Assembly: GCA_035347155.1 (NCBI GenBank) | Contig: DAORET010000006.1 | Location: 64,001 to 105,970, forward strand | Source: Leptospiraceae bacterium | Lineage (GTDB): Bacteria > Spirochaetota > Leptospiria > Leptospirales > Leptospiraceae | DNA: 41,970 nt | Reading direction: 5' to 3' | Shown here: positions 1 to 41,970 of the stretch, piece after piece | Numbering within the stretch: the first letter of the stretch is position 1 | Layout of the letters: each line of letters begins with the position of its first letter | The notes under the pieces: generated by a model | What the model was told of the DNA's origin: nothing | Seen by the model: only the letters and a program-made list of their open reading frames with translations | Database searches by the model: none | Program-made: the position numbers and the translations under genes

Positions 1-199
1 AAGCCTTTTCCGGCTCACTCATGTTCTTTTTGAACTCTTCCACTCTTTTTAAATTCTTTTGATACCGTAATCTTTTTGATTTTGGCTCCGAGGATATGCT
101 TAAATTTATAGCAAGTTGTAGAACTATAATAATAAGTCCAAGCAGGAATTGTCTATTTTTTTTAAAATAAAATGTATATTTTACAGGCAATTTAATCAT
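1..199 (-). CDS. Partial CDS (N-terminal ~66 aa, continues beyond the window start); hypothetical membrane-anchored protein
   Basis: The reverse complement of 170-206 reads GGGAG then 6 nt then ATG (cat at 197-199). It translates MIKLPVKYTFYFKKNRQFLLGLIIIVLQLAINLSISSEPKSK... with a hydrophobic stretch. The frame stays open to position 1. It is absent from the ORF track because it is truncated at the edge. Confidence 0.3.
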   Translation of the reverse strand, partial: MIKLPVKYTFYFKKNRQFLLGLIIIVLQLAINLSISSEPKSKRLRYQKNLKRVEEFKKNMSEPEKA

Positions 200-332
200 A
201 CTCCCACTCAAACCAATAAAAAGTCGCCGAAATTGAATTATTTTTACTATTTTTTAATATCGGTCAGTAGTTTCGAATCTGGTACCGAATTTGCATCCTT
301 ATAGATATAAGATTCCAAAAGGAGCTACTACC

Positions 333-767
333 ATGAAAAAAATCCTAGCAATCCTCGCAATAAGCCTTACAAGTACCTTAACAGCTGACTCAGAAATTAA
401 TTCTGTTGAAAACATTTTAAAAAATAGTAGACCTGCGGATCTTCCTGCAATAGCCGGAAATTACAGTGCACTTGGAAGCACCCATCAAATCAAGGGAGAT
501 TATTCCAGCGCAATGAGTAATTATAAAAAATCCCTTCAAATCAGACAAGCAATAGGCTTAGATAGAACACAAGGATATGCAACTGTCTTATTTTTACTTT
601 CTATTGTAGAACACAAGATGGGTGAATCCTGCAAAGCAGCAGAGAACATTAAAAAAGTAATTAAAATATATAACTACCTAGGTATGGTAGATGATGCAAA
701 CGTAGCAGAAAAAGAAGGTTTAAAAGAATTTAAATCTGCTTGCTCTGAATTGGTATCTCAAAACTAA
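333..767 (+). CDS. Small exported TPR-like repeat protein (putative lipoprotein)
   Basis: AAGGAG at 319-324 lies 8 nt before the ATG at 333. The N-terminus MKKILAILAISLTSTLTA is a signal peptide. The helical repeat region AIAGNYSALGSTHQIKGDYSSAMSNYKKSLQI is TPR-like. The ORF-track start at 291 is probably too early. Confidence 0.5.
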   Translation: MKKILAILAISLTSTLTADSEINSVENILKNSRPADLPAIAGNYSALGSTHQIKGDYSSAMSNYKKSLQIRQAIGLDRTQGYATVLFLLSIVEHKMGESCKAAENIKKVIKIYNYLGMVDDANVAEKEGLKEFKSACSELVSQN

Positions 768-1552
768 AAAAGACTTTTTCTCCTATCCTTTAGAAATGGA
801 TATTTCTCTCTAAATTCCTTCAGCACCCTTGAGGAAATTCGGTATTTTAGAATTTCCTCTTTCTTTGATTCTAGAATCTCCCCTACTCCAAATGGATCAA
901 ACATTGCAGTGTGTCCCGTATGATAGAGTTGATTTTTTCGACCCGCATAACCAACCCGATTCACTCCTAATACATAAGAGAGATTTTCAATGGCTCTAGC
1001 TTTCAGTAAACTGAGCCAATGATCAATTCTTGCTTCTGGCCAATTTCCGATTACTAAATATAAATCAGTGGAGCCCGCTGTTTTTCGAAACACTTCCGGG
1101 AACCGTAGATCATAGCAAATCAGTAAGCTAATATGAAAGCCATTTAACTCGAAGGTCTCGGTTTTCTCTCCTGCGGTAAAAAACTTATCTTCCTCTGCAA
1201 AGGAAAATGGATGAATTTTGTGGTATCGATTGGTAATGATTCCTGAGGGTCTTGCAATAGAAAAAGTATTAAATGGCATCCCATCCTTGTTTTCCTCCAT
1301 CCAACTTCCGCCGACAACGGAACCAGTTTTTTTTGCCATTTCAATTAAAAACTTTTCTGTAGGACCTAATTGTGCCTCAGCAAAATCTAAACTTCTCATT
1401 GTAAATCCAGTTGCAAAGGTTTCAGGAAATACAATAAGATCAGGTTTGGAATCTAATCGAGAGAGTATATCTCGAATCTTTTGGAAATTCGCCTCTTTAT
1501 CTTCCCAGACTATATCCAGCTGAACTCCGACAACGTTCAAAAATTGATTCAT
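764..1552 (-). CDS. Carbon-nitrogen hydrolase (nitrilase/omega-amidase superfamily)
   Basis: Motifs FPETFATGF (catalytic Glu), a Lys region, and LLICYDLRFPE (catalytic Cys) form the E-K-C triad pattern of C-N hydrolases. The start ATG (1550-1552) overlaps the stop of the upstream gene (ATGA). Confidence 0.8.
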   Translation of the reverse strand: MNQFLNVVGVQLDIVWEDKEANFQKIRDILSRLDSKPDLIVFPETFATGFTMRSLDFAEAQLGPTEKFLIEMAKKTGSVVGGSWMEENKDGMPFNTFSIARPSGIITNRYHKIHPFSFAEEDKFFTAGEKTETFELNGFHISLLICYDLRFPEVFRKTAGSTDLYLVIGNWPEARIDHWLSLLKARAIENLSYVLGVNRVGYAGRKNQLYHTGHTAMFDPFGVGEILESKKEEILKYRISSRVLKEFREKYPFLKDRRKSLF

Positions 1553-2547
1553 TTTCTATATACAAATAAAAAGGAGAGACTAAAGAAAATGCCAAGGAAC
1601 CCAATCACTGCAAATACGGATTTATCCCAAGTAGTAAAAATACTTCCATTTCGAACTTTTGGCGAATTTGTCCTGGGTTCCTCTGGCTCAAAGTTTCCTC
1701 CAGCAACAGAAATTTCTACAGAATTCGTTTCTGAATAAATTGCTCGAATCGCACCTAAACCTTCCGGAATATTTTCTTTTATTTCTTCAGTGGACATACT
1801 TCCTTTTAGTTCCACTTTCATATCTTTCGGTTTATAAAATATAATTCGAGGGGACTTGGGATCTTCAAAATTAAGCTCATCTTTAAAAGAAATATCTCCA
1901 AGAGACTTAGCCGATAGCACAAATGTAATCTGGAGTTCCGACGAACCAGGTAGGATAGAACGGTCTATCATCTTTCCTTTTTTTCCATCTACTAAATTCA
2001 GGGGGATTCCCATTTTTGAATCCCCTTGTGTCAATTGACCAAAGACTTCAGTTGCCTCTGCAGGCACAAAAACTTCCAAAGGATTATTTTTATCCTGAAA
2101 AGATCTTGGTGGATTCGATTTGTTTTCTATTAGAAAAATTTTATAAAGACGAACTAGATTTTCCTCTCTAACAATTTGCAAAAGACTTCGAACTTCAATA
2201 TTCTTCCGATCTGATGTAGTTTCGTAGACAGAAATTTCCTGCACTTTGTTTCTAAAATTTGGAGCGGGTGGAACCATCTTATTATAATTTGCACCTTTGT
2301 AAGAAACTTGGATTAAAATGGGAGAACCGTCTGGAACATTTACTTTTTCCAGAACAAAATTTCCAGACTTATTACTAAATTCACCGACAGGAACCATCCC
2401 TCCCTGTAGTGCAATTAACTTTATACTGTCTGCTTGTCCAACTCCACCCGTGGTTCCATTTTTTAAGCTGATCTTTAGATTCAGCTCTTCTGCGTTGAGT
2501 CCCGTAATAAAAAGAAATAGAAATAAAAATACCAATCGATTGTGCAT
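1549..2547 (-). CDS. Hypothetical exported protein with N-terminal signal peptide and C-terminal hydrophobic anchor
   Basis: N-terminus MHNRLVFLFLFLFITGLNA and C-terminus SVFAVIGFLGIFFSLSFLFVYRK. It is translationally coupled to the downstream C-N hydrolase. No recognisable catalytic motif. Confidence 0.55.
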   Translation of the reverse strand: MHNRLVFLFLFLFITGLNAEELNLKISLKNGTTGGVGQADSIKLIALQGGMVPVGEFSNKSGNFVLEKVNVPDGSPILIQVSYKGANYNKMVPPAPNFRNKVQEISVYETTSDRKNIEVRSLLQIVREENLVRLYKIFLIENKSNPPRSFQDKNNPLEVFVPAEATEVFGQLTQGDSKMGIPLNLVDGKKGKMIDRSILPGSSELQITFVLSAKSLGDISFKDELNFEDPKSPRIIFYKPKDMKVELKGSMSTEEIKENIPEGLGAIRAIYSETNSVEISVAGGNFEPEEPRTNSPKVRNGSIFTTWDKSVFAVIGFLGIFFSLSFLFVYRK

Positions 2548-3097
2548 AGATTCATATTTTTTAATGGAATGATTTGTTAAAGGAAAATATATACTAATTT
2601 GTCAGAACAAATTAAAAACTCTTTTAAATGGCACTTTCTTCTTTTTTATTTAGAATAAAAATGTAGCGATTTACTAAAACCTTCCTTTTGATTCCAACGA
2701 GTACCAAGAAAAACTCCAGACAAATCACTTAGAATCAAATAAAAAAATTCGGTATTTTTTATTGATCACATCTATGAAAACAATTAATACAAAGACAATC
2801 AATTATGAATCTCTTTCATTCCTCTTATTTTAGTAAGACTTCCTTTTTTTTGTTAGATAATGATTTAACTTGCGGCTAACAAAAAGTAGCCACAAAATTA
2901 TAAAAAAATATTTTTTTCTAAAAAAAAGATTTGCTATTTTAAAAAAATAAGTTATATTATAGACAATCGAAGAGAAAGGTCTGAGGGTTCAAGTCGAAGA
3001 GGTAAATGAAATACTCAAGAACGACAAAGCCATAAGGCAATATCCGGTATAAGACATCAATCTTTGGTTGAAAGTTATAACATGAAAGGAGTGTAGT

Positions 3098-3220
3098 TTG
3101 ATCAAGTATTTCCTCACAAGTTTTCTCATTGCCCTTTCAATAGCAAGTGTAAGTCTATCTGCCTGCGATGGAAAAGGCAAATTAGTAGAAGATAAGCCAA
3201 TAGAGGCAACTACTAAATAG
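3098..3220 (+). CDS. Candidate small lipoprotein (40 aa)
   Basis: AAGGAG at 3086-3091 is followed 6 nt later by TTG at 3098. The ORF reads LIKYFLTSFLIALSIASVSLSAC/DGKGKLVEDKPIEATTK* with a lipobox-like LSAC. It lies in a 700-bp AT-rich intergenic region and is below the size cutoff of the ORF track. Confidence 0.3.
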   Translation: MIKYFLTSFLIALSIASVSLSACDGKGKLVEDKPIEATTK

Positions 3221-3259
3221 TTTCACTTGAATAATCATAGAGGTGCAATGCTTCTATGA

Positions 3260-5107
3260 TTATTCCAAGAAATATCTCTCTCGCACATCGTCCTGATTTA
3301 TCTCAAAATAATATTTATAAAAATGTTTATAGTCTTTTTGAATTTGCGCCGGTGAATTCCTATCTATTTCACTAATGTAGCGATCTAAATACGATTCAAA
3401 ATTGACAAACTCAAACTTTCCTGTTTTCTTCAACTCCGAAAAAAGAATCGCATCATAACGAAGGATTCTGAATTCACCTGGAACATTTTTTAAACGAATC
3501 CAATTGTAATCTGTTTTTGGTATTTCATTCGTTGGAAAAAAATGAATGTTTATATTTCTTTTTAGTAAATAGTCTATTGGTGCTGCTTTTTCATGACCAA
3601 CTTTGCCTCTCTCATAAATTGTTTGATGTGCTATAAACTCGTCCGTCAAACCAGTAACCGATTCAATGGCAATTCTAGGATTTAAATAAAAAGCAATCAT
3701 TGCTTGAGATCCACCAAAGGCAATACTTACTTCTAGTTCTTCAAAGATTTTAGTAAAAGGTAAGAGTGATAATTTTAATTCATAGACACTTTTCAATTTA
3801 TAAACATCACTCTCATTTGTGATATTATCAACAATTGGATATTGAGATCCCTTATAAGGATTGTTGTAAAACAGTGTGCAGATAACAACCATTAGACTCA
3901 AAACATTTCGAACTCTTGGAAATTTCATTCTAAATAAAAAGAGTTCTGTTGTAAGATAAAGCAATGGAGTAATTGGAATGAGAAGTCTTGCAAACATAAA
4001 ATCTCCTCCAATTTTTGTAAGATACAATATATACAAAAAAGAAGGAAGGAAAAGCAAAAGAAAAACTCGAATATAAAAATGATCTATTCGACTCTGCCCT
4101 GAGATCATTCTCTTCAAAGAAAATGATGGTTTAATTCGATAGAGATTTCTCTTTCTTAATCTTAATTTTCTACGTCTCATTTTATAGCGACGAGAGAAAA
4201 GAACGAGAGCCAAATAACGCAATTTAGAGCTAACTCTTGTTATACGCAAAAACCAAAAAAGAACTAACAAAAAAGGTAAGACCAAGATATAGTAAGAAGA
4301 GAAATACAAATAGGTATACTTGATTCCTTGCTCTAAATAAGATTCCATTCCAGATTTAGCATAGAATGTATTTGGAAAAAACCAACCGTAATAAGTATAC
4401 CTCCAAAACCAATAGGGTAAGAAAATAAAAAGAAACGGTAGTTGTAATACAAATTGATTGATAAAGTAAGTTCTATATTCCAAATTTCGATACTTAAAAA
4501 GTAAAACATAAAGAGTTGCAAATATATAAAAAAGAGCCCCATCGGGACGAGTCATAATAGATAAAACCAACAGAAAAAGACCTATTAACACATGTAAACC
4601 ACGATCACTTAAAAGAATAAAGACACTTCCTGCTAGTAACAAAAAACCAAAAAAAGTCGTTTCAAGTCCTCCAGTTGCAAAAATTTGTCCATGGGAATGC
4701 AAGGCATATCCAATAAAAGCGACTGGAAAGTAAAAGGATTTAAAATGTTCCCCTGCACGAATTTTAAAAATAGTGTTTCCTGTTTTATACAAAAAGAAAA
4801 GACTAAGGAGATAGAAAAATAAACCCAAGCCAGTTGATACATGAATTGGATCTAGTTGAAAAAACATTCCAACAGAAATAAATAAAGTCCACAGAAAGTT
4901 TGTAAATCCTTCTACAAATTCACCAGCGTTGTAAACTAAACCCAATCCATCATTTAAATTTTTTGCATATCGAAAGGAGATAAATGCATCATCACATACC
5001 CAATGCAAAATATATGCTTTATATAATGCATATATCCCTATCGCTAGGCTAATATAAATAGATACAATCTTTCGGTTAAGGCTGACTGAATATTTTTTAG
5101 AATACAA
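3260..5107 (-). CDS. Polytopic membrane glycosyltransferase, GT-C fold (ArnT/PMT-like)
   Basis: More than 10 predicted TM helices. The first-loop motif HWVCDDAFISFRYAKN resembles the DE/DD-x-RYA loop-1 motif of GT83/GT39 GT-C transferases. There is a basic cytoplasmic loop RRYKMRRRKLRLRKR and a C-terminal soluble domain. Confidence 0.55.
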   Translation of the reverse strand: MYSKKYSVSLNRKIVSIYISLAIGIYALYKAYILHWVCDDAFISFRYAKNLNDGLGLVYNAGEFVEGFTNFLWTLFISVGMFFQLDPIHVSTGLGLFFYLLSLFFLYKTGNTIFKIRAGEHFKSFYFPVAFIGYALHSHGQIFATGGLETTFFGFLLLAGSVFILLSDRGLHVLIGLFLLVLSIMTRPDGALFYIFATLYVLLFKYRNLEYRTYFINQFVLQLPFLFIFLPYWFWRYTYYGWFFPNTFYAKSGMESYLEQGIKYTYLYFSSYYILVLPFLLVLFWFLRITRVSSKLRYLALVLFSRRYKMRRRKLRLRKRNLYRIKPSFSLKRMISGQSRIDHFYIRVFLLLFLPSFLYILYLTKIGGDFMFARLLIPITPLLYLTTELFLFRMKFPRVRNVLSLMVVICTLFYNNPYKGSQYPIVDNITNESDVYKLKSVYELKLSLLPFTKIFEELEVSIAFGGSQAMIAFYLNPRIAIESVTGLTDEFIAHQTIYERGKVGHEKAAPIDYLLKRNINIHFFPTNEIPKTDYNWIRLKNVPGEFRILRYDAILFSELKKTGKFEFVNFESYLDRYISEIDRNSPAQIQKDYKHFYKYYFEINQDDVRERYFLE

Positions 5108-5165
5108 AAATCGACTCCGATATTTATCTTTATTTTAAAATGAATCTGGTCAATCTTGATTTAGC

Positions 5166-6344
5166 ATGAAGAAAAAGATAGCTCTTATATCACCCATTTT
5201 TTCGCCCAATATATCCGGTGGTGCGGAAAGGCATGCGATTAGCTTTGCGGAACTGTTATCAGAAGACTACGATCTAGAAATACTTACAACAAAAGCACTC
5301 GATTATATTACCTGGAAAAATGTAATAAAAGAGGATACGGAAACATTTCATGCAAGCCTTGTGAGAAGATTCAAGGTAAAAGAAACTAGAAATATTAAAT
5401 CTTTCAATCGTTACCATGCAAGGCTAATTCATAAACTTCCAAATATCTCTGAGAAAGAAATGGAAAAATGGATTCAAAAGCAGGGTCCTTATTGTCCTGA
5501 TCTAATTCATTTCATACGAGAAAACCAACATAAATATGATGTGTTTATTTTTATGACTTATCTCTATTATACAACGATATACGGTATGTCTGAAATTAAA
5601 AATAAATCTATTTGTGTCACAACATTGCATGACGAGCCTCCTGCTTACTTTCCTATCTACAAAAAAATTCTCACAAATGAAATCAGTTACTCATTTAATA
5701 CTCCAGAAGAGAGAGATTTATTTGTTAAAATTTTCTCTTACAAACCAAAGCATTACTCCATAATCGGTTTACATGTAGATCAACCTGCTATTGTTCATTT
5801 GCCCAAGCCCAAAGGAAATTATGTAGTTTATATTGGAAGAATTGATGCAGGCAAAGGAATATACACGTTAATTGAAAAGTTTTTGGAATGGAGAAATAAA
5901 TACAATGAAGAGATAGACTTAGTTTTAATTGGAGGGGGTGAACAAGTATTAGCCTCTGAACATGTAAGATTTACAGGCTATATCTCGGAAGAAGAAAAAA
6001 TCAATTATTTAAAGAATGCATTGTTTTTAATCAACCCATCTCATTTAGAAAGTTTCTCCATTGTAGTTATGGAAGCATGGCTTCTTGAAATTCCAGTATT
6101 GGTAAATGCGGAATCGGAAATTTTAAAAGCCCACTGTATTCGAAGCAATGCAGGTTTATACTACTCAGACCAAGAAAACTTTGAGGCTACTTTTAATTAC
6201 CTACTCGATCACCCCGAAACCCGAAAAAAAATGGGCAGGAATGGCAGACTCTATGTGGAAATGAATTATACCAGAGATAAAGTAAAACAAAAATTACTTA
6301 GCTTAGTAGAGAGTATTAAAAAAAGGGACAGTGCAAAAACTTAG
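5166..6344 (+). CDS. Glycosyltransferase family 4 (GT-B, group 1)
   Basis: N-terminus ISPIFSPNISGGAERH, GRIDAGKGI, and the E-x7-E region FSIVVMEAWLLEIPVLVNAESE typical of GT4 retaining transferases. It is divergent from the GT-C gene. Confidence 0.75.
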   Translation: MKKKIALISPIFSPNISGGAERHAISFAELLSEDYDLEILTTKALDYITWKNVIKEDTETFHASLVRRFKVKETRNIKSFNRYHARLIHKLPNISEKEMEKWIQKQGPYCPDLIHFIRENQHKYDVFIFMTYLYYTTIYGMSEIKNKSICVTTLHDEPPAYFPIYKKILTNEISYSFNTPEERDLFVKIFSYKPKHYSIIGLHVDQPAIVHLPKPKGNYVVYIGRIDAGKGIYTLIEKFLEWRNKYNEEIDLVLIGGGEQVLASEHVRFTGYISEEEKINYLKNALFLINPSHLESFSIVVMEAWLLEIPVLVNAESEILKAHCIRSNAGLYYSDQENFEATFNYLLDHPETRKKMGRNGRLYVEMNYTRDKVKQKLLSLVESIKKRDSAKT

Positions 6345-6540
6345 CATTTTTGAAAAAGTATATAAATAACTCACATTTCGCAAAATTTATTATTTGAGAA
6401 GTAAATGATGATTTTAAGATATTAGAGAATGCTAATGAATTAATAAAACCAATAGCCTGCGATAGCTCGGCTGATGGAGAGCTTATAAAGCGATGGATGG
6501 ACAAACCCTCCGTTCCCTCTCTCTCGCACAGCTCAAGCCT

Positions 6541-6628
6541 ATTGTCATTTTTCAATGACAATGGGAGCAAACCTCATTTGAACGCTTGGTTCACCCGAAC
6601 TCAATCATTGCTTTTATGAAGCAATGAT
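6541..6628. other. Two perfect AT-rich hairpins in a locally GC-richer intergenic island (possible structured RNA or atypical bidirectional terminator)
   Basis: attgtcatt-tttc-aatgacaat (6541-6562, 9-bp stem) and atcattgctt-ttatg-aagcaatgat (6604-6628, 10-bp stem). Both lie between convergent genes, with no clean U-tract. Confidence 0.3.
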
Positions 6629-6744
6629 AATAGCTATAGCGTAAGGTGAGTAAATAAATCAAATTTCTCTATAAATCTATAAATCTCTCTCTTTAACTAA
6701 GATTTTGCACAGATCTACTGAAATTCTAATGCATGAGGTATATT

Positions 6745-8418
6745 TCAAAAATGATTCTGAGCAATTCTTCTGACTGCATCTACCAATCTATCAATCTCTT
6801 CCTTGGTATTATAAAAAGAAAGGGAAGGACGAACAGTAGACTCTACACCATATCGTCGAAGAGAAGGTTGTGCGCAATGATGACCAGCACGCACAGCAAT
6901 TCCCTCTAAATCTAAAAGTCTTCCAACTTCAGATGTTTGTTTATTTTGCAATACAAAGGAAAGAACCCCTACTTTATTGGGAGCGGTTCCTATCAAACGT
7001 AAACCTTTTATTTGAGTCAAACCAGCTGTAGCATACTCCAAAAGAGAATGTTCATATTTAGCTATGTTCTCTAGACCTATGCTATTCACATAATCCAAAG
7101 CAGCACCCAAACCTACTGCATCTGCTATATTCGGAGTTCCTGCCTCAAATTTAGCTGGTAAATCACTATAAGTTGTTTCCTCAAAGGTTACATTTTTTAT
7201 CATATTCCCACCACCCTGCCAAGGAGGCATTAACTCTAAAATTTCTTTTCTTCCATAAACAACACCGATCCCAGTAGGACCAAAGATTTTATGTCCAGAG
7301 AAAACAAAGAAATCAGCTTCCAAATCTTGAACGTTAACTGGAATATGTGCGACCGACTGCGCCCCATCGATTAACACTTTTGCTCCATGCCTTTTCGCAA
7401 GTCCTATCATTTCTTTTACAGGTAGAATTGTTCCAAGACTATTTGATGCTTGCGTCAAAGATACAAATTTAGTCCTCGGACCAAGGAGTCTCTCATAATC
7501 TTCTAGAATTACTTCTCCTCTCTCATTCAGTGGAATAACACGAATGATGGCACCCTTCTCCTTTGCTACAATTTGCCAAGGGACAATATTTGCGTGATGC
7601 TCTGCTTGAGATAGAATGATCTCATCCCCTGCTTGAAAATACTTTCTTCCGTATGTTTGAGCGACTAAATTGATCGCCTCCGTTGTTCCTCTAACAAATA
7701 TAATTTCTGATGTGGATGAAGCCTTAATAAAATTCTTTACTTTCTCTCTTGCATCCTCGAATGCATCTGTAGATCGAGCAGCTAACGTGTGCGCTCCTCT
7801 ATGTATATTTGAATTATCATTTGAGTAGTAATGACTGATTGCATCAATCACAATTTTCGGTTTTTGCGTTGTTGCAGCATTGTCAAACCAAGCTAGTGGC
7901 TTTCCATGCACTTTCTGATTTAACACTGGAAAATCTTTCCGAATCTGATTCACATCAAATGGTTGATTGGAATAAATATCTTTTACAAATCTAGAATCAC
8001 TCTGTTTTTGAAAAAAAACACAATTATCCAATCCATTCCAATTTAAATTATGATTCGAGTTTTTACCTTGAATACTTTCGACAAATGATTTCAGGTTATC
8101 ATACTTTCTTTCACCAACAATTTCTGATTGCTGTTTCTTTAAAGTCCCAACGGATTCAGAAATCGTTTTTTGATCCAAATTCAACTTTTCAGAAACAGAC
8201 TCATTTCTATCTGTAATTTCCGAAGTATTTTTTCCAAATACTATCTCTTGGATTTTCTCAAAATCTAAATCTTTTTCTTTTCCAGAAAAAGATTTTTCAG
8301 GCATATATTTATTAGCCGCTACTTTAAAAGAACTCCCCGAAATACTATTTGCTTTCGGAAGTTCATTATAAAGCTTTGAAGCTATTTGCGCAATAAAACT
8401 TGTATCGAATGGTTCCAT
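6745..8418 (-). CDS. Group II cysteine desulfurase (SufS/CsdA-like) with ~170-aa low-complexity N-terminal extension; putative encapsulin cargo
   Basis: PLP lysine context FSGHKIFGPTGIGVVYG and catalytic Cys context RAGHHCAQP. The preferred start is ATG 8416-8418 (MEPFDTSF), preceded by AGGAGA at a 5-nt spacing. The ORF-track start at 8487 is likely too long. The first ~170 residues are S/K/E/N-rich with no fold motifs. Confidence 0.8.
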   Translation of the reverse strand: MEPFDTSFIAQIASKLYNELPKANSISGSSFKVAANKYMPEKSFSGKEKDLDFEKIQEIVFGKNTSEITDRNESVSEKLNLDQKTISESVGTLKKQQSEIVGERKYDNLKSFVESIQGKNSNHNLNWNGLDNCVFFQKQSDSRFVKDIYSNQPFDVNQIRKDFPVLNQKVHGKPLAWFDNAATTQKPKIVIDAISHYYSNDNSNIHRGAHTLAARSTDAFEDAREKVKNFIKASSTSEIIFVRGTTEAINLVAQTYGRKYFQAGDEIILSQAEHHANIVPWQIVAKEKGAIIRVIPLNERGEVILEDYERLLGPRTKFVSLTQASNSLGTILPVKEMIGLAKRHGAKVLIDGAQSVAHIPVNVQDLEADFFVFSGHKIFGPTGIGVVYGRKEILELMPPWQGGGNMIKNVTFEETTYSDLPAKFEAGTPNIADAVGLGAALDYVNSIGLENIAKYEHSLLEYATAGLTQIKGLRLIGTAPNKVGVLSFVLQNKQTSEVGRLLDLEGIAVRAGHHCAQPSLRRYGVESTVRPSLSFYNTKEEIDRLVDAVRRIAQNHF

Positions 8419-8431
8419 AGTATCTCCTAGT

Positions 8432-9871
8432 CTACTTTGGTAGAGAATTTCTATTCTGATAATCGTGATAATATCCGACTTCAACATTCTCTAAAACAGC
8501 TAACGCATCATCCGTTAAGACAACAGCGGATGAGTAGAGTGTTAATAGGTAAGAAGCTACTCCAAGATTATCTAATCCCATGAGTCGTGCGGAGAGACTT
8601 GGAGAAATTTCACCAGGTATTCCAATCTGATGAAGACCAACAACACCCTGCTCTTCCTCTCCCACACGGAGTAATAATATACTTGTAGTTCCAAACCACT
8701 GGTTCGATAAATTCGTATTTTTAACTTCTAGTTTATCACATGGGATAATTGGTATACCACGCCATGTGATAACCGGACTTCCAAATATTTGAGTTGTAAC
8801 TGGTGGAACTCCCCTCCAAGTGCATTCTCTTTCAAACGCAGCAATCGCTTTGGGATGCGCTAGAAAAAAAGCTGGTTTTTTCCAAACCAACGCAAGTAGT
8901 TCATCTAAATCGTCAGGCGTTGGAGCTCCATATCGTGTGCTAATTCTCATAGATGGATCAACAGAATGGAGTAATCCAAATTTTTTACTGTTTATTAGTT
9001 CCCATTCTTGTCTTTCTTTGATTCCTTCAATCGTTAGCCGCATTTGCTCTTCTAATTGATTGTAGGGATTATTATACAAATCAGAAACTCGTGTGTGAAC
9101 TCTAACTACGGTTTGAATTGCATTTAAAGAATATTCTCGGGGTTTATCTGAATAATCAATAAATGTCTCTGGAATTTCAACATTTTCAGCAAAACCAGAT
9201 ACTAAATCAATATTCCTTTCACCATATTTATTTACGGTCGATCTCAATTCAATGTGTTTATCAATCGCCTTTTTAAAATCTTCTTTTAAATTTGGAAACT
9301 CACTTAAAATATCATCTAAATCTTTTCCTGAAAGGGTAAGCAATTTACAAGGAGTGATCGTTCTAACAGTAACGTCAGACGGAATATCAGACACTAATTC
9401 GATTTCTCCGAAATATTCTCCTTCAGTTAGTAGTGCAATTCTCAAATCACTGCCGTGCACTCCTTTACTTAGAACCTCGACTTGCCCTTGTGCTATGATA
9501 AAAAATTTATTTTTATCAACCCCTTCTACTACTAATTTATTTCCTAATGTAACCTCTTCTGTCTTAAAACGATTTGCCATCCGATTTATAATATCATCTT
9601 GGAATTTTGCAAACAGTGGCACTGATCGAAGAGACTGCGGATTGAAAGATACTGCGCCATCCTTGAAATTCAATTCTACTCTTTCTGCCTTTTTTAATTC
9701 TACTTTTGTTCTGTTCACTCTATACGTTCCACCTTCAACATGAACCCATGGAAGAAGACTTAATAGATATCTCGGGGTAATAGACATCATCTGTGGACGA
9801 GTCTTTGTAGTATTCGCAAGGTTTCTTGCTACTGACGTTGTTACGCTTCTTTGTAATATGTTATCTGACAT
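8432..9871 (-). CDS. Family 2B encapsulin-like shell protein, paralog 2 (HK97-like with internal cNMP-binding domain)
   Basis: Size of 479 aa. The internal CAP-type cNMP-binding motif is FIIAQGQVEVLSKGVHGSDLRIALLTEGEYFGEIELVSD...PCKLLTL. It is adjacent to a cysteine desulfurase with an N-terminal extension and to cysE. It is about 75% identical to the upstream paralog. Confidence 0.6.
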   Translation of the reverse strand: MSDNILQRSVTTSVARNLANTTKTRPQMMSITPRYLLSLLPWVHVEGGTYRVNRTKVELKKAERVELNFKDGAVSFNPQSLRSVPLFAKFQDDIINRMANRFKTEEVTLGNKLVVEGVDKNKFFIIAQGQVEVLSKGVHGSDLRIALLTEGEYFGEIELVSDIPSDVTVRTITPCKLLTLSGKDLDDILSEFPNLKEDFKKAIDKHIELRSTVNKYGERNIDLVSGFAENVEIPETFIDYSDKPREYSLNAIQTVVRVHTRVSDLYNNPYNQLEEQMRLTIEGIKERQEWELINSKKFGLLHSVDPSMRISTRYGAPTPDDLDELLALVWKKPAFFLAHPKAIAAFERECTWRGVPPVTTQIFGSPVITWRGIPIIPCDKLEVKNTNLSNQWFGTTSILLLRVGEEEQGVVGLHQIGIPGEISPSLSARLMGLDNLGVASYLLTLYSSAVVLTDDALAVLENVEVGYYHDYQNRNSLPK

Positions 9872-9887
9872 TCTATTCTCCTTTTAT

Positions 9888-11351
9888 TTAAATGCCTAAT
9901 CCATCACTAAAATAGTTTGAATTTTTATTTTGATAGCTATGATAATATCCCACCTCCACATTTTCTAAAACAGCAATAGCATCGTCGGTTAAGACGGCTG
10001 CGGCAGAATATAACGTTAATAGATAGGATGCTACCCCCAAAGGATCTAAACCCATTAATCTAGCAGATAGGCTTGGTAAGATTTCTCCCGGGATTCCAGC
10101 TTGGTGTAATCCAATGACTCCTTGATTTTCTTCCCCAACTCGGACTAATAGAATATTTGTTGTTCCAAGCCAAGGTCTAGAGTAGTAATTACTTTTTACT
10201 TCCAATTTGTCTGAAGGAATAATTGGAATTCCTCGCCATAGTATCAGAGGTGCACCGAAAGAATTCTCTGTCACAGGAGGGACTCCTCTCCAAGTGCATT
10301 CCCTTTCAAATGCAGCAATCGCTTTAGGATGAGCCAAAAAGAATGAGGGTCTTTTCCAAACCAAGGCAAGTAACTCATCTAAATCATCAGGAGTTGGAGC
10401 TCCATAACGTGTGCTAATTCTAAAAGCTGGTGATACCGAATGGAGTAATCCAAATTTTTTATTATTTATCAATTCCCACTCTTGTCTTTCTTTGATTCCT
10501 TCAATCGTTAGCCGCATTTGCTCTTCTAATTGATTATAGGGGTTATTGTATAAATCAGAAACTCGTGTGTGAACTCGAACTACTGTCTGGATTGCATTTA
10601 AAGAATATTCTCTCGGAGATTCTGAGTAATCAATGAAAGTCTCTGGAATTTCAACATTTTCAGCAAAACCAGACACAAAATCGATATTTCTTTCGCCGTA
10701 TTTATTCACAGTGGAGAGCAATTCAATATAATCATCAATAGCTTTTCTAAAATCATTTCTCAAATTTGGAAACTCATTTAGAATTTGCTCTAAGTCTGCT
10801 CCGTATAACGTCAATAATTTACAAGGAGTTGTTGTCTTTACTGTGACATCTGAGGGCTTATCCGAAAGCAGACCCTGTTCTCCAAAATATTCACCTTCTG
10901 TGAGAAGTGCGATTCTCAGATCACTCCCATGAACACCCTTGCTAAATACTTCAACCTGACCTTGGGCTATAATAAAGAATTTATTCTTATCCTCACCTTC
11001 AACAACAAGAGTCGTTCCTAAACTAACTTCCTCCGTTTTAAATTGATTCGAAATTCGCGTGAGTATATCTAATGGAAGTTTCGAAAAAACAGGAACCGTT
11101 CGAAGCGCTTCTGGATTAAATGATAAAAAAACAAATCCATCTACAATATTTAATTCAATTCGTTCTGCTCTTTTTAACTCAACCCTGGTCCTATTGACTC
11201 GGTAAGTTCCACCTTCTACTTGCACCCAAGGGATAACACTAAGTAACCACCTTGGGGTTATTGACATCATCTGTGGATGTGTCTTTGTTGTATTGGTCAA
11301 ATTTTTAGCCACTGATGTTGTCACACTACGCTGCAAAATATTATCTGACAT
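9888..11351 (-). CDS. Family 2B encapsulin-like shell protein, paralog 1 (HK97-like with internal cNMP-binding domain)
   Basis: Size of 487 aa with the same architecture and cNMP motif (GEYFGEQGLLSD...PCKLLTL). The N-terminus MSDNILQRSVTTSVAKNL is shared with paralog 2. Confidence 0.6.
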   Translation of the reverse strand: MSDNILQRSVTTSVAKNLTNTTKTHPQMMSITPRWLLSVIPWVQVEGGTYRVNRTRVELKRAERIELNIVDGFVFLSFNPEALRTVPVFSKLPLDILTRISNQFKTEEVSLGTTLVVEGEDKNKFFIIAQGQVEVFSKGVHGSDLRIALLTEGEYFGEQGLLSDKPSDVTVKTTTPCKLLTLYGADLEQILNEFPNLRNDFRKAIDDYIELLSTVNKYGERNIDFVSGFAENVEIPETFIDYSESPREYSLNAIQTVVRVHTRVSDLYNNPYNQLEEQMRLTIEGIKERQEWELINNKKFGLLHSVSPAFRISTRYGAPTPDDLDELLALVWKRPSFFLAHPKAIAAFERECTWRGVPPVTENSFGAPLILWRGIPIIPSDKLEVKSNYYSRPWLGTTNILLVRVGEENQGVIGLHQAGIPGEILPSLSARLMGLDPLGVASYLLTLYSAAAVLTDDAIAVLENVEVGYYHSYQNKNSNYFSDGLGI

Positions 11352-11384
11352 ATTCTAAACTCCTTACTATCATATTCTATTATT

Positions 11385-12293
11385 CTATATACCTGATCCA
11401 AAATAAAAATGCTCTTGTATTACTTTCGCCTGCGTAATTTTAGAGTTAGGCGGAATATCTGTAGTAATCCAAACATTTCCTCCAATGGTTGAATTCTTAC
11501 CAATAGTGATCCGCCCCAAAATATTTGCGTTAGAATAGATAACTACATTATCTTCAATAATTGGATGCCTTGGCTCATTTTTTATTGGATTTCCAGATTC
11601 ATCTAATGAAAACTTTTTTGCTCCGAGCGTAACTCCCTGATAAAGCCGAACGTTATTTCCTATAATCGCAGTTTCTCCAATTACAACGCCGGTTCCATGA
11701 TCAATACAAAAATTTTCTCCTATAACCGCACCTGGATGAATGTCAATGCCAGTCTCTGAATGCGCAAGTTCAGAAATAATTCTAGGCAATAAGGGGATAT
11801 TTAATTTTAAAAGTTCATGAGCAATTCGATGATTCATCATTGCTCTTATCGTAGGGTAACAAAAAATTATTTCAGCAATGTTCTTCGCGGCCGGGTCAGC
11901 ATCATACATTGCTTTTGCATCTGTAAATAATAACCGACGAATTCTTGGTAGTGATTCAATAAATTTTAACGTCAGTCGTTCGCTCTTTTCCCGTATATTA
12001 TCATCTAAAGCGTGAAAATCAAACCAAAGGCCATTGTGTATTTGCTGAGAAAGCATTTCATATAATTTCTCTAGATTACCAACTGTTGAATACGCAACCA
12101 TTGCAGAGTTGGTATTATTCTTCCCAAAGTATCCGGGAAATATTATGGTTCTAAGTAATTCGATGATTTCCTTTAAGTTTTCTATCGATGGGAGAGTTTT
12201 ATTCTTTGGTATAAAATTTATCGCAGCATCTTCAGCCTTCAATAAATCACTCGTCGTCTTTTCCAAAGCAGAGCCAATATCAATTTGCCGCAT
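11385..12293 (-). CDS. cysE: Serine O-acetyltransferase
   Basis: The left-handed beta-helix hexapeptide block GIDIHPGAVIGENFCIDHGTGVVIGETAIIGNNVRLYQGVTLG closely matches the CysE core. It is the first gene of the minus-strand operon. Confidence 0.85.
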   Translation of the reverse strand: MRQIDIGSALEKTTSDLLKAEDAAINFIPKNKTLPSIENLKEIIELLRTIIFPGYFGKNNTNSAMVAYSTVGNLEKLYEMLSQQIHNGLWFDFHALDDNIREKSERLTLKFIESLPRIRRLLFTDAKAMYDADPAAKNIAEIIFCYPTIRAMMNHRIAHELLKLNIPLLPRIISELAHSETGIDIHPGAVIGENFCIDHGTGVVIGETAIIGNNVRLYQGVTLGAKKFSLDESGNPIKNEPRHPIIEDNVVIYSNANILGRITIGKNSTIGGNVWITTDIPPNSKITQAKVIQEHFYFGSGI

Positions 12294-12458
12294 AAATTCC
12301 TCCCTATTTTATTCAATATAATGAAGTATATTAAATATATTAAAGCATTTAAGATAATATAACAGATGTATAATATAATATACTAGATATATATTCAATA
12401 TATTAGTCAATTAAAAAAATAAAAATAAATGAGATCCTAGAGCAGCAAGCAAAGCTTC

Positions 12459-12476
12459 TTCCATTTTGAAATGGAA
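12459..12476. promoter_or_regulatory. Palindromic candidate operator TTCCATTT-TG-AAATGGAA in a divergent promoter region
   Basis: 8-bp perfect inverted arms sit in the 386-bp AT-rich gap between the cysE-shell operon and the divergent ACT-domain gene. Confidence 0.3.
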
Positions 12477-12679
12477 ATGCATTATTCGGAAATAGCTAAG
12501 ATTTTTAAAATCATAGGAAGATTAGTCTGCAATTTGTGGATTAAAATCAAAGGAATGAGATTAAGAAATTATCTAAAACACTATGAAAAAAATCTTATAC
12601 AAAAAGCCCTTTCTTTTCGTTGGATTGTTAAACGAATTTCTAATTGATAATATTTGAATCAAATAAATACTAACTAGCG

Positions 12680-13285
12680 ATGATTGACTTTCATTTCAAA
12701 ACTTTAGATGATGAAATACTAGTTACCTTAAAAACAGATGTCACTGAAATTGGAACCTTTCATAGAATGGCTTCCGTTATTTTTTTTCTAGGCTGGGATA
12801 TTTTATCCGGAGAAATCTTAACTATCAATGAGAACGGAACTGATTTTGCAATCGACACCCTAAGATTAAAAGCAGATGGAAATCCAGGCTCCAAAAAAGC
12901 AGTGGAGATCGGGATCATGATGGATGCCATTTTTTCTAAAAGAAAAGGCCTAGATGAACTCTTTCAAAACTATGAAGCGAGAACTCCCAATATTCGAAAT
13001 TTTTTTAGAGAAAGAGCAGAGCTTATTTTTCAAGATGAAATAGAAAAACAACAAACTTGTTTTTATATAGAAGCAGATTCAGGTAGAGGTCTGCTTTATC
13101 ATGTCACAAAGGTCTTACTAGAAAACAAAATCAACATTCTATCAGGTCTCATAGAAACAGACGAAATTACGCAAAGAGCAAAAGATACATTTTATTTAGT
13201 TGATCATGAAGGAAAAATGTTTGGAGGAACTCAGAAAGCAGAGGAAATACGCAGCCAAATATTAAAACCTCTCTTTAATCAGTAA
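12680..13285 (+). CDS. ACT-domain pair protein (small-molecule-binding regulatory protein)
   Basis: Two beta-alpha-beta-beta-alpha-beta-like segments (ILVTLKTDVTEIGTFHRMASVIFFLGWDI and CFYIEADSGRGLLYHVTKVLLENKINI) resemble tandem ACT domains. It is divergent from the cysE operon. Confidence 0.45.
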   Translation: MIDFHFKTLDDEILVTLKTDVTEIGTFHRMASVIFFLGWDILSGEILTINENGTDFAIDTLRLKADGNPGSKKAVEIGIMMDAIFSKRKGLDELFQNYEARTPNIRNFFRERAELIFQDEIEKQQTCFYIEADSGRGLLYHVTKVLLENKINILSGLIETDEITQRAKDTFYLVDHEGKMFGGTQKAEEIRSQILKPLFNQ

Positions 13286-13292
13286 AAAGAAA

Positions 13293-13349
13293 AGGGGTTC
13301 CAAAGAATCATCTTTAAAACCCCTTGCAACTATCGGCAAAACCCGATAG
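13293..13349. terminator. Bidirectional terminator hairpins between convergent genes
   Basis: aaggggtt...aacccctt (13293-13325, 8-bp stem) and ctatcgg-caaaac-ccgatag (13330-13349) are flanked by T-rich runs on both strands. Confidence 0.5.
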
Positions 13350-13373
13350 TTCTTATGTCTCTTAGTTTACCTA

Positions 13374-13940
13374 TTAAATAAACTTATCAGAGTTTAGTGC
13401 AGTCTCAATTATTTCTGCGATATCTGCATAGCCGGATCTTTTAGCAAGATCTAAGGCAGTGTTTCCATCCTCATCTTCTAGGTGCAACGCTGCTCCTTTT
13501 TCGATTAAGATTTTAGCTGCATCAAATCTACCATGTGTAGCTGCATAATGAAGAGGTGTAAATCCAAAAGTATTTTGTTTGTTTAAAGTAGCTCCATTTT
13601 CAACAAGAAGCTTTACCACTTCTGTTTTACCGTGATGGGCAGCATAATGGAGCGGAGTGTATTCAAAATCGCTTTGAGCATTCACTTCTGCCCCACTCTC
13701 AATTAAGACTTTCGCAATATCCACCCCACTTTGATTGGCAGCATAGTGAAGCGGTGTATATCCGAAATTGCTTTTAGAATTTAGTTCAGCACCCCTTTCG
13801 ATAAGCGATATGACTAATTCAACATGACCCCGACTCGCTGCCATATGAAGAGGAGTTTGACCATCTTCATTCTTTCCGTGTACGTTTAATATGCTCTCAA
13901 AATCTACTTTTTCTTTTTGTTCTAGTAACTCTCTATTCAT
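13374..13940 (-). CDS. Ankyrin-repeat protein (5 repeats)
   Basis: Repeated TPLH-x-AA-x-GH...LL..GA..N motifs (GQTPLHMAASRGHVELV, GYTPLHYAANQSG, EYTPLHYAAHHGK, GFTPLHYAATHGR). Confidence 0.85.
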   Translation of the reverse strand: MNRELLEQKEKVDFESILNVHGKNEDGQTPLHMAASRGHVELVISLIERGAELNSKSNFGYTPLHYAANQSGVDIAKVLIESGAEVNAQSDFEYTPLHYAAHHGKTEVVKLLVENGATLNKQNTFGFTPLHYAATHGRFDAAKILIEKGAALHLEDEDGNTALDLAKRSGYADIAEIIETALNSDKFI

Positions 13941-14286
13941 CGTCGTTTTCCATCCTGTTTAATATGTTTTGGGGTCCTTCTGGCTATCGCGCCTATCTCT
14001 GCTTCTAAAAAGACTCTTTTTCTATTATTTTAGAAGGAATAAAAACAAAAAAGTCAAAGCTTATTTTATTTTTTATAATCATTATAGATTATGATATTTC
14101 TCATAATCTTTTGCAACGTTAGTTTTTTAAAGAACGTTAGATTTTGAGAGAAATCTGATAGAACCCAATTTTTTTTTGTTTTGATCACGTTAAAAATTCT
14201 TCTTTAAATGTAAACTCATTAAATTCTTTGAGGCTGAGTTTCTGACCCATTAAGCTGCCGAAATAACCTCAAAGATGTCTCAAAAC

Positions 14287-15309
14287 TCATTGCACTTTCA
14301 CAGTATAAGAAGATGAGCTATATCCATACACTCCAATTGTTAACACATCTCCGGATGATAAGACTATCGGATAACTTTCAGACCCTGAAACGGTCGATGA
14401 ATAGCTACTTGTTGAAGCCGTCGGACAGCCAGAGCCGTTTTTAGTCATATATAAATCAGGGTCTCCTGTGTTCGCCGTTACAACTACCGTATAAGAGGAG
14501 CTAATTGAAGCAGTAAATGTATAATAAACATAACTTCCTGTTGAAACTGAGCCTGTTCGGGAAACATTGTATGTAAGTGCAGTCGCAGAACTACAAGTTG
14601 CGCCTCCTGAAACAGTTGTTGAATTTGTCGGTAGAGTGATGTTATCAATCCAACATGCATCTGATCCACTTGTCCCACCGCTATCTTTCAAATAAGTCCA
14701 AGAGAATACATGTGTGCCTGATGAAATAGAATATCTATATTTTGTCCAATTGATAGAACCACTATCGCCTGACCCATCCTGACTCACTCCATCGATTGAA
14801 AATTTACAATAATCATAGGACATTTCAGAAGAAACTTTTCTATAAAAACTAATCGAGCCAGATGAAGTGGTTGCATACAAGGATGTAATAGTTGACGCAC
14901 TATTTCCGATTGATCCGGATTTTAAACAACTATTGCTATAACAGTTTATAGAACTTGAATCGATCGTCCAAGTTCCAGACCACCCCGATGGTAGACCTGT
15001 ATCAAACGAATAGGTTGGAATTTCATTGTCTATACCAGGTGGAGTATAAGGAAAAGCGGTTAAAATAAGTAAGCAATCTTGGTTTGTATATTTTTTCGTA
15101 TCTACCGATGCACTCATTTGTAAATAGGAACTCACAAAGCCTGTAGATGTTGTTCTTCCAGTAAAATAATTCAACTTCAGATAATCACAGAATGGTTTTG
15201 ATCCATTTTTCTCATTCTCTGCATCAATGGAATCCTTAGCAGAATCATATGCAACTGCTGTGCAGTTTGTTATTATTGTAATGATAAGTATTAATAATTT
15301 TTTATTCAT
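14287..15309 (-). CDS. Putative lipoprotein with Ser/Thr/Gly-rich beta-type C-terminal domain
   Basis: The preferred start MNKKLLILIITIITNCTAVA (cat at 15307-15309) gives a signal peptide with a loose lipobox. The ORF-track start at 15372 adds 21 aa that are not signal-like. The C-terminus is S/T/G/Y-rich. A stem ctttgagg...cctcaaag at 14228-14276 follows the gene. Confidence 0.5.
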   Translation of the reverse strand: MNKKLLILIITIITNCTAVAYDSAKDSIDAENEKNGSKPFCDYLKLNYFTGRTTSTGFVSSYLQMSASVDTKKYTNQDCLLILTAFPYTPPGIDNEIPTYSFDTGLPSGWSGTWTIDSSSINCYSNSCLKSGSIGNSASTITSLYATTSSGSISFYRKVSSEMSYDYCKFSIDGVSQDGSGDSGSINWTKYRYSISSGTHVFSWTYLKDSGGTSGSDACWIDNITLPTNSTTVSGGATCSSATALTYNVSRTGSVSTGSYVYYTFTASISSSYTVVVTANTGDPDLYMTKNGSGCPTASTSSYSSTVSGSESYPIVLSSGDVLTIGVYGYSSSSYTVKVQ

Positions 15310-15419
15310 TGTATTTGCCCTTGCAAAGATATGTCTTCGCAGCTTTTTATATTTTCTGTTTTCATACTCCAATCGTTCTAATACGAAAGGAGTTGATTTG
15401 TCAGAATATTTAGTTTGGT

Positions 15420-16706
15420 TTAATTACAGATAGCAGTAACAACATCCGAGGACGTGCATGCACTTCTATTTATATACCCAAGATCCATTGAAATACCATT
15501 TCCTCTTTTTAAAGTACAGTGACATCTATCAGGAGCAGAACTTGTTGGATTGCTTGGAGCTGAATATGTAGATCCTGAATTACTAGAACTCTTCAATGTT
15601 TGAATAGAATTATTCAAATTGCCTATCGCATTTGCCATATCTACAAAATCTCCTTCACCAGCCATTACACAACCTATGCTTATGGCATTCTTCAATGTCT
15701 CAGCAACGTTAGCCCCTGCGTCAAAAGCGTTTGCAGTATTGTTCCAAGCATTTGCAGCATCACCCGTTGCAAAACTACCCATACCTCTTGAAAAATTAGC
15801 TGCTTGTCTCATATTTGCCTCTGCTTGTGCGTATTCTGCCTTAGCTTGTTGGCACTTGCTAGGAGTTTTCAACCCAGTGCTTTTCATTTGATAATATTCA
15901 TTTTCCATTTGCCTTTTTTGGTTTTCTAGATCAGCAAGTCTTTGCTGTCTTTGCTGTTCTTCTCTTGCAATTCTCTCTTGTCTTTCTCGCTCGATTCGTT
16001 CCTCTTCCATTTTTCTTTGCTCAATCGCATCACTTTTTACACCTTGCTCTATTTTCGCGAGAAACCCACTTCCAGTATAACTATCTATTTGCGAGCGAAT
16101 ATCCTTGATTGCTAATGCGTTAGGCGATGGTGCATTGTATACTTTAAATATAGGATCTCTTCCTCCAGCCGCGGCAAGTGCATCAAAATCTGGTATACCT
16201 TTAATATTATCTCTTACTTTAGAAAAAATTGAATTTCCAGTTGCTTGAATTTGTTTATAATAATTTACAATGGTATTTTTAAGACAGGTTCTTGATTCTC
16301 CAACTGCCTTATCATTTGTGCATCCAATTACTTTTTGAAGGGAGTCCCATGAGTTACAAGTAATGGCTTCTGCATCCTCTAACTCCTGGGTGTCACAAAT
16401 TTTTGGTTTAGTAAAATATTTTAATTCTTCATTTAAACCTGTTACGCACTGAAAACCTTTTAGACTATTTGAACCATACATATCATAGCATTTCTGAATC
16501 GGTTTTACAACTGTGCTATAAAATTCACAGGAGGATTCTTTTAACATAGAGAATATAGTCGCAGGACCTTTTGTTTTACAATCCTTTGTTTTGACAGCTC
16601 CAAACTCTATCGCATCGATTTGGGTTGTTCCTATCGACAATCCAGTTTCATTCCATCCTAAAAGTAAGTAGCAAAAAACTATTAATAAAATATTTCTAGA
16701 TTTCAT
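15420..16706 (-). CDS. Exported Cys-rich protein with central coiled coil
   Basis: Signal peptide MKSRNILLIVFCYLLLGW, many Cys in the N-terminal half, and a charged coiled coil EERIERERQERIAREEQQRQQRLADLENQKRQ. Confidence 0.5.
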   Translation of the reverse strand: MKSRNILLIVFCYLLLGWNETGLSIGTTQIDAIEFGAVKTKDCKTKGPATIFSMLKESSCEFYSTVVKPIQKCYDMYGSNSLKGFQCVTGLNEELKYFTKPKICDTQELEDAEAITCNSWDSLQKVIGCTNDKAVGESRTCLKNTIVNYYKQIQATGNSIFSKVRDNIKGIPDFDALAAAGGRDPIFKVYNAPSPNALAIKDIRSQIDSYTGSGFLAKIEQGVKSDAIEQRKMEEERIERERQERIAREEQQRQQRLADLENQKRQMENEYYQMKSTGLKTPSKCQQAKAEYAQAEANMRQAANFSRGMGSFATGDAANAWNNTANAFDAGANVAETLKNAISIGCVMAGEGDFVDMANAIGNLNNSIQTLKSSSNSGSTYSAPSNPTSSAPDRCHCTLKRGNGISMDLGYINRSACTSSDVVTAICN

Positions 16707-16707
16707 T

Positions 16708-17145
16708 TTATTTCTCCTTTAAAGTAAATTTTGATTCTGGATATGCCTTGTTAAAATCTTGCATTTGCAGTTCTGTATAAGCGCGAACCGCAATATCAGT
16801 AGCTCTAGATTTTAAATCTTCATCAGTTGAGTTTTTTATAATACTCGCAGAGATTGAGAGAGCTCTTTTATAATCTTTTCTTTCTAAAATCTCATCAAGT
16901 TTTTGGAGTATTTCTTGGTTTTGCGAATCACTAGAACTATTTTTTAAATATTCTTCTCGTATCGTTAGTTGCTTTACATAATACTCTTTTTGGCACTGAA
17001 GGAAAGGGGCATAGTATCCCCTTTTATTTTCACATTTATAGGCTTCTTCGGCGGGTGTATTAATTTTTACCTTCCCTTCACCTTTTTGAATGGAAATACA
17101 ATTTCCAATTAAAATAATAAACAAAATTAAATAATATTTTTTCAT
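16708..17145 (-). CDS. Small lipoprotein
   Basis: The sequence MKKYYLILFIILIGNCIS has a lipobox. It sits 2 nt from the downstream gene and overlaps the upstream gene by 4 nt. Confidence 0.5.
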   Translation of the reverse strand: MKKYYLILFIILIGNCISIQKGEGKVKINTPAEEAYKCENKRGYYAPFLQCQKEYYVKQLTIREEYLKNSSSDSQNQEILQKLDEILERKDYKRALSISASIIKNSTDEDLKSRATDIAVRAYTELQMQDFNKAYPESKFTLKEK

Positions 17146-17936
17146 AGAGAACTCCCTGATTGAATCATATTCACAATTGCACTCTTTGTTATCTCTGAAA
17201 GACTCGTTGTAAAAGCGTCATTTCCAATCCGACTGACGAAAAATTTCCCTGTTGAGGTTTTTAAATAGACCGAGTTACCCGAATATTTATTCCCGTTAGA
17301 GACTTTTGTAACCGTTATACTCACATCTCCCTCTAAAGACCAAATACCTGCCATATCGATCCACCAGAGATCCAAGAGAAAAAAGGTATAAAATATATTA
17401 AGAATTCCTAAATCTGGGACTCTTGTATTATAATCCAAAACTAAATTAGAATAGTTTACTTCTATAACTGCGTCAATCCCTGCTGTTTTTAACCACCGTT
17501 GTCGATCAGAAGCAGTCTCTCCAGCAGCAGGCGAAATTAGTCCTAGGTCTAAGGGATTTACTTCTTTTGCTCTTTTGTTTCCTAACTTTTCTAATGCCTC
17601 TTTAAATCCATCTTTGAAGATTGCATTTGGATTCACTTCACCATACGCATCAGCAGCAAAGCTTTTACCTGTTGCTTGTAATACCTTAACATTAATTTCA
17701 TTGTTAGGTGATGATTTTGAATCAGATGTTGGATTTAATGTGCCTGCCACAATAATATATTTTCTAATAGATTTCAAAAATTCTTTTGCATCGGATTCTA
17801 GAGCCTTATCTTTTCTATCACTTGTGCCACAAGACAAAAGAAAAATACTGATTAAAAATCCTACTGAGAACTTACATATTAGAACTATCGTTTTTGTTTC
17901 TTTTTTATTTAAGAATTTGTTCCTATTTACTCTCAT
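17142..17936 (-). CDS. Lipoprotein (first gene of the 4-gene exported-protein operon)
   Basis: The signal peptide FLISIFLLSCGTSD carries an LSCG lipobox. No catalytic motif recognised. Confidence 0.5.
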   Translation of the reverse strand: MRVNRNKFLNKKETKTIVLICKFSVGFLISIFLLSCGTSDRKDKALESDAKEFLKSIRKYIIVAGTLNPTSDSKSSPNNEINVKVLQATGKSFAADAYGEVNPNAIFKDGFKEALEKLGNKRAKEVNPLDLGLISPAAGETASDRQRWLKTAGIDAVIEVNYSNLVLDYNTRVPDLGILNIFYTFFLLDLWWIDMAGIWSLEGDVSITVTKVSNGNKYSGNSVYLKTSTGKFFVSRIGNDAFTTSLSEITKSAIVNMIQSGSSL

Positions 17937-18208
17937 AAAATAATCCCGTTTAATTACTTTACTTAAAGGTATATGATTACGAGGTATCAGTCAATCGTCA
18001 GTATTAGGTAGATTTTTCATTTTTTTCATTTATTGGTTTTAGGAAATAATCAATATTGAGTAATTTTTATTACAAAGAGAAAATTCTGAATTGCCAGATT
18101 TGGTAGAAATAATCTATCGTGAAATTAGCTAATTATTGCGATAGGCGATTTACAACAAAGAATCATTCTCAATATTTAGTTATACTTTGAAATAGTAGAG
18201 TAAATAGA

Positions 18209-18865
18209 ATGGATTTTATAAATAATAAAAAATTTGTATTTGGAATTATTGAAGACGATCTTAATTTTCAATCTCTACTTACAGGTCTTCTAAAAACCAG
18301 AAAAGAAGTAGATCGAATCCATATTTTTAATTCCGCAGAAGATGCGTTAGTCTCTTCATCTCTTCCTTACCTAGATATTCTAATTGTTGATTATCGACTA
18401 GGCGGTATGGATGGAATTCGTTTTTTGGCAAACCCAGCAATTCGAAATTTAGAAATTCCTAAATTAATTTTGACCGGTTTTAATGCAGAAGAAAAAATTT
18501 TCGAAGCACTCAAGTATGGAGCAACTGGTTATATGTTAAAAGAAGAAATTTATTCGCTAGACTCTATATTAGAAATCCTATTAACAGGTGGTGCTTATAT
18601 CTCCCCTATGATAGCTTTAAAAGTTGCCAATTATTTTAAAGAGATGGAAGAATCAATCGATGATTTAAACGCTCTCACTTCTAGGGAAAAAGAAATTATT
18701 CATGAGCTTGCCAATGGTTTTTCTCCAAAGGAAATTTCTGAATCTTTAGATATAAGTGTTTTAACAGTAAGAACCCATATCAGAAATATCTATAAGAAAT
18801 TAGAAGTGAGCAATCAGGTTCAGCTCTTAAAAAAAGCCAAAGAATTACATTTCTTAAAAGAATAA
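18209..18865 (+). CDS. Response regulator, NarL/FixJ family (REC + LuxR-type HTH)
   Basis: The receiver has an acidic pocket IIEDD and the phospho-acceptor context ILIVDYRLGGMDG. The C-terminal GerE/LuxR HTH is LTSREKEIIHELANGFSPKEISESLDISVLTVRTHIRNIYKKL. Confidence 0.8.
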   Translation: MDFINNKKFVFGIIEDDLNFQSLLTGLLKTRKEVDRIHIFNSAEDALVSSSLPYLDILIVDYRLGGMDGIRFLANPAIRNLEIPKLILTGFNAEEKIFEALKYGATGYMLKEEIYSLDSILEILLTGGAYISPMIALKVANYFKEMEESIDDLNALTSREKEIIHELANGFSPKEISESLDISVLTVRTHIRNIYKKLEVSNQVQLLKKAKELHFLKE

Positions 18866-18985
18866 ATTATACATCTCCCCAAGCGAGAGTCTATAAAAAA
18901 TATCAAAATCCAAATCTACAATTCCATTTAGAAAAAATTTTTGACTTTTTAGCTATAAAAATAAAACACTAAAATTAGGTTTAAT

Positions 18986-19399
18986 ATGAGTTCTTATAAT
19001 CACTTTATTTTTTCGAATCTAGATGCTAACCAGCTTTTGGATAGAATTTACAATTCAATTCAAAATACATTTTCAAAAAGGAATAAAAAGCCTAATATTC
19101 ATTTAGAAAACTCGAAAATTGAAATTCAATACTCTGATTATCTTTTTACCTTTTTATTGATAGATGAAGATTGGGTATTAGAGGAATCTAAGGATATAGC
19201 AGAAAGATTTGCTAAAACAGAGATACAAAAGGAAGTCATTTATCACTCAAAGAAACGAGTTGAATTTTGGGGAAATGATGATTATCAAATGAATTATTTT
19301 AATGACTATTTAATTCTATTAGAAAATATCCAAAAAGATTCTGATGTTATTATCTTTGATACTATCAATGGAAAATTTTTTGATGAAATAGGGCTTTAA
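18986..19399 (+). CDS. Hypothetical cytoplasmic protein
   Basis: An ORF with no recognisable motifs, located between the response regulator and the convergent kinase. Confidence 0.35.
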   Translation: MSSYNHFIFSNLDANQLLDRIYNSIQNTFSKRNKKPNIHLENSKIEIQYSDYLFTFLLIDEDWVLEESKDIAERFAKTEIQKEVIYHSKKRVEFWGNDDYQMNYFNDYLILLENIQKDSDVIIFDTINGKFFDEIGL

Positions 19400-19414
19400 T
19401 AATACCTATTCCTA

Positions 19415-21475
19415 CTATCGCATAATAAAACTTTCTATTTGATTTGATTTTGGAACCCTAAGTTCTGCTTTATACTCATTGTCCTTTAACGAATCTTGAA
19501 AGATCCCACCTAATTGTTGGGTTCTCTTGAGAATAGTATCTTGTCCATATCCAGTTCCCTTTTTTCTATTGTGGTATTGGGATAGAGCCTGCATTTGAAA
19601 AGAAATAAACTCTTCTTCTACTTGGATTTTCCAATGCGATTGCCCTTCCCCGTATTTAAGGTCATTGTTGATAATTTCTTGGATCACACTAAATAGCCCA
19701 TGATATCTTTCCTTCTCTATAAAACTTTCTGAATAATTTTCGTCGGCTAGGAAAGAAATTTTTCTATTAGCAGAACTATATCTCCTCAACAAAAATAGAT
19801 GAAATCCATTTAAAAAGTTTTTCTCTATACTTGAGAGATCTTCAATCGCAAGCAATCTTCCACGCAAGCTCTTTAGAATTTCATCAATCATATGAGTGAG
19901 TCTTTCCTTAGACTCTAAGGGAACTATCGTATCTGCTTGTAGGGAGTTTAGCAAGAAAGAAAGACTGAGTAATTGTCCTCCTAAATTATCATGAATGTCT
20001 ACAAAGATTCGCTCTCTTTCTTTTTTAACTACTAATTCTTTTTCTAAAGCAGATACCTTCTCCATCTCTAGATAATTTTGCTTGTAACTTTCTTCTAACT
20101 CTAAAGTTCTTTCAGCTACTTTATTTTCCAAATCAGACTTCAAATCTACTAGTTCACTATTGATATAGGAAAGAGAATTCGTTTTTTCTAAAAGTTGCTC
20201 TGTTAATTTTTCTGATAATTTATAAGCTCTAGAAAATTTGGTAGAAAGCATAGCTGCTTGTATAAATGTAAAAAATACTACTCCATAGGGAGTGAGGTGA
20301 TTGGTTCTAATGATTCCCATTCCATATAAGATGTCGTGAATCAAGAGAATATAAAACACTGAAGTTCCAAGCAACATGGCAAATGCTTCTGGTCTTTTTC
20401 TGATATATGCTAAAATAAAAACATAGTAAGAGTAAACAACACTCAAAATCAAACAAACCTGCATCACAATCAATGAATAGTAGGAATAATAAGGCATTGG
20501 TCCTACTAGTCCCAAAATTGTGCAGGATCCACCGAGGAGAGAAATAAGAAAAACAAATGGAAAAAAAATATCTTTTGGGAAAAGAGTATAAACAAACAAA
20601 AGGAAAACAGGCAATCCAAAATAAATCGTTATGTGCTCTAGCCTAAAAACAAAATCAAAGGATAGAAAAGGAAATACATCTAGGATCACTCTTTCTTCCA
20701 TAGAAAAAATCCTAGTCATTATTGTCAGACAGAACAGACCAAAATACAAAGTTGATCTCTCTTTGGGACGACTTTTAAATAAAAACAAATGATAAATTCC
20801 CATAATAAAAAGAGAACCGACTGTCATCAATGCGAGATAAAGAGAAAAATTCTTTTTTTGCTCTATATCCTTCCAAGTTCCTAAAAATGGTTTGTTCCAG
20901 AGTCCTGCTTTTAGATTTTCAAAATTAGATACCTGTATGACAATTTCTAACTCATCGGAACTTTGAGGTGGAATCAGAATAGAATCGTATTTTAAAAATG
21001 GAAGAGATTCTTCGCGGATCTTCCCGACTTTTCCCATATTGAGTTCCAATTTTCCATTGATGAAAATTTGATAACTACTACTTGCATCGGTCATAAAAAG
21101 TCCGAGTGGTTTATTGTGCGGAGGTAACAATACTTTCAAACGATAGCTGGCATACCCAAATGGGGGTAAGGTTTTTCCATTGAATTCCTGATTCTGCCAT
21201 TCGGAAGGAATAGAAATAATTCTCTTTTCTAATTCTAAAATATCTTTCGGAACAGAACTGGGCTTATCGGATTCATAGAGAAACCTTTCCCAATAAAATT
21301 CCCATTCTCCTTGTAAGGGAATCATTCCATCTTCTGAAAAATTCCAATCTTTGAGTGAAATGCTTCCATAAACTGCTTCCGATTGTATTTTTTGGGGAAA
21401 TATTCTATTTGTATTCCTGACAAATCCCAACGCAAGGAGGATGAGAATCGAAATTAAATAAAAGAATTTACCCAT
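19415..21475 (-). CDS. Sensor histidine kinase, 7TMR-DISM type with HisKA_3/HATPase_c
   Basis: An N-terminal signal/TM segment and a ~190-aa extracellular domain are followed by seven hydrophobic helices and a coiled coil. The H-box is FVDIHDNLGGQLLSL (HisKA_3, the class that pairs with NarL-type regulators), followed by a C-terminal ATPase region. Confidence 0.7.
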   Translation of the reverse strand: MGKFFYLISILILLALGFVRNTNRIFPQKIQSEAVYGSISLKDWNFSEDGMIPLQGEWEFYWERFLYESDKPSSVPKDILELEKRIISIPSEWQNQEFNGKTLPPFGYASYRLKVLLPPHNKPLGLFMTDASSSYQIFINGKLELNMGKVGKIREESLPFLKYDSILIPPQSSDELEIVIQVSNFENLKAGLWNKPFLGTWKDIEQKKNFSLYLALMTVGSLFIMGIYHLFLFKSRPKERSTLYFGLFCLTIMTRIFSMEERVILDVFPFLSFDFVFRLEHITIYFGLPVFLLFVYTLFPKDIFFPFVFLISLLGGSCTILGLVGPMPYYSYYSLIVMQVCLILSVVYSYYVFILAYIRKRPEAFAMLLGTSVFYILLIHDILYGMGIIRTNHLTPYGVVFFTFIQAAMLSTKFSRAYKLSEKLTEQLLEKTNSLSYINSELVDLKSDLENKVAERTLELEESYKQNYLEMEKVSALEKELVVKKERERIFVDIHDNLGGQLLSLSFLLNSLQADTIVPLESKERLTHMIDEILKSLRGRLLAIEDLSSIEKNFLNGFHLFLLRRYSSANRKISFLADENYSESFIEKERYHGLFSVIQEIINNDLKYGEGQSHWKIQVEEEFISFQMQALSQYHNRKKGTGYGQDTILKRTQQLGGIFQDSLKDNEYKAELRVPKSNQIESFIMR

Positions 21476-21747
21476 TATGTAAAAGATGTGAGTTAGAACT
21501 TATTTGAGCAAGACCAAATTATGCATAAAGCAAAAAGATCGTTCTTTGTTGCAAAGACTTATACATAAGAAATTACATATTCAATGAGAATCCAATCTAA
21601 ATTTCTTGCAAAAAACAGAACTTAATTCCAATCTACCAATGGGTTTATCGTTGAACTTTAACTGTGACGTTTAGATTTCAAAAAGATCTTACATTGCCTT
21701 TAGACTTCATATTAGGAATAGGCATTTTGGAAAAAGCAAGACATGAA

Positions 21748-21822
21748 TCCAATGTAGGTTCGAATCCTACTATCTCTTTCGAGGGATATAGCCAAATGGT
21801 TAGGCACCAGACTGTTAATCTG
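21748..21822 (+). ncRNA. tRNA-Asn(GUU)-like sequence in circularly permuted order (3' half upstream of 5' half)
   Basis: The 3' half spans 21748-21776: variable region CCAAT, T-arm GTAGG-TTCGAAT-CCTAC, and 3' acceptor strand TATCTCT. After the 4 nt TTCG, the 5' half runs from 21781: acceptor AGGGATA (pairs 7/7 with TATCTCT, including G3.U70), U8, D-arm GCCA/AATGGTT/AGGC, and anticodon arm CCAGA-CUGUUAA-UCUGA (U33, anticodon GUU, A37). Confidence 0.4.
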
Positions 21823-22328
21823 ACAAAACCAAAAACCGAAAGAAAAGGAAATTCTCATGCCCTTATTTAAGAGAGACTGCGAAAGCGGTTAATCAGAAGT
21901 AAACGGCACTTAGATTAAAACCTTGCAGAAACTTGGATACCGATTGGATTTGAAAGCTTCCATTCCGAAAGGAACCGATGCCAAAAATTCCTTCTAAAAA
22001 GTTTCTCCGTATTTTTTCCGAGGAGGGTTTTCTTTTCTTTCCATAAAAGTCACAACCAATTCACAGAGATAAACACCGATAGATTTTCATACTAGTTTTA
22101 AATTCAACCTTTCTTACTTTCTTTATTCTTTACTAAGAAAAGAAGTTAAGATTTACCAAAGTCATCACATCTTGATAAAGTTGTATTCATTCACTATTAG
22201 AATTTACAAATTCAAATCCCAATTAAAAATGAATTTCTAAATTCGTTTTTCTCTGATCCTCAGTGTCTAGGTTAGTCTATTTAGCCATTTTTGATTCTAC
22301 TGAGCTAAGAGCATAATAAGGTGGGAAT

Positions 22329-23429
22329 ATGTTTACAACAATTCGAAATGATGAAAGAGGACTTCTCTTTAAAGATGGAAATTATATTAAAACACTAAAG
22401 CCTGGCAAATATCTATTAGCCGCAAGTCTAGGACATACACTCATTCGAATGGATGTAAATAAAGCTTTTGTGACAGAAAAAAATCTAAATCTTTTTCTAA
22501 AAGATCAGTCCTTAGTCGAAGAACTCTCGATTGTAGAAGTAAATGAGTTTGAAATATGTCTTCACTATGAAGACAATCTACTCGCAAATGTATTAAAACC
22601 AGGACGTTATGCATTCTGGAACATCTTAAAGAAGCATGAATTTAAATTAATCGATACAAGAAATCCAATTCCAAATCAAGAATTCAATCAATCTCTATTC
22701 ACAAATATCAAATTAAATGGATTTTATTATGCCTTTCAAGTTGAAAACCATGAAGCTGGACTTCTCTATTTTAATGGAGTATTTCAAAGTATACTTAAAC
22801 CAGGTAAATACTACTTCTGGGCTGGAGTCATCACAGCTAACGTCATAAAAATAGACTTACGACAGCAACAACTTGACATCAATGGTCAAGAGCTAATGAC
22901 AGAAGATAAAATCACTCTCCGTTTAAACTTCACATCTCAATACAAAATTACCAATCCACTCAAGGTGATGGAAATTAAAAACTACCAAGAACAAGTTTAT
23001 ATTTTACTACAACTAAGCCTTCGTGAATATGTAGGTGCTTTAAAATTAGATGAGCTTTTACAAAAAAAGCAAGAAATTGCAGATTTTGTCCTAACTAAAC
23101 TAAAAGAGAAATCCAATGATTTTGGAATAGAATTTGTATTTGCAGGATTAAAAGATATTATCCTTCCAGGTGAGATAAAAGACATTTTAAATTTAGTATT
23201 AATCGCTGAAAAGAAGGCACAAGCAAATATAATTACTCGTAGAGAAGAAACTGCATCTACTCGTAGTCTCTTAAACACTGCAAAATTAATGGAAGAAAAT
23301 CCAACACTTTATCGACTAAAAGAATTGGAATATATTGAGAAAATTTCCGAAAAAGTTAACTCAATTTCACTCTCTTCCAGTTCAGGGATTTTAGAACAAT
23401 TAGCGTCTATCGTTAATATTAAGAAATAA
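22329..23429 (+). CDS. SPFH/band-7 domain protein with N-terminal triple-repeat module and no TM anchor
   Basis: C-terminal SPFH-like region (ITLRLNFTSQYKITNP...EYVGALKLDELL...ANIITRREETAS). The N-terminus carries three copies of the hydrophobic-x-LKPGKY/RY motif (KTLKPGKYLL, NVLKPGRYAFW, SILKPGKYYFW). AAGGTGGG lies before the ATG. Confidence 0.65.
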   Translation: MFTTIRNDERGLLFKDGNYIKTLKPGKYLLAASLGHTLIRMDVNKAFVTEKNLNLFLKDQSLVEELSIVEVNEFEICLHYEDNLLANVLKPGRYAFWNILKKHEFKLIDTRNPIPNQEFNQSLFTNIKLNGFYYAFQVENHEAGLLYFNGVFQSILKPGKYYFWAGVITANVIKIDLRQQQLDINGQELMTEDKITLRLNFTSQYKITNPLKVMEIKNYQEQVYILLQLSLREYVGALKLDELLQKKQEIADFVLTKLKEKSNDFGIEFVFAGLKDIILPGEIKDILNLVLIAEKKAQANIITRREETASTRSLLNTAKLMEENPTLYRLKELEYIEKISEKVNSISLSSSSGILEQLASIVNIKK

Positions 23430-23430
23430 C

Positions 23431-25500
23431 ATGTTTAAAGTTGGTATTGGACAATCAGATGAGATCGACACACTGTGTGCGACAGAAAAAGCAATCGCAC
23501 AAGCGAGAAATTCTCTAGGAAGTTTTATTCCGCAAGCCTGTATTTTATTTGCAGGGCTTGATTTTGAGCATGAGAAAATATTAGAAGAAATCAATAAAAC
23601 TTTTCCAGATATTAATTTGATAGGATGTTCTTCCGGTGGAGAGATTACAAGCGAATTCGGTTTTACTGATGATTCGATTGTAATATTGCTACTCTATTCA
23701 GATGAAGTATCTTTTTCTATTGGGCTTGGGTATGATTCAGAAATGAATTCAGAAATAGCGGCGAATAACGCTTTGGAGATGGCACGAAAAAATCTCACAA
23801 ACGAAGAAAAACTATGCCTTGTTTTTACTGATAGTTTCAGTCTCTCAGGAAACAAGATCATTCAAACTCTGAATCAGAAAGTGACAAAAGGATGTAAAAT
23901 TTTCGGTGGTGTTTCAGCTAGACCATTTGTTTCCAACCTAAAGACAAAGCAATTTTTTAAAGACAAAGCTCTTTCTCAATCCGTAGTAGTAATGCTGATT
24001 GGAGGACCTATAGAGTATAAATACAGTCTATCTCATACTTGGAAGCCTATTGGTAGAAAAGCAATTGCAACGTTAGTTGAAGGCAAAAAGTTAATTAAAA
24101 TAGATGATATGAGAGCACTCGATTATTATCATTATTATCTTGGAGATTTTTCATTTCCTGCTCCAGAATTTCCACTCGCAGTTTATCAAAACGATTCAGA
24201 AGATTTTTACATTCGAGTTCCTGGCGGCTATAACAAAGAAGATGGATCTGTTTTATTTGCAGGTGAAATCCCACAAGGTTCCACAATTCAACTAACTGAG
24301 GCAATGAGAGATTATATTGTAGACGATTTAGACCAAGAATCGATTCGTCAGAAAAAAATGAAAATTAATTTTGAGCCAGCCATGGCATTTGCCTTTTCGT
24401 GTATCGTTCGAAAGCAAATACTAGGAACAAAGGTAAAAGAAGAAATTCGTGTGTTAAAAGAACATTTCCCACCTTCTTTCCCAATATTTGGATTCTATAC
24501 TTATGGAGAAATTTCTCCCCTAGAATCAGAAGAAAGTAGTAATTTGCACAATTGCACAATGGTTACCTTAGTAATAGGAACTAAATCAACTTCCAATCAA
24601 ACAGAAAAGAAAGAGGCTAATCAAGATTATCCCGAAGAATCTCCAAATTTAAGTGATTCGGAAATCATAGAAGAACAAAAAAATGAAATTCTAAAACTAA
24701 GAAAGAAATTAGAAAGAGAACATAGTTATAGAGTAAACTTAGAAAATGTAAAAGACTTTCATGGTTCGGTTTTAAAAACAATCAATCATGAAATTGAAGC
24801 AGCAAAACAAGTAATTCAGCAAAAGAATGTAGAGCTAGAAAAACTTTACAAAGCTCTTGAATCAGAAAAAAAGAAGTCAGATGATTTACTTTTGAACATA
24901 TTACCAACACAAGTTGCTGAAGAATTAAAACAGAACGATTTTACAAAGCCTGTCTATTATGAGTCAGCATCTGTATTATTTACCGATTTCAAAGGTTTTA
25001 CAAAAATTGCAGGCAAAATGAGCCCTTCTGAACTAGTTACTGAATTGGATTTTTATTTTTCCGAATTTGATCGGGTGATTGAAAAATATGGTTTAGAAAA
25101 ACTAAAGACGATAGGCGATGCTTATATGTGTGCAAGCGGATTACCTAAAATCAATTCTAATCATGCAATAGACTTAGTAAATGCAGCTTTAGAAATTCAA
25201 GAGTTTATGCTAAATCTAAAAAAGGAAAAAGGTGAATCTGTTTGGGAACTTAGAATTGGAATTAACTCAGGTCCACTTATGGCAGGTGTGATTGGAAAAA
25301 AGAAATTCTCCTACGACGTATGGGGAGATACAGTAAACATCGCATCTAGGCTTGAGTCCAATGGAGAAGCAGGTAAAATAAATATTTCGCAGTATACTTA
25401 CGAATTGATTCGAGACCACTTTATTTGTGAATATAGAGGTAAAATCGCAGCAAAAAATAAGGGTGAAATTGATATGTATTTTGTATTAGGACGAAAGTAA
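23431..25500 (+). CDS. FIST-domain adenylate/guanylate cyclase (FIST_N-FIST_C-coiled coil-class III cyclase)
   Basis: The N-terminal ~380 aa are FIST-like (GCSSGGEITSEFG, GFYTYGEISP). The C-terminal CYCc domain is VLFTDFKGFTKIAGKMSP...KTIGDAYMCASGLP...GPLMAGVIG...DVWGDTVNIASRLES. The start lies 1 nt after the upstream stop. Confidence 0.8.
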   Translation: MFKVGIGQSDEIDTLCATEKAIAQARNSLGSFIPQACILFAGLDFEHEKILEEINKTFPDINLIGCSSGGEITSEFGFTDDSIVILLLYSDEVSFSIGLGYDSEMNSEIAANNALEMARKNLTNEEKLCLVFTDSFSLSGNKIIQTLNQKVTKGCKIFGGVSARPFVSNLKTKQFFKDKALSQSVVVMLIGGPIEYKYSLSHTWKPIGRKAIATLVEGKKLIKIDDMRALDYYHYYLGDFSFPAPEFPLAVYQNDSEDFYIRVPGGYNKEDGSVLFAGEIPQGSTIQLTEAMRDYIVDDLDQESIRQKKMKINFEPAMAFAFSCIVRKQILGTKVKEEIRVLKEHFPPSFPIFGFYTYGEISPLESEESSNLHNCTMVTLVIGTKSTSNQTEKKEANQDYPEESPNLSDSEIIEEQKNEILKLRKKLEREHSYRVNLENVKDFHGSVLKTINHEIEAAKQVIQQKNVELEKLYKALESEKKKSDDLLLNILPTQVAEELKQNDFTKPVYYESASVLFTDFKGFTKIAGKMSPSELVTELDFYFSEFDRVIEKYGLEKLKTIGDAYMCASGLPKINSNHAIDLVNAALEIQEFMLNLKKEKGESVWELRIGINSGPLMAGVIGKKKFSYDVWGDTVNIASRLESNGEAGKINISQYTYELIRDHFICEYRGKIAAKNKGEIDMYFVLGRK

Positions 25501-26313
25501 ATGAGAGGAATCTTATTACTCCTTTTTCTCTCCTACTGCGTAACGGTAGACGAGAGTATCGATGGAAAAGCAAAGTCTATTCAATTCAATGTTTGCTTCT
25601 GGAGAGCAGAGAAATTAAATTCCAAAATTTTGAATGATACTAAAAATCTATTAGTGACTCTAGGATCTAACTGTGATAGTATCTCATTTACTGAAATCAA
25701 AGCGGATAACGAAGGTTTGCCAAATGAATTGGAAAATATTTTTTCAAAATTAGGTTATAATTATACCTGTCTAGATAGTTTCCATGATGAAAAAACTCAT
25801 TTAACTCACACAAAGTATATAACTTGTGCAAATAATAACAAGGTAGTAGAAATAAAGCCATTCGAGTATGCTGATACTAGAAGAGATTTTTCTTCCCCGC
25901 CAACCTTCTTTTTTTTGGAATTAACAAATGGAACGAAAGCTAACATCTTACCATTTCATGCCCATGCAGGAAATAAAAACGAATTAATTGATTTTGAAAG
26001 AGTTGTGAATTTTAGTTTTCAGCAATTTTCAGAAAGGAAAACATTTTTAGGAGGAGATTTTTATACGGATAAGAAGTATCACTCAGAATCCTTTTTGAAA
26101 TCTTTGCTTTATTTCCAAATTCTAAAAAATTTGATCCTAGAACCTACAACTATCAGTGGCGAAAAAAATGATATTCTTATGACCGACAAAATCACTGCAC
26201 TGAATTGTAAGGGAAATACTCTTATAAAGTATAGCTCAAGTAGTCCTGTGTCTAAAGAATTAGAATTAGTATCAAACCATTTTCCAATTATCGCACAATG
26301 TAAATTAAAATAA
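25501..26313 (+). CDS. Secreted endonuclease/exonuclease/phosphatase (EEP, DNase I-like) family protein
   Basis: Signal peptide MRGILLLLFLSYCVTV. EEP-like motifs occur in order: QFNVCFW (N-terminal Asn), SFTEIK (Glu), LGGDFYTD (GDFN-like), and SNHFPIIAQ (SDHxPV-like). The ATG abuts the upstream stop. Confidence 0.5.
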   Translation: MRGILLLLFLSYCVTVDESIDGKAKSIQFNVCFWRAEKLNSKILNDTKNLLVTLGSNCDSISFTEIKADNEGLPNELENIFSKLGYNYTCLDSFHDEKTHLTHTKYITCANNNKVVEIKPFEYADTRRDFSSPPTFFFLELTNGTKANILPFHAHAGNKNELIDFERVVNFSFQQFSERKTFLGGDFYTDKKYHSESFLKSLLYFQILKNLILEPTTISGEKNDILMTDKITALNCKGNTLIKYSSSSPVSKELELVSNHFPIIAQCKLK

Positions 26314-26349
26314 ATTTGACAAAATAAGATTGGGTCTTAGTTTCTAGCT

Positions 26350-27417
26350 ATGCTTGGAATTCGATTTATCAAAGTGCGACCTACTGATTATGCAATTCTT
26401 TATAAAAAAGGACAGATTCGAAATGAAGGAGCAGGTATTAGTTTCTTTTACTATGCCCCATCTTCAAACGTTGTAATAGTGCCTGCCGCGAGTTGCGATT
26501 CTCCCTTTATATTTAAAGAAACTACAGTAGACTACCAAGAGATCAATATCCAAGGACAATTCACATATCGAGTTCTAGAACCTAGAAAACTGGCTGGACT
26601 TTTAGATTTTGCCGTTGATGTAAATGGTCGTTATACGGGAGATGGTTTTGAAAAACTTCCTGTTCGACTTATGAATGTGATTCAAGTTACTATCCGTGAA
26701 AAACTTTCTGGACTTGATTTAAGAACAGCTTTAAAATCTGGAAGTGAATTTGTATCCCATGTGAAATCAAGACTAAAAGACAATGAATCTCTATCTGCGT
26801 TAGGTGTAGAAGTAGTTGACTTTGCCATATTGAAAATAAGCCCAACCCCAGAAATGTCTAGAGCACTAGAAGCAAGTGCAAGGGAAACTCTACTCAAAGA
26901 AGCGGATGAAGCAATTTACGTCAGACGAAATTTTGCAGTAGAACAAGAAAGAAAAATCAAAGAAAATGAATTGCAAACCCAAATTGCAATCGAAGAAAAA
27001 AATAGAAAAATTCGCGAAGAACAAATGAATATTGAAATTGCAGTTCAAGAAAAAAAAAGCTTGCTCGAAGAAGCAAGAATGAACTCGCAAAAAGCCCTCC
27101 AAGAAAAAGAAAATGAAATAGAAGCACAAAGATTAAAAGCAGAAATCCAAAGAGAAGAGGATCGTAAGCTTCTTGTGAATCATCAGTCCGAAAATATAAT
27201 CCAAACCTCTAAAGCTAAAGCGGAAGCAATTCGTCTTGAGCTAAATGCATTAACAAGCTTAACTCCTGAATTTTTAGAAATACTAGCTTCAAATCAAATG
27301 AACTCACAGCAGATCGTTAGTCGCGCAATGAGAGAGCTTGCAAAAAATGCAGATAAAATTGGTAATCTAAACATTACCCCAGATTTATTAAATAATTTAT
27401 TAGAAAATAATAAATAA
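26350..27417 (+). CDS. Flotillin-like SPFH protein with long C-terminal coiled coil
   Basis: The N-terminal SPFH-like beta/alpha region is followed by ~150 aa of E/K/Q/A-rich heptad sequence (QERKIKENELQTQIAIEEKNRKIREEQMNIEIAVQEKKS...), as in flotillin/YqiK-type proteins. No N-terminal TM helix. Confidence 0.6.
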   Translation: MLGIRFIKVRPTDYAILYKKGQIRNEGAGISFFYYAPSSNVVIVPAASCDSPFIFKETTVDYQEINIQGQFTYRVLEPRKLAGLLDFAVDVNGRYTGDGFEKLPVRLMNVIQVTIREKLSGLDLRTALKSGSEFVSHVKSRLKDNESLSALGVEVVDFAILKISPTPEMSRALEASARETLLKEADEAIYVRRNFAVEQERKIKENELQTQIAIEEKNRKIREEQMNIEIAVQEKKSLLEEARMNSQKALQEKENEIEAQRLKAEIQREEDRKLLVNHQSENIIQTSKAKAEAIRLELNALTSLTPEFLEILASNQMNSQQIVSRAMRELAKNADKIGNLNITPDLLNNLLENNK

Positions 27418-27465
27418 TTTTTATCTAATTTAATATTCTAATCATTCTAAAACAAGAGGTATAAA

Positions 27466-30208
27466 ATGTATTATGTTCTATTTCTATTTATAAGCATAAG
27501 TGTGTTTGGACAGACTACGACTAATTTGGTTAAGAAAGTCTCTATCAGTAATTTCTCAAATTATAAAACAAATCCAGATTCAAAAATGCAAGAGAATATA
27601 TATAAATCACTCTCAAATCGATTTAAAGAAAATGGTTATACTGTTGATCAATTAACAGAGAGCTCTCTTGAAAAAAAGTTAGCCACAGCTAAAGCAAATG
27701 GAAGTAGTTTTTTAATCGATGGATATTATAAAAAAACATCCGGTGAAAATTTAAATATTTTTGTTCAAATTTATAATACCGAAAACGGCAAACTGATTGA
27801 TGCATTCAATCAATCACCAGAATCTCTTCCAGAACTAGGTCAAATAACGTTAGATAAATCTGAAATGACGATCACAGATGATAAAGCAATAGAAGATATG
27901 TCTAAAAAAGTTTTTACTAGAATCCGTGCAAATCCAAAACGCCTTGAGAATCGAGAGAATATAAATGAATATGTAGCGCAAGCTCCGATTGGAAATGAAA
28001 TGAATATCCCTATCCCACAAGAAGATGTTCAAAAAGCTTCCGAGGATGTATTCAAACTATTAAGTGAAGACAATTCTATTTCCATTGTATCAAAAAGAGT
28101 CGGACAGTCAGAGTCAGTTGATAGAACATCAGCTATCGTATCGGTTATTTCTAGATCAAGAATCGTTGATTCAGGAGCTAGAAATTTGGCTGATATTTTA
28201 AAATCTGTTCCAGGTCTGGAGGTTTTTTATGATCAATTCGGGTTTTATAAAGTTGCACTGAGGGGCATTCGTTCGAAATCTGGAATGCTTCTTATGATTG
28301 ATGGTCACCGAATGAATAATTTCTACGATGGTTCTACCTTCATAGACATTCGTGCTGATGCTATTGAAAAAGTTGAAATTATTAGAGGTCCCGGTTCTTC
28401 TGTCCATGGAACAAATGCGTTAGTTGGAGTAATTAACGTAGTAACTAGAGATCTTGGATCAGGAAAGAATTCACAGGGTGTCTTTAGCACACGTGCTGGA
28501 TCGTTTAATACATTTGAACCAACGGCTTTCTATTCAAGGAAGATAGGTGAGTCAGATTGGAGATTTACAACCTATGCTGGAAGCTATCAATCCGATCGCC
28601 AACAAAATCGAATTCCTTATGATGATTCTTGTGCTAGAACCACTCCTACTGCGGGGCAACCTTTCGGAGGGCTGTCAAATGCTTGTAGTAATCCAGGTTA
28701 TACTGTCTTACCATTATACGCTTCTCCTTGGGTAAAAACAAATGACCAAAAAAGACAAAACAATCTTTTCCTCAAACTTCAAAATGGAAGAGATGGATTC
28801 TATATTACTGGCAAGGTTTTAAATGAAACAAGAGGTCCCAATATGGGGGAAATTGCAACCGTTACGCCCTCTTCTGAGCTCAACTTCAATTTTATGAATG
28901 GTGCCATGGGTATCAATAAATTGAATATTACCGAAAAGCTATTAATCAGCGGAAAAGTATATGGAGATTCTTATGCTCGAAGAGATGATATACAAGTTGA
29001 AAGAGAGGACTATCGCAATCATACATTTATGAGCGCTAGAAAAAAAATCTCCTATGAATACTCTACCAAAGGGATTGAATCTGTTATTCAATACAATGCG
29101 CTTTCAAGCCTCGTTGTAATGCTTGGTTTTCAATTTGAAAAACTTGCTGTGAAGAATTTTTATACGCAACAAAATTATCTATCTACTACAACAGCACCGC
29201 TTCCAGGATTATTGCCATTCTTTTGGGATTATGATGGAACTCAAAAAAATCAAAACAGAGAGATCTATACAAGGTGAGTATATACAAGTAATTTGGGATC
29301 CTCTCCAGTGGCTTTCAATCACAATGGGATTGAGACAGGATAGATATTCTGATTTCGGAAGAACGTTAAACCCTAAAGGGGGGATCGTCATTATTCCTTT
29401 CGAAAAGATCTCTGCGGGAACTTTAATTTTAAAAATCCTAGGTGGATCAGCATTTAGGGCGCCTACATTTCAAGAGTTATACGACAGAACCCAGCAATAT
29501 CAAATTGGTGGTATCTTCGGAAACGATAAACTGAAACCAGAGACAATTAGAACCATTGAAATTGGAGCAGATTACAATACACCCTATAAACCTTTGAGTA
29601 TACTTTTAAATGGATATGCAAATAAAATCTATAATAACATAGATGGATTTAATCAATCAAATGTATTTCCTGGAAGAACAGATACATATGTTAATTTGAG
29701 AGGTATATCTATGATAGGTTACGAAGTGGAAGCAAGATTGAACTATTCTGCTAAAAATTATGGTTACGCAAATGCCTCCTGGGTTCAAGTTCTTGATAGC
29801 GGTGGAATTCCGCCTAACGATAAGGTTGACACAGTTACGTTTAGAATCGATGTTCCACAAGCACGAGCAAATATTGGTATAAATCATGAATTTACAAAGT
29901 ATTTCACTTTAAACAATTCAGTTTGGATTTCTTCTGAGAGAGGGTCTAACTCTCGTTATCCTTCGGAAGCTCAGGATAATAGAGCATTTAGAATTCCTCA
30001 ATATCATATTTGGAATGTAAGTCTGGCTACAACCGATGTTGTTTCTAAGAATTTAAACTTTGCGTTAAATATATTTAATCTAAACAATTATAAACTATAT
30101 GATGACATAAATAACGTAACATCAGCCTTTTATCCAAATAGAGTTATCCCTTCAGGCTATCTCTGGGGTCGCTATATTGAGTTTAAACTAACATATTTTC
30201 TAAATTAA
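27466..30208 (+). pseudogene. TonB-dependent outer-membrane receptor, interrupted by a frameshift in an A7 tract (two ORFs, 27466-29277 and 29231-30208)
   Basis: Signal peptide, ~210-aa N-terminal extension, and a plug domain (ADILKSVPGLEV...IDGHRMNNFYDG...VEIIRGPGSSVHGTNALVGVINVVTRD). The barrel continues in the second ORF in frame +1 after A7 at 29243-29249. Removing one A gives the continuous reading ...GTQKIKTERSIQGEY... Confidence 0.6.
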
Positions 30209-30218
30209 GGAGACTACT

Positions 30219-31192
30219 ATGAATAAATTAATTTTTTTATTAATTATCAATTTGTTTTTTTGCATTCAAAAAAAGCACCTCCTGCAAATGCGTTACTCGC
30301 TACTTCGGCAACTACGAATGTTTCGGTAGGTGCTCCAAAAAGTATCGGCTTAGATTTAGTGACAAATAATAGATCTTGGAATAGAGGTTGCGAGACAAGA
30401 GTTGGGAATCTAATTGCTGATTCTTTCGCTTGGAAGGCGAATGCTGATATAGGAACTGCAAATGGTGGAAATGTTAGAGATGATCAAAATGTTCCCACAA
30501 TTAAAAAAGGAACTATTCCTGATAATACTTTATTCGGGAAATTTTTAATATTCAAAAATCAAATCTATTTAACTCAAATCAATGCATATCGCTTAAAACA
30601 AGCATTGGAAAATTCTAACCGTCAGTTGACAACTACTAGAATTGCAGCGAGCACAGATGATAATGATGTAGATGGTCCACAGCATGGAAATTGCTATTCC
30701 TCAGGAAGTGGTAGTGGTAGACTCCTCTATGTTAGTTCCAATCTTTCTGTTGATGTAACAGTAGCAAATACACCAATGACTGTAACCGGTTCTGCTGCCT
30801 CTAATAATTTAGCAACTGGTGTAACAGGCGCACGCATTACAAGAATGTTTGTAAAGGGAGTCATGATTTATAATAATCCAACTGGAAGCTTTACATCGGG
30901 CTGGGCAAACGGAACATCCTCTTGCACAGTAAAACAAACTTCATTCACAAATAGTGCTGCATGCAATCAATATACTCTAGCGTCTGTCGACTTTCAGGTA
31001 AATGGTGGAGATGGAAATTTTTCTTTCAACCCTGATGTAGCTCCTAGCGAATTTTCAGGTGATAGTCCTGCTAGTGCTGCTATCATAAAAAAAGATTTGG
31101 GTATTGATGCAGAGATCGTTTATGACTATGTTCAGACTTTTATAAACGGACCGGTCTTTCCAAGGGTCACGGGTCGGCTAAATATTTTTTAA
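30219..31192 (+). CDS. Lipoprotein consisting of a stand-alone 5'-nucleotidase C-terminal (substrate-binding) domain; signal peptide out of frame at an A7 tract
   Basis: GGAG then ATG at 30219 gives MNKLIFLLIINLFFC (signal plus lipobox), which stops after 36 codons. The main ORF (TTG at 30260, other frame) has CETRVGNLIADSF, ANGGNVR, FQVNGGDGNF and the C-terminal GRLNIF, matching the UshA/CD73 C-domain motifs (CNMGNLICDAM, NGGGIR, ANGGDGF, GRIKF). The frames join if A7 at 30268-30274 is read as A8. Confidence 0.55.
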
Positions 31193-31420
31193 TGGGAATA
31201 AACCGAAACAAAATGCGAAAATTTCACTAACAACCTTTTTATAAAAAGAGTAAAATGAGATACTCTGCTTCAACTTCACGATGCAAAAAGATCAAATTAA
31301 CAAAGGGGTTTCTGCCGATTTAGAACTCTTTTTGATTCAATGTCAGTCAAGCATGAGTATATTTTTTAGTATTAAAGTTTTCCTATCTTTTTTATATGTC
31401 AATATTGTAGAATTCATAGA

Positions 31421-32350
31421 ATGCAAGATATAAAAAATATACTCACCCAAAATAAAAATAACCTAAAAAATTGGATCGAAGAAAATCAAATCCAAGCCTA
31501 TCGAATTTATGATCGTGAATTAGAGAATTACCCAGTTGCAATAGACCTTTACTTAAATAAAGCACACATACAAGTATATGAAAGTAAAAATACTGAGGCT
31601 AATGATGATTTACTTATTAAAAACATTTCGGATGACGTAGAAATAGCACTCGGTATTCCAAAAATAAATCAATACTATAAATCTAGAAAGAGACAAAAAG
31701 AAGGCGGTCAATACGAGAAAGTTGCTACAACGAAGGAAAGGTTTATTATCAAGGAGAATGGAGCAGATTTCTATGTTAATTTAAAAGACTATTTAGATAC
31801 AGGAATTTTTTTAGATCACCGAAAGACAAGAACTCTCGTAAAAAATGATTTAGCCAAAGGCAAGGAAAGAATGTTAAATTTATTTTCTTATACATCTTCC
31901 TTTAGTATCGTATCCGCTTTGGCTGGGGTTAAATATACAACATCCGTGGATATGTCTAATACATATTGTGATTGGTCACGTGATAATTTTAAATTGAATT
32001 CTCTAGAAAAATTTAATCATATTGCTATAAGAGATAACGTTTTATTTTTCCTAGAGAATATGAAAAAAAACTGGATGTTTGATCTGATTGTAATCGATCC
32101 TCCTACTTTTTCAAGATCAAAAAAAATGCCAGTTCCGTTCGATGTGCAAAAAGATCATCCTTTTTTAATTAATAAAAGTTTAGAACATTTAAATCCGGAT
32201 GGGATCATCCTCTTTTCAAATAATTTTCAAAAATTTAGATTAAACGGCGATTTACTAAATAGTAAAACGATATTTGACATTACTAAAGATACAATTCCAG
32301 TGGATTTTAAAAATCAAAAAATCCACAATTGTTTCCTAATAAAAAAATAA
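31421..32350 (+). CDS. Class I SAM-dependent methyltransferase, RlmI/RlmK-like rRNA methyltransferase family
   Basis: TGIFLDHR..., MLNLFSYTSSFSIVSALAG (Rossmann SAM motif region), and DLIVIDPPTFSRS (the DPP motif typical of m5C/m2G RNA MTases). Confidence 0.6.
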   Translation: MQDIKNILTQNKNNLKNWIEENQIQAYRIYDRELENYPVAIDLYLNKAHIQVYESKNTEANDDLLIKNISDDVEIALGIPKINQYYKSRKRQKEGGQYEKVATTKERFIIKENGADFYVNLKDYLDTGIFLDHRKTRTLVKNDLAKGKERMLNLFSYTSSFSIVSALAGVKYTTSVDMSNTYCDWSRDNFKLNSLEKFNHIAIRDNVLFFLENMKKNWMFDLIVIDPPTFSRSKKMPVPFDVQKDHPFLINKSLEHLNPDGIILFSNNFQKFRLNGDLLNSKTIFDITKDTIPVDFKNQKIHNCFLIKK

Positions 32351-32357
32351 AATAAAT

Positions 32358-32972
32358 TTAAACTATTTTTAATTTCACATGAATGCTTTCTACAACTTCC
32401 GGATAACCGTTTTTAATTGCAAGATAGAGAGGAGTATTCCCATCACCATCTTCCAAGTGCATCCTTGCTCCTTTCTCAATTAAAAGCTTTGCTACTTCGA
32501 TTCTTCCATGAACTCCCCAACAATACTTGTATTTTCCTCTTTCTACACAATCATCACATTCAAGAAAAATACGAGTATGATTCACTGCACAATGTAGCGG
32601 AGTATGCCCAAACGTATTTTGTATATTTAATGGAGCACCATGTTCAATCAGTAAACTCGCTTCTCTCAACTTTCCATGATTTGCAGCAAAATGCAGTGGT
32701 GTATAGTCGAAATTACTTAAAACATTTACCTTTGCACCCCTCTCTAAAAGTATTTTTACAATTTCATAGCCTCCTCTATTAACAGCATAGTGAAGTGGAG
32801 TGTGCCAATAATTTGTAACCGCATTTATATCAGAACCATTATTCAGTAAGGCAATTACTTTCTCGCTATTTCCTTCATTCGCTGCAATATGGAGAGACGT
32901 CAATCCATCAAAGTCTCTTTCTTCATAGTCTGGTCTAAAAGTTTTTTCTATTTCTAATATCGTTTTATCCAT
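32358..32972 (-). CDS. Ankyrin-repeat protein (second paralog in window)
   Basis: Repeats GLTSLHIAANEGN, WHTPLHYAVNRGG, DYTPLHFAANHGK, GHTPLHCAVNH, GNTPLYLAIKNGY. Confidence 0.85.
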   Translation of the reverse strand: MDKTILEIEKTFRPDYEERDFDGLTSLHIAANEGNSEKVIALLNNGSDINAVTNYWHTPLHYAVNRGGYEIVKILLERGAKVNVLSNFDYTPLHFAANHGKLREASLLIEHGAPLNIQNTFGHTPLHCAVNHTRIFLECDDCVERGKYKYCWGVHGRIEVAKLLIEKGARMHLEDGDGNTPLYLAIKNGYPEVVESIHVKLKIV

Positions 32973-33501
32973 TGTGTTATCCTCGTATTTATTGATGGTT
33001 CAGAAGTATTGCTCTGAACTTTGTTTATATTTTCGAATTCGCATCGAGGATTTCGGTTAGTCAGAAAATGGATGATTTATTTATTGACTTTTAATTTTCA
33101 TCTAACACCAGTTTGCCGATTTGGCAATAATAAATGCAATCTTTTTTTATTTTTTATTTTTTTTAGATTCTACCATTAATAAAAGTCAATCTTTTGTTAT
33201 ATATGATTAAAATTCAGATGGAAAAATAGGAAATTAGCTCTCAAGCATTGTCTTTTTTAATATACTTTTTTATTTTACTATAATTCTTTCTTGAATTCGA
33301 TTATTTGCAATATCGATTCCTTTAGATAAATTTGCTTCTTAAACTCAAAACAAATCATTCAAATCGCTCTAGGAATAATATCGTAAGTATTTGTCAAAAC
33401 TCTAGCCCCAGATATTCGTTTAACAGTTATTATTCTCTATTCCAAAAACTATTTCTCAATCAGAATAGAGGTGAACCTAATGGGAACGTTTATTTCATTT
33501 A

Positions 33502-34362
33502 TTAATGTGAGTTATTTAATATTTCCGCTATTTCTCTTGGCTTCTCTAAGTGAATAGCATGTCTTGCATGATCGAGTAGAATCAGTTTACTCCCTCTTAT
33601 ATAGGACTTTAATATCTTCATTGATTCCGGACTTGTGATGGAATCCTGTTTCCCTGAAATAATAATTGTTGGAATTTTAATCTTTCGTGCTTCTTTTCCA
33701 AAAAATATTTCATGTTCTCTTTCTATCGTATTTTCTGCTAAATATTGATACTCTATACTATTCCAAGCAACGACTAACGTTTTTCTAATTATCTTTGAAG
33801 GAGCTGGTGCCTCTCTATAGTATAAATGCTGTAAAAGTCTTGTCACTTCTTCATGCTCAGAAGGGAAAAGTATAGCTCTCATTTCATCTCTTTTGGGATG
33901 AGGAATTCCACCAGATGATAACAAAAATAATTTAGAAATTCTTTTTTTATGTAAATCTAAAAGTGCAATGTGTTGGGAAATCAAGCCTCCCATAGAATGT
34001 CCGCATAAGATTGCATTTTCTAAATTCAAATTTTCGATTACTCGATAGATCATTTTTGCAAATATATCAATTTGATATAGATATTTTATTTTAGGTAGAC
34101 GGCTTTTCCCAAAACCAGGAATATCTATAATATAGAGCTTATATTGTTTATCTAAGTAGGGAACTAACTTTCTAAAGCCGAATGCGGAATCAAGTAATCC
34201 ATGAATTAGGATCAAAGGCTTTCCGGTATTTTGAGAAACAAAATAGCAAACTTCGTTCCCCCCGATATCTTCATAAGATTCAACTAATCCTAGTTCTTTT
34301 TTTAAGATTTGATAACGTGTATAACTAAAATATTTATAGAATGAACGATAGACTAGATTCAT
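33502..34362 (-). CDS. Alpha/beta-fold hydrolase
   Basis: LILIHGLLDS (oxyanion region), nucleophile elbow GHSMGG, and the C-terminal LLDHARHAIHLEKP (His). It is coupled (ATGA overlap) to the upstream cyclase gene. Confidence 0.75.
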   Translation of the reverse strand: MNLVYRSFYKYFSYTRYQILKKELGLVESYEDIGGNEVCYFVSQNTGKPLILIHGLLDSAFGFRKLVPYLDKQYKLYIIDIPGFGKSRLPKIKYLYQIDIFAKMIYRVIENLNLENAILCGHSMGGLISQHIALLDLHKKRISKLFLLSSGGIPHPKRDEMRAILFPSEHEEVTRLLQHLYYREAPAPSKIIRKTLVVAWNSIEYQYLAENTIEREHEIFFGKEARKIKIPTIIISGKQDSITSPESMKILKSYIRGSKLILLDHARHAIHLEKPREIAEILNNSH

Positions 34363-35567
34363 TTCTTACCTTTTACCAAATACATGTCAATTTCCCCTTT
34401 GTTCTTTGCTGAGATCTTTCCGCGGTATTCACAATCAAATTGATCCTTTATCAAATAATACGTTGCGGAGGAAATATTAACTTCCCCAATCAAACCAGAA
34501 GATTCCATTCTACTTGCTGTATTTACAGTATCTCCCCAAATATCATAAACAATTTTTTCATGACCAATCACACCCGCCACAAGACTTCCTGTATGAATTC
34601 CAATTCTTAGTTCAAAAAATGGTTTTCCCTCTTCTTGTTTTTTGATTTTCATTCTGTTCATATATTCTCTAAATTCAAGTGCGCATAATACTGTATCAAC
34701 TGCATTTGTTTCATTCGCAATTGGTATTCCGCCTGCCGCCATATAGGCATCCCCGATTGTTTTTATTTTTTCTACTCCATACTTTTTTACAATAGAATCA
34801 AATACAGAGAAAATAGTATCAAGTTCAAATAATAACTCTTCTGGACTCATATTCTCTGCAATTTTTGTAAATCCTGCCATATCTGTAAATAAAACGGAAA
34901 CACTCGTATATCTAGCTGGAACTACTTTATCATTTTGCTTTAACTCATTGGCAATTTTCTCAGGTAAAATATTCAATAGAAGCTTATCTGACTTCTTTCT
35001 CTCTAAATCTAAATTTCTAGAAAGTATAAAAATTAAAAATCCTGTGAATAACTGAACGAATGCATAATTAATGGAAGCATCTAAATACCTATCTTGATTC
35101 TTATCGAACATAGTAATTAGTTGCGGATAATAGTATTCTACCCCAAAGAGAGCAAGGGTTAATATCGAATATACCGCATATACAAAAATAATATTATTAT
35201 TTCTTACAAGTATTGTAGCGATCACTAAAGCAGGTATTAAATAGTAATGAGAACCCCCAAGTGAGCCTCCATTCGTAAACCAATTGGCTGCAAGAAAAAA
35301 CAGAATTGTTAAATTGAGCGGCCAATATAAAATATAATAAATACTTTTAAACCTAGCTAAATAATAGAGAATTAAAAATACAATTCCAGTTCCAAAGTTT
35401 AGAGAAAATAGAATTAAAAAATTAGGGAGATAAAAGGTTCCAAAAGATCCAAAAATATTAATAATCCCATTTGCAAGTGCAATTGAATTAAAAAGTCTAT
35501 GCTCTAGAGAGTTTTTTTTAAAATCACCAATGAGTAAAACTAAAATCGAAATTAGTTTTTGTTTCAT
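34359..35567 (-). CDS. Membrane-anchored class III adenylate/guanylate cyclase (6 TM + CYCc)
   Basis: Six N-terminal hydrophobic helices, then LLNILPEKIANELKQND...VLFTDMAGFTKIAENMSP...KTIGDAYMAAGGIP...GSLVAGVIG...DIWGDTVNTASRMES. The catalytic domain is highly similar to the FIST-cyclase paralog. Confidence 0.8.
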   Translation of the reverse strand: MKQKLISILVLLIGDFKKNSLEHRLFNSIALANGIINIFGSFGTFYLPNFLILFSLNFGTGIVFLILYYLARFKSIYYILYWPLNLTILFFLAANWFTNGGSLGGSHYYLIPALVIATILVRNNNIIFVYAVYSILTLALFGVEYYYPQLITMFDKNQDRYLDASINYAFVQLFTGFLIFILSRNLDLERKKSDKLLLNILPEKIANELKQNDKVVPARYTSVSVLFTDMAGFTKIAENMSPEELLFELDTIFSVFDSIVKKYGVEKIKTIGDAYMAAGGIPIANETNAVDTVLCALEFREYMNRMKIKKQEEGKPFFELRIGIHTGSLVAGVIGHEKIVYDIWGDTVNTASRMESSGLIGEVNISSATYYLIKDQFDCEYRGKISAKNKGEIDMYLVKGKK

Positions 35568-35688
35568 ACCAATTTCATTTTCCCTAATTCTCCTAAACTA
35601 CAACTCATTTTCTAAAAAAAAACGAATCTCAAATAAAAAAATTGTAACTTATTTCATTTAGCGAACAAATGGAATATAGAGATATTTT

Positions 35689-36090
35689 ATGAAAATTAAA
35701 TTCATTTGGATGTTTAGAATTATCGCCTCAGTTATTATGCTTCAAACTTTATTTTATAAATTTACGGGTAGTCCCGAATCAATCTATATTTTTACTACAA
35801 TTGGAGTAGAGCCTTTTGGTCGAATCGCTGCAGGCATATCAGAGTTAATTGCTTCAATTTTACTTCTATTCTCTTCCACTTATCTTTATGGAGCAATTCT
35901 TACATTGGCAATTATGTCGGGTGCATTAATAAGTCATCTAACGATTTTAGGCATTGAAGTTCAAAAAGATGGCGGACTTCTTTTTTTATTAGCGATAGTC
36001 GTATTTATAACTTCCCTCGGAATTATTTTATTAGAAAAAGAGAAATTTATCTTTCTAATGCAAACGATTCGATCTAAATTTAAGAAATAA
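35689..36090 (+). CDS. DoxX-family small membrane protein
   Basis: 133 aa with four hydrophobic helices. RIAAGISELIASILLL matches the DoxX core helix. Confidence 0.45.
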   Translation: MKIKFIWMFRIIASVIMLQTLFYKFTGSPESIYIFTTIGVEPFGRIAAGISELIASILLLFSSTYLYGAILTLAIMSGALISHLTILGIEVQKDGGLLFLLAIVVFITSLGIILLEKEKFIFLMQTIRSKFKK

Positions 36091-36219
36091 ATTTTTTGAG
36101 AAACGAACTGAGAGCAAGAATAAATTAAAAACTGTCTTTATACAAAAAAGGAAGATGTAAAGCGAATCAAAAAGATGAAAAGTAATTTTATTAATATTCT
36201 AGAGAAATTGGAGTTAAGT

Positions 36220-36711
36220 ATGAACAAAATATTTAAATATATCATTTGTGTCCTGATTGGTTTTTCCATTTTTACATGTGGTAAAATCATTGGAGAACAA
36301 AAAACAAAGCAAACCTATTCAATCCAGAAATCAGATGAGGAATGGAAAAAAATTCTAAGTCCAGAAGCATACAAAGTCTTAAGAGAAAAAGGAACAGAAC
36401 GACCTTTCACAAACGAATTTTCTTTAAAAGAAAAGGGTTACTTTGTTTGTGCTGCCTGCGGCAACAAAGTGTTTGCCTCTGACCATAAATTTGATTCAGG
36501 CACAGGCTGGCCTAGCTTCTATCAACCAATCAATAAAGAAAATGTAGGAGAAGAAACAGATAAAAGTTGGGGAATGACTAGAACAGAAGTTCATTGCAGC
36601 AAATGTGGAGGACATTTAGGTCATGTTTTTAATGACGGTCCTAATCCTACAGGTCTTCGATACTGTATAAATGGAATCGCATTGAAGTTTATTAAGTTTG
36701 ATAGTAAGTAA
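36220..36711 (+). CDS. msrB: Peptide-methionine (R)-S-oxide reductase MsrB, lipoprotein-anchored
   Basis: Two CxxC zinc motifs ([18 protein letters not shown]) and the catalytic RYCING (RYCINS-type). The preferred start is ATG 36220 (GGAG 6 nt upstream), giving [21 protein letters not shown] (lipobox). Confidence 0.85.
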
Positions 36712-37231
36712 TATGAGAACTAATACGATTCTTTATAGTAACGTTATTCATCAACTAACTGAGCATTTAGCAAAAATTTCAGACAATGCTTATATTGATC
36801 GACTCACAATGTTTGGAGGCTCTACATTAGGAGAACATGTTCGACATATTTATAATTTTCCAGAATGTCTAATCAATGGAATTAAAAATGGAATTGTGAA
36901 TTATGAAAAAAGATTTAGAAACCCCAAAATAGAAGAGAATAGAGTTTTTGCGATTGAATCTATTTTGGAGCAAGTAAATCTGATTTCTGAACTTGCGGTT
37001 TACCCAGATAAGCCGCTACTCTTAGAAATCGGATTGAAAGGTGATAACCAAATTCAAACAAATTTTGCAAGAGAACTTCATTATATAACAGAGCATACAA
37101 TTCATCATATGGCAATCATTCGAATCGGTATCGAGTATCTTTGTCCAACTTTACAAGTGGAACCTTCTTTTGGTGTAGCATCTTCTACGATAGAGTATAA
37201 AAAGAAATTAACACATAATTTTAGCGAGTGA
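36698..37231 (+). CDS. DinB/YfiT-like metal-dependent four-helix-bundle protein
   Basis: His-containing helix motifs GEHVRH and EHTIHHMAI, and a size of ~170 aa. An alternative start ATG 36713 lies 2 nt after the msrB stop. Confidence 0.5.
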
Positions 37232-37334
37232 GGGAATGTTTTATATAGTAAATGTTTGTGATTTTAATTTTTTTTACTTTCTACATTTACTATCATATAA
37301 AGAAGTAGATATTGTATATTTTTTCAAATATCGT

Positions 37335-37883
37335 ATGATAGAACAAGATTTACTCAATCAATTGATGCAAGAAGCTCAATTTGGAAATTCCAAATCTTAT
37401 TATACTTTATTAAATAAAATTAAAACCATCCTCGAAAAATATTTATCTAGACGAATCTATTCCCATGAAGATAGAGAGGATGTATTGCAAGATATTTTAA
37501 TCGCAATCCATTATTCTAAACATACCTATCTCCCAAATCGTCCTTTTTATCCTTGGATGTATGCAATAGCAAAAAATGTTTTAAGTAAATACTATAAAAA
37601 AATTCAAAAACTAAAAGATATTAGTTTTGATATGGATATTTTAGAAACACAATCCACTGATCCTATTTTAGAAGAAAGCGATAGTGCAGAGCTAATGAAA
37701 AATATTCATAGTGCAATAGAAGAATTACCTACTAGACAAAGACAAATTTTATACATGATGAAATTTGATAAGATGTCTATTAAAGAAATTGCATTAAAAT
37801 TAAAATTATCGGAAGGGAATGTAAAAGTGATCGCACATCGCAGTTATCAAAGGATTCGAAAGAGACTAAAAAATGAAGACTGA
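37335..37883 (+). CDS. ECF-type sigma-70 family factor
   Basis: Region 2 (DVLQDILIAIHYSKHTY...YPWMYAIAKNVL) and region 4 HTH (ELPTRQRQILYMMKFDKMSIKEIALKLKLSEGNVKVIAHRSYQRIRKRL). The start is chosen at MIEQDL; the ORF-track start at 37236 adds a non-homologous leader. Confidence 0.65.
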   Translation: MIEQDLLNQLMQEAQFGNSKSYYTLLNKIKTILEKYLSRRIYSHEDREDVLQDILIAIHYSKHTYLPNRPFYPWMYAIAKNVLSKYYKKIQKLKDISFDMDILETQSTDPILEESDSAELMKNIHSAIEELPTRQRQILYMMKFDKMSIKEIALKLKLSEGNVKVIAHRSYQRIRKRLKNED

Positions 37884-38502
37884 AAAACTAATTGAAAACC
37901 TTGTAAAAGATTCATCTTCCGTAAAGCCTATTCTCTCTACGCCTATCGTTTTTTTATTTTGGCTTCTCGCCTCTCTTTCTTTTTTAATTCTCTTTGTTTG
38001 GTCTAGATCAAATGAATTAAATACTTTACATTCTCCTGAAAAATCTTATGAAATCATTCCGATTCTAATCAGTATTTTTTTTTCTGGTTATGCTTCGATT
38101 CATTTAAGTATTCCTGGAAATCGTTTAAGGCCAATTTTTTTATCCATTCCCTTTTTTTTGTTTTTGATTTGGTTCTTGTTGATTTATTCAAAATACCTAC
38201 TTAGTCCAGAAAGCCCAAAGTTAGATTTTGAATTTCATGGTTGCATACAGGATTTACTTTGGATGACAATTCCTTCTTTTATTATTTTGTTTTATATTAT
38301 TAACAAGAGAATTCCAATCAATAAAACTTGGATTGGCTATTTACTATTAACCGCATCTAGCTCAATCGGAGCGATTGGAGTTCTACTCCTTTGTCCTGAT
38401 GAAACTTTCTATCATCTTGTAAAGGTTCATTTTTCTCCTATTTTCACCTTGAGTCTCTCTGGTTTTTTAATCGGTAAAATAATTTTAAAACATCCAATTT
38501 AA
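37873..38502 (+). CDS. NrsF-like (DUF1109) membrane anti-sigma factor
   Basis: It overlaps the sigma gene by 11 nt. The N-terminus MKTEKLIENLVKDSSSVKP matches the conserved NrsF start (M-x-T-x-x-LI-x-x-L-x-x-D). Six hydrophobic helices, ~209 aa. Confidence 0.5.
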   Translation: MKTEKLIENLVKDSSSVKPILSTPIVFLFWLLASLSFLILFVWSRSNELNTLHSPEKSYEIIPILISIFFSGYASIHLSIPGNRLRPIFLSIPFFLFLIWFLLIYSKYLLSPESPKLDFEFHGCIQDLLWMTIPSFIILFYIINKRIPINKTWIGYLLLTASSSIGAIGVLLLCPDETFYHLVKVHFSPIFTLSLSGFLIGKIILKHPI

Positions 38503-38660
38503 TTTTTACTGACATCTACTATCCTATTTGCAAAATGATTGCTTGAATCACAAAGACGAAAGCTAGAAAATTTAGGTTCCCTCTTTAGACCGATTGACTT
38601 TTTTTACACTAAAGAAATTGATACATAATAGATCAATATTGTTGAAAGCACTCAGAATAG

Positions 38661-41600
38661 ATGATAGAAAAATTAATAGAACTTTCCATTCGAAATAAGT
38701 ATATAGTTCTTTTATTAACAGCACTCGTATCTTTCATTGGAATCATTAGCGCTGCAAATCTTTCTGTGGATGCAGTTCCAGATGTCACAAACATCCAAGT
38801 ATCAGCTGTTACAGTATCTCCAGGACTCTCTCCAATGGAGGTAGAGCAATTTATCACTAATCCAATCGAATTGTCTCTGATGGGAATTCCTGGAGCAACA
38901 GAAATTCGTTCCATATCTAGAACCGGTGTCAGCAGTGTTACAGTCATCTTTGAGGATAATGTAAATATCTGGTTTGCAAGACAGCTCGTTAGCGAAAGAT
39001 TAAAAGTAGCTGACAAAGAAATTCCCCCTGAATATGGAACGCCTGAATTATCCCCAGTTGCAACTGCACTCGGAGATATCTATGAGTTTGTTCTAAAATC
39101 AGACCGTCATACGCCAATGGAACTTAGAACCTATATCGATTGGGAGTTATCCAAAAAAATAAAATCCATCCCGGGTGTCATTGAAGTAAATTCAATCGGA
39201 GGAGAGGCAAAAGAGTATCAAGTCATCATTGACCCAAGAAATTTAGTGATTCATAATTTAACGTTATCTGAAATATATGAGGATATTAAATCAGCAAATA
39301 CAAATACAGGCGGCGGCTACATCATAAAAGGAAATGAACAAGTAGTAATTAGAGGCGAAGGACAATTCGAGGGAATTGATGAAATCAATCGAATAGCCGT
39401 TAGAACCGCTCAAGATGGAACCCCACTACTCCTCGGTCAAATTGCGGAAGTAAAAATCGGATCTGCTCTAAGATTTGGAATCGCTAGTAAAAATCAAACT
39501 GAAGTGGTTGCGGCTACTGTCATTATGCTACTTGGTCAAAATTCTAGAACCGTTGTCTCAGATGTAAAAAAGAAAATGGATGAAATTCAAAAAACTCTTC
39601 CAGAGGGAATGATAATTGAACCTTTTTATGATAGATCTGAATTTATCAACAGAGCTCTCTCTACAATTTTTATTAATCTAGCAGAAGGAGCAATACTAGT
39701 TTTACTAACCTTGATCGTGACACTTGGAACTTTTAAAGGTGGTGTCTTAGTTGCGATGGCTATTCCGATTTCGATGCTTTGTGCAGTTATTTTTATGAAA
39801 CAACTTGGAGTTGTTGGAAATTTAATGAGTCTAGGCGCACTGGACTTTGGACTCTTAGTTGATGGTTCCATTGTAATGCTAGAGTCCGTAATGGCAGGCT
39901 TTATCGCTAAGAAATCGTTATTCGAAACACCAATGAATCGATTTCAAATTGCAGAAACAACTGAATCAATTATATTAGAAAATTGCAACCGTGTTGGTCG
40001 CGCCGCGGCATTTTCTGTAGCAATTATTATGCTCGTTTATTTACCTCTGATGGTTTTAGAAGGCGTTGAAGGTAGAATGTTTAGACCTATGGCAGTTACG
40101 GTTGCATTAGCACTAGGAGCTGCTCTTCTTTTTTCTATAACTGTTTTTCCGGCAAGTATAGCAGTTATTTTCAAGGAACCAATTTTTCACAAAAGTCATT
40201 ATTGGGAGATTTTGGAAAGGTATTATAAAATTATTTTACACTGGGGATTTAAACATAAAAAAAGAATCATACTCGTCTCTCTTCTTCTCATTTTTCTTTC
40301 TATGTTACTTGCTACAACATTAGGCTCCGAGTTTATTCCTCGTATCGATGAGGGAGAATTCGAAATGGACGTTAAACGCCTTCCTTCTACATCTATTGAA
40401 TATTCTAAGGATCTAAATATTGCAATCGAAAGAATTCTAAGTGAAATTCCAGAAATTAAAAGTGCGGTTTCTCGTGTGGGTAGAGGTGAATCAGCAGCAG
40501 AACCAGCAGGAACAGAAGAAACAAGTATCATGATTAAATTAAAAGACAAAAAAGAATGGAAGAACGCAAAAACTAGAGAAGAACTTATGACTTTAATTAA
40601 AGACAAGGTTCTACAAAATATTCCTTCTAGCTATATAAGCATGTCTCAACCGATTGAAAATCGAATCAACTCCCTCTTGGCAGGCTCCAAGGCTGATGTG
40701 GTTGTCAAAGTTTACGGAGAAGATTTGGAAACGCTCAAAAAGATTGGAGAAGATCTTTCCGGTATAATGAAAGAAATTCCCGGAACAGGAGATATTCGAG
40801 TGCAACGGGTTCTAGGTTTACCAGTTGTGCGAGTAAATACAAACTACGACTTAATGGCTCGATACGGAGTCTCTTCTTCTGAAATATTACGAACTGTAGA
40901 AATGCTTCGTGTAGGAACTAACGCAGGAAAAATTTTTGAGGGACTCAAACGTTTTGATCTTGTTCTAAGACTCGATCTAAATATAATAAAAGATATAAAG
41001 CAAATCAATAATATTCCTGTTATGTCGGTTACAGGTAAAACAATTCCACTCGGACAAGTTGCCGATATAGAACTGATCGAATCCGCAGCATCGATTCAAA
41101 GAGAAGATCTAAAGCGAAGACTTTTTGTAGAAGTAAACATTCGCGGTAGAGATTTAGTAGGCTATATAGAAGAAGCGCAAGAAAAAACGAAAATAATCGC
41201 AAACAATTTGCCTTCCGGTTATGAAATCAAATGGGGTGGTCAATTTGAAAATTTCACAAGAGCAAAAAACAGATTACTTCTAGTTGTTCCTATCGCACTT
41301 GGAATTATTTTTGGAATGCTAATATTAGCCTTTGGTAGTATTTTTTATGCTCTAGGTGTATTCATTGTAGTTCCTTTGGCTACCTCTGGCGGAATCATAA
41401 GTCTTGCTCTTAGAGATTTACCTTTTAGTATTCCGGCAGGCGTTGGATTTATTGCTGTGAGTGGAATCGCAGTGTTAAATGGAGTGGTCTACGCATCCGC
41501 ACTAAAAGACAAATTGAAAGAGGGACTTCCTTTAACAGAAGCGATCTATGCCTCTGCGATCGAATCATTAAGACCAGTGATGACAACGGAAGTGATAGCA

Positions 41601-41840
41601 GCTATCGGTTTTATTCCAATGGCATTGTCCAATATGGCAGGAGCCGAAGTCCAAAGACCACTTGCAACTGTTGTGATTGGTGGAGTGATCACAGCTACTG
41701 CACTTTCTAGATTGCTTCTTCCTATTACGATGGAATATCTATTATCTAAATCAATTAAAATTGAAGAAAAGAAAAATAAAGAAATCGCAGAAACAAAATC
41801 GCATCTGATTGCACTTGCTTACGAAGAAGAAGTAGATTAA
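38661..41840 (+). CDS. RND efflux permease, heavy-metal-efflux (CzcA/CusA-like) family
   Basis: 1059 aa with 12 TM helices and two large periplasmic loops. The N-terminus [28 protein letters not shown] and overall AcrB/CzcA-like layout support the call. No adaptor or outer-membrane-factor gene is upstream of it. Confidence 0.8.
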
Positions 41841-41867
41841 TCTCAATTCGATTTAAGAATTTTTAAC

Positions 41868-41970
41868 CACGAAGCACACATGCGAAGGCGCTGGTCGGGA
41901 ATACTTGGAGCGAAGGGTGGAATAAGCACGGAGGATTTTACTTTTTACTTCTAACCTAACTTCGTGTTCC
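41868..41970 (+). other. GC-rich structured-looking segment at window edge (possible 5' leader/riboswitch or small RNA; truncated)
   Basis: A long-range inverted repeat cacgaag (41869-41875) pairs with cttcgtg (~41960-41966), enclosing ~85 nt that is far more GC-rich than surrounding intergenic DNA. No ORF. Confidence 0.2.

Follow-up and report, generated by a model that had tools for sequence, protein, structure and literature searches.

The minus-strand operon spanning positions 6745-12293 of the Leptospiraceae DNA analysed here (41,970 nt, hereafter the window) is a genuine Family 2B encapsulin operon, which has already been auto-annotated as such in databases. As a whole, the system is very probably best explained by a 2B shell operon with a tethered desulfurase cargo, an inserted domain that most likely does not sense cyclic nucleotides, and an Enc1 tail that may dock CysK. 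Four co-directional ORFs follow one another in the order SAT, Enc1, Enc2, and desulfurase, with gaps of 33, 16, and 13 nt in transcription order and an AGGAG-type ribosome-binding site before each, as the tight spacing given in the preliminary description had implied; its gene identities, i.e., a SAT, two ~480-aa cNMP-domain proteins, and a SufS-type desulfurase, are borne out by the Pfam and NCBIfam profile matches, whose E-values lie far outside what chance would give. The contig is identical to one in the Leptospiraceae MAG GCA_035332705.1. The features are as follows.

12294..12470, minus strand: upstream non-coding region with the conserved block ATTGACTAATA...ATCTnGTATATTATATT; candidate promoter/operator
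11385..12293, minus strand: serine O-acetyltransferase (SAT), 302 aa, operon gene 1 (NF041874 EpsC-type SAT, Hexapep)
11388..11408, minus strand: SAT C-terminal tail F-Y-F-G-S-G-I-COOH, a CysE-type CysK-docking motif by translation and by the pattern of E. coli CysE
9888..11351, minus strand: Enc1 shell, 487 aa, Family 2B encapsulin (NF041163; PF19307, residues 214-468; PF00027, residues 108-193)
10773..11030, minus strand: Enc1 cNMP-fold insertion domain (Pfam envelope); pocket Ser167 (codon 10851-10853) in place of the canonical Arg
9891..9917, minus strand: Enc1 C-terminal tail N-Y-F-S-D-G-L-G-I-COOH, SAT/CysE-like by translation
8432..9871, minus strand: Enc2 shell, 479 aa, Family 2B encapsulin (NF041163; PF19307, residues 210-466; PF00027, residues 110-191)
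9299..9544, minus strand: Enc2 cNMP-fold insertion domain; pocket Ser165 (codon 9377-9379) in P-S-D-V-T-V
6745..8418, minus strand: cysteine desulfurase cargo, 557 aa from the corrected start (TIGR01979 SufS, PF00266)
7966..8418, minus strand: disordered N-terminal cargo-loading domain, residues 1-151 (AlphaFold2), with two conserved short helices
6604..6628, minus strand: perfect 10-bp hairpin ATCATTGCTT-CATAA-AAGCAATGAT, 117 nt 3' of the desulfurase stop; possible transcript end

Both shells pass NF041163, the NCBIfam equivalog model for Family 2B shells (curated cut-off 400), with 560.5 bits for Enc1 and 594.3 bits for Enc2, and both match the SrpI-like PF19307 (E 8.5e-110 and 2.3e-115) and the cNMP_binding family PF00027 (E 1.5e-16 and 3.4e-14). 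The two proteins are 82% identical and align over residues 7-466 with the cryo-EM Family 2B shells 9bje, 9bhu, and 9bix (E 1.7e-118 to 1.2e-106). The solved matches include 9bje (Sl-Enc1; E 1.7e-118; identity 45% over the whole length and 57.6% within the HK97 part) and 9bhu (Sg Enc; E 2.1e-109); the Family 2A shells SrpI (6x8m), 8t6r, 8wol, and 9ksl also aligned. Since the equivalog model is passed and the alignment to solved 2B shells runs end to end, the earlier reading of a Family 2B encapsulin with desulfurase cargo is supported; those of its suggested checks that were feasible by computation all favoured it. Modelled by AlphaFold2 from a shallow alignment, Enc2 reaches a mean pLDDT of only 44.5, and thus the HK97 fold rests on homology to solved shells. 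An identical shell protein carries the NCBI name [quoted passage not shown]. To our knowledge, no experiment has addressed any desulfurase-type Family 2B shell. The earlier statement that such a system is uncharacterised in a spirochaete holds for experiments only and not as to listing, as a 2026 mini-review already counts Leptospira as one of the genera that have desulfurase encapsulins of Family 2A (PMC13463818). Enc1 and Enc2 are HK97-fold shell proteins in which a cNMP-binding-fold domain interrupts the E-loop. Going by the solved shells of Family 2, they should form a T=1 shell of 60 subunits and ~24-28 nm, probably mixed; the inserted domains would lie outside, above the two-fold pores, and the five-fold vertices would carry exterior spikes made of the C-termini.

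The desulfurase scores 566.8 bits against TIGR01979 SufS (cut-off 475) and matches PF00266 with E 9e-149; its score against NF041166, the model for encapsulin cargo desulfurases, is 795.5 bits, just below the cut-off of 800. PDB 8kg1 matches the catalytic domain (E 4e-173), and both the PLP lysine Lys377 (SGHK) and the catalytic Cys515 (HHCAQP) are invariant. A 580-aa ORF starting at 8487, which would run into Enc2 for 56 nt, is an ORF-calling artefact. The gene starts at the ATG at 8418, 13 nt past the Enc2 stop and 6 nt past an AGGAG, and in public annotations of the same contig, three of the four contigs listed have the gene at 557 aa and one has it at 580 aa. With the start placed at 8418 rather than 8487, the N-terminal extension measures 151 aa, not the ~170 aa described before, while its disorder stands as a prediction: in AlphaFold2, pLDDT is below 50 throughout residues 1-151 except in helices 6-19 and 109-118, and the segment is thus not predicted to fold as a catalytic domain. 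The conserved helices, FIAQIASKLYNELP (within nt 8347-8409) and NLKSFVESIQ (nt 8068-8097), are both kept across phyla in 45 homologues, the rest of the domain being variable in length and sequence, and FIAQIASKLYNELP corresponds to the published "LARLANEFFS" loading motif of the SrpI cargo (PMC8049743).

Analogous features are found in the Family 2A desulfurase encapsulins, i.e., SrpI of Synechococcus elongatus (6x8m), the Acinetobacter baumannii shell (8t6r), and mycobacterial MMP-I (8wol, 8won, 9ksl), whose SufS-type desulfurase is likewise loaded through a disordered N-terminal domain bearing a LARLANEFFS-like motif, often with a SAT in the operon. Their HK97 part is highly similar to that of the shells here (E 1e-97 to 4e-109), and a C-terminal extension of the [YF][YH]xY type is common to both. 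However, Family 2A systems have a single shell gene and no inserted cNMP-fold domain, and the solved 2A shells lack the G-x-G-I tail of Enc1. Their loading domain is ~225 residues long and rich in Pro/Gly/Ser, in contrast to the 151 residues rich in Ser/Lys/Asn/Glu here; the second published 2A loading motif, YYFL, is missing here and kept in close Leptospiraceae relatives.

The first gene passes the EpsC-type SAT model NF041874 (167.8 bits, cut-off 150), falls under the cut-off of TIGR01172 cysE (170.7 against 210.65 bits), and contains a Hexapep match (E 1.7e-12). The SAT-Enc1-Enc2-desulfurase order recurs in another Leptospiraceae lineage with different flanks; one or two shell genes with a desulfurase accompany a sulfate ABC transporter, rhodanese, TusA, DsrE, SAT, and cysK in Planctomycetota, Syntrophorhabdaceae, and Geobacteraceae. 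Shell-desulfurase synteny is kept in more than 60 species, and a published survey counts 199 Family 2B desulfurase operons, in which SAT and rhodanese are enriched (PMC8346489). The ATTGACTAATA...ATCTnGTATATTATATT block is also present upstream of the SAT gene at a second Leptospiraceae locus (L008), where the flanking genes differ. The upstream region 12294..12470 contains a 21-nt tandem duplication at 12350-12391; sigma-70-like matches in it show no excess over the shuffled expectation, and no Rfam family matched it. The hairpin at 6604..6628 has no T-run and was not called by the terminator scan.

The C-termini distinguish the two shells. Enc1 ends in F-S-D-G-L-G-I, which shares the F-x-x-G-x-G-I pattern with the operon's SAT (F-Y-F-G-S-G-I) and with E. 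coli K-12 CysE (HTFEYGDGI, i.e., F-E-Y-G-D-G-I), whereas the Enc2 tail is short and basic (...YQNRNSLPK). In the [F/Y]-x-x-G-[L/S/A]-G-I tail, both Gly and the Ile are invariant in 72 of 72 tail-bearing homologues, and a terminal Lys marks all 58 homologues of the Enc2 class. Among 150 proteins representing other clusters of Family 2, none has the Ile pattern, and it was not found in the solved 2A and 2B shells. The first shell gene ends in F-x-x-G-x-G-Ile and the second in Lys in 45 of 69 related species; since the gene bodies of relatives are homogenised, up to 100% identity, the tail is the conserved difference between Enc1 and Enc2. The resemblance is close in loci L053 and L055, where the SAT ends HHFEDGSGI and Enc1 SGFEDGLGI.

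In the cysteine synthase complex (CysE-CysK), the partner's flexible tail ends in an Ile that plugs the active site of CysK with its carboxylate, and this C-terminal Ile is required for binding (PMC9547175, PMC12895370). Copies of the CysE tail outside CysE are known from the CdiA-CT toxin (GYGI tail), CymR, and EGL-9. On the basis of this sequence mimicry and of synteny, cysK being the next gene upstream of the shells in 29 of the 69 species, we infer that Enc1 tails may dock CysK on the shell exterior; the putative carrier would then be a 60-subunit capsid-like shell rather than a hexameric enzyme or a toxin, and Enc2, which lacks the tail, would dilute the docking sites. The tail could instead be purely structural, or a self-binding peptide like the GPTGLGT loading motif of terpene-type 2B systems, and unrelated to CysK, a reading to which we give a substantial though less than even chance. 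G-L-G does occur in the peptides that load terpene cyclases into 2B shells, in Family 2A it is the C-terminal extension that gives the five-fold spikes their shape, and cysK or SAT is still found close to four single-shell operons whose tail is of the short kind. Additionally, no rhodanese, TusA, DsrE, or cysK lies within the 42-kb window, and thus neither the sulfur acceptor nor the proposed CysK partner is seen in this genome fragment. However, cargo-loading peptides bind the luminal side while the shell C-terminus is exterior, and the invariant positions of Enc1 (F/Y -6, G -3, G -1, and terminal Ile) coincide exactly with those in the tails of CysE, the SATs from the same operons among them; together with the position of cysK in relatives, this argues against the alternative.

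Adjacent shell genes with an HK97 part and a cNMP-fold insert likewise occur in the two-component 2B system of S. lydicus (Sl-Enc1/Sl-Enc2; Dutcher et al. 2025, PMC12407261), for which 9bje matches the published Sl-Enc1 motifs and aligns with Enc2 over its full length; that paper lists five two-component types, the desulfurase operon among them. However, the S. lydicus cargo is a xylulose kinase, the paralogues here group by lineage and not by Enc1/Enc2 type, and the Streptomyces shells end in ...VEVG, having neither the C-terminal extension of 13-21 residues nor the split into Ile and Lys tails found here. The published diagnostic motif 1, TVWK versus RRRK for Enc1 and Enc2, reads LVWK in both shells here and thus cannot separate the pair; what holds for Streptomyces shells may not carry over. 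It is unlikely, though not far-fetched, that Enc1 and Enc2 form two separate homomeric shells, e.g., under different conditions. Andreas and Giessen could not exclude separate shells in two-shell operons (PMC8346489), and Enc2 of S. lydicus assembles alone. Against this, S. lydicus Enc1 and Enc2 co-assemble with all interfaces allowed (PMC12407261), the two genes here lie 16 nt apart in one operon, and the homogenised bodies of relatives imply interfaces that cannot tell the paralogues apart; a mixed shell is the more probable.

The earlier label "CAP-type cNMP-binding" is apt for the fold of the inserted domain but not for binding, since the phosphate-binding Arg is replaced by Ser. The cassette reads P-S-D-V-T-V instead of the canonical P-R-[ST]-A-T-V, with an invariant Ser followed by Asp at the Arg position. 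Enc1 and Enc2 match each other at this pocket position, and Ser165 of Enc2, invariant in a 41-sequence alignment, aligns with Trp176 of Sg Enc (EshA, 9bhu) of Streptomyces griseus; the residue is thus Ser here, Arg in true cNMP binders, and Trp in the studied 2B shells, this Trp being reported for essentially all 2B shells (PMC11550324). Sg Enc has the same domain architecture, likewise loads its cargo via a disordered N-terminal domain, and also lacks the canonical Arg, but it differs in cargo (2-methylisoborneol synthase), pathway, and its single shell gene, and its vertices are flattened owing to a short C-terminus. Other CBD proteins no longer respond to cAMP once the Arg is lost, and the 2B shell that has been studied binds no cAMP (PMC11550324). 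Judged by its cassette, the inserted domain is most likely not a cAMP/cGMP sensor. That it is a true sensor gating the shell is improbable, even though PF00027 matches above its cut-off in both shells and two class III nucleotide cyclases are encoded in the window, so that cNMP signalling exists in the host organism.

Many database homologues, including 9bje and 9bix under their depositors' names, are called "Crp/Fnr family transcriptional regulator" or "CRP-like cAMP-binding protein", and PF00027 is present in the shells; nevertheless, soluble cyclic-nucleotide-responsive regulators beside an ordinary SufS, with no compartment, are a very remote prospect. The shells have no helix-turn-helix domain, score only 26-33 bits against CRP and FtrB models (cut-offs >200), lack the phosphate-binding Arg, and devote ~250 C-terminal residues to the SrpI-like HK97 domain (E 1e-110), and the PDB entries bearing Crp/Fnr names are cryo-EM encapsulin shells; solved structures of homologues rule this reading out for practical purposes. 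Remnants of prophage major capsid genes lying by chance beside sulfur genes are more improbable still, for although encapsulins and phage capsids have the HK97 fold in common and a passage of PMC8346489 describes false positives as common, genes for a terminase, portal, protease, or tail are absent from the window by Pfam, the 2B equivalog model is passed, and the desulfurase synteny is widely conserved.

In the proposed system, the SufS-type desulfurase would be tethered inside the shell via its 151-residue disordered domain and short conserved motifs and would convert cysteine to alanine and sulfur; shell assembly, cargo loading, and sulfur storage would follow the homologues, Family 2A desulfurase shells keeping elemental sulfur in the lumen (PMC10836720). 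The co-transcribed SAT would make O-acetylserine, the cysteine precursor. That Enc1 carries the tail with which SAT grips CysK suggests a possible link between a protein shell and cysteine synthesis.

Four co-directional ORFs were called on the minus strand within 6745-12293 of the window, and each is preceded by an AGGAG-type ribosome-binding site, with gaps of 33, 16 and 13 nt between consecutive genes.

Genes of the operon in the order of transcription (coordinates in the window, strand, product)
12293-11385, minus: SAT, serine O-acetyltransferase, a 302-aa hexapeptide acetyltransferase
11351-9888, minus: Enc1, upstream shell protein, 487 aa
9871-8432, minus: Enc2, downstream shell protein, 479 aa
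8418-6745, minus: desulfurase, corrected ATG at 8418, 557 aa

The mechanically called desulfurase ORF begins at 8487 and shares 56 nt with Enc2. The ATG at 8418 lies 6 nt past an AGGAG and 13 nt past the Enc2 stop, and the public gene calls for the identical contig give 557 aa in three of the four contigs listed and 580 aa in one; based on this spacing and these calls, the gene is taken as 8418-6745. Contig DAOQOQ010000028.1 (GCA_035332705.1) matches the window. A plus-strand ORF at 9252-9743, antisense inside Enc2, was discarded as spurious. The preliminary description of a four-gene operon was correct in its genes and their identities, while the gene start, the strand and the extension length had to be revised.

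Upstream, the SAT gene and a divergent gene are 386 nt apart; the AT-rich region between them includes a 21-nt tandem duplication at 12350-12391. The block ATTGACTAATA...ATCTnGTATATTATATT, within 12294-12470 on the minus strand, is common to L008, a locus of another Leptospiraceae lineage with different flanks; this conserved stretch of ~45 nt, present in both Leptospiraceae lineages, is a possible promoter or operator travelling with the operon. Downstream, a 400-nt gap before a convergent glycosyltransferase gene holds a hairpin (6604-6628, minus strand) with a perfect 10-bp stem, a 5-nt loop and no T-run, 117 nt past the desulfurase stop; the operon transcript may end there. The Rfam scan of the whole window at gathering thresholds returned no match, and hence no known riboswitch or leader before the operon. 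Consensus scans gave 29 promoter-like sites against 24.2 +/- 5.1 in shuffled sequence, which is not above expectation, and three terminator-like sites against 3.9 in shuffled sequence, none of them after the operon.

Both shell proteins exceed the curated cut-off of 400 bits of the NCBIfam equivalog NF041163 (family 2B shell protein), at 560.5 bits for Enc1 and 594.3 bits for Enc2, in agreement with their initial assignment as Family 2B encapsulins. In Pfam, PF19307 (SrpI-like encapsulin shell) is matched at E 8.5e-110 by Enc1 (residues 214-468) and 2.3e-115 by Enc2 (210-466), and PF00027 (cNMP-binding) lies upstream of it, at residues 108-193 (E 1.5e-16) and 110-191 (E 3.4e-14), respectively. 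Thus, the cNMP-fold domain is inserted between the N-terminal arm and the remaining HK97 fold, and the alignment to 2B structures is collinear; this inserted domain is the feature that separates Family 2B from 2A. Against the PDB, Enc2 residues 7-466 retrieve 9bje (E 1.7e-118), 9bhu (2.1e-109) and 9bix (1.2e-106), and the C-terminal half also aligns with the 2A shells SrpI (6x8m), A. baumannii (8t6r) and the mycobacterial MMP-I entries. Identity to 9bje, the Streptomyces lydicus shell Sl-Enc1, is 45% overall, 57.6% in the HK97 part and 24% in the inserted domain, and 9bje carries the TVWK and AVDFHGHSLP strings as published for Sl-Enc1. The HK97 fold, which the preliminary description had inferred, is therefore assigned by homology to solved shells, namely the SrpI-like PF19307 matches and the alignments to 9bje, 9bhu, 9bix, 6x8m and 8t6r. 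An AlphaFold2 model of Enc2 from 41 homologues was too poor to use (mean pLDDT 44.5, pTM 0.33), since all available homologues are at least 79% identical and the alignment is too shallow. No phage structural or packaging genes were found by Pfam in the 30 neighbouring ORFs of the window, and the shell genes belong to no prophage. In public databases, the identical Enc2 is named 'family 2B encapsulin nanocompartment shell protein [Leptospiraceae bacterium]'.

The inserted domain had been described as cNMP-binding, which is borne out for its PF00027 fold and fails at the residue that would contact the ligand. Its phosphate-binding cassette reads G-E-I-E-L-V-S-D-I-P-S-D-V-T-V, in which the position of CAP Arg82, the Arg that contacts the cyclic phosphate in canonical CAP/PKA-type cassettes, is occupied by Ser165 in Enc2 and Ser167 in Enc1, followed by Asp. 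Ser165 is invariant across a 41-sequence alignment of the desulfurase-type clade. In the Streptomyces griseus shell Sg Enc (9bhu), by contrast, the equivalent position 176 is Trp, as published; Sg Enc binds no cAMP, which is partly attributed to this Arg-to-Trp change, found in essentially all 2B shells (PMC11550324). The desulfurase-type clade thus has a third kind of pocket, Ser-Asp, as opposed to Arg in true cNMP binders and Trp in the studied 2B shells, and we infer that the inserted domain binds no cyclic nucleotides.

Two class III adenylate/guanylate cyclase genes also lie in the window, at 23431-25500 (plus strand) and 34359-35567 (minus strand); the former encodes a FIST_N-FIST_C-HNOBA-cyclase fusion and is flanked by SPFH/Band 7 genes (22329-23429 and 26350-27417). 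Class III cyclases are common in this bacterial family, and the presence of these two does not point to a link with the encapsulin inserted domain.

The cargo is a SufS-type (class II) cysteine desulfurase. It scores 566.8 bits with TIGR01979 (SufS; cut-off 475.1) and 795.5 bits with the encapsulin cargo model NF041166, narrowly below the cut-off of 800; its catalytic domain matches PDB 8kg1 at E 4e-173, and the PLP lysine K377 (SGHK) and the catalytic cysteine C515 (HHCAQP) are invariant in 45 homologues. The identical protein is listed in public databases as 'cysteine desulfurase [Leptospiraceae bacterium]'. Residues 1-151 precede the SufS domain, and an AlphaFold2 model from 45 homologues is confident for 152-557, with pLDDT <50 for 1-151 except for two short helices (6-19 and 109-118). 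The N-terminus is thus predicted to be disordered, as first proposed, and not to fold as a catalytic domain; its length from the corrected start is 151 aa rather than ~170. The two helices coincide with the only blocks of the region conserved across phyla, D..IAxIASxLYNExPGA and GLKxFVxxIQ, between which the stretch varies in length and composition. The first block resembles the 'LARLANEFFS' motif of the SrpI cargo, whose second motif, 'AASPYYFLDG', is alone insufficient for loading (PMC8049743). The latter can be made out as YYFL in the nearest Leptospiraceae relatives and is deleted in the window desulfurase. Whereas the A. baumannii loading domain is Pro/Gly/Ser-rich, that of the window is short and Ser/Lys/Asn/Glu-rich, a composition which fits the low-GC genome. 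Next to the shell genes, the operon thus encodes a cargo enzyme with a terminal loading domain that is predicted to be disordered.

The first gene encodes an EpsC-type serine O-acetyltransferase (NF041874, 167.8 bits, cut-off 150), an enzyme whose role in desulfurase encapsulin operons was stated to be unknown in a 2024 paper. Neither rhodanese, TusA, DsrE nor cysK was found within the 42-kb window by Pfam and tblastn; the neighbours of the operon are a glycosyltransferase, ankyrin-repeat proteins and proteins with no Pfam match. The second Leptospiraceae lineage has the same SAT-Enc1-Enc2-desulfurase block, with an Enc2 that is 94% identical, in different flanks and with a sulfate-binding protein gene downstream. 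Beyond Leptospiraceae, the nearest homologues form a plateau of 79-83% identity in Planctomycetota, Syntrophorhabdaceae and Geobacteraceae. Searching the GTDB species representatives gave 517 relatives, with no Leptospiraceae among the best 80 of them, and the operon is slightly richer in GC (0.35-0.38) than its flanks (0.31-0.32). The operon is probably sporadic in Leptospiraceae and horizontally acquired. A distinct single-shell type, ordered DsrE-TusA-Enc (Ile tail ...NSGAGI)-desulfurase-SAT, occurs at six Geobacteraceae/Desulfuromonadales loci (L062, L066, L068, L071, L084 and L088); its SAT ends ...EFD[FY]CI, a different tail that also finishes in Ile.

Several other features of the window were noted. 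Two small proteins consist almost wholly of ankyrin repeats (13374-13940 and 32358-32972, both minus strand), which are uncommon in free-living bacteria. Co-directional genes with no Pfam match at 14287-15372, 15420-16706 and 16708-17936 (minus strand) include those for a Ser/Thr-rich lipoprotein-like protein and a 428-aa protein with a Cys-rich N-terminus and an E/R/Q-rich coiled-coil segment. Two overlapping plus-strand ORFs (27466-29277 and 29231-30208) share one TonB-dependent receptor between them, the Plug domain in one and the beta-barrel in the other; this split points to a frameshift, a pseudogene or an error in the MAG assembly. Additionally, the plus-strand stretches 36175-38502 and 38661-41840 encode MsrB (SelR), an ORF with no Pfam match, an ECF sigma factor, an NrsF-type anti-sigma factor and an AcrB-family efflux pump, which may form an oxidative-stress module.

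A two-component 2B shell is defined by two 2B shell genes <10 kb apart, usually adjacent (Dutcher et al. 2025), and Enc1 and Enc2, which are 82% identical, lie 16 nt apart. The first motif that distinguishes the paralogues in actinobacteria (A-domain, TVWK in Enc1 vs RRRK in Enc2) does not apply here because both window shells read LVWK, which is Enc1-like; the second, a luminal A-domain loop, does differ within the window pair (TENSFGAPLIL vs TTQIFGSPVIT), but over seven pairs of this clade no column outside the C-terminal tail is paralogue-diagnostic. In these seven pairs, it is in the tail alone that every upstream protein can be told from every downstream one: the upstream protein has 484-487 aa and ends F-x-x-G-[L/S]-G-I, and the downstream protein has 478-481 aa and stops six residues earlier, at Lys. 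The best 80 loci were annotated by ORF calling and blastp, and 69 of them had enough upstream sequence to judge the arrangement.

Shell gene arrangement among the best 80 loci (number of the 69 judged)
Ile-tail shell then Lys-tail shell: 45/69
Single Ile-tail shell: 18/69
Single Lys-tail shell: 4/69
Two Ile-tail shells: 1/69
Ile-tail shell then a shell with an unclassed tail: 1/69

In a bootstrapped neighbour-joining tree rooted with Sl-Enc1, the Leptospiraceae Enc1s and Enc2s are sister groups in one Leptospiraceae clade (92% support), and four other long/short protein pairs, each from a single lineage, group at 98-100%, two of which were confirmed as adjacent genes. The bodies, compared up to the equivalent of residue 466 in 47 pairs, have a median identity of 88.8%; four species reach 100%, 99.1%, 98.1% and 97.4%, and in all of these the tails still differ. 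For each Enc1, the Enc2 of the same pair is a closer match than are the Enc1s of 67-100% of the other species. A recent lineage-specific duplication is ruled out by the 74% nucleotide identity of the window pair, with 51% identical codons at identical residues, and by the occurrence of the tail dimorphism across phyla. An ancient duplication followed by no exchange is ruled out in turn by the genome-wise clustering (bootstrap 92-100) and by the body identity of 97-100% in some species. The simplest reading of the alignments would be gene conversion across the bodies together with selection preserving both tails; such concerted evolution fits both the genome-wise clustering and the high body identity. 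At L029, a relative's locus with shell genes at 8923-10380 and 10432-11871, Enc1 and Enc2 are 100% identical up to the 466 equivalent and only the tails differ (HGFEGGLGI vs YEHRKQNPK), which is the clearest apparent case of gene conversion stopping before the tail. With regard to why there are two shell proteins, the tail dimorphism is apparently under selection in this clade while the bodies are homogenised.

Enc1 ends NYFSDGLGI and the SAT of the operon ends F-Y-F-G-S-G-I; both thus carry a CysE-like tail, i.e., a free C-terminal Ile after F-x-x-G-x-G. For comparison, CysE of E. coli K-12 ends HTFEYGDGI, and SATs of related operons end HHFEDGSGI, EAFDDGSGI, EVFNSGAGI and similar, with a final Ile in 21 of 23 and G-x-G-I in 14. 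The terminal G-x-G-I is present in all 72 tail-bearing shells, the consensus, with counts in brackets, being F(59)/Y(10)-x-x-G(72)-L(49)/S(13)/A(7)-G(72)-I(72). No protein among 150 that represent other Family 2 clusters ends in G-x-G-I, nor does any solved 2A or 2B shell. CysE strictly needs its C-terminal Ile to insert into the active site of cysteine synthase, CysK; this residue provides ~80% of the binding energy, and the tail is copied by the unrelated CysK binders CdiA-CT (GYGI), CymR and EGL-9 (PMC9547175, PMC12895370). The C-terminus of Family 2 shells forms an exterior spike at the five-fold vertices (PMC8049743, PMC10836720, PMC11550324); therefore, an additional tail of 8 residues would face the cytosol. 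Family 2 shell homologues with long C-terminal fusions were also seen (P0259, 997 aa; P0245, 617 aa), which extend several hundred residues past the ...VEV end of the HK97 domain, so that large domains would be displayed at the five-fold spikes.

The gene neighbourhoods of relatives bear on the partner of the tail. Among the best 80 loci, 29 of 69 species have a same-strand cysK as the gene just before the first shell gene, and 36 of 69 have one within 6 kb. The cysK of L010, one of these relatives, is bona fide (TIGR01139, 443 bits vs 351), and the TSGNTG peptide-binding loop is kept in 42 of 43 of the relatives' CysK proteins; the window itself has no cysK. A literature search found no paper naming both encapsulin and CysK, and where encapsulin papers mention 'cysteine synthase', it is solely as a generic step of the pathway. 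The main rival explanation is that the Enc1 tail has a structural or self-binding role, in favour of which its GLG core resembles terpene-cargo loading peptides. Given the likeness to CysE, docking of CysK on the shell by the Enc1 tail is a plausible possibility that we hold tentatively.

The operon is a Family 2B two-shell system whose desulfurase bears a disordered loading domain, and both its identity and its general mechanism are assigned with high confidence. By analogy with homologues, Enc1 and Enc2 would co-assemble into a T=1 shell, and the desulfurase would be loaded via the two conserved motifs of its N-terminal domain; the shell would take in cysteine and accumulate sulfur, on the model of the A. 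baumannii 2A system. Both the tail dimorphism and the synteny with cysK are observed, and the mimicry suggests further steps, in which Enc1 tails would dock CysK dimers at the vertices, the SAT, bearing the same tail, would compete for the same CysK sites, and Enc2 would thin out the tails. If the cysteine synthase complex is taken as the analogue, docked CysK might be inhibited and freed by O-acetylserine, the product of SAT. We therefore put forward, as a proposal somewhat short of probable, that in desulfurase-type 2B systems the conserved difference between the shells is the tail at the five-fold spike, with which Enc1, as a CysE mimic, docks and maybe inhibits CysK outside, subject to release by O-acetylserine, and whose density is set by Enc2.

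This kind of operon has already been catalogued, with 199 Family 2B desulfurase operons (PMC8346489) and 503 two-component operons (PMC12407261) reported and Leptospira mentioned for the Family 2A type (PMC13463818), and the shell has already been named by the NCBI pipeline; no desulfurase-type 2B system has been characterised so far. The operon adds an example from a spirochaete lineage, Leptospiraceae, to a catalogued and experimentally untouched class. Three points, all computational, may interest specialists: the Ser in the pocket, the concerted evolution that leaves the tail dimorphism in place, and the CysE-like tail together with the synteny of cysK; as to the question of the SAT, this enzyme and Enc1 have a tail of the CysK-docking type in common. 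If the docking proposal is true, the compartment would have a physical connection to the final step of cysteine synthesis, which would help to explain why shells have two components and why desulfurase operons include a SAT gene, and CysK would be the first metabolic enzyme that an encapsulin draws to its exterior by mimicking the cysteine synthase complex.

Follow-up and report, generated by a model that had tools for sequence, protein, structure and literature searches.

A putative disordered cargo-loading domain on the cysteine desulfurase of a Leptospiraceae Family 2B encapsulin operon

Among Family 2 encapsulin systems the commonest are those that enclose a desulfurase, and the Family 2A type of these stores elemental sulfur. 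The site at which the shell binds the cargo tail is formed by three protomers. In cryo-EM maps the density for these long disordered tails, from which their recognition by the shell might be read, has been too weak for sequence to be assigned. Evidence for tail-driven loading comes from Family 2A desulfurases (PMC8049743, PMC10836720, PMC11659603) and, outside that group, from a Family 2B terpene cyclase only (PMC11550324). Three Family 2A systems need the homologous tail for encapsulation, and its presence does not alter activity (PMC8049743, PMC11659603); the tail of M. smegmatis Enc-CD, for example, is required for loading and leaves activity unaffected (PMC11659603). The domains concerned have been described as Pro/Gly/Ala-rich (PMC11550324, PMC10836720), and two short motifs have been published for Family 2A desulfurases, LARLANEFFS in the SrpI-associated enzymes and, second, AASPYYFLDG (PMC8049743). 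For A. baumannii, whose desulfurase encapsulin is a sulfur-storage compartment, the loading model invokes discontiguous short motifs, flexible linkers and binding to nonpolar luminal patches (PMC10836720).

Some 1,480 Family 2 desulfurase operons have been catalogued. Those of Family 2B number 199 operons in 9 phyla, with no specific targeting motif identified in desulfurase systems (PMC8346489), and the literature reports no experimental study of any Family 2B desulfurase system, with one shell or with two. The locus described here belongs to the Family 2B desulfurase class of that catalogue, which is marked by one or more cNMP-domain shells, a disordered and unannotated N-terminus and an enrichment of serine O-acetyltransferase genes. 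It lies in a stretch of 41,970 nucleotides from a Leptospiraceae bacterium, referred to below as the window. We estimate the probability that residues 1 to about 152 of its SufS-type desulfurase form an intrinsically disordered cargo-loading domain at roughly 85%, judging from the sequence. Related bacteria are already known to have this arrangement, and the Leptospiraceae example has no categorically new features. Unusual here are the poverty of the tail in Pro, Gly and Ala, which goes with low genomic GC, the lack of a YYFL motif and the pairing of a desulfurase with two Family 2B shells.

The operon and its shells

The desulfurase is the last gene of an operon with the following order:

11385..12293, minus strand: serine O-acetyltransferase (EpsC/CysE type), first operon gene (NF041874, 167.8 bits against a cut-off of 150; hexapeptide repeats)
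9888..11351, minus strand: Family 2B encapsulin shell, upstream copy, 487 aa (NF041163, 560 bits; PF19307 and PF00027)
8432..9871, minus strand: Family 2B encapsulin shell, downstream copy, 479 aa (NF041163, 594 bits; PF19307 and PF00027)
6745..8418, minus strand: cysteine desulfurase cargo gene, 557 aa and a TGA stop (open reading frame and start codon)

The genes are tightly spaced, with intergenic gaps of 13, 16 and 33 nt, and a Shine-Dalgarno sequence stands before every one of them. A scan of the operon for promoters and terminators gave counts equal to the shuffled expectation. The two shell genes immediately precede the desulfurase, whose ATG follows the TAG of the nearer one by 13 nt. 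The two shell proteins belong to Family 2B, each having an HK97 SrpI-like domain with an inserted cNMP-binding-like domain and a score above the NF041163 cut-off of 400 bits. They give full-length matches to 9bje, 9bhu and 9bix, the downstream copy being matched by 9bje at E = 1e-118 and by 9bhu at E = 1e-109, and they also match solved Family 2A shells. Hydrophobic residues L264, L285, F430 and Y441 lie under the tail density of the S. griseus shell (PMC11550324), and alignments give V, M, L and Y as their equivalents here. The two-component shells of S. lydicus carry TVWK (Enc1) or RRRK (Enc2) in the A-domain (PMC12407261). Instead of the RRRK of Enc2, both window shells, which are 82% identical to each other, carry LVWK. 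The same LVWK is found in both copies at all nine desulfurase-type two-shell loci examined, where the paralogues of one genome are 75–93% identical; the Enc1/Enc2 comparison is based on the S. lydicus motifs only.

The same operon order is present in another Leptospiraceae genome, Family 2B shells also stand directly upstream of a desulfurase in Telmatocola and Chlorobium, and synteny is kept in loci L001, L002 and L004. In L001, L004 and S. elongatus, too, a serine O-acetyltransferase gene stands ahead of the shell genes. Across the survey, a Family 2 shell gene lies directly upstream of the desulfurase in 73 of 80 loci.

Amongst the characterised systems, S. elongatus CyD/SrpI (Family 2A; 6X8M) resembles the window in combining serine acetyltransferase, shell and desulfurase, with a core 64% identical, but its one shell is of Family 2A and a rhodanese gene follows downstream (PMC8049743); the window operon contains no rhodanese gene. 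The A. baumannii system (Family 2A; 8T6R) likewise has a serine acetyltransferase upstream but one Family 2A shell (PMC10836720). In M. smegmatis Enc-CD/Mmp1 (8KG1, 8WOL) the cargo is of very similar build, 559 aa with a disordered tail from Met1 to Ile155 against 557 aa and about 152 here, but the single Family 2A shell gene has no cNMP-like insertion (PMC11659603). The characterised Family 2B systems share the HK97 fold with a cNMP-binding-like insertion, the two shell genes and a disordered N-terminal loading domain on the cargo; they differ in that the cargo is a terpene cyclase or unknown, and in that their tail motif, GPxGLGT, is unrelated to the two motifs (M1 and M2) described below.

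Reading frame, core and extension of the desulfurase

The features of the desulfurase gene are as follows:

8424..8428, minus strand: Shine-Dalgarno AGGAG, 5 nt ahead of the ATG (read from the sequence)
7963..8418, minus strand: N-terminal extension, residues 1-152, putative cargo-loading domain (PDB alignments begin at residues 152-154; no family match alone)
6748..7962, minus strand: SufS-type (class II) catalytic core, residues 153-557 (alignments to 8KG1 and E. coli SufS)

The open reading frame covers 6745..8487 on the minus strand, and the proposed ATG is at 8416-8418 (MEPFDTSFIAQ...). Since some members of the clade have been called without an extension (P0062, 401 aa; P0031, 442 aa; Calothrix, 414 aa), one could ask whether the extension is an annotation artefact, with the true start near the SufS core and the upstream frame untranslated or a decayed remnant. 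This reading has no direct support and seems scarcely credible to us. A canonical AGGAG stands before the ATG at 8418, codon 39 is the sole in-frame ATG before the core is reached, and those TTG and GTG codons that lie closer to the core either lack a Shine-Dalgarno sequence or, as GTGs inside the conserved core, would truncate it. At the local base composition a stop-free stretch of 152 codons has a chance of only ~8e-6, and the other five frames hold 5-20 stop codons over the extension. Most homologues, across phyla, have motif M1 at the same distance from the first Met, and the conservation of M1 and M2 far exceeds that of the linker. The RBS-supported start of the preliminary description is thus borne out, both by the AGGAG 5 nt upstream and by an identical protein in the public record with the same start, 557 aa long and named only 'cysteine desulfurase'; no in-frame ATG lies near the core to serve as the internal Met that had been considered as a possible true start. 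Among the 119 best homologues in which a core can be recognised, 111 have at least 90 residues ahead of it.

The closest structure to the core is that of the encapsulated M. smegmatis desulfurase, 8KG1 (580 bits, E = 3.6e-173, residues 152-555), ahead of the next best at 502 bits, and residues 3-401 of E. coli SufS align to residues 154-552. PF00266 covers residues 177-545 and the AlphaFold2 pLDDT is mostly >90. Because these alignments begin at residues 152-154 (QPFDVNQIRKDFP; FDVNQ is residues 154-158), an extension does precede the core, but it is about 152 aa long (7963..8418) and not the ~170 proposed earlier, and the interval 7900..8418 first assigned to it takes in about 20 core residues. 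Free-standing SufS enzymes do lack the extension: the structures of those of E. coli, B. subtilis and others have no counterpart of residues 1-151, and their alignments start at the core. That the extension should be the most direct discriminator of an encapsulated desulfurase holds only in part: ordinary SufS lacks it, but the core sequence and the gene neighbourhood discriminate too, the core being 64-65% identical to annotated Family 2A cargo and 51-56% identical to SufS encoded next to sufD.

The extension is indeed rich in Ser, Lys, Glu and Asn, which make up 42.8% of it, compared with 23.0% of the core and 27.7% of the other window proteins. The term 'low-complexity' must be rejected, because the Shannon entropy of 20-residue windows is normal (3.1-3.7 bits, the background being 3.33 ± 0.23); the bias is one of composition and not of repetition. 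A single weak repeat, of 25 nt and 1.9 copies, is given by Tandem Repeats Finder. The preliminary description saw no recognisable fold. Overall this agrees with the AlphaFold2 disorder prediction for the N-terminal residues, in which 111 of 152 (73%) have a pLDDT <50 (stretches 21-51, 60-106 and 118-150), and with a scan of the extension alone against Pfam and NCBIfam, which gave no match to any known domain. Four short amphipathic helices are nevertheless predicted (6-19, 53-60, 85-99 and 109-118), two of which coincide with conserved motifs. The Uversky plot is borderline (0.411, boundary 0.416).

The tail does not conform to the published description of Family 2 loading domains as Pro/Gly/Ala-rich. 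Its P+G+A content of 9.9% is the lowest among 111 homologues (median 34%). This quantity tracks genomic GC, and in the low-GC A. cibarius the tail of a Family 2A cargo has only 5.2%; because that cargo is similarly poor, we regard Pro/Gly/Ala richness as a trend in composition and not a requirement.

With the tail alone as query, a homologue search missed even the identical protein that the database contains and gave no hit, which points to a word-index limit on biased sequence, and the tail is therefore not shown to be an orphan. An exhaustive profile search gave 103 hits, and every one with a recognisable domain was a truncated desulfurase, one of them a shell-desulfurase read-through; in this library proteins are clustered at 50% identity, which leaves full-length relatives under-represented. 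The presence of the tail on other types of cargo was rejected, the profile search having matched only desulfurase fragments.

Conserved motifs in the tail

Four elements can be distinguished within the tail:

8350..8418, minus strand: motif M1, residues 1-23 (MEPFDTSFIAQIASKLYNELPKA); predicted amphipathic helix 6-19, conservation, hydrophobic-moment peak
8230..8268, minus strand: lineage-specific helix, residues 51-63 (LDFEKIQEIVFGK); AlphaFold2 helix 53-60, pLDDT ~50
8062..8106, minus strand: motif M2, residues 105-119 (KYDNLKSFVESIQGK); predicted amphipathic helix 109-118, hydrophobic-moment peak
8002..8037, minus strand: weak motif M3, residues 128-139 (NGLDNCVFFQKQ); matches the 'GLC...' block of relatives, low confidence

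Identity to the closest relatives and to all others is 86% and 75% for the core, 60% and 47% for M1, 52% and 29% for M2, and 18% and 6% for the linker. With a strict pattern the M1 core is picked up in 85 of these 119 homologues, in most cases at position 8, and by eye it can be made out in about 100. Within it, FIAQIASKLYNELP at residues 8-21 is the counterpart of the published LARLANEFFS motif, so that alignment of the N-terminus with Family 2 desulfurase cargo does reveal a shared short motif, as had been anticipated. M. smegmatis Enc-CD, too, has a conserved motif at its extreme N-terminus, and in A. baumannii M1 is clearly shared (STIARLANEFFSAVP). In A. baumannii, Methylosinus, Variovorax and Mycobacterium the Family 2A tail matches the M1 profile better than any shuffle; the match to the S. 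elongatus tail is weak, 11 of 200 shuffles reaching its score. When the whole-tail profile was compared with five Family 2A tails, M1 alone was aligned, and neither S. elongatus nor A. cibarius gave a significant match. For this reason we claim homology for M1 only and not for the whole domain. M1 is common to Family 2A tails whose role in loading was experimentally necessary (PMC8049743, PMC11659603, PMC10836720).

The M1 helix, which coincides with a hydrophobic-moment peak, has a predicted pLDDT of 72-82. This is high for an isolated helix and could reflect packing on the core, as would be expected if the tail served mainly another role, either an autoregulatory fold-back on the enzyme or the docking of a sulfur acceptor or partner such as rhodanese or CysK, genes for which occur in some related operons. 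We consider such a role improbable: the homologous Family 2A tails are required for encapsulation without affecting activity (PMC8049743, PMC11659603), the operon in the window is free of rhodanese, at almost every locus of the survey the tail is found together with shell genes, and the housekeeping SufS enzymes that do use acceptors are without it.

M2 has the consensus DGLxAFVQxIR, with F112 invariant in 25 diverse tails and a pLDDT of ~61. It is carried by 19 of 36 Family 2B loci in the survey and by 0 of 42 Family 2A loci. Two-shell Family 2B loci are enriched in it relative to single-shell ones (8/9 versus 7/21, p = 0.014, the loci being phylogenetically non-independent); the same 7 single-shell loci mean that a restriction of M2 to two-shell systems had to be rejected. 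The window tail contains no match to [YF][YF]F[LIV], the pattern of the YYFL (AASPYYFLDG-type) motif. Of the 42 Family 2A loci 26 have this motif, and of the 36 Family 2B loci 11, so that it is frequent and not universal.

The tails of the characterised Family 2A cargo differ from that of the window in several respects. Those of Mycobacterium are Pro/Ala/Gly-rich, with VAPRG and YYFL, both absent from the window tail, and without M2. S. elongatus CyD has a tail of 220-225 aa with a P+G+A of 30% and no M2. The A. baumannii tail, of ~225-250 aa, is Pro/Gly/Ser-rich and has two YYFL-type motifs. An equivalence by position between M2 and the V107-G121 motif of M. smegmatis was considered and is unsupported: in Mycobacterium tail fragments YYFL sits in the C-terminal part of the tail, and M2 is lacking.

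M3 is partially conserved in alignments, and its profile detects it in few loci only. The helix at residues 51-63 is common only to Leptospiraceae-like relatives (LSLDRIKEIFSKQ, IQLEKIQEIFYKIG). Its coding sequence overlaps the weak 25-nt tandem repeat.

Loading and the role of the motifs

Homology, operon context and the other computational tests support the Family 2 cargo-loading interpretation of the preliminary description, as a putative assignment. We infer shell binding, encapsulation, the assignment of motifs to sites and sulfur storage for this system, and the following scheme is conditional on them. During co-assembly of the two Family 2B shells, amphipathic helices of the tail would dock on nonpolar patches of the inner surface, around the three-fold axis and the A-domain, where characterised Family 2 shells have them. 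The candidate docking helices are M1 (1-23), M2 (105-119) and possibly M3, and the poorly conserved Ser/Lys/Glu/Asn-rich stretches between them may act as flexible spacers. The dimeric desulfurase would in this way be trapped in the lumen, where it might convert L-cysteine to alanine and persulfide or elemental sulfur, with the upstream serine acetyltransferase feeding cysteine synthesis. This luminal sulfur chemistry is proposed because it has been shown for Family 2A desulfurase encapsulins.

Docking by M1 and M2 specifically is put forward as a hypothesis, because single motifs are insufficient for loading in M. smegmatis and S. elongatus (PMC11659603, PMC8049743). That result, together with the redundant and not strictly motif-dependent loading of the S. 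griseus 2-MIB synthase (PMC11550324), would also suit a tail that loads through its bulk physicochemical properties, as a multivalent and non-specific flexible chain in which M1 and M2 are not specific anchors. We think this rather unlikely. The composition of the tail has changed wholly (9.9% P+G+A against the clade median of 34%), and M1 and M2 have been retained; their persistence despite the changed bulk composition suggests that it is the motifs, and not the composition, that are under selection.

The Leptospiraceae case can be seen as a natural experiment, in which low GC has swapped a Pro/Gly/Ala-rich spacer for a Ser/Lys/Glu/Asn-rich one and two helices have survived, which points to residues worth mutating. 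From the cargo-loading reading we would offer a tentative generalisation, one that we consider possible and less probable than not: that what Family 2 loading needs is a few interchangeable amphipathic-helix motifs and not a composition rich in Pro, Gly and Ala, M1 being the universal desulfurase anchor and M2 (DGLxAFVQxIR) a previously undescribed, Family 2B-specific anchor that replaces YYFL in this lineage and might bind to some feature of the lumen that is peculiar to Family 2B shells.

Finally, the NCBIfam model NF041166 (Family 2A encapsulin cargo cysteine desulfurase) was made with Family 2A cargo in view. The window protein scores 795.4 bits with it, just short of the cut-off of 800, with residues 68-552 aligned to profile positions 139-623. 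Family 2B desulfurase cargo is annotated only as 'cysteine desulfurase' because it falls just below this NCBI naming model.

The desulfurase gene and its N-terminal extension

The desulfurase is encoded by the last of four closely packed genes, with gaps of 33, 16 and 13 nt and a Shine-Dalgarno sequence for each gene.

Features of the desulfurase operon
11385..12293, minus strand: serine O-acetyltransferase, EpsC/CysE-type, first in order
9888..11351, minus strand: Family 2B encapsulin shell, second in order (Family 2B shell model NF041163, 560 bits, cut-off 400)
8432..9871, minus strand: Family 2B encapsulin shell, third in order (NF041163, 594 bits, cut-off 400)
6745..8487, minus strand: desulfurase open reading frame; it also has an ATG farther upstream, in overlap with the gene before it
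8424-8428, minus strand: AGGAG ribosome-binding site, 5 nt from the ATG
8416-8418, minus strand: AGGAG-preceded desulfurase start ATG (MEPFDTSFIAQ...)
7963..8418, minus strand: N-terminal extension of about 152 residues, from alignments to solved SufS-type enzymes

The ATG at 8416-8418, proposed as the start in the preliminary description, is well placed: the AGGAG lies at a 5-nt spacing, the codon follows the shell gene's TAG stop by 13 nt, and an identical 557-aa protein, publicly recorded from a Leptospiraceae metagenome-assembled genome, begins at the same residue. The position of a conserved motif, M1 (discussed below), relative to the first methionine also supports this codon. That the start has been mis-called and really lies near the core is effectively excluded. 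The extension has no stop in 152 codons (chance probability about 8e-6 at this composition) and the remaining five frames contain 5–20; codon 39 is the sole internal ATG ahead of the core, and core-proximal GTG or TTG candidates either have no ribosome-binding site or would lose conserved core residues.

The Pfam aminotransferase class V domain covers residues 177-545. An extension ahead of the SufS core had been put at about 170 residues; the extension stands, but its length is closer to 152, because solved SufS-type enzymes align only from residues 152-154 onward (E. coli SufS 3-401 pairs with 154-552). The interval first assigned to it thus held the tail together with some 20 residues of core.

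Shell paralogues, neighbouring genes and relatives of the core

Each shell protein has an SrpI-like HK97 domain with a cNMP-binding-like insertion. For both, the match to the solved Family 2B shells 9bje, 9bhu and 9bix is full-length, and that to Family 2A shells (SrpI, A. baumannii, Mmp1) covers the HK97 part. Read off alignments, the equivalents of S. griseus L264, L285, F430 and Y441, the hydrophobic positions reported under tail density (PMC11550324), are V, M, L and Y in both proteins; the luminal patch keeps its hydrophobic character. The two paralogues are 82% identical. Across nine desulfurase-type two-shell loci (the window, L001, L012-L014, L016-L018 and L023), within-genome pairs are all 75–93% identical and are often closer to each other than to same-position copies in other phyla. 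S. lydicus Enc2 has ‘RRRK’ where both window shells, and both copies at each of the other eight loci, have ‘VWK’. These comparisons suggest that the pairs stem from duplication on repeated occasions or from gene conversion, not from the old Enc1/Enc2 split described in actinobacteria. In the complete genome of Telmatocola sphagniphila (CP074694.1; 5028..6484 of locus L002) the upstream shell gene is called as 358 aa plus 125 aa, which suggests a frameshift in this first copy.

Adjacent to the operon, a small protein whose match to an ACT-like domain is weak (12680..13285, plus strand) and a 188-aa protein containing several copies of the ankyrin repeat (13374..13940, minus strand) have no evident link to the encapsulin system. 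A FIST-domain adenylate/guanylate cyclase lies at 23431..25500 (plus strand), about 12 kb from the shells with their cNMP-binding-like domains. Published work saw no binding of cAMP to shell domains of this kind, and the proximity is therefore probably a coincidence. Further along, a TonB-dependent receptor is seemingly split into a Plug-domain and a beta-barrel reading frame (27466..29277 and 29231..30208, plus strand, 47-nt overlap), which could mean that the gene is frameshifted or a pseudogene, or that the assembly is wrong here.

Nearly all of the best 120 homologues of the desulfurase exceed plain SufS length, with a median of 158 residues ahead of the core. In all three homologues checked for genomic context, the gene immediately upstream encodes a Family 2B shell. 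Another Leptospiraceae genome has the same gene order as the window (acetyltransferase, two shells, desulfurase); the Telmatocola locus comprises two shells, desulfurase and rhodanese, and a Chlorobium locus acetyltransferase, one shell and desulfurase. Within a plasmid collection, the core is 64–65% identical to desulfurases that carry the annotation of Family 2A encapsulin cargo (S. elongatus CyD among them), and just 51–56% identical to SufS encoded beside sufD. Among solved structures the core is closest to 8KG1, the M. smegmatis encapsulated desulfurase core (PMC11659603). The public name is only ‘cysteine desulfurase’ because the protein scores 795.4 bits on NF041166, the Family 2A cargo desulfurase model, narrowly below the cut-off of 800; Family 2B cargo seems to fall slightly outside a naming model trained on Family 2A. 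A Calothrix plasmid (AP018275.1; 3546..4790 of locus L009) encodes a 414-aa desulfurase of the encapsulin-type clade, 61% identical to the window protein by tblastn, with no N-terminal tail annotated and no shell gene annotated in the 8.3-kb stretch; it may be an orphaned cargo core.

Motifs, predicted structure and composition of the tail

Two conserved blocks, M1 and M2, stand out both when 66 and when 25 diverse tails are aligned; the sequence between them is unalignable.

Conservation along the desulfurase (identity in closest relatives; in the rest)
M1, residues 1-23, MxExTPxLIAxIA[ST]RLYNExPGA: 60%; 47%
M2, residues 105-119, DGLxAFVQxIR: 52%; 29%
Linker: 18%; 6%
Core: 86%; 75%

A strict pattern finds the M1 core in 85 of 119 homologues, mostly from position 8 as in the window protein, and about 100 of the 119 have it by eye. 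F112, within M2, is the sole invariant residue following Met1. An AlphaFold2 model built on a 106-sequence alignment is confident for the core, with tail pLDDT below 50 at residues 21-51, 60-106 and 118-150. The model places helices at 6-19 on M1 (pLDDT 72–82), at 109-118 on M2 (about 61), at 53-60 and, with low confidence, at 85-99; peaks of hydrophobic moment coincide with M1 and M2. On these features the tail is predicted to be a disordered chain bearing short amphipathic helices.

The described richness in S, K, E and N is borne out (42.8% of the extension, against 23.0% of the core and 27.7% of other window proteins). The term ‘low-complexity’ is not: sequence entropy is at background level, so the extension is instead biased in composition. 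Searched alone against Pfam and NCBIfam, it matches no family. Family 2 cargo-loading domains have been described as Pro/Gly/Ala-rich (PMC11550324, PMC10836720). These residues make up 9.9% of the window extension, and this tail (10%) is the lowest among 111 homologues (median 34%). Tail composition correlates with a core-derived proxy for genomic GC (Spearman 0.45 and 0.55), and Aliarcobacter cibarius, whose GC is low, has a like shift in its Family 2A cargo (P+G+A 5%, S+K+E+N 42%). The S/K/E/N richness is therefore best explained if the spacers are under weak constraint and have followed the mutational bias of the genome (34% GC). Loading that is non-specific and driven by composition is disfavoured, as the shift in tail composition counts against it; retention of M1 and M2 suggests that the specific function resides in these motifs. 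Within the tail, at 8227..8273, a weak tandem repeat of 25 nt (1.9 copies, 78% matches) underlies the lineage-specific LDFEKIQEIVFGK helix.

Comparison with Family 2A tails and proposed role

LARLANEFFS and AASPYYFLDG are the two family motifs of tails of the S. elongatus/SrpI type (PMC8049743); in A. baumannii the tail is proposed to bind nonpolar luminal patches through several linker-joined short motifs (PMC10836720); and M. smegmatis Enc-CD needs its 155-residue tail for loading, single motifs being insufficient (PMC11659603). For comparison we used translations of the Family 2A cargo genes of S. elongatus, A. baumannii, A. cibarius, Methylosinus and Variovorax, together with Mycobacterium fragments. 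The M1 profile beats every shuffle in four of these tails, with counterparts in A. baumannii (STIARLANEFFSAVP), Methylosinus (ALIARLANAFFLAPP), Variovorax (VVLARMASQLFAALPG) and the Mycobacterium fragments (ALSALASQLF); in S. elongatus the profile matches weakly, and in A. cibarius not at all. Profiles of M2 and of M3, a weak motif at residues 128-139, have no counterpart in the Family 2A tails, and the window tail has no YYFL-type motif.

We surveyed 89 loci (80 genome loci retrieved through the desulfurase alignment, those already in hand and the window), classifying shells by tblastn and motifs by profile. M2 occurs in 19 of 36 Family 2B loci against none of 42 Family 2A loci (Fisher p 1e-8) and YYFL in 11 of 36 against 26 of 42 (p 0.007). 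M2 is present in eight of nine two-shell and seven of 21 one-shell loci (p = 0.014); the latter rule out a strict tie to two shells. All these counts ignore shared ancestry, the M2-bearing desulfurases being a related group. M2 is a candidate Family 2B-specific anchor.

We consider it very probable (roughly 85%) that, as the shell forms, residues 1-152 tether the dimeric desulfurase inside its lumen. The tail would bind the shell, with M1 and M2 as candidate contacts, and anchor the dimer while the two-paralogue shell assembles around it; the encapsulated enzyme would then act on cysteine within the compartment by analogy with Family 2A systems, possibly for sulfur storage. The experiments on Family 2A systems, and the fact that tail and shells occur together, make a different primary role for the tail unlikely, and the rival readings are all weaker. 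Family 2B desulfurase operons, disordered N-termini and serine acetyltransferase enrichment were catalogued in 2021 (PMC8346489) and two-shell desulfurase operons have been listed (PMC12407261), so this is an already-known type of feature, correctly recognised in a new member. What it adds is minor: a tail poor in Pro/Gly/Ala and lacking YYFL, and the M2 motif.

Follow-up and report, generated by a model that had tools for sequence, protein, structure and literature searches.

Within a 41,970-nucleotide stretch of a Leptospiraceae bacterium assembly (contig DAORET010000006.1; hereafter the window), two adjacent genes predicted to encode Family 2B encapsulin shell proteins are old tandem paralogues that have probably been homogenised in part, within a cysteine desulfurase operon, by recurrent gene conversion. 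The compartment type is itself known: it belongs with the two-component Family 2B encapsulins that are associated with cysteine desulfurase, for whose operons a two-component shell has already been put forward in the literature (PMC8346489). Exchange of sequence between its two shell genes has no earlier description, and represents a modestly novel evolutionary feature.

The operon of this metagenome-assembled genome has the order cysE-enc1-enc2-cysteine desulfurase, with Enc1 the upstream and Enc2 the downstream shell gene (Table 1). Its genes lie close together, with successive gaps of 33, 16 and 13 nt, and every gap contains a Shine-Dalgarno-like motif; the Enc1 ATG is preceded by AAGGAG at 8 nt, and the desulfurase start chosen by gene callers lies 13 nt past the Enc2 stop, behind AGGAG. 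A scan of positions 6300-12800 for promoters and terminators returned counts at the shuffle expectation (29 vs 24; 3 vs 3.9), which speak neither for nor against signals inside the operon. The serine O-acetyltransferase-like gene that opens the operon also precedes the shell pair in Leptospiraceae relatives, and such enzymes are known to be enriched as accessories in encapsulin operons with cysteine desulfurase cargo (PMC8346489). The desulfurase is presumed to be the shell's cargo: in the maximal ORF of 580 aa its Aminotran_5 match begins at residue 200 (~177 of the 557 aa), leaving an N-terminal extension of ~177 aa with no Pfam domain, a candidate loading domain. Family 2 cysteine desulfurase cargo is loaded through N-terminal disordered domains (PMC8346489).

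Both shell proteins match the Pfam SrpI-like family (PF19307; E=2.3e-115 for Enc2 and 8.5e-110 for Enc1) at residues 210-466 and, N-terminal to this, the cNMP_binding family (PF00027; E=1.5e-16 for Enc1 and 3.4e-14 for Enc2) at residues ~108-193, the cNMP-binding-fold domain being inserted ahead of the main HK97 core as an E-loop insertion. The top PDB matches are the Family 2B shells of Streptomyces lydicus and S. griseus, with full-length alignment to 9bje, 9bhu and 9bix; the best match of Enc2 is S. lydicus Enc1 (9bje), aligned end to end (E=1.7e-118). A protein identical to Enc2 is named by NCBI as 'family 2B encapsulin nanocompartment shell protein [Leptospiraceae bacterium]', and the distance between the two genes is well within the 10 kb used to define two-component pairs. 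Enc1 orthologues from at least five genomes have dN/dS <0.1.

Table 1. Features of the encapsulin operon in the window (positions are those of the whole stretch).
Feature	Position	Strand	Remarks
Serine O-acetyltransferase-like gene (hexapeptide repeat)	11385..12293	-	Pfam Hexapep E=1.7e-12; operon's first gene
Enc1 ("B" in analysis), predicted Family 2B encapsulin shell protein, 487 aa	9888..11351	-	long C-terminal tail ...NYFSDGLGI
Enc1 phosphate-binding cassette equivalent GEYFGEQGLLSDKPSD	10848..10895	-	differs from Enc2: xG vs IE, K vs I
Candidate gene-conversion segment, Enc1 copy, probable recipient	10293..10793	-	offset +1474
Exact 56-nt run, Enc1 copy	10480..10535	-	same letters as 9006..9061
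Enc1 C-terminal tail YYHSYQNKNSNYFSDGLGI	9891..9947	-	long
Enc2 ("A" in analysis), predicted Family 2B encapsulin shell protein, 479 aa	8432..9871	-	short basic tail ...NSLPK
Enc2 phosphate-binding cassette equivalent GEYFGEIELVSDIPSD	9374..9421	-	Ser165 aligned to S. lydicus Enc1 Trp
Candidate gene-conversion segment, Enc2 copy	8819..9319	-	codons 185-351; unbiased best segment
Exact 56-nt run, Enc2 copy	9006..9061	-	codons 271-289, peptide NQLEEQMRLTIEGIKERQ
Enc2 C-terminal tail YYHDYQNRNSLPK	8435..8473	-	short, basic
Cysteine desulfurase, putative cargo, 557 aa from ATG at 8418	6745..8418	-	Pfam Aminotran_5 E=9e-149

Enc1 and Enc2 are 82% identical as proteins (394/479), with an HK97 core that is 93-100% identical; the figure of ~75% protein identity given in an earlier sequence-only reading is close to the nucleotide value of 74%. 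The near-identical 5' ends described there are found at the protein level, across the first 15 amino acids, but the DNA matches at just 34 of the first 45 nt, which is no better than the gene average. The exact shared run was correctly placed, though it is 56 rather than 55 nt long. It is longer than expected by chance, whether judged by codon-column permutation (P<=0.0002), a synonymous-only run test (P~0.002) or a null aware of codon usage (P=5e-5 to 3.5e-4). However, it encodes an invariant peptide in which N, Q, E, K, M and I codons predominate, with usage that is AT-biased and rich in two-fold degeneracy; over the same 57 nt, related genomes have orthologues that depart from the window sequence at only 3-9 nt, and the synonymous identity of orthologue pairs peaks weakly at codons 262-303. 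Local constraint on codons is therefore one contributor to the exact run, which by itself overstates conversion and was rejected as sole proof of it, and the argument rests instead on a longer segment and on trees.

The stronger signal is a surrounding segment of ~500 nt with raised synonymous identity. A DNA-level comparison of the two genes, as the sequence-only reading had suggested, maps a mosaic in which codons 185-351 of Enc2 stand out: 103 of 146 codons are identical within the segment, as against 86 of 237 outside it (permutation P<=0.001). The corresponding odds ratio is 3.8 for the window pair (P=1e-8) and ~1.1-1.7 for orthologue pairs (135-167-codon segment). Likewise, pS between Enc1 and Enc2 is 0.48 inside the segment and 0.83 outside, whereas orthologues have values of 0.69-0.71 in the tract. 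Outside the segment there are 94 identical codons vs 102.6 expected from codon usage alone; synonymous sites there are thus saturated, at the codon-usage floor, and Enc1 and Enc2 are consequently old paralogues, each having orthologues in related genomes. Trees conflict in the same manner. The two window copies (WIN_A and WIN_B) are sisters with 95% bootstrap support in the tract and 0% outside it, where they fall into separate Enc1 and Enc2 clades. Enc1 copies from five genomes group together to the exclusion of Enc2 copies (96-100% bootstrap; 96% outside the tract). These trees used the segment core at 8855-9259 (Enc2 coordinates), limits that were picked after viewing the profile; the segmentation and run tests are unbiased in this respect.

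Conversion in the window lineage is thus well supported: it probably acted over roughly codons 185-351 of Enc2, after the split from the nearest sampled relatives, with the exact run as its longest unmutated remnant, preserved with help from the low-degeneracy, AT-biased codons of the invariant peptide. Transfer was most likely from Enc2 to Enc1, judging from modest differences, as Enc1 is nearer to Enc2-type orthologues within the tract (identical-codon fraction 0.62 vs 0.40 for L088_A, P=9e-5). The tract still differs at ~15% of nucleotides, meaning either that the event was not recent or that the tract is a composite of several patches.

Relatives close enough for tests at the DNA level were found by protein search and exact-protein look-ups, and all the sequences compared are metagenome assemblies. 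A contig scan with narrow patterns (MSDNILQR and TTKT[RH]PQM) returned only three relatives, 77-78% identical and from high-GC Planctomycetota MAGs, plus distant Actinobacteria, which are of no use for such tests. Exact tracts shared between the two genes recur elsewhere, with lengths ranging from 44 to 1047 nt: 326 nt in L090, 126 nt in L097, 80 nt in L095, 65 nt at the 5' end in L092, 52 nt near the 3' end in L087 and, in L137, a block of 1047 nt that is long enough to have been influenced by assembly. These tracts sit at other positions from that of the window. The near-identical strains L097 and L090, which are 11 nt apart in Enc2 and 61 nt apart in Enc1, give a before and after view of conversion from Enc2 to Enc1: of the 28 sites that differ over nt 880-1015 of Enc1, L090_B agrees with Enc2 at all 28; L097_B usually retains the Enc1-type base found in L085_B. 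The sequence-only reading's proposal of gene conversion between the paralogues is supported by the synonymous mosaic with its orthologue controls, the conflicting trees, the tracts in relatives and this strain pair.

Recurrent conversion would make the copies within a genome more alike than their counterparts in distant genomes, a form of concerted evolution that the desulfurase-associated clade displays. Within-genome identity of Enc1 and Enc2 reaches 91-95% in L093 and L095, compared to 77-79% between lineages, and in nearly all of 26 pairs only 0-6 of 63 foreign Enc1 copies are at least as close as the partner. As the two genes are tandem direct repeats, RecA-type homologous recombination may occasionally copy a stretch of one into the other non-reciprocally. 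The tufA and tufB genes of Salmonella and Escherichia are old paralogues kept partly alike in this way, through RecA-dependent non-reciprocal exchange, leaving mosaic tracts and paralogues that are more alike within a genome than are orthologues. Unlike these, the window copies are tandem, lying 1474 nt apart, so that unequal crossover could also produce a hybrid gene; their products would share one shell; and homogenisation in their clade is partial, with loops and tails that are copy-specific.

Three other origins for the tract were weighed against conversion. Parallel constraint on synonymous sites, whether through codon bias in an invariant and highly expressed peptide or through an mRNA element, would entail no exchange of DNA, and is in keeping with the composition of the run, its similarity among clade orthologues and the weak best segment of orthologue pairs. 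Yet the run is still rejected under the codon-usage-aware null, orthologue pairs lack the contrast between tract and flanks, the position of tracts differs among genomes and the tract tree unites both window copies, leaving this account largely refuted for the long segment and improbable overall. A recent duplication whose ends diverged quickly, with the central identity as a leftover, would explain why within-genome copies are often mutual closest relatives when distant lineages are compared. This is very improbable given the saturation of synonymous sites outside the tract, the monophyly of Enc1 from five genomes in the same regions, the presence in at least 26 genomes of Enc1 and Enc2 orthologues that agree in order, length and tail, and dN/dS values of 0.01-0.05, which imply no burst of relaxed evolution. 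For distant lineages, repeated independent duplication in place of one old duplication followed by conversion is formally conceivable, but both tail types and the gene order would need to be re-created each time.

Collapse of the paralogues, or chimera formation between them, during metagenome assembly is hardly credible as the source of the window tract, although the data are entirely metagenomic and the identical block in L137 exceeds short-read length. Four independent assemblies, taken from NCBI and ENA, give the same sequence for the window locus to within 0-1 nt, the identity between its two copies is patchy, with runs of no more than 56 nt that are shorter than a sequencing read, and loci of relatives are reproduced in independent assemblies with 1-7 mismatches. 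One clear hybrid was found, in L096 (P0008), where a single gene is an exact fusion of an Enc1 5' part and an Enc2 3' part with the crossover inside a 44-nt shared run; its contig is 1606 nt long, has a coverage of 1.77x and may be an assembly chimera. Since a real deletion and a chimera predict the same sequence, this contig was rejected as proof of the recombinational deletion envisaged by the sequence-only reading. Tandem genes that share exact runs are liable to both, and caution is therefore warranted with single 'hybrid' shell genes in metagenomes.

Some parts of the genes appear to have resisted homogenisation, namely the N-terminal part of the inserted domain, the luminal A-domain loop and the C-terminal tail. 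The last residues are the only columns separating all Enc2 from all Enc1 copies across eight genomes, and the tail is the sole universal difference across 26 pairs, a dichotomy maintained in 120 homologues and 80 metagenome loci; wherever both tails of a two-gene locus could be read, 26/26 complete pairs included, the long-tailed gene comes first and the 479-aa gene lies downstream of it. The Family 2B proteins with solved structures stop at the VEVG that precedes the Enc1 tail, and hence have no counterpart of it. The luminal A-domain loop, 'diagnostic motif 2' (Enc2 residues 358-369), differs between the copies (VTTQIFGSPVIT vs VTENSFGAPLIL), is the least identical window of the core (nucleotide identity 0.59) and falls in a region, residues 361-405 of Enc2, that is recurrently different across 21 pairs. 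By contrast, 'diagnostic motif 1' at the A-domain edge reads LVWK at the aligned position in both window proteins.

In the inserted domain, the ligand-contact peptides from which differential nucleotide sensing had been proposed, GEYFGEIELVSD and GEYFGEQGLLSD, were correctly quoted for the two paralogues, but the proposal is not supported. The phosphate-binding Arg of canonical domains is absent from both copies, which have P-S-D at the aligned place, with Ser165 opposite the S. lydicus Enc1 (Sl-Enc1) Trp that stands in for the canonical Arg; a Family 2B domain of the same type lacking the Arg shows no cAMP binding (PMC11550324). The difference between xG and K in Enc1 and IE and I in Enc2 is kept in five genomes of the Leptospiraceae clade and is absent in L092, L093 and L095, IE vs QG being conserved only within that clade. 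Differential sensing of cyclic nucleotides was accordingly rejected, as both copies lack the key residue.

The closest known system is that of S. lydicus, the one case in which mixed two-component Family 2B shells have been demonstrated (Dutcher, Andreas and Giessen 2025, PMC12407261). Sl-Enc1 and Sl-Enc2 (PDB 9bje and 9bix) are likewise encoded by two adjacent genes, combine an HK97 fold with a cNMP-binding-fold insertion, follow the same upstream and downstream convention and diverge at diagnostic motif 2, which is also the most divergent core segment of the window pair. The window differs in phylum (Spirochaetota rather than Actinobacteria), in its cargo, cysteine desulfurase being the rarest of the five two-component operon types, in having the same diagnostic motif 1 in both copies, and in the C-terminal extension that is the only universal discriminator of Enc1 and Enc2 in its clade. 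In the published view, Enc1 and Enc2 share about 60% identity, and separate histories have been inferred for them (PMC12407261), unlike the concerted evolution seen here. The Family 2A SrpI of Synechococcus elongatus (6x8m) and its Acinetobacter and Mycobacterium homologues share with the window an HK97 core (Pfam SrpI-like; E=3.6e-109 to 6x8m), cargo of the cysteine desulfurase class, a disordered N-terminal loading domain (putative in the present case) and a serine O-acetyltransferase accessory, but have no cNMP-fold insertion and only one shell gene.

By analogy with S. lydicus, a two-component shell is plausible for the window pair. The converse, that the products assemble separately or that one is a non-assembling accessory, with conversion a neutral by-product of tandem homology, is rather unlikely. 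Separate assembly was not excluded by Andreas and Giessen (2021), S. lydicus Enc1 alone is unable to form shells, and the placement of tracts suggests opportunity more than any targeting of interfaces; on the other hand, the S. lydicus pair favours mixed shells (PMC12407261), a gap of 16 nt separates the window genes within their shared operon, where each has a ribosome-binding site, and their HK97 cores are nearly identical. The sequence-only reading's further claim, that assembly interfaces are what is homogenised, over-reads the data: the position of tracts varies among genomes, and the window tract occupies the part of the gene in which the protein is best conserved, where the protein identity needs no explanation beyond purifying selection.

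Repeated exchange in the desulfurase clade means that trees of shell proteins cannot be read as gene histories. Conversely, the parts that resist homogenisation are where functional differences between Enc1 and Enc2 should be sought, and tail-swap and loop-swap experiments become well defined. It is possible, though doubtful, that homogenisation is selected rather than incidental, with conversion keeping the shell-forming cores interchangeable for tiling one shell and subunit identity residing in the tail and a few loops. Were this so, the Enc1 tail (…G-L/S-G-I), the short basic Enc2 tail (…K) and the conversion-resistant loops would carry subunit identity, the tail would act as a functional switch, for instance in vertex placement, cargo stoichiometry or binding of an external partner, and swapping it should turn one subunit type into the other.

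Two tandem shell genes, named Enc1 (upstream) and Enc2 (downstream) after Dutcher et al. 2025, lie between a serine acetyltransferase-like gene and a cysteine desulfurase gene in the window, which has a G+C content of 33.6%. The four genes form one operon, as the spacers between them are only 33, 16 and 13 nt long with a Shine-Dalgarno-like motif at each. In Pfam, both shell proteins match cNMP_binding (PF00027) followed by SrpI-like (PF19307, E about 1e-110), the domain arrangement of a Family 2B encapsulin shell. A protein identical to Enc2 is present in NCBI (assembly GCA_035332705.1) as 'family 2B encapsulin nanocompartment shell protein [Leptospiraceae bacterium]', and the closest solved structures to Enc2 are the Family 2B shells of S. 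lydicus and S. griseus and the Family 2A SrpI; the system is of a known kind, annotated as such already.

Features of the shell operon and of the two C-terminal tails, in window coordinates
Feature	Position	Strand	Description
Serine acetyltransferase-like gene	11385-12293		hexapeptide repeat; upstream of the shell pair
Enc1 shell gene	9888-11351	minus	upstream ORF, 487 aa
Enc1 C-terminal tail	9891-9947		extension after VEVGYYH, one of two conserved forms, also at related loci
Enc2 shell gene	8432-9871	minus	downstream ORF, 479 aa, tandem with Enc1
Enc2 C-terminal tail	8435-8473		extension after VEVGYYH, the other conserved form, also at related loci
Cysteine desulfurase (class-V aminotransferase)	6745-8418, from ATG at 8418		downstream of Enc2

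At its maximal length (6745-8487, 580 aa), the desulfurase ORF shares 56 nt with the end of Enc2; gene callers put the start 13 nt past the Enc2 stop, as does an AGGAG motif, and this ATG is the likely start, giving a protein of 557 aa. About 177 N-terminal residues of this form are without a domain, and they begin with MEPFDTSFIAQIASKLYNELP, which probably resembles the loading motif conserved in encapsulated desulfurases. Immediately upstream of the operon, a 201-aa ORF without a Pfam match adjoins a repeat-bearing ORF (12680-13285, plus strand, and 13374-13940, minus strand), whose repeated sequence looks ankyrin-like; both are found in the same position in independent assemblies of the same strain.

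The sequence-only reading proposed gene conversion between the shell genes from an exact repeat, which exists at 9006-9061 and 10480-10535, although it is 56 rather than 55 nt long. The proteins are 82% identical (394/479) and not ~75% as had been estimated, 74% being the nucleotide identity, and the 5' ends described as near-identical are so as protein (15 residues) but not as DNA, the first 45 nt matching at 34/45. An assembly artefact is very unlikely, since the locus is present in four independent assemblies with 0-1 nt differences. The run exceeds chance when codon columns are permuted (P ≤ 0.0002) and when synonymous matches alone are permuted (P about 0.002). Because the peptide encoded by the run is invariant and many of its codons are two-fold and AT-biased, a null was built from the codon usage of the clade itself; under it the run's 18 identical codons have P = 5e-5 with saturated synonymous sites and P = 3.5e-4 when uniform excess identity is permitted. 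Orthologues from related genomes differ from the window sequence by just 3-9 nt over the run's 57 nt, so the exact run alone overstates the case. Promoter-like hexamers are found on the minus strand at homologous positions just upstream of the run, at 9071-9099 in Enc2 (TTCACA-17-TATAAT) and 10545-10573 in Enc1 (TTCACA-17-TACAAT), in a scan that as a whole is at chance level for AT-rich DNA.

Where the two proteins have the same residue, the codon is also the same in a fraction of about 0.4 of cases along most of the gene, rising to 0.65-0.87 mid-gene. An unbiased search returned Enc2 codons 185-351 as the best segment, in which 103/146 codons are identical, compared with 86/237 in the rest of the gene (P ≤ 0.001 by permutation). 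Outside this tract, 94 identical codons were observed against 102.6 expected from codon usage alone, while inside 106 were observed against 66 expected; the proportion of synonymous differences between Enc1 and Enc2 is 0.83 outside and 0.48 inside. General synonymous constraint does not explain the segment, because orthologue pairs are without the contrast: the tract-versus-outside odds ratio is 3.8 (P = 1e-8) for the window paralogues and about 1.1-1.7 for orthologue pairs, whose synonymous difference within the tract is 0.69-0.71. Purifying selection (dN/dS 0.01-0.05) accounts for the protein identity there. In a comparison of 21 non-redundant pairs, the copies differ least at Enc2 residues 211-360, placing the window tract within the most conserved core, and differ most at residues 61-75, 91-105, 181-210, 361-405 and the tail; the high DNA identity of a conserved core favours more recombination.

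Related loci were retrieved through exact-protein look-ups from five Leptospiraceae-like genomes (L085/86, L087, L088, L090 and L092) and two more distant ones (L093 and L095), in all of which a longer gene lies upstream of a 479-aa gene, followed by the desulfurase. Identity in the close clade is 94-98% among Enc2 copies, 86-94% among Enc1 copies and 82-86% between Enc1 and Enc2. Neighbour-joining trees (500 bootstraps) group the five Enc1 genes as a clade outside the tract (96%), with the window pair as sisters in 0% of replicates; within the tract (alignment columns 211-345), window Enc1 and Enc2 are sisters in 95% of replicates and the L090 pair in 98%. Such conflict is a classical sign of gene conversion. 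The window Enc1 is nearer to Enc2-type orthologues in the tract than outside it (identical codons with the L088 Enc2 of 0.62 and 0.40, P = 9e-5), which suggests that conversion ran from Enc2 to Enc1.

The position of the tract differs in each genome, with exact runs of 326 nt in L090, 80 nt in L095, 65 nt at the 5' end in L092, 52 nt near the 3' end in L087 and 44 nt in L088. A metagenome scan added 80 more loci; in the 26 complete pairs, with 77-95% protein identity, the longest exact run measures 21-1047 nt and its position varies from pair to pair. The longest of all, in a high-GC metagenome contig (L137, 1047-3968), is a perfectly identical block covering Enc2 nt 366-1412 and preceded by sequence of 74% identity; it may reflect either a recent conversion of very large extent or an effect of assembly. 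The near-identical strains L097 and L090 differ by 11 nt in Enc2 and 61 in Enc1. Over Enc1 nt 880-1015, L090 has the Enc2 base at 28/28 differing sites, and L097 usually has the Enc1-type base, as does L085, giving a before-and-after view of conversion from Enc2 to Enc1. Independent assemblies of these relatives are concordant within 1-7 nt. Gene conversion between the paralogues, as first proposed, is well supported by the synonymous mosaic, the tree conflict and this recurrence, and holds across the whole clade. L097 and L090 also differ at a second cluster of 33 Enc1 sites (nt 312-750); at many of them L090 matches neither L097 nor L085, and the cluster may have been imported from another strain. 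In L092, Enc1 (4314-5822, 502 aa) has two additional insertions, one of SIDL around residue 70 and one of 12 residues, RWLGSGNIHSSS, in the A-domain loop region, and over its first ~60 codons it is 80-93% identical, codon by codon, to the Enc2 of that genome.

The wider clade shows concerted evolution: copies within a genome are 91% (L093) and 95% (L095) identical, compared with only 77-79% for Enc2 between lineages, and in nearly every pair only 0-6 of the 63 foreign Enc1 copies are nearer than the partner copy. For 19 of 41 long-tail proteins among the top homologues, the nearest neighbour is a short-tail protein. Even so, gene order and the C-terminal tail distinguish the two types everywhere, Enc1 ending in N-[Y/F]-F-x-[D/E]-G-[L/S]-G-I and Enc2, 479 aa long, in a short basic tail with a final K; across eight genomes, no columns other than those of the tail split every Enc1 copy from every Enc2 copy. 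A concrete, testable lead is that subunit identity may reside in the tail and a few loops. The solved S. lydicus and S. griseus shells have no such extension, the S. lydicus proteins stopping just before it.

Since duplicated genes in bacteria are already known to undergo gene conversion, the result represents a modest but new evolutionary observation on two-component encapsulins. Family 2B operons with two shell genes were described in 2021 (PMC8346489), and mixed Enc1/Enc2 shells were demonstrated for S. lydicus in 2025, in a study that found cysteine desulfurase operons to be the rarest two-component type and inferred separate Enc1 and Enc2 histories (PMC12407261). No link between encapsulins and gene conversion or concerted evolution was found in that paper or in the literature searched. 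Of its diagnostic motifs, motif 2 differs between the window Enc1 and Enc2, whereas motif 1 does not.

It had also been suggested that the copies differ in nucleotide sensing. The peptides quoted from the inserted cNMP-fold domain are correct and pocket residues do differ, an IE versus x-G difference being kept in five close genomes and absent from L092, L093 and L095, but a difference in sensing is unsupported: Enc1 and Enc2 both have P-S-D at the canonical P-R-[S/T] position, Ser165 aligns with the Trp standing for the phosphate-binding Arg in S. lydicus Enc1, and the S. griseus Family 2B domain, likewise without the Arg, does not bind cAMP (PMC11550324).

Across all loci examined, two shell genes are present at 33, a single long-tail gene at 21 (L099, L111, L114, L123, L125 and 16 more, counting loci flanked on each side by 1550 nt or more) and a single short-tail gene at four (L119, L147, L170 and L171). 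Unequal crossover of tandem copies, by which a single hybrid gene had been envisaged to arise, yields only a short-tail hybrid, and hence the long-tail singles are either ancestral or lost Enc2 otherwise. One shell protein, P0008 (481 aa; L096:120-1565), is an exact hybrid, nt 1-692 being L088 Enc1 and nt 649 to the end L088 Enc2, with flanks matching L088 (compare L088:4521-7440) and the crossover within the 44-nt shared run of that locus. Its contig is ENA ERZ22158310 NODE_36858, of 1606 nt at 1.77x coverage, and a true deletion by unequal crossover and an assembly chimera at low coverage, the two possible origins of P0008, predict the same sequence. In a Pirellulaceae MAG, a long-tail, Enc1-type gene (L003:207-1661) is apparently the last shell gene before a desulfurase match at 2416-3606, representing either an inverted order or a single-gene state, with only 207 nt present upstream.
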